Assembly (NCBI GenBank): GCA_002269645.1
Contig: NIVC01000430.1
Coordinates: 136,766-200,765, forward strand
DNA length: 64,000 nucleotides
From: Macrostomum lignano
Taxonomy: Eukaryota
Reading direction: 5' to 3'
Shown: in pieces, positions 1-64,000 of the stretch
Numbering within the stretch: position 1 is the stretch's first letter
Layout: each line of letters begins with the position of its first letter
Position numbers and translations under genes: made by a program
The notes under the pieces: generated by a model
Database searches by the model: none
Seen by the model: the letters and a program-made list of their open reading frames with translations, nothing else
Told to the model about the DNA's origin: nothing

Positions 1-564
1 CGAACGAAACTTGAAGATTGCCAAATAATCTATTATTGCAATAAAGTTAATTTTGAAGTTATGGCAATAATTTAGGTTTTTAAATCCAAACATACTAAAA
101 ATTTTTACCTCTATTAGTGAAAAAGTAGGGCCTAAACCAAAATCAATAATGTATATATGGTGAAATCCAAAAATCGGGGGCAAGTTTTATGAAAATTCGT
201 TTTTTGGCAATTTGAAAGCAATAAAGCTATAAAATAAATTTATTCAAGTTTTTAAAAGGTAAAAAAGTCTATTAAAGCACAAATTATTTTTGTATAGCTT
301 TATTTTTAATAAAATAATTTGTTAAAACGGTAAGTTTAATTACGACCTAAATGAGTCTAATGAAAATGATAGAAAAGCTATAATAATGCATTTTAATAAC
401 TTTAACTATCTTATAATGTTACACTCTATAATTCTACAACACATTTAACATTATTTTCAAGGGTTTATTTGTTTATCACTTTTGTTACTCTTGACAACGT
501 GTATTTTGTAGAGTTCGTTTGCAATAAATTGTGTTCAACGTAAGTTTATTATTTAAACATACAA

Positions 565-1092
565 ATTCCCATAAGGATCGGAAAATTGCATTTTACTCAG
601 CTTCTACTAAAGCGATTTGGAAAATTCTTTTTTTCCTGCATACACACCGCGATGATACATGTTTTAGTGTAATTTCATTGTTCTTCGTCGCTTAATGAGC
701 ATACAGTAAGCATCTGATTTGGAAGCCGGGTAACACATTGGAATTCCCATAAGGATTGGAAAATTGCATTTTACTCAGCTTCTACTAAAGCGATTTGGAG
801 AATTCTTTTTTCCTGCATACACGCCGCGATGATACATGTTTTAGTGTAAATTCGTTGTTCTTTGTTGCTTAATGAGCATACAGTAAGCATCTGATTTGGA
901 AGCCGGGTAACACATTGGAATTCCCATAAGGATTGGAAAATTGCATTTTACTCAGCTTCTACTAAAGCAATTTGGAAAATTCTTTTTTCCTGCATATACA
1001 CTGCAATGAAACATGTTTTAGTGTAATTTCATTGTTCTTCGTCGCTTAATGAGCATACAGTAAGCATCTGATTTGGATGCTGGGTTCACATT
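565..1092. repeat. Tandem repeat, ~177-178 bp unit x3
   Basis: Unit starting ATTCCCATAAGGAT(C/T)GGAAAATTGC recurs at 565, 743 and 920 with near identity. Confidence 0.9.
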
Positions 1093-1274
1093 TTGTGGTA
1101 CCATTTTTTACCTAAAATTTTTAAGTCTAAATATAGGCATATTTCAAATACTAATACTATGCAAGTTAATATTCAAATGAAAGAAAACAACTTAAAGATT
1201 ATTTTGCAACAAGGAATTAGCGATATATTTACTTTTAGAGAAAGATGTTTGCTGGCAAACTTTGCACTTTATAT

Positions 1275-1866
1275 CCCTATTGGAATAAATGTTAAAAACC
1301 CGCGGACGCGCGCTTTAGAAAAGAGTCAAACTATTTTACCGCACTTTAGGATTATTAGAAATGTTCCGAAAGATCTGCAGTTTTGTCAAAATCAAAATTC
1401 GCTAACTTTCCAAAATCAAAATTGAAATTTCCCGAAATCATAATTCAGAAAAACAAAGTTTAGTATGATCAACACTCACTTTTTTACTTTCAATTTATTG
1501 CTTAAGCAAAAAGTAGTACATGTATATGTAGTAGAAAGTAGTTTATTTTTAGCGACTTTTTAGACACAACCAAAATTTTCACTTCTAAATTTTATTTCGA
1601 AATTGAAATTCGCTCTAAAAAATTTCAAATTTTGGAAAATTGAAATTGAATTTTCGGAACATCTCTAAGCTTAATAAATTACGAGTGTATAAGCCCCTTC
1701 AACAGAGGTATTATACCCATTTCCATGTATATGTATTTGCTAGAGCAGAAGCCAGTAAGAAAGGGCAGCGCGCGCAGGCGCTGCGCCTGTACGCGCGCTG
1801 CGCTTTAGAAAAATTTCAAAAGTGCGCCGGACACCGTCCGCGGTTTTACAACTTTTTCCTATAGGG
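1275..1866. mobile_element. Non-autonomous DNA transposon (MITE), 592 bp, 8-bp TSD; superfamily unassigned
   Basis: Imperfect ~32-34 bp TIRs: CCCTATTGGAATAAATGTTAAAAACCCGCGGACG (1275-1308) vs reverse complement of 1835-1866, CCCTATAGGAAAAAGTTGTAAAACCGCGGACG. Exact TSD CTTTATAT at 1267-1274 and 1867-1874. Internal GC hairpin 1765-1801. Confidence 0.8.
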
Positions 1867-2642
1867 CTTTATATTAGTATGAATTTTCGCGAGTTTATGT
1901 GGTTTTAGAAAAACTTTGAAATCCTTAGAAATACTTCATCTTTTTGAATTGAATAAAAAGTAAAACACAGATTACTTTCTGTTTTGTAAGTAGTAAAAAA
2001 ATTAGCCTTCTCTAAGGCCTACAAGTCTTAAAATTAATTGTTTAATAATGAAAAAAGTGAAACAAAAAATTGCAAATCAGTCAACTCGGACTTTCAAAAT
2101 GATTTTTTTTTGGTTTTTTCTTATTTATTCAACAATATAAAGCATGAAAACAATAGTTTTTATCCAGAACTATTTTCTAAAGACCTATCTATCTTTCAAA
2201 AACCTTTTTTAGATACATTACTTTCCATCAAATGTCCGCAGATTTGTTTTACCGTTTTATCCCATGTTTTTGGATTTCGCAATATATTATTTTGTTTTAC
2301 TAATTATTTTTCTTTTTTATGATATAGATTATAGGTTTCATTTTCTGCAGCAATTATTTGCTATATTTACTGCTTGTTGCATTGGTTATGTGCTTGTTAA
2401 TTTTTGGTGGCATACAATTTACCTGAACACTAAATTGGTATAAATTAGCCTACTGGCTGGCATGGCATACACTTCACTAGATAGGCCTAATACTTTACTT
2501 ACTTACAGCGTGCATATAACACAATTGGCAATATGGCATGTGCCCTATTTAGTGCATGCTATATATATAATATCAGGTATATGAGTGCCATAAGATAAAA
2601 AATACATAACAGAACTAAAGGCAAAGAGACTAATATACTCAC

Positions 2643-2712
2643 CATCATAACGTTCTGCTTGTTCAGAAAGTTTAGCAAAATAAACTTTGTCTTCACGATC
2701 TTCCTGAGACAT
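2643..2712 (-). CDS. YWHAE: 14-3-3 protein (epsilon-like), first coding exon only; later exons not found in window, presumably left of base 1
   Basis: MSQEDREDKVYFAKLSEQAERYD + G|GTGAGT donor matches the 14-3-3 N-terminus (DREDxVYxAKLxEQAERYDE). Acceptor TTCCAG at 2728-2733 implies a 5' UTR intron. Isoform assignment tentative. Confidence 0.85.
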
Positions 2713-5141
2713 TTTGTTATTGCTAATCTGGAAATACAAAAAATTATATAAAAACGAGTCTGAGAGCTAAAATTGCGAGATCTTTCACTACACAAGCAGT
2801 AATAAATTGACAAACCGTGTTGTAAGGATTTCGCCTGTGTTTATCAATTTTAAATCAAAGCAATTGTGTGCGTAATAATAAAAACTTAGTAAAACAAAGT
2901 TTAAAACGTTTTCATACAAAAAGTTTTAATGCCAAAATGCTTTATGTTTAAGTTTTATAACACTTAAGATTTGTCTTTTTTTCCTATAATATATAAAAAT
3001 TTTGTCAAAAACAAATAATTAACGACGTCTGCTACTTCCAGGACACTGTCAACACTCGAAGAAAGTTAATTGGCCTTGCGAACCTGAAGAAATCTAATTT
3101 TTGAGCAAATTCTGAATCTAAACATATAGTTAAAAAAATTAACTACATGTTCTGCATACCATGGCCATGACTAATTAAGGAAGCTAAATTGGATCGACAC
3201 ACACTAAACGGTTATAAATACCTTCGCTGGCTTAGAGTGTTAAGTGGTACTTTCTCTGTTAAAGGTTTGCGACAATAGTGGCTCGAAACGACTATTGAAG
3301 CATCGAAGATTTCATTACCAGCAGATACTTTAAAATTCTAGCAACCTTAAACAAATAACATTAATAACATTAAGTAGTAATTTGAATGTGTTATAAATTC
3401 TTATTTAAAAAAATAACATGTTCACTGCAAGTGCAAAATACAGTGAAATATGTACTAAAAGCTAATTAAATAATTTTTACCACTCTCCTAATTATATTAC
3501 ATTAGACTGTTCTATTTCTGATATATATGTGTTGTATAACAGCAAATAAAGAACAGTTGTGTGATACGAATGTACAAACCAAAATCGTTTGTAGACCGTA
3601 TTTTAAGAGGCCCTGAAAAGAAAAAATCATAAAACAGTTGGATAACAGATGAGTTTATCGTTTTTGGTTCTTTAGTTGATATTTCATTGTTAGTTATATA
3701 GATTTTCTGCACTTTCAAAAATTTTCTTACGAATAAAAATGCAATATAAAATACAACTTTAAGTTAATACATTTAATTTTCAGACCTGTTGTTGATGCTT
3801 AATTTTATGCAATTGATCGAAAACTACATGCATTGACTTTAAAGTTAAACTTTAGCTTTAAAAGTTTGTGTGCATTATAAAAGACCTCACAGATGTATAT
3901 TATTTATTTTCCAAAATAATATTCTATTGTTTGGCAACCAAAAGAACAAAATAAATGTTATGCAATCCTTAATGCTTAAAATTCTTTTTTAAGAGAATAG
4001 AAATTTACGGAAAAGAATTTTAAATAAAAAATGGCTTGTACAAGTAAAAAGTATCCACACGAACATGCTCTGTACTCGACGAAGAACAGTAATTTATTTG
4101 TACATGGGTTTTAAATACTAAATGAAATTTGTCCGCACAGGATTAATTATGGAATTTTGCTCTACATGTAGTTACAATTTATTATTTAAGAAAGACAAGA
4201 AAGTACAGAGGCAGCAAATATTTATATATGTACAGAAACAGGAAAAACTAACTGAATAGTATAGCAGAAAAAAAACAAAAATCCTAACTAAACAACATCA
4301 GGCAGCAGACTAAAAGCCATTGATATTATCGGATAATAATTATTTAACTAAGAAAATATTAATTATTTCTTTATTTAATTCAAGTAACGAAAAAAGTTCT
4401 GTGTATTTAAACTGCAGACTTTTGATACACTAGTGATGATACTACAGAATAAAGTAGTAGTATACTTATTTTATATTTTTGACAGCAAAACCGAAAAAAA
4501 TTCGCACCTGATACTACCTTATGACGCAACGGATTAGTAAGTAGCTGGATAAACATTAACAGCACATAAAAATGCAGTAGCACGCCGTGTTGACAACAAC
4601 TTGACATAGTCTATTTAAACAATTTTTGTTGAAAATAAACTGCTTGAAAGTAATGAAGCGTGCTTAAAATTGATTTTTACACGCCTAGAAAAAAACAAGA
4701 CGCTACTTGAATAAAACACAGCGTTTATACGCTAGTACAGAATATCAGATTTCCCGTCACTGCTGCGCAAAAGTGAAGAGGTACAGGCACTTTTTCAGCA
4801 AAAAAGCAACATTTTCAATACGCTAAAGACTGGCTTGACTTGCATTGATTTTTTAGCGTTTTTCGGACCTCTTTTCTCACACAAGGTAGACTCAAGTAGG
4901 ACGGGGAACTACGCAAGCTTCTTGGAAAGTTTTATGAAGCAGGTTTTACCGAAAAGACATTTCTATAGAGCTGTAGAATTTCATTTTTTCAGCACAAAAA
5001 TTGGCATTTCCTTATAATAGGAGGTAGACCTTATGTTTATAATATGCTAATTTTAAATTTTACAAAACATTGAATTTTAAGTGAGAAAATGAGGTTTCAC
5101 ACAATTAATCCCACACCAAGTAGTTTTAAACAAGGTCTAGG

Positions 5142-8100
5142 CTACAATTCCATGTCTTCAGCTGGTTCGGCGTCGCTAAACTCCGACATCGAGCTCTCGT
5201 CGTCGTCGTTGTTGCTTACTTGAGCAGCACCGTCGGCGGCGGCAGCTACGTGAGCACCATTTGTTGATGAAGCTCCGCCAGCAGCTGTTGCAGCTGACGA
5301 TGCAGAGGCGCCGCTATCGCCGCCAGCCCGACTGTCCTCACCTGGCAGGCGCTGCAGCGATCGCAGAGCGGCTTCTGTAGCGTACAGTTGAACATATTCG
5401 CGCACCTTGGCTCGATAATCCTCTGGCCGATGCAGATAGAGCGAAGCTGCAGCTCCATTTAGCGGATCCATTGGGTTTGGATAAGCCAGGAGCTGGGGCA
5501 GAAACGACTCGAATATGTTTGTCAGGTCTGCATTGGTTGTGTTTTTTAGCTTACATGAAGGCTGAGAATCGGCCTTGGGTACGTGTTGGTTTTATTGCGC
5601 TCATAAGTTTGCTCAGACAACTGACTCATTCACTTAAAGATCTGTGGTTAGTCACTATTTTGAGTAAGAGTAAGAATGCCAATACAAAAGTTCCACCTAG
5701 AGTCCTAGACTACCAGATTCTCAAAGTAAGATTCTAAGAGTGAGACTCTCAGAGTAAGATTCTAAGAGTGAGACTCCCAGATAAGATACTAAAATGAGAC
5801 TCCCCGAGTAGGATTCTAAGAGTGAGACTCCCGAGTAAGATTCTAAGAGTGAGACTCCCGAGTAAGATTCTAAGAGTGAGACTCTCAGAGTAAGATACTA
5901 AGATGAGACTCTCAGAGTAAGATACTAAGAGTGAGACTCCCCGATTATAAGATTCTAAGAGTGAGACTCTCAGAGTAAGATTCTAAGAGTGAGACTCCCA
6001 GAGTAAGATACTAAAATGAGACTCCCCGAGTAAGATTCTAAAAGTGAGACTCCCCGGGTAAGATTCTAAGAGTGAGACTCTCGAGTAAGATTCTAAGAGT
6101 GAGACTCTCGAGTAAGATTCTAAGAGTGAGACTCTCGAGTAAGATTCTAAGAGTGAGACTCCCAGAGTAAGATACTAAAATCCAAGTATACTAAATCTCT
6201 TAAGATACTAAAAGTGAGACTCCCCGAGTAAGATTCTAAGAGTGACTCTCAGAGTAAGATACTAAGAGTGAGACTCTCGAGTAAGATTCTAAGAGTAAGA
6301 TTATAAGAACAAATTCTCCCAGGTATGAATCATATATAGACATGCAAACTGCGCCAAAATCAATGATACAGGAACTCGTTAAATGACTTAAACATCAATA
6401 ATTCTATCTCTTGGTAGGGGGTTCGATTCTCGACCTACTCCCACTCTCTTGTGTCATTTATAATGACACAATTGTGTCATTGAGCAAAGCACTTAGCTCT
6501 GCATTGCTTCAATTCACCACAGCTGTAAAGTGGGTGCCAGCATTAGGTGGGGTAATTGAGGGTGAGTGTGGTGACCCTCCAGTCCTTGGACTAAACAGCC
6601 ATATGCAGTTTTCAGATGCATTACACAATAGCTGCAGCTGAGCTGTTGGTTCCACATCTGCCCATCAGGACAGGCTTAATAAATTGTTTTTAATTAATGC
6701 ATTAATTTGGATTGTGACAAAAAGATAAATAGATTTTGGTTTACCATACAGAGCAGACCAGGTTTGGTTAATAACATCTAGACAAACAGAACCAGATCTG
6801 GAAAAATAAAAAAATACTTAATATTTTAATTAGTTAGAAGAAAATATGATTTACAAAAACTTTCATAACACAATTTTACTTACGCTTCATCAATGTTAGG
6901 ATGAAATATTCTGTTCATAAAGCCTAAAAAGAATGAATCAAAGATGGAGCATTGAATATCTAGTTGTTAATAATCAATAATAATTACAACAAATACTTAC
7001 CAATTGATGGGGACTTGAATGGATATCGATCAGGTAAATCTACTCGAACTTTCCAGACTCCACCCTCATAAGGTGCTGCAAATTTATTGTATTTGAAAGT
7101 GTTTTAAATAACTGTTATTTAAGATATACTTGAAAAAGAAAACCACTTACAGTCAGCTGGTCCATGGAACTTGACCACAAACTCATTCAGGCCACCTAGT
7201 ATTGTTACTTCATGCTTGCTTTCAACACTTTTGAATACAGTTAAAGCAAATTGATATTTAAGGAAAATAAATACCATGGCAAAAACAATGCTTCTACAAA
7301 TAAGATAAGTATATAAACCATTTTGTCATAAAATAAAAATATAAAACTTAATCATTATCTTATTAGTCAATAATTATGTATCAAAAAGACAATTTTAAAA
7401 TTCTTGGAATATTTCAAAGAAATAAAAGCAAGTCAAAAAATTTATAACAATAATAATGGATTTCTAAACTCATTTAATGATTGTCTCTATTTGAATGTAT
7501 AGATTAGGAAAAAACCTAATGATATTCTAAAACAATATTAAAGAGAATTGAAATCTAGGTCAAGGACCAAATGGAAAATTTATTATATAACTAAGTTATT
7601 TATAAAGTTTTATTAGATAGTTTACCTTGTAGAGATCTCCAAATACGATACAAAGTAAACTACTGTAAGTAGTAACATAAAAATGCGAAAAACTTGAATG
7701 TTATAAAAATTGCAAACTGTCATACTCTATTTTAAGACCGTGAATACAACGTACAACGAAGCATGAGACAAGTTGCAACAATGGTGAAATATGATGAAAT
7801 AAGATAAAATCTGATGAAATATGATGAAATATGAGTCGCGCTACTAAATATATACCAAAAATTCGACTATAAATATAAGCGTAAAATCCGAGCTGAAACC
7901 TCTGACTCGGAGCAGCCTCAAAAGATCTTGTGGTTAGTTAGAGCAACTAATCGAGGCTATATCTCTGGGAGAGAAGCATATCAATTGTGAAGTGTTGTTC
8001 AAGTCTTCGTTATTTTGATTAATTGAGAGCGATTTTATTGCCGGCCGGCCGTTGCTGATCCACTGACTTTACTGAGACTATTTGAGGCCTCCCATTTTCC

Positions 8101-9271
8101 TAAGGGATTGGATAGGATCTGCGGACCGATTCCGATACCCTTAGAGGATTACTGACTGTTGATTTGGATTATCCTAGGTTAACCGATAGGAGCACACGAC
8201 TCCGATTCCGTTAGATCTAGAAGAAGACGCCCCCTTTGGAGGACCTCGCGTTAGAATTTGAGTTTATTAGGGCGCACTGTTGACACTGATTTGGCACTCG
8301 AGAAGCGTACTGAATCCCGCACTCAAGGAGATATTTCGACGTCGACTTCACTGTTCTGCTCTCACTCTCGGCCGATTTTGGACTTCGAAGACTGCAAGAA
8401 GATTCCTCCGGAGAAGATTGGAAGAAGCAAACTCTACAAACGCGCACAACAAAGAAGAAACAAGGAACGAGCTCGAAGAACCTGCTGGACACAGAAGAAG
8501 AGCCCGCCACAGTAAGTGAACACGTTAATTTTGTTCCCAGGCTTAAGTGTCTGGAAGTGGGAGTTTTCGGGAGACTGATCACCTCCCGAATCAACTCTTC
8601 AACCTTAAGAATTTTTTGTCAATGGTTATTATCTAAATAGGTAAGGTAGTTTTAGTTAGAAGTTTATCCAAAGCATGTAATATTTGTTAAATATTATCTA
8701 CAATATTGTTAGCTTTGTTGTCACTATTGTTGTGTATTGCAATAGTGAATTGTTTAGATTATTAGAAAAATAAAAGCAATTAAAAAGATAAACTATAGGC
8801 CTATTAAGGTAAGGATAAGGAGGCCATTATCAAATTTTTATACAATAATTATAATGTATTTTTGCTTGTTCTATAAATCTGTATACTAAAAATGTATGTA
8901 CAAAAATTATAAAAATAAAAAAATATGGAATAGTTTGTTTAAGTTAGTTAGGCCTAAAAGTATAAAAAATACTTATTACTATATTTAAACTATTTCAGTT
9001 AAAAATTTTCATGATTTTGGTAACAAAAGCTGGGTCCTATAAATCTTCTGAGTTGATAAATGAAATTGATAGTAATAATTGAAATAATAAAGAATATAAT
9101 TATTTTTTGTGGTTTCTAATAGGTATAATTTTTAAGAGTAGGCCTAATGTACCAGTAGATTGTATGAAGTCTGCAAAAAGAACAGTTATAAAATCGATAC
9201 AACTTTTGCAAAGGATACAGTTTAATTACATCAGTGTCCATTCGTCTCTTCCCGGGGCTAGGTGATGACAT
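5142..9271 (-). CDS. UBE2H: Ubiquitin-conjugating enzyme E2 H, complete, 227 aa; exons 9219-9271, 7151-7227, 7001-7075, 6884-6923, 6745-6797, 5142-5527
   Basis: Spliced product [123 protein letters not shown]...SSMSEFSD...DMEL. HPN motif and catalytic Cys present; all introns GT..AG and in phase (684 nt). Confidence 0.97.
5720..6300. repeat. Minisatellite, 27-28 bp unit (GAGTAAGATTCTAAGAGTGAGACTCTCA), in last UBE2H intron
   Basis: About 20 tandem copies visible. Confidence 0.95.
6410..6640 (+). mobile_element. Degenerate tRNA-derived SINE with MetaSINE-like central core
   Basis: B-box-like GGTTCGATTCT at 6420-6430, then TTGTGTCATTGAGCAAAGCACTTAGCTCTGCATTGCTTCAATTCACCACAGCTGTAAAGTGGGTGCC (from 6472). 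This resembles the conserved Meta core (TGTGTCCTTGRGCAAGRCACTT...CCCAGCTGTAAATGGGTAC) as recalled; not database-checked. Confidence 0.5.
7628..8601 (+). mobile_element. Solo LTR (Ty3/Gypsy-like), 974 bp, in UBE2H intron 1
   Basis: Starts TGTAGAG (7628) and ends CTCTTCA (8601), a 6/7 terminal inverted match. Exact 4-bp TSD ACCT at 7624-7627 and 8602-8605. TATAAA at 7868. GC-richer than the flanks. Confidence 0.75.
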
Positions 9272-10038
9272 TTTAAAAATCTTGTCTCACTTACTCGACG
9301 CAAACTTACTAAGTTAACTAAGTTAAGTACAAGATAAAGATTATTGTCAGAAACTATTTTGAGTACAACGCAAGCTAAAAAAATCGCATCAGGCACAGGC
9401 AGATTTGCTATTAGAATTCTCTCAGTTCATATATAGCTTAAGAATATAGTTGCTTAAGACAAGAATATGAAATATGAAATTTACCTTACAGAGTTGGCAG
9501 AGTTGGCCGGTAATGGAAACTTGAAACTGGAAAAGTTAAATTGCAATCAGCTGATATGAACTTTAATTTTTATAGTACCGTATAAAAATAGAAACGTGTA
9601 TTCTAAGTAATTTTACAATTTTAAGTGCTGCTGAGGGCTAAATAATTACGTAGTAGCGTGTTTTACTAGAACCAGTGTTAAACCTTGTGCTGTTTTAAAT
9701 CACCTATTTTCTATGAAAGATGTGTCTTTTTTCTGTTTCCTTAAGCAATTATCTGCGTTCGAGGGTACGAGAAAACTGTGTATCAATTTGACAATCAGCA
9801 CATATCGGTTAGCCAGCAGAAAGCGTCACCATTAGCATTATTGATTCGAAAATTTGTTCGGGTTTAATACTTCGATATAGAAACCTTTTTAGTTGACCAA
9901 TTTCTCCATTTTATCGTCTTGGACTTTTCAGAGCATCATCGAATCACACAATTATACCAACCTGTTGATTAGATTGAACCCAGAATCACAATTGAAAGCC
10001 TAACGATAGCAATCAGGCTCTCCAGAAACATTTGATTT
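9272..10038. promoter_or_regulatory. Putative bidirectional promoter and 5' UTRs shared by UBE2H (-) and paxillin (+)
   Basis: Divergent start codons only 768 bp apart, with 5' UTR splice signals on both strands (minus donor near 9484; plus acceptor TTTCAG near 9931). Promoter function inferred from geometry. Confidence 0.55.
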
Positions 10039-13000
10039 ATGGATGAATTAGGTATGTCATAAATCATAATTTATATTGAATTGATGACAGTTTATAATCA
10101 GTTGTATACTAGGCCTATGAGTATGAGTAGGCCTATGAATTAATAGTCTTAATCATAATCTAAAATTCTATTTCTATGTCAATAATTCTGGATAAATTCA
10201 TAGTAGTTTTTACAATTAATCTATTAGTATTAGGCGGCTAGGCCTAAGTTGGATATTTGTAGATTGTTCTGATATTTTATTTTTAGAAGGCCTAAAATAA
10301 ATGATCTATACTTTTGTTTAATGGCTATATATGGCTTAAAGTATATAGTATAAAGTAATATAACTTTATGTAACATATAAAGTCATATAAATTATATAGT
10401 ATAAAGTCAAACTTAGAACAAGAAAAATATCATCATTGTAATGGTTTGATATTTCTATAATTAGAAACGAATGCATTTTTTTAAACTTTTGTTGCAATAC
10501 TAATTAGTAGCTATTATAATAGTGTATATAAATTTATTCTAAGGTTTTAAAGATATTTTGTTTTGTTTAATTAGATTCTGTTTCCAAGAAAGTCAATTCA
10601 ATTATTTATTATATGAGTTGATTCATTCCTCAATAGTTGACTCATTACAATTATAGGATACAGTGTCCATAGTTATATATAAAAAGTGTGTATGAAATAG
10701 AAGCACCTTATCTAATAACAAAATACAACTATAATTGCAATATAATTAGTAAATAAATAAATTTATAATAGTCCTAAAAATACATACTGTACATTAATAG
10801 AAAAATCTAATTACTAGCACTCATTTACATGCTCATATAATAAATGAATTGATGGCCCTGACTTTCTAAATAATCATCAGAATGGGATTTGGCCTTCACA
10901 TATATGATTTGCACAAAAAAACTTTTAGCTCAAGAGTATAGGTCTATTTAGTCCATAAAGGTTTTTAAGCTTTTTATAATATTGACTAGAACCATAGACA
11001 TGACTATTACTAATTATTATTAGTTATGCCTAAGCCTAAGTCTTAGGTCTTAAGTCTAGGCTTAATTGAAAAAAAACTTAATGAAATAAACAAAATTGTT
11101 TAAATATTCTGCTCCAACAGAAACCCTCATTGAGGAGTTGCAAGAATCTGTCAAGAAGGCAGTGAGCAGCCCCCCAGCCAACTATGTTCGAGTTCATGAA
11201 TTTGTAAGTAAAAAAGTCACCAGTGTTATTAATCCATCATTTGTAGACTGCACCAACTAAAGTAAATTAATATTAATGCCCTATATGACAATTACCACTC
11301 CCACAACCAGTGCTGAGGCAATTCTGACCATTCTGCTGACTCCTGAGTTAATACTGTACGCAGGCATGCACTCATACACATGCACACACAATGTGTACAG
11401 TGGCCCTGACTTTCTAATAGTCAGACATGTACAGTCTCTTGCTGGTTGGCCCTCGTGCCAATAATGTTTTGCATGAACAACAAGCCCTAAACAATGTGGC
11501 CAAATGTAATGGAATCTGACAATTTGCAGACCGCAGACTATGCTGAAGCTGCTCAACATTCCGGCTCTGTGTTTCGCGACAACATGAACGAAATCGAAAG
11601 AATGCTCGACCAGCTGGAGGAGTCTGGTTAGTAGTATAACATTGGTAGTACTGTATGTCATGACTCCTCCTGGAGAAGGAGCGCATGTCATGAGTCTTTC
11701 CCTATTTTTACCTGTGCTTCCTGCAACGACTGACGCTTCTTAGCCTGGGTACCGTTTTCATCAGACGCTGTGCATATTTTCAACAGTCCTTATCAGTTAT
11801 CAGTGCTCATTCATTCTGCTAGACAGTTGTCAATCAATCAAATGCTCCTACGCTAGGTTTTTTGACTCATTAAATAGTTAAGATAATAGATTGAAAAATA
11901 ATTCATTTCTTCTGACATGTTATTTGTGTTGTTAATCTTTCAGACTATCAGGCCAACGATAAGAGCGCACCTCAGCGCAGGTGAGAATATGCTGACGCAC
12001 AATCTTTATGAGATAATTATAGATTATTATGGTAACAGTTCGTGCTATTAAAGAGTATTATTCATATTTACAATTTATCGACTGAGTTTTTTATTAAAAA
12101 AACTCTTTGACAGCAAGCCAAGCTATGCTTCATCAGATTCACTGATTCTTATAGTTTTACAATTCCCCTAAGCTTCACAGTCACCTAAGCTTCACAAATC
12201 CTTTTAGAAGCTTCACAACTCCCTAAGTTTCACAAATACCTAAGCTTCACAAATCCCTAAGCTTCACAAATCGCCTAAGCTTCACAAATCCCTAAGCTTC
12301 ACAAATCGCCTAAGCTTCACAATCCCCTAAGCTTCACAATCCCAAAAGCTTCACAATCCCATAAGCTTCACAATCCCATAAGCTTCGCAATCCCCTGAGC
12401 TTCACAATCCCCTAAGCTTCACAAATCCGTAAGCTTCACAATCCCCTAAGCTTCATAAATCGCCTAAGCTTCACAATCCCCTAAGCTTCACAAATCCGTA
12501 AGCTTCACAATCCCCTAAGCTTCACAATCCCATAAGCTTCTCAATCCCCCAAGCTTCACAAATCCCTAAGCTTCACAACCCTAAGCTTCACAATCCCCTA
12601 AGCTTCACAACCCTAAGCTTCACAATCCCCCAAGCTTCACAAATCGCCTAAGCTTCACAATCCCTTAAGCTTCACAATCCCCTAAGCGTCACAATCCCCT
12701 AAGCTTCACAAATCCCAAAGCTTCACAATCCCCTAAGCTTCACAAATCCCCTAAACTTCTTAATCCCCTAAGCTTCAGAGTCCCCTCAGCAGGTCTCGAT
12801 AATATACTCGTATTTCTTTAGACTTTACAAGCCTGTTTCCTGGAACAGCTACGAGTATTTCCTAGAAAAAATTAATTTTAATGACTTCGTATGTGGAAAT
12901 CATTTTCAGTCCAGCCAGTCCTTCATTCACGCTGGAGAGTCTGATGAACGATCTGAAGGAGTTTCAGGTTAGATGCGCCGTAGTTTACTCTTATTTATAT

Positions 13001-16000
13001 TATTTGTTTACTTATAAATTACATAACGGATTTTAAGAACATTTCATAATCATAACCTACAAACTGTGTATGAACAGGAATTGTCATTTTACCTGAAGAC
13101 TTTGGAGCTGGAAGTGCGTCTGAAATCTCAGCGTTGTCTTCTATCTATATATTTGTTTTAAAACAAGTTTTCATCTTTGTTAAGTTAAAAAGTTCTGTTC
13201 TTAATCTTTAGCATGCAAATGTGTACTACTGTTAGTAGCCAAAGCCTTACAATGCCTAGTAAGTAGAACAGGGGTTGGCAAGCTCCGGACCGCAAAGCCT
13301 CTCTATCTGGGCCTCGGGTCCTTTGATACTCTACAATAGCAATCCGTCCGCGCAAGGTTTGTGTCTCTTCTCAGCTCTCTTCTCTTTGATCTCATTTTCT
13401 CTCCTCTCCTATCCTCTACTCTCTTCTCCTCTCCTCTCTTCTCTCCTCTCCTTTTTTCCTCTTCTCCTCGTCTCTACTCTCCTCTCCTCTCCTCCTCTCC
13501 TCTCCTTTTCTCTCCTCTCCTCTCCTCTCCTCTCCTCTCCTCTCCTCTCGCCTCTCCTTTCCTCGCCTCTCCTCTCCTCTCCTCTCCTCTCCTCTTCTCT
13601 CCTCTCCTCTTCTCTCCTCTCCTCTCCTTTTCTCTCCTCTTCTCTCCTCTCCTCTCCTTTTCTCTCCTCTCCTCTTCTCTCTCCTCTCCTCTCCTCGCCT
13701 CTCCTTGCCTCTCACTTCTCTTCCTCCTCTCCTCCCCTCTCGTCTCCTCTCTTCTTCTTTATCCCCTCGCCGTTCCTTTCTCATATCTCTCCATCTGCCT
13801 CTTGTTGTAAAAAAGTGTGCCGACCCCTGAAGCAGAGAAAAGTGGTGACACATGTTCAATGTTCAGTTCGCATGAAATTTCTGTTGATAAACGTTCTCTT
13901 TCACACTTAAATGGTTTAGAAATCTTTCCTTGTGCACTACTTGTCAAGTATATATAGCGGGATATGCAAATCTAATTATAAAATCAAAACTGTCACCGCA
14001 GTTGGAGCACGAGCTGGCTTTGAGTCGGCTGTCTGCTCATCAGAGAACTCTGGCATCCCAGTCTCAGCAGGGGGCACCGGCTTCATCCCAGTCTCCTCGA
14101 CCGCCGTCCACTAGACAGGCGATTTCGCAATCAGCCACGAATCACAGTCCGGGTGGCGGAGTTGGGCAGACATCTGGCACAGTGTGCGCTGCTTGTGGCG
14201 AACAGATTCACGGACAGGTTGGTGACAGTGCAGATTGACGATATTTTGCGGTCTAGTATGAGTGAGAAAATGTGTTTATTTATAGCCTATGAGTGTTTAT
14301 GTGTACCTTATATAAGTGCACGGGTGTGTCTGTGTTTATTTGGAGCCCGTAGGTGTTTATAATATGTTTATTGAAATTTATTAGTGTGTTTGTGTGTTTA
14401 TTGAATTTTATGAGTGTGTTTATGTGTTTATATTAGCCAATGGGTGTGTTTGTCTGTTTATTGAAGTATATGAGTGTGTTTATGTGTTAATTGAAGTATA
14501 TGAGTGTGCTTATGTGTTTATATTAGCTAATGGGTGTGTTTGTGTGTTTATTGAAGTATATAAGTGTGTTTATGTGTTTATATAAGCCCATGGGCGTGTT
14601 TATGTGTTTATATAAGCCCACGGGTATTTTGTGTTTATTTAGAGCCCATGTGTGTTTATGTGTTTTTTTATAAACTATGACTCTGAGTGTTTTTTGTGTT
14701 TATATAAGCCCATGGATGTGTTTATGTGCTTATTTATAGCCTATGACTATGAGTGTGTTTATGTCGGCCCATGGGTGTATTTATGTGTTTATTAGAGCCT
14801 ATAAGTATGTTTGTGTTTATTAAAGCCTACGAGTGTTTCTATTCGATCAAATAAATTTGTTTATGAATAAATAAATATATGAATGCGTAGGCAAATAAAT
14901 CAGTGCGTTTATATATACGAGCCTATGAAATATGATTGTTTATATTATAACGTTTATAGATGTGAATTCATAGTGTGCTTAGTTGTTTACATTCGCAACC
15001 GGCTGCTCCCAGATGGTGCAAGCGCTCGGTCGGGCCTGGCACCTGCATCATTTCGTGTGCGCCGGCGGCTGCGGCTCCCAGCTTAGCCAGCAGACATTCT
15101 ATGAAGTCTCAAATTCTCCCTACTGTGAGCCCTGCTATCAGTTGGAATTCTCGCCGAAATGCGCCCAATGCGACGGCGCCATCTTGGACAGGTGTCTGAC
15201 TGCCCTAGGCCGGCGCTGGCATCCCGAGCACTTCTTCTGCCAGATGTGCACCGCGCCGTTTAGCGAGACCTCCGGTTTTCACGAGAAAGACGGCCGGCCC
15301 TATTGCCTAGACTGCTACAGCGATCAGTTTGCGCCGAAATGCCGGGGCTGCTCTGCTCCCATTACTGCTAATTATGTCACCGCCATGGCCAGCATGTGGC
15401 ATCCTGAGTGCTTTGTGTGTCAGGTGAGTCACTGTGTCTTGTTATTGTCTTTGTCACTGTGTCTTTGTCACTGTGTCTTTGCCACTGTGTCTTTGTCACT
15501 GTGTCTTTGTTACTGTGTCTTTTGTTATTGTCTTTGTCACTGTGTCTTTGTCACTGTGTCTTTGTTACTGCTTCTTTGTTACTGTGTCTTTGTTACTGTG
15601 TCTGTCACTGTCTTGTCATTGTGTCTTTCACTGTGTCTTTTTACTGTGTCTTTCACTGTGTCTTAGTTACTGTGTCTTTTTACTGTCTTTGTTACTGTGA
15701 CAGTCACAGTGTCTTCGCTGCAGTGTCAGTCACGCTGTCCTGGTGATAGTCACTAGGTGATTGGTGATGCAAGGAGCTAGATTATCAGTGGTGCAGGGAG
15801 CGAGTGATACAAGAAGTAGGAATTTTTCAGATACTTTATCTTAATTTATGATAAAACTAGCAAAAATGTTGCAGAAAAAAAAGTGACTTTATATCGTGAA
15901 CTTAAGTACAGACTCGGAAGCCTAATCCTCAAGTTCAGACGTGCCAGAGATGCCGCAGTATACGAGGCTGGAGACTCGCCGCCGCAGTGCACTGAGATAA

Positions 16001-17516
16001 TGAGATTGCTAAGTCCCGGCCTAGCTTAGGAATACCACGCTGAGCCTCGTGACCTGGAATAATTTACTTTTTTATGCGCAACCCCGGCGGCCTCAGATGA
16101 TCGAGTTTTGGCTGAAAAGTTATCTCAAGTCATACCGCTTTGCTCATGGATGCTGACTTGGCTAAGTTAACACAGCTCCCTACCCACTCTACTGAGCCAG
16201 CATCCGCTCCCTCCCCACTCTACTGAGCCAGCATCCGCTCCCTCCCCACTCTATCTAACCAGCATCCGCTCCCTCCCCACTCTATCCAACCAGCGTCCAC
16301 TCCCTCCCCACTCTACCGAACCAGCATCCGCTCCCTACCCACTCTGCCGAGCCAGCATCCGCTCCCTCCCCACTCTATCAAACCAGCATCCGCTCCCTCC
16401 CCACTCTACTGAGCCAGCATCCGCTCCCTCCCCACTCTGCCGAGCCAGCATCCGCTCCCTCCCCACTCTATCAAACCAGCATCCGCTCCCTCCCCACTCT
16501 ACCGAGCCAGCATCCGCCCCTCCCCACTCTACCGAGCCAGCATCCGCTCTCCCCACTCTATCAAACCAGCATCCGCTCCCTCCCCACTCTACCGAGCCAG
16601 CATCCGCCCCTCCCCACTCTACCGAGCCAGCATCCGCTCTCCCCACTCTATCAAACCAGCATCCGCTCCCTCCCCACTCTACCGAGCCAGCATCCGCTCT
16701 CCCCACTCTACCAAGCCAGCATCCGCTCCCTACCTTCAATACAGGACTGCGGTCGCGACCTTGGCGGCGGCAACTTTTACGACCTGTCTGGGCGGCCGTA
16801 CTGCGAGCAGCATTACCATACCAGGCGGGGCACCCTGTGCGTGGCCTGCGAAAGAGCCATCACCAGCCGCTGCATCACCGCTATGGGGCGCAAATTTCAT
16901 CCGGAATGCTTCAAGTGCGCCTTCTGCAACAAGCAGCTCAGCCAGGGAACTTTTAAGGTAATTCTTTCTTAACAGTGTTTGTGTCTTTGTGTACAAATGC
17001 ACTACATGGTGTACAAATGCACTACAGGTTGTATAAATGCAGTACAGGGTGTACAAATGCAGTAAAGAGTTTACAAATGCCGTACAGGGTGTACAAATGC
17101 AGTACAGGGTGTACAAATGCCGTACAGGGTGTACAAATGCAGTACAGGGTGTAAAAATTCAGTACAGGGTGTAAAAATGCAGTACAGGGTGTACAAATGC
17201 AGTACAGGGTGTACAAATGCAGTACAGGGTGTACAAATCCCGTACAGGGTGCGCAAATTCAGTGCAGCCTATTCCAAACACCATTGTGAAGAACTGCAAT
17301 TGTTTATTGCCAGCCAAGCAATTTCTCTCTTCTGTTGTGCCGTAACTCGTGACCTGTGCGTTTTGTTGCATCTCACAATATGCTGCATTTTGTTGCTGCT
17401 TCTGACATTCTCCAAGGTAACTAACTCTGTACTACACCCACACTCCGCTATTGCAGGAAAAAGAGAGCAAGCCCTATTGCAGCGACTGCTACGGGAAATT
17501 GTTTAGCAAAAAGTGA
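10039..17516 (+). CDS. PXN: Paxillin-family LD/LIM adaptor, ~395-400 aa; exons 10039-10051, 11121-11203, (11247-11261 possible microexon), 11530-11626, 11944-11980, 12910-12967, 14002-14217, 15013-15423, 16745-16957, 17457-17516
   Basis: LD-like motifs [25 protein letters not shown] and [11 protein letters not shown]. Four LIM domains ([27 protein letters not shown]..., [24 protein letters not shown]...[12 protein letters not shown]). Consistent GT..AG phases (1188 nt without the microexon). Confidence 0.93.
12165..12780. repeat. Minisatellite, 17-19 bp unit (CCCCTAAGCTTCACAAT), paxillin intron
   Basis: More than 30 tandem copies with an AAGCTT core. Confidence 0.95.
13269..13829. mobile_element. 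hAT-type MITE, 561 bp, containing a CT-rich microsatellite (13395-13760)
   Basis: TIRs CAGGGGTTGGCAA (13269-13281) and reverse complement of 13817-13829, CAGGGGTCGGCAC (11/13 match). Degenerate 8-bp TSD AAGTAGAA / AAGCAGAG with the central TA typical of hAT-Charlie. Confidence 0.75.
14270..14850. repeat. Degenerate TG-rich minisatellite (GTGTTTAT core)
   Basis: Imperfect tandem GTGTTTAT/GTGTGTTT units. Confidence 0.8.
15430..15700. repeat. Minisatellite, ~14 bp (CACTGTGTCTTTGT), starting 6 nt after the donor at 15424
   Basis: Tandem copies; explains the Cys/Leu/Val tail of ORF 14983-15666. Confidence 0.9.
16170..16735. repeat. Minisatellite, 30-31 bp (GAGCCAGCATCCGCTCCCTCCCCACTCTACC)
   Basis: About 18 copies; core is the reverse complement of the 17693-18061 array core. 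Confidence 0.95.
16985..17250. repeat. Minisatellite, 20 bp (GTACAGGGTGTACAAATGCA), last paxillin intron
   Basis: About 12 tandem copies. Confidence 0.95.
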
Positions 17517-17692
17517 ACCAATATTCAATATTCAACATTCTATGCCCTGCTTTGGTAACAAATAATGACACTTTTCTATTACTATATTATCTGTGTGTAA
17601 AAATTTGCCGGAAATTTATCATATTCCTTATCGTCGCTGTTCTGTAAGTTTCCCTGCTTTTTAAACATTTATAGATTCTAAACTACTGCGGT

Positions 17693-18061
17693 AGAGTGGG
17701 TAGGGAGCGGATGCTGGCACAGCACAGAGTGGGTAGGGAGCGGATGCTGGGCACTGTACAGAGTGGGTAGGGAGCGGATGCTGGGCACTGTACAGAGTGG
17801 ATAGGGAGCGGATGCTGGGCACTGTACAGAGTGGGTAGGGAGCGGATGCTGGCACAGCACAGAGAAGGTAGGCAGCGGATGCTGTCACAACACAGAATGG
17901 TTAGGCAGCGGATGCTAGGCACTGTACAGAGTGGGTAGGGAGCGGATGCTGGCACAGCACAGAGTGGGTAGGGAGCGGATGCTGGCACAGCACAGAGTGG
18001 GTAGGGAGCGGATGCTGGCACAACACAGAGTGGGTAGGGAGCGGATGCTGGCACAGCACAG
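17693..18061. repeat. Minisatellite, 33-34 bp (AGAGTGGGTAGGGAGCGGATGCTGGCACAGCAC), downstream of paxillin stop
   Basis: About 11 tandem copies. Confidence 0.95.
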
Positions 18062-18555
18062 ATTTAGGAGGCAGCACTATTAATTTAACGACTCAGAAAC
18101 ATTTTGATTTAATCTATTCTGCCTATTATTGTTCTTGACACGCACTCAGTTTTTTTAAGGTAGCGTAATGGCCTTCAACAGTAATCAAATCACCTGATAC
18201 TTCATGGAGGTAATTTTTCGTTAAAGCAGCTTCTCATTGTGAAGAAGTATGTCAACTTGACTAAATATCAACTGACAGAGCCGGAAGCGAACGATAATCT
18301 GTCATTTTCTGGCATTGAAATTTTAACTTTTGTGTCCTTTTATGGTCGCTAAATATGAAAATCAAGCATATCAATAAATTTTGTATCGTCTTTGTATCCA
18401 TCTGCAGATTCATTTTTACAGTTTGCTGTTTTCTTTTTTTCTAACTGCGTCTGTTTTGGCATTGTGTCTACTGTTATTTATTTCAATGTTAACAGACAGG
18501 CTGATTAGTTCAATCAGTGCGTGAAATCCAGCATTTCATTCGGTACGGGCTTGGC

Positions 18556-18560
18556 AGACT

Positions 18561-18596
<36 letters not shown>

Positions 18597-18826
18597 CTAA
18601 GACAGACACACAGACAGACACACAGACAGACAGACAGACAGACAGACACACAGACAGACACACAGACAGACAGACACACAGACACACAGACAGACACACA
18701 GACAGACAGACACACAGACAGACAGGAAGACAGACAGACAGACAGGAAGACAGACAGACACACAGACAGACACACAGACAGACAGACACACAGACAGACA
18801 GACACACAGACAGACAGACACAGGCA
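18556..18826. repeat. (CAGA)n / (CACAGA)n microsatellite
   Basis: Direct inspection. Confidence 0.97.
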
Positions 18827-19419
18827 GTCAGATCGAGAGAGAAACTGGCAGGCAGGCAGGCGTGCACTCTGGCATCAGTTTGGCTCTAATTGGAAGCAGA
18901 GAAAGAGCAGTCTGCACTCTGCAGTATGCAAATGGTGTCACAGCAAGTGCTCTCATCTCCCCATACCGTATGTTGTCAACTTATTCTCGTGGCGACTGCG
19001 AAATTCTGTTAAACCCTCCAGATCGCGGACTTCTCTAAGCTTCACTTGGTGCCCTCTAGTCTTATCAGTTTGCGGACTCTCCCTCTCTCTCCATGGGTCT
19101 TGCCGAGGTTGCTAATTAATTATGGGCCAAGCTAATTATGGGAACAGGACCCTGCAGTAGCGTCTTTTCGCTGCCAAGTCCCCTAGCGGTCTCCTACTGT
19201 CTCTTTCTGTCTCTAATCCCTACATTTCTCCATCCACCCCGTGATCGGATCGGTGTTAATCCCCTAGAGACTTTAGAGAAAGAGAGAAGCTGGATTGATG
19301 AAGCTTCTGGGATACTGAGAACAGACTGGCAGCTGTGAGATGCACATCTGTAGGTACAGTTTCTAATTTAGATTGTGAGACCTAGTTAATTTCTCAAGTT
19401 GCCTTTGAGATTCATGGGC

Positions 19420-20470
19420 TAGTATGCTGTCTATGGGCTGGTGTTTATATGCTGTCTATGGGCTGGTGTTTATATGCTGTCTATGGGCTAGTGCGTTTAT
19501 GCTGTCTATGGGCTGGTGTTTATATGCTGTCTATGGGCTGGTGTTTATGCTGTCTATGGGCTGGTGTTTATGCTGTCTATGGGCTGGTGTTTATATGTTA
19601 TCTATGGGCTGGTGCTTATATGCTGTCTATGGGCTGGTGTTTAAATGCTGTCTATGGGCTGGTGTTTATATGCTGTCTATGGGCTGGTGTTTAAATGCTG
19701 TCTATGGACTGGTGTTTAAGCTGTCTGGGCTGGTGCTTATATGCTGTCTATGGGCTGGTGTTTATATGTTGTCTATGGGCTGGTGTTTATATGCTGTCTA
19801 TGGGCTGGTGTTTATGCTGTCTATGGGCTGGTGCTATTATATGCTGTCTATGGGCTGGTGCTTATATGCTGTCTATGGGCTGGTGTTTATATGCTGTCTA
19901 TGGGCTGGTGTTTATGCTGTCTGTGGGCTGGTGTTTATATGTTATCTATGGGCTGGTGCTTATATGCTGTCTATGGGCTGGTGTTTATATGCTGTCTATG
20001 GGCTGGTGTTTATGCTGTCTATGGGCTGGTGTTTATGCTGTCTATGGGCTGGTGTTTATGCTGTCTATGGGCTGGTGTTTATATGCTGTCTATGGGCTGG
20101 TGTTTATGCTGTCTGGGCTGGTGTTTAAATATGTTATCTATGGGCTGGTGCTTATATGCTGTCTATGGGCTAGTGCGTTTATGCTGTCTATGGGCTGGTG
20201 TTTATATGCTGTCTATGGGCTGGTGTTTATGCTGTCTATGGGCTGGTGTTTATGCTGTCTATGGGCTGGTGTTTATGCTGTCTATGGGCTGGTGTTTATA
20301 TGTTGTCTATGGGCTGGTGTTTATGCTGTCTATGGGCTGGTGTTTATGCTGTCTATGGGCTGGTGTTTATGCTGTCTATGGGCTGGTGTTTATGCTGTCT
20401 ATGGGCTGGTGTTTATGCTGTCTATTGGCTGGTGCTTATATGCTGTCTAAAGGCTAGTGTTTATGCTGTC
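19420..20470. repeat. Minisatellite, 23/25 bp (ATGCTGTCTATGGGCTGGTGTTT[AT])
   Basis: More than 40 tandem copies; source of ORFs 19424-20551. Confidence 0.97.
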
Positions 20471-20764
20471 GAAGCCAAAACCACCGAGAGCTTTTCTCAA
20501 AAAGAACATTTTGACACTGAAAAAATAACTGACTTTTCTCTCCGCAGCTAAAGCACACCAATTGGGCGTATTTTAAGAAGATGCAGGAAATCGAGAAAAT
20601 TAATTTTCAACCATTTTTTATTAAATTAATCAACCCCTTGATAACTGTAGGCTGCAGCTGAGCTCTCTGCGTCTGTCAGATTAATCTGCGAATTGCGCTG
20701 AACCAAGTGCTGGTGCTGACACGAATGCGAAATCGGATTGCGTGTCCTGAGGGATAAAAAACTG

Positions 20765-23246
<2,482 letters not shown>

Positions 23247-23799
23247 CCTTATTAATGGCCTGTTTGTGGCTTTTGAAAGTTCTGCGCTGATGCTATGGGG
23301 TATTTCCGCCCTAATCTGGCCACCCCAGGCAAAGTGATTCTATTTATTTCTCTGCAGTCAGCTTCTACCCAGCTCTAGCGCAGCCAATCACGTTCCAGTG
23401 GTTGCACTGGTTGTTCGATTGGATTTTGGGCATATCCAAGTATCCAAGTGGGAGCGAGGGAGAGAGGGAGAGAGAGAAGGGGCTTCTTGAGCTCCGAGAG
23501 TGACAAGAAGGATTCTCATCAAGAGTTGAGGGTGCAAAATTTCTGTTTCTCTTAGACGAAAAATCGAGATTGAACGCAGCGGACGGTAAGGGGTGTCGAG
23601 AATGCTTTTAGTGCGTGTAATAACAGAAATATTCAGGACTATGCATTGCTCCGCTTACACGTTGCTACATATGCTGCTAAACTGCTAATATTGTGTTCAC
23701 TCATAAAGTGCCATCTTTACACGTTAGTTTACCTGCGAGCTATGGGCGAGCTATATACCGGGACGAGGGAAGTGAGCTAGGGGAACCTATGGGACATAA

Positions 23800-23821
23800 G
23801 GGAAGAGGGGAGAGAAATGAG

Positions 23822-23870
<49 letters not shown>

Positions 23871-24175
23871 GGAGAGAGAAATGAAGAGAGGGAAAGAGAG
23901 AGGAAGACAGAGGGGGAAGAGAGACAGGAAAAGAGGGTAAGAGAGACAGGAAGAGAGTGGAAGAGAGACAGGAAGAGAGTGGAAGAGAGACAGGAAGAGA
24001 GTGGAAGAGAGACAGGAAGAGAGTGGAAGAGAGACAGGAAGAGAGGGGAAGAGAGACAGGAAGAGAGTGGAAGAGAGACAGGAAGAGAGTGGAAGAGAGA
24101 CAGGAAGAGAGTGGAAGAGAGACAGGAAGAGAGTGGAAGAGAGACAAGAAGAGAGGGGAAGAGAGACAGGAGGAG
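23800..24175. repeat. GA-rich micro/minisatellite (GGAAGAGAGACAGGAAGAGAGT)
   Basis: Direct inspection. Confidence 0.9.
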
Positions 24176-24653
24176 ATGCAGCAAACGGAATTTCTATATT
24201 TTTCTCTTACCTGTTTCCTTTTTATAGTTATTAGTTCTAATTTTCAGAGAACTCGTAAAAATCTACCATTTAGGTTCGTAAGCTAGGTAGTGTTAAAAAG
24301 TTCTCAAGTCATATCCTTGCAACATGTCATTAGTGAATAAGTAAAACCCCATCGCTCGTACTAGAGCAGATTGAGTGAATAATTACTGTGATAATGAACT
24401 ATCATATTACACTCTCGTTAAAAAAGCATGGTTTCTGTGGGTGGCTCAGTGAGATCAGCTTAGCTCGCACTTCTTACTTAGTAGCTTGTAGCATCTTTTT
24501 TTAGCAACCGTTGCACCTAAATCGATCTGCTTGCTGATCGGAGGCTGCACTAGACTAGCTCCATCAGCGAAGTCCTCATCAGAGCCGAGTGGACAAGTTA
24601 AACAAAGCAAGACAGCTAGGGTTTTTTTCGCTTAGCTGATAAAAGTGCAAGCG

Positions 24654-28590
<3,937 letters not shown>

Positions 28591-29279
28591 GTAGATAAGG
28601 ATTCCGAGAGTCGCTAATGCGCTGCTGATAATAGATTGAGGATTTCAAAGGGAAAAAAGGGGGATGCAGTGCTTCCTTACCAACGGGTGCTCCGAGTAAA
28701 TAGCTCTGATCTGTTGCTAGAATGCTACAGTTGCAATGTGAAATGCGCTTGAAGAAGAGAGATCGTATCCTGTATTAGTAAAGAGCAGGCTCTGCTTAAA
28801 AAGCAGAGCTCAATAGATATGAGCTACAGCAGTGGCATTTTTGGAATGAAAAGGGCATCTAAAAAAGATCACAGCCACTTATTTAACAATGCAGCGATTT
28901 AACTAGCTTCAGGTAGCTCGTGTTGCTGTGAAAACAATTTTTACATGGTAAAATTGATTTTAAGAATCTAGAATGGCTTTCTTAGTCGTTGATAGGAATA
29001 GAGAAAATGAGGAGAGGAGAAGGGGTAGAGAGAGGTAAATAGAGAAGATCAAGAGGATGAGAGAAGGGCACCTCCTTTCCAAAAAAGCGCAGACACGGTT
29101 AAAGTACATCCAAAATTAATTAGATCAAGTGGTTATAAAATTCCACAAGGATGAAAAGAGGAGTAAAAAAGTCACTGCAACAATAGTCGCACGCATTGAA
29201 ATGCAAAAATACTAAGATAGAAAGAGTGTGCTAGTGTATGATGCCGTTCTTACTGAATGTGCATAAAATTAGTCGCTGG

Positions 29280-30510
29280 GAGAGAGGGACAGAGGGGAGG
29301 GAAAGCGAGAGAGGAGGGACAGAGATAGGGAGAGACATAGAGAGGGAGGGAGAGGGAGAAGGAGAGAAGAGGGAGAGGAAGAGAGGAAGAGAGGGGAGAG
29401 GGCGAGAGAGGAGAGAGATAGAGAGAGAGGGATGGAGAGTGAGAGAGAGAGGGAGGGAGAGTGAGAGAGAGAGAGGGGACTCCTAGATTCTCCTATATTC
29501 TTCATGGACTCCTAAAAGGGTGCTTTAATAAAGTCGTCCATGGAGAGAGAGGGGGGAGAGGGAGGGAAATAGAGGGAGATAAATAGAGAGAGGAGGGGAG
29601 AAACGGTGAGAGAGAAGGGACAGACAGAGCATGGACTCCTAAATTCAACTAGATTCTCTTATATTCTACATGGACTCCTAAAATGATTCTTAAATAAAGT
29701 CGTCCTTGGACAGAGAGAGGGAGAGAGGGAGAGAGATGGAGAGGGAGAGAGGGAGAGAGATGGAGAGGGAGAGAGGGAGAGAGATGGAGAGGAAGAGAGG
29801 GAGAGAGGGAGAGAGATAGAGAGGGAGAGAGGGAGAGAGATGGAGAGGGAGAGAGGGAGAGAGATGGAGAGGGAGAGAGGGAGAGAGATAGAGAGGGAGA
29901 GAGGGAGAGAGATGGAGAGGAAGAGTGGGAGAGAGGGAGAGAGATAGAGAGGGAGAGAGGGAGAGAGATGGAGAGGAATAGTGGGAGAGAGGGAGAGAGA
30001 TAGAGAGGGAGAGAGGGAGAGAGATGGAGAGGAAGAGAGGGAGAGAGGGAGAGAGATAGAGAGGGAGAGAGGGAGAGAGATGGAGAGGAAGAGTGGGAGA
30101 GAGGGAGAGAGATAGAGAGGGAGAGAGGGAGAGAGATGGAGAGGAAGAGTGGGAGAGAGGGAGAGAGATAGAGAGGGAGAGAGGGAGAGAGATGGAGAGG
30201 AAGAGTGGGAGAGAGGGAGAGAGATAGAGAGGGAGAGAGGCAGAGAGATAGAGAGGGAGAGAGGGAGAGAGGGAGAGAGGGAGACAGGGAGAGAGATAGA
30301 GAGGGAGAGAGATAGAGAGATAGAGAGGGAGAGAGAGAGAGAGATAGAGAGGGAGAGAGGGAGAGAGATAGAGGGAGAGAGATAGAGAGGGAGAGAGGGA
30401 GAGAGGGAGAAAGATAGAGAGATAGAGAGGGAGAGAGGGAGAGAGGGAGAAAGATAGAGAGATAGAGAGGGAGAGAGGTAGAGAGATAGAGAGGGAGAGA
30501 GGGCAGTGGA
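29280..30510. repeat. GA-rich low-complexity/minisatellite with duplicated GGACTCCTA spacers
   Basis: Direct inspection; source of ORF 29659-30612. Confidence 0.9.
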
Positions 30511-30839
30511 GGGGAGGGGAAGTAGACAGATCTCGTTCAAAGCGGTTGTATCTTCAAAATGTCCCTCAGAGCCCACCAGAAGCAGAAAAAATGCCCCTAT
30601 CCTTTCAAGCAAATTGCCTCGCTTTCAGTGCTGCCTCTAATCAAGACGCGGCTGCTGGATTCACATGAAGCTGCAAAACAGCGGCTAGAGAAAGAAGCAA
30701 AAATATAAATTAATTGAAGCCGGGCAATGCTCAGCGAAGTGGAACGCGAGGACAGAAGCAAAAAAACATTGTTAAAAATCGCGCGTGCTCAGATGCAGCT
30801 CCGCGGGAGGCTGAGGTTGGCCCATAAATTTCTCAGATC

Positions 30840-33800
30840 CTATCGGTGTGTTTCTATGCGGCTTCCCAAGAGACGTTTCTTGGGGGGGGGGGGGCTTCTC
30901 TCCGAGTCTGTTTGTTAAACATTCGAAGATGGGAGAATAAAAATTAAGCAAAATTCCTTTTTTGCGTCTCACATCGCGAATAAAAAATTCTATACTTTTC
31001 GAGTTTTTTTGTTGAAATTTAATTTGAAAACTGTTTACGCGCATGATATGCACTTCTGGTTTGTTGTCCACAATGTGTCCGTGGAAGGCTGGGTAAGTGC
31101 ACTTAATCCTTTTTAGTGATATTTTTATCCTTAGGAGAGGTCATGGGGGTCAGATGCCCTCCCTCTGACATTTGAGATTCACTATTGCTTTGCTAGCAAT
31201 AGGGTACCATTCAGGAGAGGTCAAAGGGGTCATATGCCCCCCCCCCCCTAGTTTATAATGTAGGAGGTCATGTTCTCTGAAAAAATCTGAAGCATGCATT
31301 TAAACAACTGCAAGCTTATTCTGAATCATGCATTTAAACACCTGAGCACTTATTCTGAATCATGCATTTAAACACCTGAGCTCTTATTCTGAATCATGCA
31401 TTTAAACACCTGAGCGCTTATTCTGAATCATGCATTTAAACACCTGAGCGCTTATTCTGAATCATGCATTTAAACACCTGAGCACTTATTCTGAATCATG
31501 CATTTAAACACCTGAGCTCTTATTCTGAATCATGCATTTAAACACCTGAGCTCTTATTCTGAATCATGCATTTAAACACCTGAGCGCTTATTCTGAATCA
31601 TGCATTTAAACACCTGAGCGCCTATTGGCAGTCTGAGTGCACACGACCTTGCGTTGCGTCTTATCTCTGTCTCTCTCCCACCCTAGTCGAAGTTTCGTCG
31701 CTGAGACTTATGTGAATATCGCCTAATAAAAATTATTAAGCATCACCCCAAAAAGTCTGCTCCAATTCTCTTCAAATAGTGCTGCGCGTATTTGAGGAAG
31801 CAAGGGACAACACGGAGCAGTCACGATCGGCAAATATCCCCATGGCTATGGGATTTAACTGCTCTAAGAATAATATTAGTGTCAACCGCATAAGGAAAAG
31901 TCACACACTGGTTTTGATAATTTAGTTTCAAGTCACCTGACACAATTTTTTGAAATTTCAAAGCTTCGGATCCGAAGTTTGTAAAATTGATCTTTAAAAA
32001 AACTTCATTGCCTCCACTAAGTACGGAATGATAAGGTGTTACCTAAGATGTGTCCACTAATAAACGGGGTGGCTCAAGGTTGTATCCACTGGCGATCAGG
32101 TTGGTTCAAGGTTGTATCCACTGGCGATCAGGTTGGTTCAAGGTTGTGTCCACTGGTGATCAGGTTGGTTCAAGGTTGTGTCCACTGGTGATCAGGTTGG
32201 TTCAAGGTTGTGTCCACTGGTGATCAGGTTGGTTCAAGGTTGTGTCCACTGGTGATCAGGTTGGTTCAAGGTTGTGTCCACTGGTGATCAGGTTCTTTCA
32301 AGGTTGTGTCCACTGGTGATCAGGTTGGTTCAAGGTTGTGTCCACTGGTGAACGGGGTGGCTCAAGGTTGTGTCCACTGGCGATCAGGTTGGTTCAAGGT
32401 TGTGTCCACTGGTGATCAGGTTGGTTCAAGGTTGTGTCCACTGGTGAACGGGGTGGCTCAAGGTTGTGTCCACTGGCGATCAGGTTGGTTCAAGGTTGTG
32501 TCCACTGGTGATCAGGTTGGTTCAAGGTTGTGTCCACTGGTGATCAGGTTGGTTCAAGGTTGTGTCCACTGGTGATCAGGTTGGTTCAAGGTTGTGTCCA
32601 CTGGTGAACGGGGTGGCTCAAGGTTGTGTCCACTGGCGATCAGGTTGGTTCAAGGTTGTGTCCACTGGTGATCAGGTTGGTTCAAGGTTGTGTCCACTGG
32701 TGAACGGGGTGGCTCAAGGTTGTGTCCACTGGCGATCAGGTTGGTTCAAGGTTGTGTCCACTGGTGATCAGGTTGGTTCAAGGTTGTGTCCACTGGTGAT
32801 CAGGTTGGTTCAAGGTTGTGTCCACTGGTGATCAGGTTGGTTCAAGGTTGTGTCCACTGGTGATCAGGTTGGTTCAAGGTTGTGTCCACTGGTGATCAGG
32901 TTGGTTCAAGGTTGTGTCCACTGGCGATCAGGTTGGTTCCAGCTCAAGGTTGTGTCCGCTGGTGAGCGGGGTGTTTTAGAATTGTATTCGTTGACGCAAT
33001 GAAATGGTACAAGTTCTAAATAGCCAAAAAGATTAATTTGCAAAAGCCATTTTATTTATACGATTTGCGCAGATTACAAAAACGATCAACTTTGAACGGC
33101 ACAAAAAATTCAGTCCTCACTAATCCCAGACAGTTGACTCAGTCACTCCGTGCTCCATGCCAGCTCACTGCTCACCCGAGATGGACACTGCAGCAATACG
33201 TCCAAACAGTTCCTTGTCGGGCTTGAGCAGCAACAATTTCTCCTTGTACGAGAACAATCTGGTGTCGTTAACAACTTCGTTGAATGCCCGTCTGAGTTGG
33301 TTGATGCGTCTGCGCAGAGTTGACACCAGCACAGCGTAGCAGAACCCGGCTAGGAGACGGAACAGCAGAAGAAGAGCTATCAGCCAAGTGAGCGCCTTGG
33401 CCAGCACAGACGCCAGAGTGACTAATTGCATAGGTAGCATCATATATCGCTTTTTATATAGGCTTGTGTTTTTTCTCTCTGCTGTTCTATTGCACTTTCG
33501 GGGGTGCAGCTTGCAACGTTTTTACCATAGACAACTAAGGAATCTTCAGTATAGCCAACCGATGCGAACGGGAGCTTCACAGGGCAAAATTGCATATTGG
33601 CTTTATAATGCGCATTCTATGGTCAGAATAATGGTCTCGAGGCGAGCAAAGCTAAAGCTCGTTAACAAAACATTATTGATCTTAGAGAGTTCTCCTGCGA
33701 TATTTATACCAATCAATGCAAATCTCCAAGGCACAGAGAGTGTAACATGCCTGAAGATTAGAAAGTTATTACCCTGTGTGAGCGTGTGTATGAGTGCGTT

Positions 33801-36747
33801 CCTGCGTACAGTATAAGATAGCACCTCCATCAGACAGCCACCCCATCAGACAGCCACCCCATCAGACAGCCACCCCATCAGACAGCCACCCCATCAGACA
33901 GCCACCCCATCAGACAGCCACCCCCACCAGACAGCCACCCCATCAGACAGCCACCCCATCAGACAGCCACTCCATCAGACAGCCACCCCCACCAGACAGC
34001 CACCCCATCAGACAGCCACCCCATCAGACAGCCACCCCATCAGACAGCCACCTCATCAGACAGCCACCCCATTAGACAGCCACCCCATCAGACAGCCACC
34101 CCCACCAGACAGCCACCCCATCAGACAGCCACCTCCACCAGACAGCCACCCACACCAGACAGCCACCCCATCAGACAGCCACCCCATCAGACAGCCACCC
34201 CATCAGACAGCCACCCCTACCAGACAGCCACCCACACCAGACAGCCACCCCATCAGACAGCACCCCATCAGACAGCCACCCCATCAGACAGCCACCTCAT
34301 CAAACAGCCACCCCATCAGACAGCCACCCTATCAGACAGCCACCCCCACCAGACAGCCAGCCCATCAGACAGCCACCCCATCAGACAGCCACCCCATCAG
34401 ACAGCCATCCCATCAGACAGCCATCCCATCAGACAGCCACCCCCACCAGACAGCCACCCCATCAGACAGCCACCCCCACCAGACAGCCACCCCATCAGAC
34501 AGCCACCCCATCAGACAGCCACCCCATCAGACAGCCATCCCATCAGACAGCCAGCCCATCAGACAGCCACCCCATCAGACAGCCACCCCACCAGACAGTC
34601 ATCCCCACCAGACAGCCACCCCATCAGACAGCCACCCCATCAGACAGCCACCCCATCAGACAGCCACCCCATAAGATAACACCCATTAAAACAAAAGCAA
34701 AGCTTTGATTCTAAGCACATATACCATGACCAACAGTGCATAGTTTCTTTACGAGTAATTGGTAATTAATATTTACTTTAATAAAACTCATTTCTAGAGA
34801 TATATTTCTAAAATAAAATGCCTATCATTTAAGCGTTGAAGCAAAGAAAGTGATGTAATAATAAGATTAATAAGAGTAATGAAATCCCCTAAATAAAAGT
34901 CTATTTTTGCAAGCGTACATGCAGCAACTCTATAGGCATAAGTTAGTAAATAATGGAATTAATAATTTACTATGGCTAATATACGTCGTTACAGAAGTCG
35001 GTTTTGCAGCGAATGCAACTGGAAAAAGTGCAGGTTGGACATTTCGGCTCGCAGTCGCCGCAGCCAGCGCTGACTGTCTGAAAAAGAATTAAAATTTCGA
35101 AATTTGTAGCATTCTACTACTTGTAGTAAAAATTCTAGAAACTTATCTGTATATTGTAAGTTACTGAAACATATATTCATTTTTTAGCTGATTTTATACA
35201 TGCAACAAAGATAAGAGAAGTGAGACAGAGAGACAAGAGAGATGCCCATTAGAGACAGAGAGATACGTACCCATTAGAGAGACACAGATACCCATTAGAG
35301 AGACGGAGATACCCATTAGGGAGATAGAGAAATACCCATCAGAGGCGCTCTATCTAATGTTAGAGTACCCAGCCTCAAATCGTCAGATCAGTACAAAACC
35401 CCTGCAGAAGAAAGAGTGCTGTTTTACCAAAACAAATTTCCTGCAAGGGGAAATTGCTCACAGAGTAGTGCTCCTTCTTGGGATCGAAGAATTGTCCAGA
35501 ATTCGAATTCGAGGTATGGGTGTAGGTCACCTCGACTTTAACGTGGCATTCGAAAAATTTCCTGTGACATTCGCCGCGTATAGGCATGGCAGAGGTTGGC
35601 CAAATGCCCTGCCGCTTGTAATAGACGCATTTTATTGCCTTGGTCGGCTGCTCTGCGGGCGCGGGTTCGAGTTCCTCTTCACTACACTCTACTCCTCCTA
35701 ACTACACTCTACTCCTCCTAACTACACTCTACTCCTCTCAACTACTCTCTACTCCTCTCAACTACACTCTACTCCTCCTAACTACACTCTACTCCTCCTA
35801 ACTACACTCTACTCCTCCTAACTACACTCTACTCCTTCTAACTACACTCTACTCCTCCCAACTACACTCTACTCCTCCCAACTACACTCTACTCCTCCCA
35901 ACTACACTCTACTCCTCCCAACTACACTCTACTCCTCCTAACTACACTCTACTCCTAACTACACTCTACTCCTCCCAACTACACTCTACTCCTCCCAACT
36001 ACACTCTACTCCTCCCAACTACACTCTACTCCTCCCAACTACACTCTACTCCTCTCAACTACACTCTACTCCTCCCAACTACACTCTAATACTCCCAACT
36101 ACACTCTACTCCTCCCAACTACACTCTACTCCTCTCAACTACACTCTACTACTCTCAACTATATTTTACTCAAATCAACTTTAATAATATTCATACTTAC
36201 GATTGAACAGTAAAAATAGTACAGTTATCACAACCGTGAACGCTGGTCTGGGCATCTGTTGCCAATTAGCTTCTTTTATTAGGCAAAATTTTCTTCTTCC
36301 ACCCAAGTCAAGATGAAAATAGCCTTTTCGCTTTGTTGGCACAAGCTGTAGTCTAACAGCAAAAATGTTAATATTGAGATTTTTTAGACATTTAGTGTTT
36401 TGCAATAGTCTATGGTTAAAACCAAAGTGCTTTATTTTTATCACATCGTATCCTTGGTACTGGCGCCCCTTGGTGCTGGCGCCCCTTGATTAATATCTTT
36501 GATTAATATTGCATTTCACGACAGGAGTATAATATATATTCAGCCTAGTGACAGTAAGGGATAATTGCTACGTCGAATCCCCGATAATTAGAAGTTTTAG
36601 TAACTATAATTTTTTACGAATCGGTGATTTTTTATGTACTTTTCACATGACCGAAGCCAAAAGCTCAGTCAGTCAGTCAGACAGTCACTGGCACTGCTCA
36701 GCAACTTCCTGACAAGGGAGCTTGGAGCATTGTGCAGAGCATGCCAT
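30840..36747 (-). CDS. Orphan membrane protein, ~250 aa; exons 36689-36747, 35428-35681, 34993-35077, 33710-33750, 33176-33421, 30840-30907
   Basis: Six GT..AG exons chain in phase (753 nt): MACSAQCSKLPCQEVAEQCHEEELEPAPAEQPTKAIKCVYYKRQGIW...LQEICFDSQRWLRRLRAEMSNLHFFQLHSLQNRLLHVTLSVPWRFALIVTLASVLAKALTWLIALLLLFRLLAGFCYAVLVSTLRRR...SPPPPKKRLLGSRIETHR. Start exon uncertain; no family recognised. Confidence 0.5.
31294..31622. repeat. 34-bp minisatellite (ATGCATTTAAACACCTGAGC[A/G/T]CTTATTCTGAATC)
   Basis: About 10 copies, no unique spacers. Confidence 0.95.
32050..32965. repeat. 32-bp minisatellite (CAAGGTTGTGTCCACTGGTGATCAGGTTGGTT) with a 256-bp higher-order duplication
   Basis: About 28 copies; identical ORF translations start at 32306 and 32562. 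Confidence 0.95.
33820..34672. repeat. 16-bp minisatellite (ATCAGACAGCCACCCC)
   Basis: About 50 copies, bracketed by the direct repeat ATAAGATA(G/A)CACC. Confidence 0.97.
35682..36165. repeat. 20-bp minisatellite (ACTACACTCTACTCCTCC[T/C]A)
   Basis: About 24 copies abutting the exon 35428-35681 acceptor. Confidence 0.97.
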
Positions 36748-37761
36748 AGTAAACCCTAATTACATGGTCACAAAGAAACTCCCCCCGTGTTGACCTAACC
36801 ACGACTAATTCTAAAGTTAGCGAAACAAATATAAAAACGACTTTATATTGCATTAATCGAATTATAAACATTGCGCTTATATCTCGCAGAGAGTTTCCAA
36901 AAATTCTGGCGGCACAGCACAGACAAGGCAATAATAGTCGTGGCAAGCAGCAAAAGGAAAAAGGCACCACCTTGGGCTGCGGCCTAGATGCCTCTTTGGA
37001 TTGGACCGAGGGCCCGAATTCGTGCGCGTGCGCCGTGCGTTTTCTGTCTGTGAGGGAGAGGACGGGAGAGGAGGAAAGGAAAAAAAACTGGGCCGCCAGT
37101 CAACCCACGGCTTAAGCTTTAGTTCAGGTTCAACTGTTCAGGGAGCAGAACACAATCCAGTCGGCAAAGCCTGTCCAAAAATATTGTGTGTTGTGCAAAA
37201 GTTAAACTCTCCGCCTCCTCTCCCTCTCCTCTCAGCATGGATTGGATTGAAACCGGCGCTACCCTGGCGCGTATGTACATTCTAGCGGTGGGGAATCACG
37301 TGATCAAATTGTACACTAATCCATTGTACAGTGTCAGATAGAGTTTGGAAAAGGGAGAGAGGGAAAGAGAGAAAAAAGGGGGTGGCGGGGCGCAGTGCTA
37401 GCAGGCATTCACTACATACACATAACAGATTCTACTTGGCTTAGTCCACTATCTCACACACGAACACTCCGCCTGCTGACTGAATATATTTTGGCACTGC
37501 ATTTAAAACACAGAAACTCTTAAATTCATTGGGCTGGCAAAGAAGGCCGCCCCTCGGGCAAGATATAATAAATAAAGCGCTTTACTTTTTCAAAGCACAT
37601 CAAACGAAGTTCTGTGCATTTGTCTGCTTACTCTTTGTGTTCAGACACAAATTTTCGACTGGTAAGAGTGAAAGAAACGAGAACAGCACTGAAGATTGAA
37701 GTTTTAACAATTCTGTCGTTGACGTTAGACATATAGCTTTATTTTAATATTAATTATTACA

Positions 37762-40700
37762 ATGACGCTTGCAACAACTTGTCGTCGACTGCTGACTCCG
37801 GCGGCAACCGCCTTGCGTCGTTACTATTCGCCAACTTCTGATTCGCCTCGCAATCGAGTCGCTATTCTGGGCGCCTGCGGCGGTCTCGGCCAGCCATTGT
37901 CACTAATAATGAAGCGCTCGGAATATATTGCCGAATTGGCGCTATACGACAAAGTGGACACCGCCGGCTTGTGCGCCGATCTTAGTCACATCTCGACTAA
38001 GGCGGCGATCAAAGGCTACCAGGGTGGCGATCAGCTAGGCGACTGCCTGACTGGCTGCAGCGTGGTGGTCATGATTGCTGGGATTCGGAGGTGAGGTCGG
38101 CTAGATTAATAGAATTTTTACCATAGCTCGTCTATGAACCATCCCTCCCAACAATCTCCTTATAGGACCCATTTATCAAGTACCCCAATCTCTCTCTATG
38201 ACCCACTAATCAAACACGCCAATCTCTTTCTATGACGCACTAATCAAACACCCCAATCTCCTTCTATGACCCATTTAGCCAACACCCCAATCTCCTTCTA
38301 TGACCCATTTAGCCAACACCCCAATCTCCTTCTATGACCCATTTAGCCAACACCCCAATCTCCTTCTATGACCCATTTAGCCAACACTCCAATCTCCTTC
38401 TATGACCCATTTAGCCAACACCCTAATCTCCTTCTATGACCCATTTAGCCAACACTCCAATCTCCTTCTATGACCCATTTAGCCAACACCCTAATCTCCT
38501 TCTATGACCCATTTAGCCAACACTCCAATCTCCTTCTATGACCCATTTAGCCAACACCCCAATCTCCCTCTATGACCCATTTAGCCAACACCCTAATCTT
38601 CTTCTATGACCCATTTAGCCAACACCCCAATCTCTTTCTATGACGCACTAATCAAACACCCCAATCTCCTTCTATGACCCATTTAGCCAACACCCCAATC
38701 TCCTTCTATGACCCATTTAGCCAACACCCCAATCTCCTTCTATGACCCATTTAGCCAACACCCCAATCTCCTTCTATGACCCATTTAGCCAACACCCCAA
38801 TCTCCTTCTATGACCCATTTAGCCAACACCCCAATCTCCTTCTATGACCCATTTAGCCAACACCCCAATCTCCTTCTATGACCCATTTAGCCAACACCCC
38901 AATCTCCTTCTATGACCCATTTAGCCAACACCCCAATCTTCTTCTTCTTCTTCTTCTAATATACTAAAAATGAAATGCTTGGTTGCTTGCTTGTAATTGA
39001 TTTTCTCCCGAACGGCTCAACCGATTTTCTTCAAACTTGCACCATTCGATCAGAAATTTTCCCGGGACGGTACATGCATATTGGCTAAGAAATTGCTCAA
39101 TGTTAAAGGGATTAAATATTCGAAAAACATGATTTTTTGCAAAGGTCAAGCAGCTCTTTCGACCTGAAATGCATTGTAAGAATGCTAGAGAAAAACTGAC
39201 TGGTTGAATTCTGATTCTGAAATAGATTGCATCACAATACACTTTATTTATCGTCTGTGTACTGGCTGAATTTGACACTCAATTGAATTGCGTCACAGCT
39301 TTGAGGGTGAAAGTATAGTGCAGTACTGAATTTATATTACGTAACCATATTGTTAACTTTCATAGACACTGGTACTGACTTGCCTAAGAAATTGATTATG
39401 TCATAACTGCTTCGCGTGACTTTTTACTCTACCTGACTTGGTGTGAGTGTTGAATTAATTATATAAGTGGTACAAATTCACTGATAACTTCGATGAGAGC
39501 TAGCCTAGAGCTGAGCAGACCAGACTGCTAATGCAGCGACCTGGGTTCGAATCTAAGTAGTTTAAAAGTAGTAGTGTAAAATTTTTTATTAAAAGCTTTT
39601 ATTAAAGGACTAAATAAAAACACTTAGATTACTGCACTCGATAAGCTAAGGATTATTGCTCTTGGCAAACCAAGGAATACTGCACTCGATAAGCCAAGGA
39701 TTATTGCTCTTGGCAAACCAAGGATTACTGCACTCGATAAGCCATGGATTATTGCTATTAATAAACCAAGGATTACTGCACTCGATAAGCCAAGGATTAT
39801 TGCTATTAATAAACCATGAATTACTGCACTCGATAAGCCAAGGATTATTGCTATTAATAAACCAAGGATTACTGCACTCATAAGCCATGGATTATTGCTA
39901 TTAATAAACCAAGGATTACTGCACTCGATAAGCCAAGGATTATTGCTATTAATAAACCAAGGATTACTGCACTCGATAAGCCAAGGATTATTGCTATTAA
40001 TAAACCAAGGATTACTGCACTCGATAAGCCAAGGACTATTGCTATTAATAAACCAAGGATTACTGCACTCAATAAACCAAGGACTATTGCTCTTGGCAAA
40101 CCAAGGATTACTGCACTCGATAAGCCAAGGACTATTGCTCTTGGCAAACCAAGGATTACTGCACTCGATAAGCCATGGATTATTGCTATTAATAAACCAA
40201 GGATTACTGCACTCGATAAGCCAAGGATTATTGCTATTAATAAACTAAGGATTACTGCACTCGATAAACCAAGGATTATTGCTATTAATAAACCAAGGAT
40301 TATGCACTTGGCAAACCAAGGATTACTGCAATCGATAAGCCAAGGATTATTGCTATTAATAAACCAAGCATTACTGCACTCAATAAACCAAGGACTATTG
40401 CTATTAATAAACCAAGGATTACTGCACTCAAAAAACCAAGGACTATTGCTCTTGGCAAACCAAGGATTACTGCACTCGATAAGCCAAGGATTATTGCTAT
40501 TAATAAACCAAGGATTACTGCACTCGATAAGCCAAGGATTATTGCTATTAATAAACCAAGGATTAATGCACTCGATAAACCAAGGATTATTGCTATTAAT
40601 AAACCAAGGATTACTGCACTCGATAAGCCAAGGATTATTGCTATTAATAAACCAAGGATTATGCACTTGGCAAACCAAGGATTACTGCACTCGATAAGCC

Positions 40701-43700
40701 AAGGATTATTGCTATTAATAAACCAAGGATTACTGCACTCAATAAACCAAGGACTATTGCTATTAATAAACCAAGGATTACTGCACTCAATAAACCAAGG
40801 ACTATTGCTCTTGGCAAACCAAGGATTACTGCACTCGATAAGCCAAGGACTATTGCTCTTGGCAAACCAAGGATTACTGCACTCGATAAGCCATGGATTA
40901 TTGCTATTAATAAACCAAGGATTACTGCACTCGATAAGCCAAGGATTATTGCTATTAATAAACCAAGGATTACTGCACTCGATAAACCAAGGATTATGCA
41001 CTTGGCAAACCAAGGATTACTGCACTCGATAAGCCAAGGATTATTGCTATTAATAAACCAAGGATTACTGCACTCAATAAACCAAGGACTATTGCTATTA
41101 ATAAACCAAGGATTACTGCACTCAATAAACCAAGGACTATTGCTCTTGGCAAACCAAGGATTACTGCACTCGATAAGCCAAGGACTATTGCTCTTGGCAA
41201 ACCAAGGATTACTGCACTCGATAAGCCATGGATTATTGCTATTAATAAACCAAGGATTACTGCACTCGATAAGCCAAGGATTATTGCTATTAATAAACCA
41301 AGGATTACTGCACTCGATAAACCAAGGATTATTGCTATTAATAAACCAAGGATTATGCACTTGGCAAACCAAGGATTACTGCACTCGATAAGCCAAGGAT
41401 TATTGCTATTAATAAACCAAGGATTACTGCACTCGATAAGGCATGGATTATTGCTATTAATAAACCAAGGATTACTGCACTCGATAAGCCAAGGATTATT
41501 GCTATTAATAAACCATGAATTACTGCACTCGATAAGCCAAGGATTATTGCTATTAATAAACCAAGGATTACTGCACTCGATAAGCCATGGATTATTGCTA
41601 TTAATAAACCAAGGATTACTGCACTCGATAGCCAAGGATTACTGCGCTTGATAAGCTTGGCTACATGTATAGGATTATTTCTATCCAGGGATGCTTGCTA
41701 TTTAGGGATTCTTGCTATGTGCAGGATGCTTGCTATCTGGAAGGATGATTCTACATTATTTGGGGTATGCTTGCTATCTGCAAGATGCTTGCTATCTGCA
41801 AGATGCTTGCTATCTGCAGATGCTTGCTATCTGGGTGGATGCTTGCTAGGAGTATTAGGGGATGCTTGCTACTGGGGGGATGCTTGCTGTCTTGGGAATA
41901 TTTTCTATTTAGGGGTAATGACTAAAATTCATGAGAGCTAGCCTAGAGGTAAACAGACTAAACTGCTAAATGCAGGGACGATGGTTCGAATTTTTAGAGA
42001 GTAGAGTTTTTTTAATTAAAGCCTTTTAACGCCAAGACAAAAAAAATTATGGAAGCGTCATGTAAACAATCATACAAGCGTCATGTAAACAATCATAGAA
42101 GCGTCATGTAAACAATCATAGAAGCGTCATGTAAAAATCATAGAAGCGTCATGTAAAAATCATAGAAGCGTAATGTAAACAATCATAGAAGCGTCATGTT
42201 AAAATCATAAAAGCGTCATGTAAACAATCATACAAGCGTCATGTAAACAATCATAGAAGCGTCATGTAAAAAAATCATAGAAGCGTCATGTTAAAATCAT
42301 AAAAGCGTCATAAAAAATCATAGAAGCGTCATGCAAGCAATCATAGAAGCGTAATGTAAACAATCATAGAAGCGTCATGTTAAAATCATACAAGCGTCAT
42401 GTAAACAATCATACAAGCGTCATGTAAACAATCATAGAAGCGTCATGTAAAAAAATCGTAGAAGCGTCATGTTAAAATCATAGAAGCGTCATGTAAAAAT
42501 CATAGAAGCGTCATGTAAAAATCATAGAAGCGTCATGTAAAAAATCATAGAAGCGTCATGTAAAAATCATACAAGCGTCATGTAAAAAATCATAGAAGCG
42601 TCATGTAAAAATCATAGAAGCGTCATGTAAAAAATCATAGAAGCGTCATGTAAAAATCATACAAGCGTCATGTAAACAAGCATAGAAGCGTCATGAAAAA
42701 ATTATAGAAGCCTCATATAAAAACTAATGAAAGTGTGTCATTTAAAAAATTAAGAAGCATCATGGAAGAATAAAAGAAGCGTAACGTAAAAATCAAAAGA
42801 AGCGTCATGTCAGACATGAAAGAAATGTCATATAAAAATTAAATGAAGCTATAGTACAGTGCTGTGCTGGGGAGAATTACTGAGACGTCAAGGCTCACAG
42901 AGAATAACTGAGATTACAGGGGGTTTCTGAGATGTTAAAGCAAAAGTCAGAAGCTACTTCAAAGTACATGTACTTTACTTAAGTTTTTTATTGCACACGG
43001 CTTGCCACGGTGGGGGGGGGGCGCTGATAGAAGAAGAGTCATGTAAAAATAAAAGGAGCACTATGTATACATAAAATAAAAGTCATGTCAAAGTTAAAAG
43101 ATTCATTTGGGAATTGCTACGATGTCAAAGCTTGGAGGGAATCGTTATAGTGCTGTGATTCTTAAAGAAGGAATCACTTAAATGCCAAGGCTTAGGGAAG
43201 AAGAATTGCTGTGATTTCAAGGCTTTAGGTTGGGTGAAAGTTAGGTTTACGTCAGGTTTGGGTTGAGGGTTAGATTTTAGCGCGTTTCAAGGTTAACAGG
43301 GGATTTTTTAGATTTCAAGGTTTATGGGGGCATCGCTGACATGTCAAGGCTTACGAGGGGAATCTATCTATCTATCTATAGCTGAGATGTCAAGGCTCAC
43401 GGGGGAATAAATGAGATGTCAAGGCTAATGTCAGAAGCTACATGTAGTTTATTGGAAAAAAGTTATTACATTATTTGTTGGCTCCTCACGGGAGGGATCG
43501 CTGATAGAAAAAGCGTAATGTAAAAAAAAAGAAGCTTCATGTCAAAGTTAAGAGATTCATTTGGGAATCCCTACGATGTCGAGGCTTGCAGGGAATCGCT
43601 ATAATGCTGTAGTAGTGCTATAGACTCTTAGAGAGAATTACTGAAATTTCAATGCTTTAGGGTTAGGGTTAGGGTTAGGGTTAGGGTTAGAAAATAGACA

Positions 43701-46393
43701 GATTTTTTAAGATTTCAAGGCTTGTGGGAGCATTGCTGAGATGTCAAGGGGGGAGTTGATATGTTAAGGCTTGTGGGGGGGGGATTGCTGACATGTCAAG
43801 GCTTACAAGGGTACTGGTAGCGTACTGAAGCATACTGGTAGAAGTAGCTCTGAAAGAAGGCAAGTATGGTTGAATTTCAATGTCTGTTATAAAATTCTGC
43901 ACAAACATGTTTTATTGGTACATAAGCCTGGAATTAAAATGAGAATTCGATTCCTAGCCCCCCTCCCTAAGAATTTTTTTCATTTAAAAGGATTCGTCCC
44001 TTGCTTATTGGCCACCCCGAAGGCCATTTTTTATCAAAAATGATAAAAATAATTTTTATCAAACACGTTGACATATACAGGGCTCTAAACTAAAAACTGT
44101 AAAAAGTTGATAGTTTTGTTTTACCTAAAATGCGTTATTAACGGTCTCCAAAAATTCCTATTTTAAGCTTAAGCTTAAGAAAAACACTTAAAGTACTCCT
44201 GCTAAAAGGTATATTATATTAGACGAATATTAATTATTTCTGCTCCCCGAAGGGGGGCAAAACTTTAGCTAGTCTCCTTCTATGACCCATTTAGCCAACA
44301 CCCTAATCTCCTTCTATGACCCATTTAGCCAACACCTCAATCTCCTTCTATGACCCATTTAGCCAACACCCCAATCTCCTTCTATGACCCATTTAGCCAA
44401 CACCCCAATCTCCTTCTATGACCCATTTAGCCAACACCCCAATCTCCTTCTATGACCCATTTAGCCAACACCCCAATCTCCTTCTATGACCCCGTCCCCT
44501 TCCACAAAAATCGCAATCTAATTATCTAACACGCGTAAATGAATTATTGAAGTGTGAAATCCCAACTCTACCACCTGATATCACATCGCACCCCTGTCAG
44601 GCAGCCGGGCATGCACCGTGACAGCCTATTCCAACAGAACGCCACCATTGTTGCCGAGCTAACAGACGCCGTTGCTAAGCACTGCCCGAAGGCCCAGCTG
44701 TGCATACTCACCAATCCTATTAATAGCAACGTGCCCCTAGCTGCCGAGATTCTCAAGCACCGAGGGGTGCACGACCCGCGTCGGCTGTACGGCATCACCA
44801 CTGTTGACTCTGTGCGAGCTGACGTAGTCTATGCCAAGTTAACTGGTCACCCGCTCGACAAGGTTTGAGCATGGGAATTTATTAGGGATCTATCATCTTC
44901 ATCAATGTCCTCTGAAGCTTCCTCTAGGAGCAGTGAAATCCCATTCCTGATTTCATTATCTTCATCTCGACCCAGCTTCCTGCTGTGAGCAGTTGAGATC
45001 CCATCTATCTGCCTCATCTTCATCTCTATTCGATCCCTTCAGCTTCCTGCTGTGAGCAGTTGAGATCCCATCTATCTGCCTCATCTTAATCTCGATCTCG
45101 ATCCCTTCAGCTTCCTCTGTGAGCAGTTGAAATCCCATCTATCTGCCTCATCTTAATCTCGATCTCGATCCCTTCAGCTTCCTCTGTGAGCAGTTGAAAT
45201 CCCATCTATCTGCCTCATCTTAATCTCGATCTCGATCCCTTCAGCTTCCTCTGTGAGCAGTTGAAATCCCATCTATCTGCCTCATCTTAATCTCGATCTC
45301 GATCCCTTCAGCTTCCTCTGTGAGCAGTTGAGATCCCATCTATCTGCCTCATCTTCATCTCTATTCGATCCCTTCAGCTTCCTCCGTGAGAAGTTGAAAT
45401 CCTATCTATCTGCCTCATCTTAATCTCGATCTCGATCCCTTCAGCTTCCTCTGTGAGCAGTTGAGATCCCATCTATCTGCCTCATCTTAATCTCGATCTC
45501 GATCCCTTCAGCTTCCTCTGTGAGAAGTTGAAATCCTATCTATCTGCCTCATCTTTATCGCGATCCAGTTCAGCTTCCTCTGTGAGCAGTTGAAATCACA
45601 TCTATCTGCCTCATCTTAATCTCGATCCCTTCAGCTTCCTCTGTGAGCAGTTGAAATCCCATCTATCTGCCTCATCTTCATTCTAATCCCTTCCCAGCTT
45701 CCTCTGTGAGCAGTTGAGATCCCATCTATCTGCCTCATCTCCATTCTAATCCCTTCCAGCTTCCTCTGTGAGCAGTTGAGATCCCATCTATCTGCCTCAT
45801 CTTCATTCTAATCCCTTCCAGCTTCCTCTGTAAGCAATTGAAGCTCCATCCCCCTTATCTTCATCCCAATCCAGCTTCCTGTGTTCCGGGAGATCTCATC
45901 TACATCATTCAATTCAGAGATCCCCTAACCCTCAATCCAGGTGAGCGTGCCCGTACTAGGCGGTCACAGCGGCCACAGTCTGGTGCCGGCCTTCAGCCAG
46001 GCCCAGCCACCCAGCCGCCTGTCACCCGAGGATGTCCGCCGCCTCACTGAATCCGTACGCGGCGCCGCCGACGCTATCGTCGCTGTGAAAGCCGGCGGCG
46101 GTTCGGCGACGCTCTCCGTAGCCGCCGCCGCTCATCGTTTCGTCAACTCGGTGCTGCTAGCCCTGGACGGCCGGCAGAACATTATTGAATCGGCTTTTGT
46201 CGAGTCCGACGCCATGCCCGACCTGCCATTCTTCTCCTGCCCGTTGCTGCTTGGCCAGAACGGCGTCGAACGAAATTTAGGCGTCGGCCAGCTGTCCGAG
46301 TACGAGGCCGAACTGATGAAAGCGGCCGTGGCCGAGCTTCGAGTCCAGATAGAAAAGGGCCAGGAATTTGGCTTGGCCTGGGCAAAGCGATGA
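37762..46393 (+). CDS. MDH2: Malate dehydrogenase, mitochondrial (MDH2-type, divergent), 347 aa; exons 37762-38090, 44601-44862, 45941-46393
   Basis: Arg/Ser/Thr-rich transit-like N-terminus; NAD motif GACGGLGQPLSL; LYD; loop AGIRRQPGMHRDSLF; NPINS; TTVDSVRA; catalytic GGHSG; GSATLS. GT..AG phases consistent (1044 nt). Confidence 0.93.
38145..38936. repeat. 34-bp minisatellite (TCTCCTTCTATGACCCATTTAGCCAACACCCCAA), left part; resumes at 44273-44492
   Basis: Same unit and register on both sides of the Helitron insertion. Confidence 0.97.
39493..39621 (+). other. tRNA-like (A-box/B-box) module, copy 1; diverged copy 2 at 41931-42028
   Basis: Shared ATGAGAGCTAGCCTAGAG start, CTGCTAA loop, GGTTCGAAT B-box and TTAAA(A)GC(T/C)TTTTA tail. 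Stems do not pair as a functional tRNA. Confidence 0.5.
39628..41650. repeat. 48-bp satellite of two diverged 24-bp halves with ~335-359 bp higher-order repeats
   Basis: GGATTACTGCACTCGATAAGCCAA + GGATTATTGCTATTAATAAACCAA; the 23-bp variant marker recurs at 40302, 40661, 40996 and 41355. Confidence 0.95.
42050..42720. repeat. 22-23 bp minisatellite (TAGAAGCGTCATGTAAA[C/A]AATCA)
   Basis: About 29 copies, decaying into degenerate copies to ~43550. Confidence 0.95.
43657..43690 (+). repeat. Interstitial telomeric repeat (TTAGGG)5 TTAG
   Basis: Exact hexamers; a degenerate counterpart lies at ~43225-43272. Confidence 0.85.
44273..44492. repeat. 34-bp minisatellite, right part
   Basis: About 6 copies, continuing the register broken at 38936. 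Confidence 0.95.
44960..45900. repeat. 59-67 bp minisatellite (CAGCTTCCTCTGTGAGCAGTTGAAATCCCATCTATCTGCCTCATCTT...), MDH intron 2
   Basis: About 14 copies. Confidence 0.95.
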
Positions 46394-46549
46394 TTTATTT
46401 ATATATTTATGAATATACATATTGATTTAGTTTAGATCTAATTTTCATAGTCTAGCGGGTGCGGTGATTGAACTAATAAATCCATACATTCGCCCGTGTG
46501 TAAATTCTAGACTGAATGAACTGAGCTAGACCGACTCCTGCTCTCATTC

Positions 46550-47350
46550 TGCCCCTCCCGCCAATCTCTCCCTTACCCCTCACCCCCACTCTGTCTCCCT
46601 TACCCCTCACCCCCACTCTGTCTCCCTTACCCCTCACCCCCACTCTGTCTCCCTTACCCCTCACCCCCACTCTGTCCCCCTTACCCCTCACCCCCACTCT
46701 GTCTCCCTTACCCCTCACCCCCACTCTGTCTCCCTTACCCCTCACCCCCACTCTGTCTCCCTTACCCCTCACCCCACTCTGTCTCCCTTACCCCTCACCC
46801 CCACTCTGTCCCCCTTACCCCTCACCCCCACTCTGTCTCCCTTACCCCTCACCCCCACTCTGTCTCCCTTACCCCTCACCCCACTGTCCCCTTACCCCTC
46901 ACCCCCACTCTGTCCCCCTTACCCCTCACCCCCACTCTGTCCCCCTTACCCCTCACCCCCACTCTGTCTCCCTTACCCCTCACCCCCACTCTGTCCCCCT
47001 TACCCCTCACCCCCACTCTGTCTCCCTTACCCCTCACCCCACTGTCCCCCTTACCCCTCACCCCCACTCTGTCCCCCTTACCCTCACCCCCACTCTGTCT
47101 CCCTTACCCCTCACCCCCACTCTGTCCCCCTTACCCCTCACCCCCACTCTTTCCCCCTTACCCCTCACCCCCACTCTGTCCCCCTTACCCCTCACCCCCA
47201 CTCTGTCTCCCTTACCCCTCACCCCACTGTCTCCCTTACCCCTCACCCCACTGTCTCCCTTACCCCTCACCCCCACTCCGTCTCCCTTACCCCTCACCCC
47301 CACTCCGTCTCCCTTACCCCTCACCCCCACTCCGTCTCCCTTACCCCTCA
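46550..47350. repeat. 27-bp C-rich minisatellite (CCCCACTCTGTCTCCCTTACCCCTCAC); G-tract-rich on minus strand
   Basis: About 30 copies. Confidence 0.97.
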
Positions 47351-48169
47351 ATCTGGCACCAATATCATCCCAGTGTCGCTATTTAGAATTAAATTACGTG
47401 CTTGAACAGAATTTGTCAATGAAGCCAACGACTTATTTTTCTTTTAAGCTTTTCAACACGAATTAATCCGATGGGGTAAAGAATTTCATAAATTATAATA
47501 GTTATTTTAGCTCAACATCCATTTCGTACAAGTTTTTTTGCTGCTTTGAAATCGTCGGCCCCCTTTTATTTTCTCAGTGGTTCGATTCAAAAATATGTTT
47601 ACTTTAATTATCTCACTTCTCCCTTATCTAACTACCTAGCTACTGCAGTGACTCATAATAATGCCGCCTTTATCTGTTATAATCAACTATATTCTCCAAC
47701 TGCTAACAGTGGTGTGTGTGTGTGTGTATTCACCGTCAAAAAAATTTATGGGGCTAATTCGTGTGATCTGTGAACATTAAAAACTCAACTGTTTACTATT
47801 TTATAAGGTTTTCATGTTCTGCGACTTACTACTAACTTGATAACCGTAGTAAGTAGCAAGCTCCGCTTCAGGTTACGTCTTCTGTCAGTTTAAAAAACAC
47901 GGCATTAGTAGCAACAATTTTAAATCAATCTATCTTTGAACAGCCTGGCAACGAGTTTGTTTATCTTAGATACGGTGCATTTTTAAATCAGTCTAAAATG
48001 TACCAGCTTGTTCAAGGTATTGTGACCCAAACAGTTGGCCCCAAATACACATGTAATGAATTGTATTAGAAACATTGAGATGTCATGTCTCTCCGTTGCA
48101 GTAGCGACCCACTTTTTGTCTACTTTTTTTCTCAATTCACCAGCGCAATAAGCCGCCAGTATCAATTAA

Positions 48170-48880
48170 AATACTCCCTCTACCAGTTAGGAATCTCCCT
48201 CAGCCAATTAAAAATCTCACACTGCCAGTTAAGAATCTCACACTGCCAGTTAAGAATCTCACTGCCAGTTAAGAATCTCACACTGCCAGTTAAGAATCTC
48301 ACACTGCCAGTTAAGAATCTCCCTCAGCCAATTAAAAATCTCACACTGCCAGTTAAGAATCTCACACTGCCAGTTAGGAATCTCACACTGCCAGTTAAGA
48401 ATCTCACACTGCCAGTTAAGAATCTCACACTGCCAGTTAAGAATCTCACACTGCCAGTTAAGAATCTCACACTGCCAGTTAAGAATCTCCCTCAGCCAAT
48501 TAAAAATCTCACACTGCCAGTTAAGAATCTCCCTCAGCCAATTAAAAATCTCACACTGCCAGTTAAGAATCTCCCTCTGTCAATTAAGAATCTGCCTCTG
48601 CCAGTCAAGAATCTCCCTCTGCCACTTAAGAATCTCCCTCTGTCAATTAAGAATCTCCCTCTGCCAGTCAAGAATCTCCCTCTGCCACTTAAGAATCTCC
48701 CTCTGTCAATTAAGAATGTCCCTCTGCCAGTTAAGAATCTCCCTATGCCAGTTAAGAATCTCCCTGTCAATTAAGAATCTCCCTCTGCCACTTAAGAATC
48801 TCCCTCTGCCAGTTAAGAATCTCCCTCTGCCAGTCAAGAATCTCCCTGTCAATTAAGAATCTCCCTCTGACAGTTAAGAA
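48170..48880. repeat. 21-bp minisatellite (GTTAAGAATCTCACACTGCCA and variants)
   Basis: About 33 copies; source of ORF 48085-48774 (PVKNLTL repeats). Confidence 0.95.
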
Positions 48881-49199
48881 GATCTCTACTACTGATCAAT
48901 ATACTTATCTAAGAATCGCCCCCAACGCCAGTCCAAGCATCGCCCCAATGCCAGTCCAAGTTTCGGTTCAATGTATTTTTTCACGTATATGCATAGACGT
49001 TTAGTCGGAAAAGCTGTGAAAAAGTACAAGTTGTTTGAATTCGTTACAAAAATCACTCAATTTTGAGCGCTAAAACGGTCACCTTAAGATGTGTAAAATC
49101 ATTTGTTTCTTTTTTTCCAGGTATCAATTGTTATTGGCGATTAGGCAATGCACTTTAAACGCGCGGTTGCCTATAGCTCTCCCACGTCCGAAATTCGAG

Positions 49200-50024
49200 T
49201 TAAACGAGCGGGTCGGAGCACTGGCAGACCACCGGGAAGCTGTCCGTGTCCGGATAGTCGGACAGCTTGCGCTGAAGCAGCACGCCGGCATTCTCGGCGG
49301 CCAAATTGTTGTTCGGCTGGTCGGCGTCCCACACGGCCGACCAAACTGGCAGCCGCGGCGGGCTGGGACCAGCGCAGGGATGCCAGTGCCAGCCGCCGGC
49401 AGGCTCCGAGGAGTTTGGCAGCTGGACGGCGCCAGTCCAAACCGGGTTGCCGATGGCGCCGCCGTAGATGACCAACGCCGATTCGATGTCGTCGTCGTTG
49501 TCCAGCTGGGCCGGTCTGGTCAACTCGCCGTCAGCTAAGCACCTGGCCGCCTGCGTGGACCAGTTTCCAACGGAGGTGTATAGTTTGTACTTGTAGCCAT
49601 GGTAACCGCCGGTCGTGTTAGCGGCTACTCGATAATCAGGCGGGCAGGTCGCGCCGGCTCGAATGTACACGGTGACGTTGATGGCGTCAGTGGGCACCTC
49701 ACCGACTGTGCAGTTTGATCTGCGGACTGCGGCGCTGCAGCGGCTCCACGCGTAGAGGCTGCACCGACCGCGGGCGGCATCGAAACTGAACGCCCTACAA
49801 TCGGCCTGCGCTGAGCAGGCCACGGCGCAGGGTCGCTCGTCGGAGTAGACAGCCGCCAGCCGTCTGATGTACTCGGAGGCCACGCACAGCAACGGCAGAC
49901 GGACGGGGCTGTAGATTTTGCCGCCGGCATCGCGGCTGTTGCAGCTGCTGGCTGTTTCCATGGCAACTAAAGTCGCTAGTAGAGCGGTAAGCATTAGCGA
50001 CATTTTTAACGATGACGCTCTCAT
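49200..50024 (-). CDS. Secreted PAN/apple + C-type-lectin-like domain protein, 274 aa, single coding exon
   Basis: Signal peptide; apple motif CAVACSAQADCRAFSFDAARGRCSLY; CTLD features NWSTQAARC, VWTGA, WHW, WDADQPNN, FPVVCQ. Confidence 0.85.
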   Translation of the reverse strand: MRASSLKMSLMLTALLATLVAMETASSCNSRDAGGKIYSPVRLPLLCVASEYIRRLAAVYSDERPCAVACSAQADCRAFSFDAARGRCSLYAWSRCSAAVRRSNCTVGEVPTDAINVTVYIRAGATCPPDYRVAANTTGGYHGYKYKLYTSVGNWSTQAARCLADGELTRPAQLDNDDDIESALVIYGGAIGNPVWTGAVQLPNSSEPAGGWHWHPCAGPSPPRLPVWSAVWDADQPNNNLAAENAGVLLQRKLSDYPDTDSFPVVCQCSDPLV

Positions 50025-50707
50025 TTTCGACGTGTCAACTTTACAAGAATAAACGTCGTCTTTGCGTTTTATTGCTTTAGCTTAGCTACCATTTAGTTAG
50101 ATGTTTGCCTGGACCCAGCAGCTTTTATAGTATTGCGGAACTAAACTGAGTGTGAACAGGAGACGCTAGTGACATGCAAGGGGATATTGTCTCTGAGAAG
50201 CTCTCCTATATTACATTGTAATTGTTAACACTGCTGTAGTTTAGCTTTGGTAAAGAGAGAACCGGGGTAGCTGTATAAAGAATAGAAGCTTCTGAGTAGC
50301 GTTCGATAAGTTTTAAGCAAGCAACGAATGCATGCAAGTTGTTTGCCCAGCTTGCCTGCTAATGTGTGTGTAGTCCGTGTGTAGTATACCGCGAGCTGCC
50401 TAACAAACAGTTGAGGATCCAGAGCCCTGCATGTGTTGCACGTGAAACTCTGTATGCCCAAGCTGAGTGCCTCATGCTAATTGTATTTGTGAAACTGAGG
50501 AAGACTTACTTACAGTGTATAGTCAATAAACAGGTGTATAATGATACATGTACATGTGTATTTATGGGTAGCATTATCAGGTGGAGCTTCTATCAATATG
50601 CGTATTGAAATATAGCAGAGGTAGTTAACAACTATACATCAAATGGTACACCTTAATTTTACCTCTTATTTTGAACAAACTCCCTTATTATTCAAACCAA
50701 GCATGTC

Positions 50708-50900
50708 GGGGGCCGTAGCCCAGCGGTCTAGCGCAACTGCTCTGGTGTGCCAGCGACCCAGGCTCGATTCCAAGTGCAGTCACATTAATTTGGGGCTGAA
50801 TTGGAATCTCGGCTTGGCTCTGCTCGTGCAATTAACGGCCTTGAGAGCCAACCCCCCAAGGCGCAGTGAAATGTACATGCCTAATGATAAAATAAAGTTA
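50708..50900 (+). mobile_element. tRNA-derived SINE-like element
   Basis: GGGGCCGTAGCCCAGCGGTCTAGCG (A-box) ... GACCCAGGCTCGATTCC (B-box-like); acceptor stem does not pair; A-rich end AATGATAAAATAAAG. Confidence 0.55.
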
Positions 50901-51395
50901 GGGCCGCTGTACACTCCTGTGTGAGTGTGTGCCTGCGTACGTATCCGCGCGCTTGTATGCCTGCTCAGGGGAGTCGGCGGAATGGGCAGTAATGCCTCTC
51001 GCCGGTTGTGTGCCTATGTCGCTTAAAGTGCGCCAGGGTGCACACAACCCCCCTGCCTCTAATAAAAAAAGATGGATGCATGTCCATGTTGCATTGTGCT
51101 TGCAGAAATTCAATTATGACAAACACCCTTAAGTCTTTATCAGTGTCTGATTTTGATGTTCCGCTTGTTTGAATGCAAAGGAAGTTTGTTCAAAATAGGA
51201 GGAAAAGGGTGTCGAGTTACACTAATATACTTCTAGACTAGACTGTTAAGCTAATTAGATTATTTAACTACCTATAAATAGAATCCGCTCAAGATCAATT
51301 TCGATTGGGAGTGCTTACAAAAATAAACAAAATTCTAAAAAAACAGTTAAAATTGTAACATGTCACGCCTGATTGGTTTCACGCCGTGTTCACAG

Positions 51396-52880
51396 TTAAA
51401 CAAGCGCAGGCAGCAGCATCAACAGCAGCTGTACAGCAGCGAGCATGATCGACAGTTGCCCAGCTGATGCGGACATGACGAACTTGGAGGCCAATGCCAC
51501 AGCGCCGCTGCCATTAGCCTGGCAGGCCATGGCTTCGCAGGCCCGCAGCACCCGCTTCTGCTGCTGTTGCTCCATCAGCTGCGGCTGCAACCCCAAGCTG
51601 GGCATCAGAAAGTCCACGAACAGCTGAAACGAAGCTTCCGGCTTCTCAATCGGGGTGCTGTGACCCGCGCCAGACACCGACCTGTACCGAATGGTGAAGG
51701 CGTTCAAGGACGTCTCAGAGCCGCCCACCTGAACGGAAGCGGCGCCGAACATGCACTGGCAGTAGTACCAGGAGTAGCGGTTGCCCTGTAGCGGCCAGGT
51801 CATATTGTCGACGAAGCCCGCCGTGGCCAGGTAAGGCAACAGGTAGTCTAGGTTGCCATTGTACAGCAGTACATCAATTTTGCTCCTGTTGAGCAGCAGT
51901 AGCTGATGGGTCAGGGCCTCATTGCGGAAATCGTAGCTTGTGAAGATGCGGCCGCTGCAGATGTGATAGCGCTTGGCCTGCGGCGACACGCCCAAAGCGC
52001 GACGCACGTCCGGCCTCTGCAGGTAGTGCTCCATGGCGGTGGTGTTCAAACACCTGTACGAGTCGTTGTAGCCCAGGATGTTGTGATGGCAGAGGCTCTC
52101 AACATTGTACTCATTGAAAGTCGGATCGGGATCTTTGGAGAGTTTCTCAGTCACGGGCATCAGACCCATGAAGTAGGCGAACTCGGCCCTGGCTGCTAGC
52201 ATCGCCTCGCGACCCATAAAGTAGCCGTTACCAATGGCGACGCCTCGAAGTCGAAGGCCGTCTGGTCTTGACAACCGTTCATCTGCCAGAAGCGCCTCGG
52301 CCAGTAGCGGCAGGTAGACTCCGGCGTAGCTCTCGCCGGTCAGGTAGAAGTTCCTGGCCCGATACTCTGGGAACAGCAGCAGGAACTGACGCAGCGCAAG
52401 GATGTTGTCGCGAGTGGTGCTCCCATCGTTCCAGCGAAATTTGCTGGACGTCCGGGCCTTGCCGTAGCTAAAGCCGACACCTGCCGGCGATTCCAGGTAG
52501 AGCATGTTGGCCACACGGTTCCAGGCCCAGGGATTGTGCACCAGCTGGGCCCGGTCGTTCACCAGGAACGGCCCATTGGTGGTCAGCAGGCCGCCGATGG
52601 ACGAGCAACCGGGGCCGCCGTTCAACCACAGGACCAGCGGCGCCTCTTCCGGCGGCTTCTCCGAGCTCTCCACCAGCCAGTAGAACAGGCGGCTGTTCGA
52701 CTGCTCAGCCGCCTGCAGGTAGCCGGAGTATTGGCCAAATCGTGGACCCATCGTCGGCTGGCCTGGCAGGTTGACGATGCGGTGCCTCTGAGCACTGAAC
52801 GGTTGCGACATCAGCGATAGCGACATCGTCAACCACAGCAACAGCAGCTGGAGATTGTGGTGGCTCAGATGAAGTGCCAT
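51396..52880 (-). CDS. Serine carboxypeptidase, peptidase family S10 (cathepsin A/CPVL-like), 494 aa, intronless CDS, hydrophobic C-terminus
   Basis: Signal peptide; GQYSGYL, LWLNGGPGCSS, catalytic GESYAG, GVAIGNG, YNGNLD (Asp), GAGH (His). Confidence 0.93.
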   Translation of the reverse strand: MALHLSHHNLQLLLLWLTMSLSLMSQPFSAQRHRIVNLPGQPTMGPRFGQYSGYLQAAEQSNSRLFYWLVESSEKPPEEAPLVLWLNGGPGCSSIGGLLTTNGPFLVNDRAQLVHNPWAWNRVANMLYLESPAGVGFSYGKARTSSKFRWNDGSTTRDNILALRQFLLLFPEYRARNFYLTGESYAGVYLPLLAEALLADERLSRPDGLRLRGVAIGNGYFMGREAMLAARAEFAYFMGLMPVTEKLSKDPDPTFNEYNVESLCHHNILGYNDSYRCLNTTAMEHYLQRPDVRRALGVSPQAKRYHICSGRIFTSYDFRNEALTHQLLLLNRSKIDVLLYNGNLDYLLPYLATAGFVDNMTWPLQGNRYSWYYCQCMFGAASVQVGGSETSLNAFTIRYRSVSGAGHSTPIEKPEASFQLFVDFLMPSLGLQPQLMEQQQQKRVLRACEAMACQANGSGAVALASKFVMSASAGQLSIMLAAVQLLLMLLPALV

Positions 52881-54781
52881 CTGTTCCTCTGGGAGATTTG
52901 GTTGATCTCGAGTCGTCCTCGTCTTCTTCTTAAGTCGATGTTTTTGCGTATTGGCGAATCAGGCAGCTTTTTTTAAATTGATGTATCCGTGTATGTTCGC
53001 TGGCCTAGTTTCTTCGAACTTTCGAACTTGTTTGGTAGCGGGGTTGCAGGCCGGAACGAGGAGGCGAGGGAAGGCAGTAAATTCTGGCAGTTTTTCAAGA
53101 GCCAACCCGAAATCTCGAAGGTTTTTATTGCGCCGCGCGATCAACTCCCCTCGAGGAGAGGAGAAGAAGGAAAAAATTATAGAAGAAATAGAGCGGCAGA
53201 AGATGCGGATGTCATTCTCCTCCGCTTTTTATACGGACTGCAGCTTCGCCTGGGTCTGCTTCTCGCATTGGAATCGAATAGCGGAGAGAACCTGGGGCGA
53301 GTCTCCCGGGGTGTCCAAATAATGTGCTGCTTCCTGCTTGTGTTGCTGCTTGCTGGCCAGCTTCTTGAAGACTAGCCGACTGTGGGAAGGGGGGCGACTT
53401 CACATCCCGATCCCGTTGTTGGCGCAATAAAATATGATGGGGAAATTTGAGGGGGGGGTAGAGTTATCCACCCTCTACAAGAACGAATCCTGACCCCGGC
53501 GCGCTTCTCGCTCACTGCGCGGTCGAGTGCACGCTTGAATGGCTCTTCATCCAGAGTTTTGGAGTGCCGCTCCGGGAGCTAGCGAAGTCCAGGGAGTCGG
53601 GCCGCTGCGAAATCCGAGAATAGGGAGGGCATATAGCGAGAGATGGAAGGCCTCCAGGGGCGCCCCCCCCCCCCGATTTTTCGATTGGCACACGCGCGCA
53701 GCAAGATTGGAACAGGGGCGATGAAGACTCTCTCTACCAAAGGCGAGCCCAACCTGCCTAGTTGCTGCGGCCCCTGCGTCAGCCGCCCTGCCAATTCTCT
53801 GTCATCACTTTGCCCCGAGGGCCGCTTGGGAATAAGGGAATTAATCGTTCCGCGTCCCAGCAGGGGTGCGGCCGCCAAACTTGGTTGATGATCCCAATTT
53901 TTCTCAGCAACCCAATCGCCTCAGGCCGGTGCGCGCAGGTTAGCCCATTTTTTTCTTGTAATAATTCGATCGTCTGGCATCAAGAAGAGACCGTGCGGCA
54001 GCCGTTAGTTGATTTTCGCCCAACACCAGGGCGGGTTGGGGGAAACATTGCGCCAGACTGGCCGCAACACAAATCCTAGCTATGCAATCGGGGAAAAGTG
54101 CAACGAGAACAAGCCCTGGCGCACACTTCCACCATCGGAGGACGTCACCGCGATTGTCTGTGAACGCCCGAAGACTCAGCTGAGTGCGCTTATAAAACAG
54201 CCACTATTTATATGTAGGTGCAGGACGGCCCCAGAAACCGGTCACGCCCAGCAACTAAAGGAGACATCTATCGGTGTAATTTACAATTGTTCTTTGCTCC
54301 GCGATCTGTGCACTTGTACGGCCCCTTACGCTTGATTGACTTGCTTATTTTAATTTTGTGGTTCTCTCTCTCTAGCACAGATTTTGAATCGTGAAACGTG
54401 TAGCCCTGCTCAGTCAGCCAAGCAGCCCGCTTTACCTTGTCAATTATGCATTGCAGGTTGAAGTTCTTGAGCTGCTTGCAACTAGTAACAAAGAATGGAT
54501 GATCTTTAATGTTTAATTAAACATCGATGTTTTTATATTGATCTCAGCTCCGTATAGCTGCGGTTTCGTTAGGCCTGAGTGATTTTTACAATGTGAGCGT
54601 GTCGAGACGGCGAGTTGTGCCCCGTAAAACATTCTCTCATTAAAAAACAGTCTGGATCTGGAATCTTGATCTTTGGCTATATATATCTGGCACTATCGTT
54701 AAGAAGATACAACGCTGTGTAGAGCTGTGTTTGACTCTGTCTAAAGCTTATATAGTTTAGTTATACTCATAGTGCCCTACA

Positions 54782-55647
54782 ATGGCCCTGACTCTGCCTC
54801 TGGCGTCAGATCCGGCGTCAGATCCGGCTGTCAAGTCACCTTCTAGTCCAGCGACAACGCCGCACCACCAGCCGCAGCAGCAGCAGCCTCCGCCGTCGCC
54901 AGCAAAGTTGACGTCTCAACCCGAAGAGATTGGTTCCAACCCTTTCTTAGACGCATTCTTTGCGGTTGACAAAGACCATAGCGAGTCCATCACATCCGAG
55001 GAACTGTCGGATTACATGTCCAATTCTCAGTTTGAGAACAACTTTGGAGAGGTAAATGTATACGCTTATTAAAGTTGTAAAATTACTTTACTGAGGTTAC
55101 ACTAAGAAGCTACATGAATGTAACGCCTAAATTCGACGTCACTCTTTCGCTCAGAAATGGATGAAGCTCTTTGACGAAGACGCTGACGGTACGATCACTC
55201 TGGAAGAGTACTGCAACGTACTTGGTCTCAACCCGAAACAGGCGTAAGTCAACTTGGTTTGCTAACGTGCTACATCTGATGTTGGGTTTGGAATATATTA
55301 AAATGAATGCATCACTTAGGAGAGTCTATCGCGACAAGAAAGTCAGAGCCGTCTGCTTAAAAGAGAACCGATTGACCGAAGACGTCGCCTGCATTTCGGC
55401 CAGTATGCAGTTGGAGACGCAGTTAGACGTAATTGAAGTATTTCGCGAGGCTCAGCGTCGCAGTCAGCAGGCCAGAGACATTGCGGCCTACATGAAAACC
55501 CAGCTGGATCAGCAGTTTGGTCGCCTGTGGCACATTGTGCTGCTGACTGGACAGTACTGGGCCAGCTACAGTCACGAGCCGGGGATGGCGCTATTCTTCA
55601 AATCCAACAAGTTCATCGTGATGGCCTGGCGAACGCCCGGCATTTAG
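54782..55647 (+). CDS. Tegument-allergen-like (TAL) protein: 2 EF-hands + dynein-light-chain-like domain, 228 aa; exons 54782-55051, 55155-55243, 55320-55647
   Basis: EF loops DKDHSESITSEE and DEDADGTITLEE; DLC-like IAAYMKTQLDQQFGRLWHIV...FFK...VMAWRTP. GT..AG phases consistent (687 nt). Confidence 0.9.
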
Positions 55648-55667
55648 GGGCTGTTGTTTCAGTAAGA

Positions 55668-56160
55668 GTGAGTCAGGATGGATTGGGGCTGAGTCAGGGT
55701 GTATTAAAGTGAAGGTTGAAGGTAAGGTGAAGGTGAATGTTAAGGTGAGTCAGGATGAGTTAAGGTGAGTCAGGAGGAGTTAAGGTGAGTCAGAATGGGT
55801 TAAAGTGAGTCAGGATGGGTTAAGGTGAGTCAGGATGGGTTAAGGTGAGTCAGAGTGAGTTAAGGTGAGTCAGGATGAGTTAAGGTGAGTCAGGATGAGT
55901 TAAGGTGAGTCAGGATGGGTTAAGGTGAGTCAGGATGAGTTAAGGTGAGTCAGAGTGAGTTAAGGTGAGTCAGGATGAGTTAAGGTGAGTCAGGATGAGT
56001 TAAGGTGAGTCAGGATGGGTTAAGGTGAGTCAGGATGAGTTAAGGTGAGTCAGAGTGAGTTAAGGTGAGTCAGGATGAGTTAAGGTGAGTCAGGATGGGT
56101 TAAGGTGAGTCAGGATGGGTTAAGGTGAGTCAGGATGGGTTAAGGTGAGTCAGGATGAGT
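55668..56160. repeat. 20-bp minisatellite (TAAGGTGAGTCAGGATG[A/G]GT) downstream of TAL stop
   Basis: 21 regular units at 55741-56160. Confidence 0.97.
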
Positions 56161-56996
56161 CCGACTGAGTCTATGTTGAGGGTGTTCACTCTTGTTGTTG
56201 AGGATGCAACAGAAGAGTATAGTCACTTTAGGCAGCCACAATACTGTAAATAAATTTTTATACACAAGTTTTATCCAAAGCTTTACGAGCTACCTGCACC
56301 AATTAAAGCGCACTGATAAGCAACCAAATTTTTTAATTTTTAATTAAAGCCATAATCTTAAACTTCCTGTACATGCCAACATCTTGAAAAAAAGAATTTT
56401 TGCAATAATTCTTTTCTTGTAAATAAAAGTAAACTAAGGCGGCTCTGTGCTTATTGATGTTTGTCTGGAGTCCAGAGGTTTATTATTTTGCTCTTAGCTA
56501 ATCTGGCATCTTACCAAACAGTTTCTTAAACCGATTCCTTTAATCGATTGTTTTGAGTAAGTTGGTGATAAAATTTAAAACTGCGATTGTCAAAGCAACC
56601 AATCTAAAATCAGTTAATTATATGAAGCAGAAAAATCATCACATCGATAAAAAATTAGGATTTACAAAATTTAGCCAGGAAACAGTAAGTAGGTAGCATT
56701 AATATTGTAGTTGCAACTATTTAAATTAATGATAACATTACAATAGGAAAATCATATAAATAACTAATTATAAATACCCGCAAGCAGACGGTCGGAAGTT
56801 AACATTAACGTCGTTTGTAGCGACGCAACAAAATTTTAGTTGGTGTCTTTCCTGGTTAAATTCACCCAATTTTTTGTGAAGATTTTGTACAAACTAGCAC
56901 CCAATGGGGAGGGATTTTCGGTCGGGTCCAGGGGTGGGTCAGAAGCAGGTCAAGGCAGGTCACAAGTCAGAAGTCACGCGTAGGGGGTCAGGTCAG

Positions 56997-58832
56997 TCAC
57001 ACTCGTCGCTTGATGCCGAAATCCTCGAAGTCCAGCATGGCGTCTTCCTCCTTGGAGACGTGCAGGATTCTTCGTTGCAGGCCGATGCTGGCCGGCTTAA
57101 AGTTCTCTCCGTCGTTGGCCTCCTTGATGGATTTGACGGCTTCCACGGTCTGAGGAATTTTTTCAATTGGTTTTGGTTGCATTTCGTAAAAAACCATAAA
57201 CATTTAATGTCAGGTATACTCTACTGACAAAAGTAGAAATGAAAACATTTTTTCGAGAATTTTCGTAAAAATCTATAGATGTTTCATGCAAGAGATACTC
57301 TACTGAAGAAAGTAGAAATGGAAAAATTTTTCGATAACTTTTTCTACCAACAGTAAACATAAAAGCATTTTATGCATTTTAGGTTTTTGCATAGATCAAA
57401 TTATGTGAGCTTTTTCTCACCCAGTCGAAGACGGCGAATGCGGCCGGACTCTGCAGGGCCATCTCGCGCCTGTCGATGCCGCTGAGAATCTGCTGACTGC
57501 GCGCGGCGATGCGCGGATCAACGCTGGTAGCGTCGAAGCCACCATTGGCGAGGCGTTCGACGCCCTTCAGCAGCGGCTGGCAGCGCTTCCATTTCTGGAG
57601 GGAATTCATTGAAATGGGCGCGCTTGTTGTCAGTGAGAGGCTTCATCACTGATTTGAAGAGGGAGAATCTGCAGTGCGCACTTCGATCTTAAACTAATTG
57701 CATTTCATTTGCTTCCCGAATTCCCTCCATTTCTCTACCGGAATCCCCTCCATTTCTCTACCGGAATTCCCTCCATTTCTCTACCGGAATCCCCTCCATT
57801 TCTCTACCGGAATCCCTCAATTTGTCTCCATGAATTCCCTCCATTTCTCTACCGGAATCCCTCCATTTCTCTCCATGAATTCCCTCAATTTCTCTACCAG
57901 AATTCCCTCCATTTCTCTACCGGAATTCCCTCCATTTCTCTACCGGAATCCCCTCCATTTCTCTACCGGAATCCCCTCCATTTCTCTACCGGAATTCCCT
58001 CCATTTCTCTACCGGAATCCCTCAATTTGTCTCCAGGAATTCCCTCCATTTCTCTACTGGAATCCCTCCATTTCTCTACTGGAACCCCTCCATTTCTCTA
58101 CCGGAATTCCCTCCATTTCTCTACTGGAATTCCCTCCATTTCTCTACCGGAATCCCTCAATTTGTCTCCAGGAATTCCCTCCATTTCTCTACCGGAACCC
58201 CTCCATTTCTCTACTGGAATTCCCTCCATTTCTCTACCGGAATTCCCTCCATTTCTCTACCGGAATCCCCTCCATTTTTCTACCGGAACCCCTCCATTTC
58301 TCTCCATGAATTCCCTCCATTTCTCTACCGGAATTCCCTCCATTTCTCTACCGGAATCCCCTCCATTTTTCTACCGGAACTCCCTTCATCTACGCCTGGC
58401 CAAGTCCCAAGCTGCTGCTGCAGCCAGTCAAACGCTCACCCTGGTCCGTTTTTCATAGTTGCCAGCCAGCAGCAGCAGGGCCCGCACAGTTTTGTGCACC
58501 GACTCCACCGGTCGCTGGTAGGCCCGAAGCTCCAGCAGGCTGCGCGCTGTCATCATCGACTGCTGCTGTTGCTTCTTTTGCATGTCAACGCTGTTCAACT
58601 TCCGTTCGCGTTCGATCAGCTCGTCAGCTTCTTCCAGCTCTGAGCGCAGCATCAGCCGCTGATTGTCTGTCAGACTCTCCGACTTCACCTGCTCCACCAG
58701 CTGGGTCAGCCGGCCGACACTGCGATACTTCTTCGATCGGCTGATGGCCGAGCGGAGGACTGCGGAGTATGAGCGGGTCTTGCTGCAGACAGACAGACAG
58801 ACAGACAGACAGACGGACAGACAGACGGACAG

Positions 58833-58870
<38 letters not shown>

Positions 58871-58916
58871 GGACAGACAGACAGACGGACAGACAGACGG
58901 GCAGACAGACGGGCAG

Positions 58917-58951
<35 letters not shown>

Positions 58952-61900
58952 GGCAGACAGACGGGCAAACAGACGGGCAGACAGACGGGCAGACAGACGG
59001 GCAGACAGACGGACAGACAGACGGACAGACAGACGGACAGACAGACGGGCAGACAGACGGGCAGACAGACGGGCAGACAGACAGACAGACAGACGGGTAG
59101 ACAGACGGGCAGACAGACGGGCAGACAGACGGGCAGACAGACGGGCAGACAGACGGACAGACAGACGGACAGACAGACGGACAGACAGACGGGCAGACAG
59201 ACGGGCAGACAGACGGGCAGACAGACGGACAGACAGACGGGCAGACAGACAGACAGACAGACGGACAGACAGACAGACAGACAGACGGGCAGACTCACTT
59301 TTCCGCTGCTCCAGAGCGTGCAGTGTCAGCTTGGCCTCCTTGAGCTTCTTCACCTCGCGCTCCTTCAGCATGATCCGCTCGGCAGCGGCCTCGGTCTCGG
59401 AGATGGCATCGCCAATTCTGTCGGCGTTGCGCAGCTTGGCCAGCAGGGCGGAGTCGAGCTCGGCAAAGCGCAGCTTCAGCTGCTCCCGCCGCGGCGAAGT
59501 CTTGGAACCTCCGGCGCCCTGCTGTTTGGCCGTTGGCTGGCCTCTGCCCTGCGATTGTTCGATAGAGAAAAAAGCCATCAGCTGAGATTTTAACTATAAA
59601 AGCTTTTCTCGTAAAACTGTCACTCACGGTAAAGCTACTCACAGTAGTCACTGCTCTACCGGGCGACACACCACCAGAAGGCCGAGGCGATCTGACGGGC
59701 GGAAGCGTTTTCTGCTTCGAAGAATGAGAAGCAGCAACTGGCTGCTCCTGTGGCTGCTTTGTTGGCTTCCTTTGATCTTTAGCGGCTTGTGCCTCGTCAG
59801 CTGCGAAAGCTGCCGGTTGAGCCTCCCCGGCTGGGGTAGCTTCCGGTTGAGCCTCCTCGGCTGGAGCAGCTTCCGGTTGAGTCTCCTCGGCTGGGGCAGC
59901 ATCCGGTTGAGCCTCCTCGGCTGGGGTAGCTTCCGGTTGAGCCTCCTCGGCTGGGGTAGCTTCCGGTTGAGCCTCCTCGGCTTGAGCGGCTTCCGATTGA
60001 GTCTCCTCGGCTGGGGCAGCTTCCGGTTGAGCTTCATCAGTCACTGGCTGCGCATCATCGGCTGGGGTAGCTTCCGGTTGAGCCTCCTCGGCTTGAGCGG
60101 CTTCCGGTTGAGTCTCCTCGGCTGGGGCAGCTTCCGGTTGAGCCTCCTCGGCTTGAGCGGCTTCCGGTTGAGTCTCCTCGGCTGGGGCAGCTTCCGGTTG
60201 AGCTTCATCAGCCACTGGCTGCGCATCATCGGCTGGGGTAGCTTCCGGTTGAGCCTCCTCGGCTGGGGCAGCTTTTGGTTGAGCTTCATCAGCCACTGGC
60301 TGTGCATCATCGACTGGAGCATCTTCCGGTTGAGCCTCATTTTTTGGGATAGCTTCCGGTTGAGCCTCATCAACCACTGGCTGCGCATCCTCGGCTGAAG
60401 CAGCTTCCGGTTGAGCCTCGGCTTGAGCGGCTTCCGGTTGAGTCTCCTCGGCTGGGGCAGCTTCCGGTTGAGCTTCATCAGTCACTCGCTGCGCATCATC
60501 GGCTGGGGTAGCTTCCGGTTGAGCCTCATCAACCACTGGCTGCGCATCCTCGGCTGAAGCAGCTTCCAGTTGAGCCTCCTCGGCTGGGGCAGCTTCCGGT
60601 TGAGCATCGTCGGCTGGGGCAGCTTCCGGTTGAGCCTCATCTTTTGGGGTAACTTCCGGTTGAGCCTCATCAGCCACTGGCTGCGCATCCTCGGCTGGGG
60701 TAGCTTCCGGTTGAGCCTCATCAGCCACTGGCTGCGCATCCTCGGCTGGGGTAGCTTCCGGTTGAGCCTCATCAGCCACTGGCTGCGCATCCTCGGCTGG
60801 GGCGGCTTCCAGTTGAGCCTTCTCGGCTGGTGCAGCTTCCGGTTGTGCCTCATCAGCCACTGGCTGCGCACCCTTGGCTTGGGTAGCTTCCGGTAGAGCC
60901 TCCTCAGCTGGGCCAGCTTCTGGTTGAGCCTCATCGGCTGGGGCAGTTTCCGGTTGAGCCTCCTCGGTAGAGACAGCTTCCGGTTTAGCCTCATCGGCAG
61001 AGGCAGCTTCTGGTTTAGCCTCATCGGTAGAGGCAGATTCCGGTTGAGCCTCATCGGTAGAGGCAGCTTCCGGTTTAGCCTCAGCGGCAGAGGCAGCTTC
61101 CTGTTTAGCCTCATCGGTAGAGGCAGCTTCCGGTTGAACTTCATAGACTTGGGCAGCTTTCGCTTGATCCTCACCAGCCACTGGCTGCGCATCCTCGGCT
61201 GGGGCAGCTTCCGGTTGACCATCATTAGCGGAGGCAGCTTCTGGTTTAGGCTCATCGGTTGAGGCAGTTTTTCGTTGAGCCTCATCAGCAACTGTCTGCG
61301 CATCCTCGGCTGGGGCAGCTTCCGGTTTAGCTTCTTCGGTTGAGGCATCTTCTAGTTTAGCCTCCTTGGTCAAGGCAGCTTCCGGTTGAACCTCATCAGC
61401 TTGTGAAGCTTCTTGCGCTTGAGCCTCATCGGCTTGAGCAGCTTCTTCTGGTTGAGCGTCATCGGCTTGAGCAGCTTCTTCTGGTTGAGCGTCATCGGCT
61501 TGAGCAGCTTCTGGTTGAGCCTCATCGGCTTGAGCAGCTTCTGGTTGAGCCTTCTCGGCTGGAGCAGCTTCCTTTTGAGCATCATCGGATTGAGCAGCTT
61601 CTTCTGGTTGATCGTCATCGGCTTGAGCAGCTTCAGATTGAGCCTCATCGGCTTGAGCAGCTTCCTTTTGAGCATCATCGGGTTGTGCAGCTTCCTTTTG
61701 AGCATCATCGGATTGAGCAGCTTCTTCTGGTTGAGCCTCATCGGCTTGAGCAGCTTCCGGTTGAGCCTCACTGGCTTGAGCAGCTTCCGGTTGAGCCTCA
61801 CTGGCTTGAGCAGCTTCCGGTTGAGCCTCATCGGCTGGAGCAGCTTCCTTTTGAGCATCATCGGATTGAGCAGCTTCTTCTGGTTGATCGTCATCGGCTT

Positions 61901-63522
61901 GAGCAGCTTCCTTTTGAGCATCATCGGATTGAGCAGCTTCTTCTGGTTGATCGTCATCGGCTTGAGCAGCTTCCTTTTGAGCATCATCGGATTGAGCAGC
62001 TTCTTCTGGTTGATCGTCATCGGCTTGAGCAGCTTCAGATTGAGCCTCATCGGCTGGAGCAGCTTCCTTTTGAGCATCATCGGGTTGTGCAGCTTCCTTT
62101 TGAGCATCATCGGATTGAGCAGCTTCTTCTGGTTGAGCCTCATCGGCTTGAGCAGCTTCCGGTTGAGCCTCACTGGCTTGAGCAGCTTCCGGTTGAGCCT
62201 CACTGGCTTGAGCAGCTTCCGGTTGAGCCTCATCGGCTGGAGCAGCTTCCTTTTGAGCATCATCGGATTGAGCAGCTTCTTCTGGTTGATCGTCATCGGC
62301 TTGAGCAGCTTCCTTTTGAGCATCATCGGATTGAGCAGCTTCTTCTGGTTGATCGTCATCGGCTTGAGCAGCTTCAGATTGAGCCTCATCGGCTTGAGCA
62401 GCTTCCTTTTGAGCATCATCGGGTTGTGCAGCTTCCTTTTGAGCATCATCGGATTGAGCAGCTTCTTTTGGTTGAGCCTCATCGGCTTGAGCAGCTTCCG
62501 GTTGAGCCTCACTGGCTTGAGCAGCTTCCGGTTGAGCCTCATCGGCTTGAGCAGCTTCCGGTTGAGCCTCATCGGCTTGAGCAGCTTCCGGTTGAGCTTC
62601 ATCGGCTTGAGCAGCTTCCGGTTGAGCATCATTGGCTTGAGCAGCTTTTTCTGGTTGAGCGTCATCGGCTTGAGCAGCTTCCGGTTGAGCCTCATTGGCT
62701 TGAGCAGCTTCAGGTTGAGCCTCATCGGCTTGAGCAGCTTCCTTTTGAGCATCATCGGCTTGTGAAGCTTCCTTTTGAGCGTCATCGGCTTGAGCAGCTT
62801 CCGGTTGAGCCTCATTGGCTTGAGCAGCTTCCTTTTGACCATCATCGGATTGAGCAGCTTCTTCTGGTTGAGTGTCATCGCTTTGAGCAGCTTCTTTTTG
62901 AGCGCCATCGGCTTCAACAGCTTCCTGTTGAGCGTCATCGGCTGGGGCAGCTTCCTTTTGAGCCTCATCGGCTTGAACAGCTTCCTGTTGAGCGTCATCG
63001 GCTGGGGCAGCTTCGTTTTGAGCCTCATCGGCTTGAACAGCTTCCTGTTGAGCGTCGTCGGCTGGGGCAGTATCAGGTTGAGCGTCATCAGCTGGAGCAG
63101 CTTCCTTTTGAGCATCATCGGATTGAACAGCTTCCGGTTGAGCCTCATTAGCTTGATCAGCTTCCGGTTGAGCCTCATTAGCTTGAGCATCTTCAGCTTG
63201 GGAATCATTCTCTTGTGCGTTGTGCTCTTGATAAGCTTCTAATTTAGCTTCATCAGCTTTGAGCAGCTTCTTTTCGCTGAGCGTCATCGCCTTGAGCAGC
63301 TTTCGGTTGAGCATCGTCGGCTGGAGCAGCTTCCGGTTGAGCATTGTCGGCTGGAGCAGCTTCTGGTTGAGCATCGTCGGCTGGAGCAGCTTTTGGTTGA
63401 GCCTCATCGGCTTGAGCAGCTTCTAATTGCTTAGTCCCTCCAAGGGGCTCCGCAGCTGGTTCAGGTGCCGTGTCCTGTCTTACTGACACTCTGTCGCCTT
63501 CACTACGGCCGTTCTTAGGGCT
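56997..63522 (-). CDS. Giant acidic-repeat protein with coiled coil and dynein-stalk MTBD-like C-terminus (5'-partial, ~1,600 aa in window); exons 59643-63522, 59299-59548, 58440-58782, 57421-57594, 56997-57149; two 1-nt frame discrepancies
   Basis: Exon 1: EAAQADEAQP-type repeats. Downstream exons give LLELRAYQRPVESVHKTVRALLLLAG...KWKRCQPLL...FDATSVDPRI...SPAAFAVFDWTVEAV. Canonical splice sites. An extra A at 63258-63260 and a phase mismatch at the 59299/58782 junction need correction. Confidence 0.75.
57720..58385. repeat. 23-24 bp minisatellite (CCCTCCATTTCTCTACCGGAAT[T/C])
   Basis: About 28 copies; intronic; source of ORFs 57698-58458. Confidence 0.95.
58787..59292. repeat. (CAGA)n/(CAGACGG[A/G])n repeat filling almost the whole intron 58783-59298
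   Basis: Direct inspection. Confidence 0.97.
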
Positions 63523-64000
63523 CTGTTGACGGATGAAAAAGTTTGGAAGTGACAAATATGTTTATAGTCGAGTACATCGATAGGCTCGTACTATGGAGTA
63601 GACAAGTAGATTTGATTGGCTGTTATTATGCTCGTAAATAGTGCAAAATATAACGTCGGTATCAAATGCGTATGAAATAATAAAGCGGTGATGTAAACAG
63701 GCCTTCCTTAAAGTGTGAGCAGATCGCTGACTTTTCGCGCCACCCTGTGTGAGCGCGTGTGCATGAGTGCGTGCCTGCGTGCAACATTGGCGAGCTCGTA
63801 TGTGCTCAGGAGTGAGCGGAGACGATGTCGCTGAAGGCATGTTACCGGGGTGCCCACGGACCTTTTGTACTCGTAATAATAATTATTATTATTATTATGC
63901 TAGTAATTCATTTTTTTGGTAACTCTGTAAGACTCAGTAATGAAAGACTCAGTTATGAAATGTTTTGAGCACAAGTATTCAACTTCATACGGTTATAATT

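What the first reader, a model, noticed from the sequence alone, without database searches (positions are those of the whole stretch)
56997..63522. Motor-less dynein-stalk microtubule-binding domain on a ~1,290-aa acidic repeat arm
Seen: the spliced C-terminal exons read RSLLELRAYQRPVESVHKTVRALLLLAG-x7-WKRCQPLL...FDATSVDPRI...EMALQSPAAFAVFDW, preceded by helical/coiled-coil exons and a 3.9-kb exon of A/E/D/Q/P repeats almost free of aromatics and Cys. Knowledge: the dynein heavy-chain stalk MTBD follows the pattern LxExRxxxxPxxxVxxxxxxxxLLxG...WK...F...I...SxA...W and binds acidic tubulin through basic helices; the basic segment (RTRKWKR) is retained here. No AAA ring lies next to it. Inference: a stand-alone microtubule tether or spacer (cilia, sperm or cortical microtubules) with a long polyanionic disordered arm. 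This is the best candidate for an undescribed system in the window.
Basis: partly seen in the sequence, partly recalled or inferred. Interest (0 to 1): 0.8.

Follow-up and report, generated by a model that had tools for sequence, protein, structure and literature searches.

The report
Motor-less dynein microtubule-binding head, acidic arm
A flatworm (Macrostomum lignano) gene ends in a true relative of the small domain dynein uses to grip microtubules, with no motor attached and probably preceded by a 1,290-residue acidic tail; it belongs to a widespread animal, fungal and algal family that I found described in no paper.

Summary
A minus-strand gene (63522..56997, five exons, all introns GTGAG...CAG) ends in a ~105-aa basic domain (pI 10.3). 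That domain is homologous to the dynein heavy-chain microtubule-binding domain (MTBD). The window protein alone matches nothing in Pfam or PDB. A profile of 35 family members hits only dynein MTBDs in PDB (best E 2.4e-12), and 11 of 35 members match Pfam PF12777. AlphaFold models (pLDDT 91-93) retrieve dynein MTBDs first (TM 0.71 to 6RZB, normalised to the 6RZB chain).

The protein stops about 50 aa after the MTBD. So there is no return stalk helix and no AAA5/6, and the window holds no AAA motor.

The domain belongs to a family of at least 136 cluster representatives (flatworms, molluscs, annelids, amphioxus, a sponge, a chytrid, a glaucophyte). Eight of the ten family members scanned with Pfam are KY/hillarin-like proteins (transglutaminase-like and/or Ig-like_KY domains).

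The acidic arm is plausible but less certain. It needs one base dropped at 63259-63261. Database models read it in another frame. Its 5' end touches the window edge, so upstream KY-type exons cannot be excluded.

Microtubule binding and a spacer role are inferred, not shown.

The parts
59643..63522 (-). Exon 1: about 115 copies of a 30-nt (10-aa) repeat, consensus (E/D)AQPEAAQAD. This is the polyanionic arm: 1,293 codons if one A at 63259-63261 is dropped.
   Evidence: Codon-position variability among copies is 15.7/13.1/22.8%. pN/pS among copies is 0.75 in the acidic frame, 0.87 in the basic frame and 1.08 in the third frame. In the stretch of exon 1 tested for pN/pS (59700-63250) the acidic frame has no stop codon; over the whole exon the reading frame that carries the acidic repeat downstream of 63259 has 2 stops (both upstream of ATG 63407) and the +1 basic frame has 13.
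63259..63261 (-). One extra A in the run CAAAG. It shifts the acidic frame, leading to a stop at 63253-63255. It is either an assembly error or a real lesion.
63523..63528 (-). CAACAG acceptor-like site bounding exon 1. It could be a spliced-leader trans-splice acceptor or a cis acceptor. There is no in-frame ATG between it and the repeats, and a TATAAA-like element lies ~35 nt upstream.
   Evidence: The M. lignano spliced leader ends in ATG and its acceptor motif is [T/C]TNCAG (PMC8629364). The match here is only partial.
59582..59642 (-). Intron 1 (61 nt, GTGAGT...TCTCAG). It joins the acidic frame to exon 2 in phase 0.
   Evidence: This junction is my model. The database models instead use a non-consensus GTGTGT donor at 59671 and an acceptor at 59549, which puts exon 1 in the basic frame.
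59299..59581 (-). Exon 2: first helical hairpin of the pedestal (REQLKLRFAELDSALLAKLRNADRIGDAISE...LHALEQRK).
   Evidence: Identical in P0001-P0003. Aligned with family members. AF2 helices 2-75, pLDDT above 95.
58760..59298 (-). Intron 2 (539 nt), almost entirely a (CAGACGGACAGA)n microsatellite.
58440..58759 (-). Exon 3: second helical hairpin, the CC1-equivalent helix and MTBD helix H1 (SLLELRAYQRPVESVHKTVRALLLLAGNYEKRTR).
57595..58439 (-). Intron 3 (845 nt) holding a 23-nt tandem repeat (57718-58389, ~30 copies).
57421..57594 (-). Exon 4: MTBD helices H2/H3 to H6 (KWKRCQPLLKGVERL...SPAAFAVFDW). It contains the invariant Trp54 and Trp110 (numbering of the 160-aa first row of alignment A2).
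57150..57420 (-). Intron 4 (271 nt, GTGAGA...CCTCAG).
56997..57149 (-). Exon 5: the short CC2 stub (TVEAVKSIKEA), a C-terminal tail carrying the family motif PAxxxxQ(R/K)xI(L/F), and the stop codon.
   Evidence: The tail helices are predicted with high confidence.

Best explanation
The locus encodes a non-motor microtubule-associated protein. Its last ~280 residues form a module that is conserved across eukaryotes. The module consists of two helical hairpins (a 'pedestal'), a dynein-type six-helix microtubule-binding domain that is strongly basic (pI 10.3, net +8), and a short tail with a conserved PAxxxxQ(R/K)xI(L/F) motif.

The polypeptide ends ~50 residues after the MTBD. It therefore has no CC1/CC2 antiparallel stalk and no AAA ring, so the registry-sliding switch that lets dynein alternate between strong and weak binding cannot operate. 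The head is most likely a constitutive, ATP-independent anchor on the acidic tubulin surface.

In this paralogue the anchor is most likely preceded, in the same reading frame, by ~1,290 residues of proline-punctuated A/E/D/Q repeats (net charge about -300). Such a chain should be disordered and repelled by the microtubule lattice. It would then act as a projection or brush that spaces microtubules or excludes other binders. Alternatively it could fold back on the basic head as an E-hook mimic.

Shown here: the gene structure of exons 2-5, homology and fold of the MTBD, absence of a motor, and family membership. Inferred: translation of the acidic arm with the head, microtubule binding, and the spacer or auto-inhibitory role.
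For: Organism and exons: 99-100% identity to M. lignano proteins. All introns are GTGAG...CAG, matching the species consensus (PMC8629364).

Homology: a 2-sequence profile finds 136 cluster representatives with E<=1e-3. A 35-member profile hits only dynein heavy-chain MTBDs in PDB; the best is 6KJN at E 2.4e-12, covering profile positions 11-124, and all 60 listed chains are dynein. Eleven of 35 members match Pfam PF12777 'Microtubule-binding stalk of dynein motor', best E 7.3e-7.

Fold: AF2 gives pLDDT 91.1 for the last 160 aa and 92.7 for 278 aa. In Foldseek the top hits are dynein MTBD or stalk structures, with probability up to 1.0; the TM-score normalised to the target chain is 0.71 to 6RZB_C and 0.58 to 6KJO. 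The family-invariant residues Pro29, Trp54 and Trp110 are present. The MTBD has 19 K/R against 11 D/E. The dynein MTBD interface is likewise strongly positive (PMC4987762).

No motor: the stop codon lies 50 aa after H6. The window contains no AAA, transglutaminase-like or Ig-like_KY sequence.

Arm in frame: the third codon position of the acidic frame is the most variable among repeat copies. The acidic frame has the lowest pN/pS and no stops. A consensus GTGAGT donor joins it in phase to exon 2. Several relatives also carry low-complexity, net-acidic stretches upstream of the MTBD, and the M. lignano paralogue in L001 has an Ala/Glu-rich stretch contiguous with the coil.
Against: On its own the window protein matches neither Pfam MT nor any PDB sequence, so homology rests on the family profile and predicted structures. 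Foldseek E-values are weak (0.002-0.5), as expected for a small all-helical domain.

The acidic frame has a 1-nt frameshift at 63259-63261 and no in-frame ATG at its start. No database protein uses the acidic frame. Three database models read the exon in the +1 frame. The pN/pS advantage of the acidic frame is modest (0.75 against 0.87).

I had no expression data. Microtubule binding is untested. A short CC2 stub could leave the head in a low-affinity conformation.
Confidence: 0.6

Rival explanations
1. The window holds only the 3' part of a KY/hillarin-like gene. Transglutaminase-like and Ig-like_KY exons would lie upstream of position 64000, and the acidic repeat would be an expanded linker between them and the MTBD module. 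The protein would then anchor a transglutaminase-like module on microtubules rather than being a pure tether.
For: Eight of the 10 family members scanned with Pfam carry Ig-like_KY, and five of them also carry Transglut_core. The M. lignano paralogues do as well: P0007 and the gene around P0004 in L001, which has Ig-like_KY upstream of the coil. Exon 1 begins at an acceptor-like CAACAG with no in-frame ATG.
Against: The 478 nt upstream of exon 1 (63523-64000) show no coding similarity to KY proteins, and no such exon lies anywhere in the window. In the L001 paralogue the KY exons abut the linker exon closely. A TATA-like element and a possible spliced-leader acceptor sit at the exon start. Other family members carry the module on non-KY N-termini: an amphioxus 'mucin-3A-like' protein, a CLCA-like membrane protein, and 350-aa proteins.
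Confidence: 0.3
2. The repeat exon is not translated with the MTBD. The real product would be a short protein of ~310-400 aa, starting for example at ATG 59578 in exon 2 or as in the database models. The acidic ORF would be a by-product of a stop-poor tandem repeat in a 5' UTR or outron.
For: Tandem repeats keep several frames open: the +1 frame has ORFs up to 612 aa and the plus strand up to 582 aa. The acidic frame carries a frameshift. No database protein uses the acidic frame. An ATG opens exon 2. Short family members of 250-360 aa exist.
Against: The acidic frame alone is stop-free over about 3.6 kb (1,205 codons). It shows the third-position variability and the lowest pN/pS expected of a coding frame. 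Its composition is kept strictly: 0 Cys and 3 aromatics in 1,293 residues. A consensus donor places it in phase with exon 2.
Confidence: 0.15
3. This copy is a decaying paralogue (pseudogene) of the MTBD family in the highly duplicated M. lignano genome, and the frameshift is real.
For: There is a 1-nt frameshift at 63259-63261. No exact match was found for either the protein encoded here or the neighbouring gene's protein among NCBI-annotated products. M. lignano is a hidden polyploid with many gene copies (abstract of PMC10468722, listed).
Against: Exons 2-5 are intact with consensus splice sites, and their protein is nearly identical to those of two other alleles or copies. The extra base sits in a homopolymer run, a typical long-read error. 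With the shift, an ATG at 63407 still opens a 1,564-codon spliced ORF.
Confidence: 0.1
4. The similarity to the dynein MTBD is a chance or convergent resemblance of a small helical bundle.
For: The single sequence gives no Pfam or PDB match. Foldseek E-values are above 1e-3.
Against: The profile E-value is 2.4e-12 over the whole domain, with exclusively dynein hits among 177,635 PDB sequences. Eleven relatives match PF12777 independently. The same helix order and signature residues are shared (E-x-R-x-Y-x2-P...LLG...W...W).
Confidence: 0.01

Closest known systems
Dynein heavy-chain microtubule-binding domain (Pfam PF12777 MT; e.g. PDB 6KJN/6KIO yeast, 6RZB/3ERR mouse, 6RZA DNAH7)
   Same: It is a homologous six-helix bundle with the same helix order. 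It shares the signature E-x-(R/K)-x-(Y/M)-x2-P(P)-x2-V...LL(L)G...W...S-x-A(A)...W and has a basic character. Evidence: profile E 2.4e-12 and target-normalised TM-score up to 0.71.
   Different: There is no AAA+ ring and no long antiparallel CC1/CC2 stalk. CC2 is a ~20-aa stub followed by a 30-aa tail and the stop codon. The head is mounted on two upstream helical hairpins. ATP-driven registry switching is therefore impossible.
KY / hillarin-like proteins with a C-terminal MTBD module (e.g. M. lignano PAA59878.1, Argopecten 'hillarin-like' XP_069137733.1, Helobdella XP_009018530.1, Patella XP_050416660.2)
   Same: They share the same C-terminal ~280-aa module (two hairpins, MTBD and tail motif) at 21-29% identity (22-34% over the MTBD segment; 45-52% to the M. 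lignano paralogues). They belong to one family.
   Different: Those proteins carry Transglut_core and 1-3 Ig-like_KY domains at the N-terminus. None is found in this window. Here the module follows a 3.9-kb acidic repeat instead.
Projection-domain MAPs and polyanionic side-arms (MAP2/tau projection domain, neurofilament side-arms). This is a functional analogy from general knowledge.
   Same: A compact basic microtubule anchor is combined with a long, disordered, charged arm that would extend away from the polymer and set spacing.
   Different: There is no sequence or fold relationship. Tau and MAP2 bind through extended repeats, not a folded dynein-type head. The analogy was not tested here.
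Amphioxus relatives with other N-termini ('mucin-3A-like' XP_066263927.1; 'calcium-activated chloride channel regulator 1-like' XP_035689228.1)
   Same: They have a C-terminal MTBD module after low-complexity or charged linkers. This shows the module is used as a portable anchor.
   Different: The N-terminal parts differ, and one carries a transmembrane segment. They lack the AQPEAA decapeptide array.

Membership tests
Dynein heavy-chain MTBD (PF12777 / structural MTBD) | Significant sequence-profile similarity across the whole MTBD | tested here: met
   The family profile A2 against PDB gives only dynein chains, best E 2.4e-12, profile positions 11-124. Eleven of 35 members hit PF12777. The window sequence alone gives no hit.
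Dynein heavy-chain MTBD (PF12777 / structural MTBD) | Six-helix bundle (H1-H6) at the end of a long helix | tested here: met
   AF2 pLDDT is 91-93, with helices at 31-43, 48-51, 54-69, 79-89, 94-100 and 102-121. Foldseek's top hits are dynein MTBDs, with target-normalised TM-score 0.71 to 6RZB_C. The structures are predicted, not solved.
Dynein heavy-chain MTBD (PF12777 / structural MTBD) | Antiparallel CC1/CC2 coiled-coil stalk leading back to the AAA ring | tested here: not met
   Only ~20 helical residues and a 30-aa tail follow H6 before the stop codon at 56997-56999.
Dynein heavy chain (motor) | Six AAA+ modules flanking the stalk | tested here: not met
   AAA5/6 cannot exist, because the protein ends after the MTBD. 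Upstream lie 3.9 kb of acidic repeats, and no AAA motor was found in the ORFs of the window that I examined. The region beyond 64000 was not available.
Dynein heavy-chain MTBD (PF12777 / structural MTBD) | Binds the tubulin surface of microtubules | not testable with these tools
   The only indirect evidence is the charge: pI 10.3, net +8.
KY/hillarin-like MTBD family | Conserved C-terminal module: two helical hairpins, MTBD and the PAxxxxQ(R/K)xI(L/F) tail | tested here: met
   Alignments A2 and A3. Family search with E down to 1e-100 for M. lignano paralogues and 1e-24 to 1e-10 for molluscs and annelids.
KY/hillarin-like MTBD family | N-terminal Transglut_core (PF01841) domain | tested here: inconclusive
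   Absent from the 64-kb window by tblastn with four family members. The gene's 5' side reaches the window edge, and the flank could not be fetched.
KY/hillarin-like MTBD family | Ig-like_KY (PF23265) domains | tested here: inconclusive
   Same as above: absent from the window, and the sequence upstream is unknown.

The most novel reading that the evidence does not exclude
The C-terminal module would define an ancient family of motor-less dynein-type microtubule-binding heads that I found described in no paper. It occurs in a glaucophyte, a chytrid, a sponge, spiralians and amphioxus. The heads sit on their own helical pedestal instead of the CC1/CC2 stalk and serve as a portable microtubule anchor for KY/hillarin transglutaminase-like proteins, for membrane proteins and, in this gene, for a ~1,290-residue polyanionic brush. 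The family would be either the free-standing ancestor of the dynein stalk tip or an early escape from a dynein gene.
Probability: 0.4. Interest if true: 0.75.

Novelty: new variant of a known kind. Interest (0 to 1): 0.62.

Why it matters
The dynein MTBD is normally treated as a part of the motor whose affinity is set by the AAA ring through the stalk. A conserved family that uses the same head without a motor would matter in four ways.

1. It would show that the head is an autonomous microtubule-binding module.
2. It would give a natural 'locked' MTBD for studying what fixes the affinity state.
3. It would give a way to ask where the dynein stalk tip came from.
4. It would suggest how KY/hillarin-type transglutaminase-like proteins are placed on microtubules. 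These proteins are uncharacterised in most invertebrates.

The Macrostomum paralogue adds an extreme polyanionic arm, which could serve as a model for microtubule spacing or for E-hook mimicry. M. lignano is an established laboratory model, so the prediction can be tested there.

Tried and rejected
- Single-sequence Pfam and PDB searches of the spliced C-terminus, and of P0001-P0004, gave no dynein hit. Homology appeared only with a family profile.
I used exact substrings of P0001 instead.
- I tried to get sequence beyond 64000 or an annotated gene model for the locus. P0003 is not on record. The 1,370-aa ORF is not on record.
- A search for any database protein in the acidic frame found none.
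- Literature searches for a motor-less dynein MTBD, for hillarin or KY together with dynein, and for PF12777 found nothing relevant.
- I considered the +1 'basic' frame used by the database models and rejected it. It has 13 stops in this allele, 9% Met, its variability peaks at its second codon position, and its donor is a non-consensus GTGTGT.
- I rejected an alternative exon 2/3 junction (GA|GTCTGC donor) because P0001 supports the GTGAGT...CCGCAG junction.
- I could not inspect model coordinates, so where the tail helices pack is unknown.
Full report
**What is there.** The window is Macrostomum lignano (flatworm) genomic DNA. Translations of the region are 99-100% identical to M. lignano UniRef proteins. 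On the minus strand I built a five-exon model: 63522-59643, 59581-59299, 58759-58440, 57594-57421 and 57149-56997, ending in TGA. All four introns are GTGAG...CAG (61, 539, 845 and 271 nt). This is the species' cis-splicing consensus (PMC8629364). Introns 2 and 3 are filled with a 12-nt microsatellite and a 23-nt tandem repeat.

**The acidic arm.** Exon 1 is 3,880 nt of a 30-nt repeat.
- In the acidic frame it reads (E/D)AQPEAAQAD about 115 times. Its composition is A 31%, E 16.7%, Q 14.5%, D 11%, P 10.6%, with net charge -301, three aromatic residues and no Cys.
- The 1,293-codon reading needs one A dropped from CAAAG at 63259-63261. As assembled, the long ORF starts at ATG 63407 and runs ~50 codons in the +1 frame before entering the acidic frame.
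- There is no in-frame ATG between the acceptor-like CAACAG at 63523-63528 and the repeats. The M. lignano spliced leader ends in ATG, so trans-splicing there could supply the start codon. That is conjecture.
- Database models P0001-P0003 read the exon in the +1 'basic' frame (RLNRKLLKPM...). They use a non-consensus GTGTGT donor.
- Several points favour the acidic frame. It has no stop codon over 59700-63250, against 13 stops for the basic frame over the whole exon. Differences among repeat copies peak at its third codon position (15.7/13.1/22.8%). It has the lowest pN/pS: 0.75, against 0.87 and 1.08. A consensus GTGAGT donor puts it in phase with exon 2. The M. lignano paralogue in L001 has an Ala/Glu-rich stretch in the same position, contiguous with the coil.
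- The margin is modest, and no database protein uses this frame. I put about 0.7 on the arm being part of the protein.

**What the C-terminal domain is.** Alone, the sequence matches neither Pfam nor PDB.
- A two-sequence profile (this protein plus the 52%-identical paralogue P0004) found 136 cluster representatives with E<=1e-3, usually with the domain at the C-terminus.
- A 35-member alignment has the consensus TxSEIRxYxxPPxxVHxVMxAxLLLLG...W..CQ...FD...P.IA.RA..IL...S.GAA.FY.W, with Pro29, Trp54 and Trp110 invariant.
- As a profile against all PDB sequences, this alignment hits only dynein heavy chains. The best is the yeast cytoplasmic dynein MTBD 6KJN at E 2.4e-12, covering the whole MTBD. 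DNAH6, dynein-2 and mouse dynein-1 follow.
- Eleven of the 35 members individually match Pfam PF12777 'Microtubule-binding stalk of dynein motor', best E 7.3e-7.
- AlphaFold2 with these alignments gives confident models: pLDDT 91.1 for the last 160 aa and 92.7 for 278 aa.
- In Foldseek the top hits are dynein MTBD or stalk structures. For the longer model the first 18 hits are all dynein. The TM-score normalised to the target chain is 0.71 to the microtubule-bound mouse MTBD 6RZB_C and 0.58 (rmsd 4.5 A) to 6KJO.
- The domain is basic, with 19 K/R against 11 D/E and pI 10.3. This agrees with the positive microtubule-facing surface of dynein's MTBD (PMC4987762).
- Homology to the dynein MTBD is therefore well supported.

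**What it is not.** The polypeptide ends ~50 residues after helix H6. After a ~20-residue helix (the remnant of CC2) come two short tail helices and the stop codon. So there is no antiparallel stalk and no AAA5/AAA6.

Upstream of the head the model shows two helical hairpins, made of helices 2-16, 22-36, 43-75, 79-90 and 95-130. These are conserved in sequence across the family, with the pattern L..A....D...L..AI...A...L..L. They appear to form a private pedestal.

The remaining genes I identified in the window are a LIM-domain gene, a malate/lactate dehydrogenase fragment, a PAN-domain protein, a serine carboxypeptidase and an EF-hand plus LC8-type dynein light chain gene. None is an AAA motor, and tblastn finds no KY-type exon in the window.

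**The family.** Of ten longer members scanned, eight carry Ig-like_KY (PF23265), and five of those also carry Transglut_core. Their sources name them 'hillarin-like', 'kyphoscoliosis peptidase' or 'KY-like immunoglobulin-like domain-containing'.

The family occurs in M. lignano, in molluscs (Patella, Lottia, Argopecten, Haliotis, unionids), in annelids (Helobdella, Owenia, Dimorphilus, Ridgeia), in amphioxus, in the sponge Oscarella, in the chytrid Phlyctochytrium and in the glaucophyte Cyanophora.

Other members put the module behind different N-termini. Examples are an amphioxus 'mucin-3A-like' protein, an amphioxus CLCA-like protein with a transmembrane segment, and ~350-aa proteins that RefSeq auto-names 'cytoplasmic dynein 2 heavy chain 1-like'. 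UniRef calls one allele of the present gene 'MT domain-containing protein'. Automated pipelines have therefore noticed the similarity. I found no paper that describes it.

**How it most likely works.** The head should bind the acidic tubulin surface as dynein's MTBD does. Without CC2 and the AAA ring it cannot be switched by helix sliding, so it would be a static, ATP-independent anchor. The ~1,290-residue polyanionic, proline-punctuated arm should be disordered and repelled by the lattice. It would then act as a projection or brush, or fold back on the basic head as a mimic of tubulin C-terminal tails. These steps are inference.

**The main rival (about 0.3).** The window may hold only the 3' part of a KY/hillarin-like gene, with the acidic repeat as an expanded linker. 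M. lignano paralogues have that architecture, and exon 1 starts at an acceptor-like site. I could not obtain sequence beyond position 64000.

**Lesser rivals.** The repeat may be untranslated, giving a short product (0.15). This copy may be a pseudogene (0.1). Chance resemblance is effectively excluded.

**Verdict.** 'Stalk', 'stand-alone' and the spacer function need qualification. This is a new variant of a known kind: a known domain in an undescribed non-motor family context. It is of real interest to cytoskeleton biologists and can be tested directly.

Noticed in passing
window 54782-55647 (+): The convergent neighbour is a three-exon gene (my model: 54782-55051, 55155-55243, 55320-55647). 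It encodes an EF-hand region plus an LC8-type dynein light chain domain (PF01221, E 3.3e-15), the architecture I recall for flatworm tegument-allergen-like proteins. Its best database relative is only 63% identical, so this copy seems unannotated. I have no evidence that its position next to the MTBD gene is more than coincidence.
   Followed up: partly
window 63259-63261 (-): A single extra A in CAAAG breaks the acidic reading frame of the repeat exon. It sits in a homopolymer run, so it may be an assembly error rather than a real lesion.
   Followed up: partly
P0001-P0003 (database models of this gene's alleles): The existing M. lignano protein models translate the repeat exon in the +1 frame (RLNRKLLKPM...) through a non-consensus GTGTGT donor. 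They are probably mis-annotated at the N-terminus. The UniRef cluster names 'Conserved oligomeric Golgi complex subunit 7' (P0001) and 'MAGE domain-containing protein' (for the paralogue P0005) look unrelated to the sequence.
   Followed up: partly
L001 (NIVC01002652.1) 1-1052 and 6529-11062: Two tandem paralogues of the MTBD family lie on one M. lignano contig. The annotated 172-aa product P0004 is a truncated model. Ig-like_KY-coding and Ala-rich ORFs lie directly upstream in the same orientation.
   Followed up: partly
family alignments A2/A3, C-terminal to the MTBD: A short motif, (K/Q)PAxxxxQ(R/K)xI(L/F)G, recurs ~20 residues after the MTBD in flatworm, mollusc and annelid members. It is predicted with high confidence to form helices packing on the domain. 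Its role is unknown.
   Followed up: no
P0073 (Branchiostoma floridae XP_035689228.1) and P0037 (B. lanceolatum XP_066263927.1): Amphioxus proteins carry the same MTBD module at the cytoplasmic end of a CLCA-like protein with a transmembrane segment, and behind a mucin-like low-complexity region. This suggests the module serves as a portable microtubule anchor.
   Followed up: no
window 57718-58389 and 58786-59294; also 20765-21950: Introns 3 and 2 of the gene are dominated by a 23-nt tandem repeat (~30 copies) and a (CAGACGGACAGA)n microsatellite. A similar CAGA/CGGA-type microsatellite of ~1.2 kb lies at 20.8-21.9 kb.
   Followed up: no
window 39878-41635 (-): A long tandem array gives open frames reading NPWFINSNNPWLIECS... 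It was not examined further and is probably a satellite rather than a gene.
   Followed up: no
window 51396-52880 (-), 49200-50024 (-), 45941-46393 (+), 14983-15666 (+): Other genes in the window are an intron-less serine carboxypeptidase S10 ORF of 494 aa (E 2.7e-96), a secreted-looking PAN-domain protein, an exon with the malate/lactate dehydrogenase C-terminal domain, and a LIM-domain exon.
   Followed up: partly
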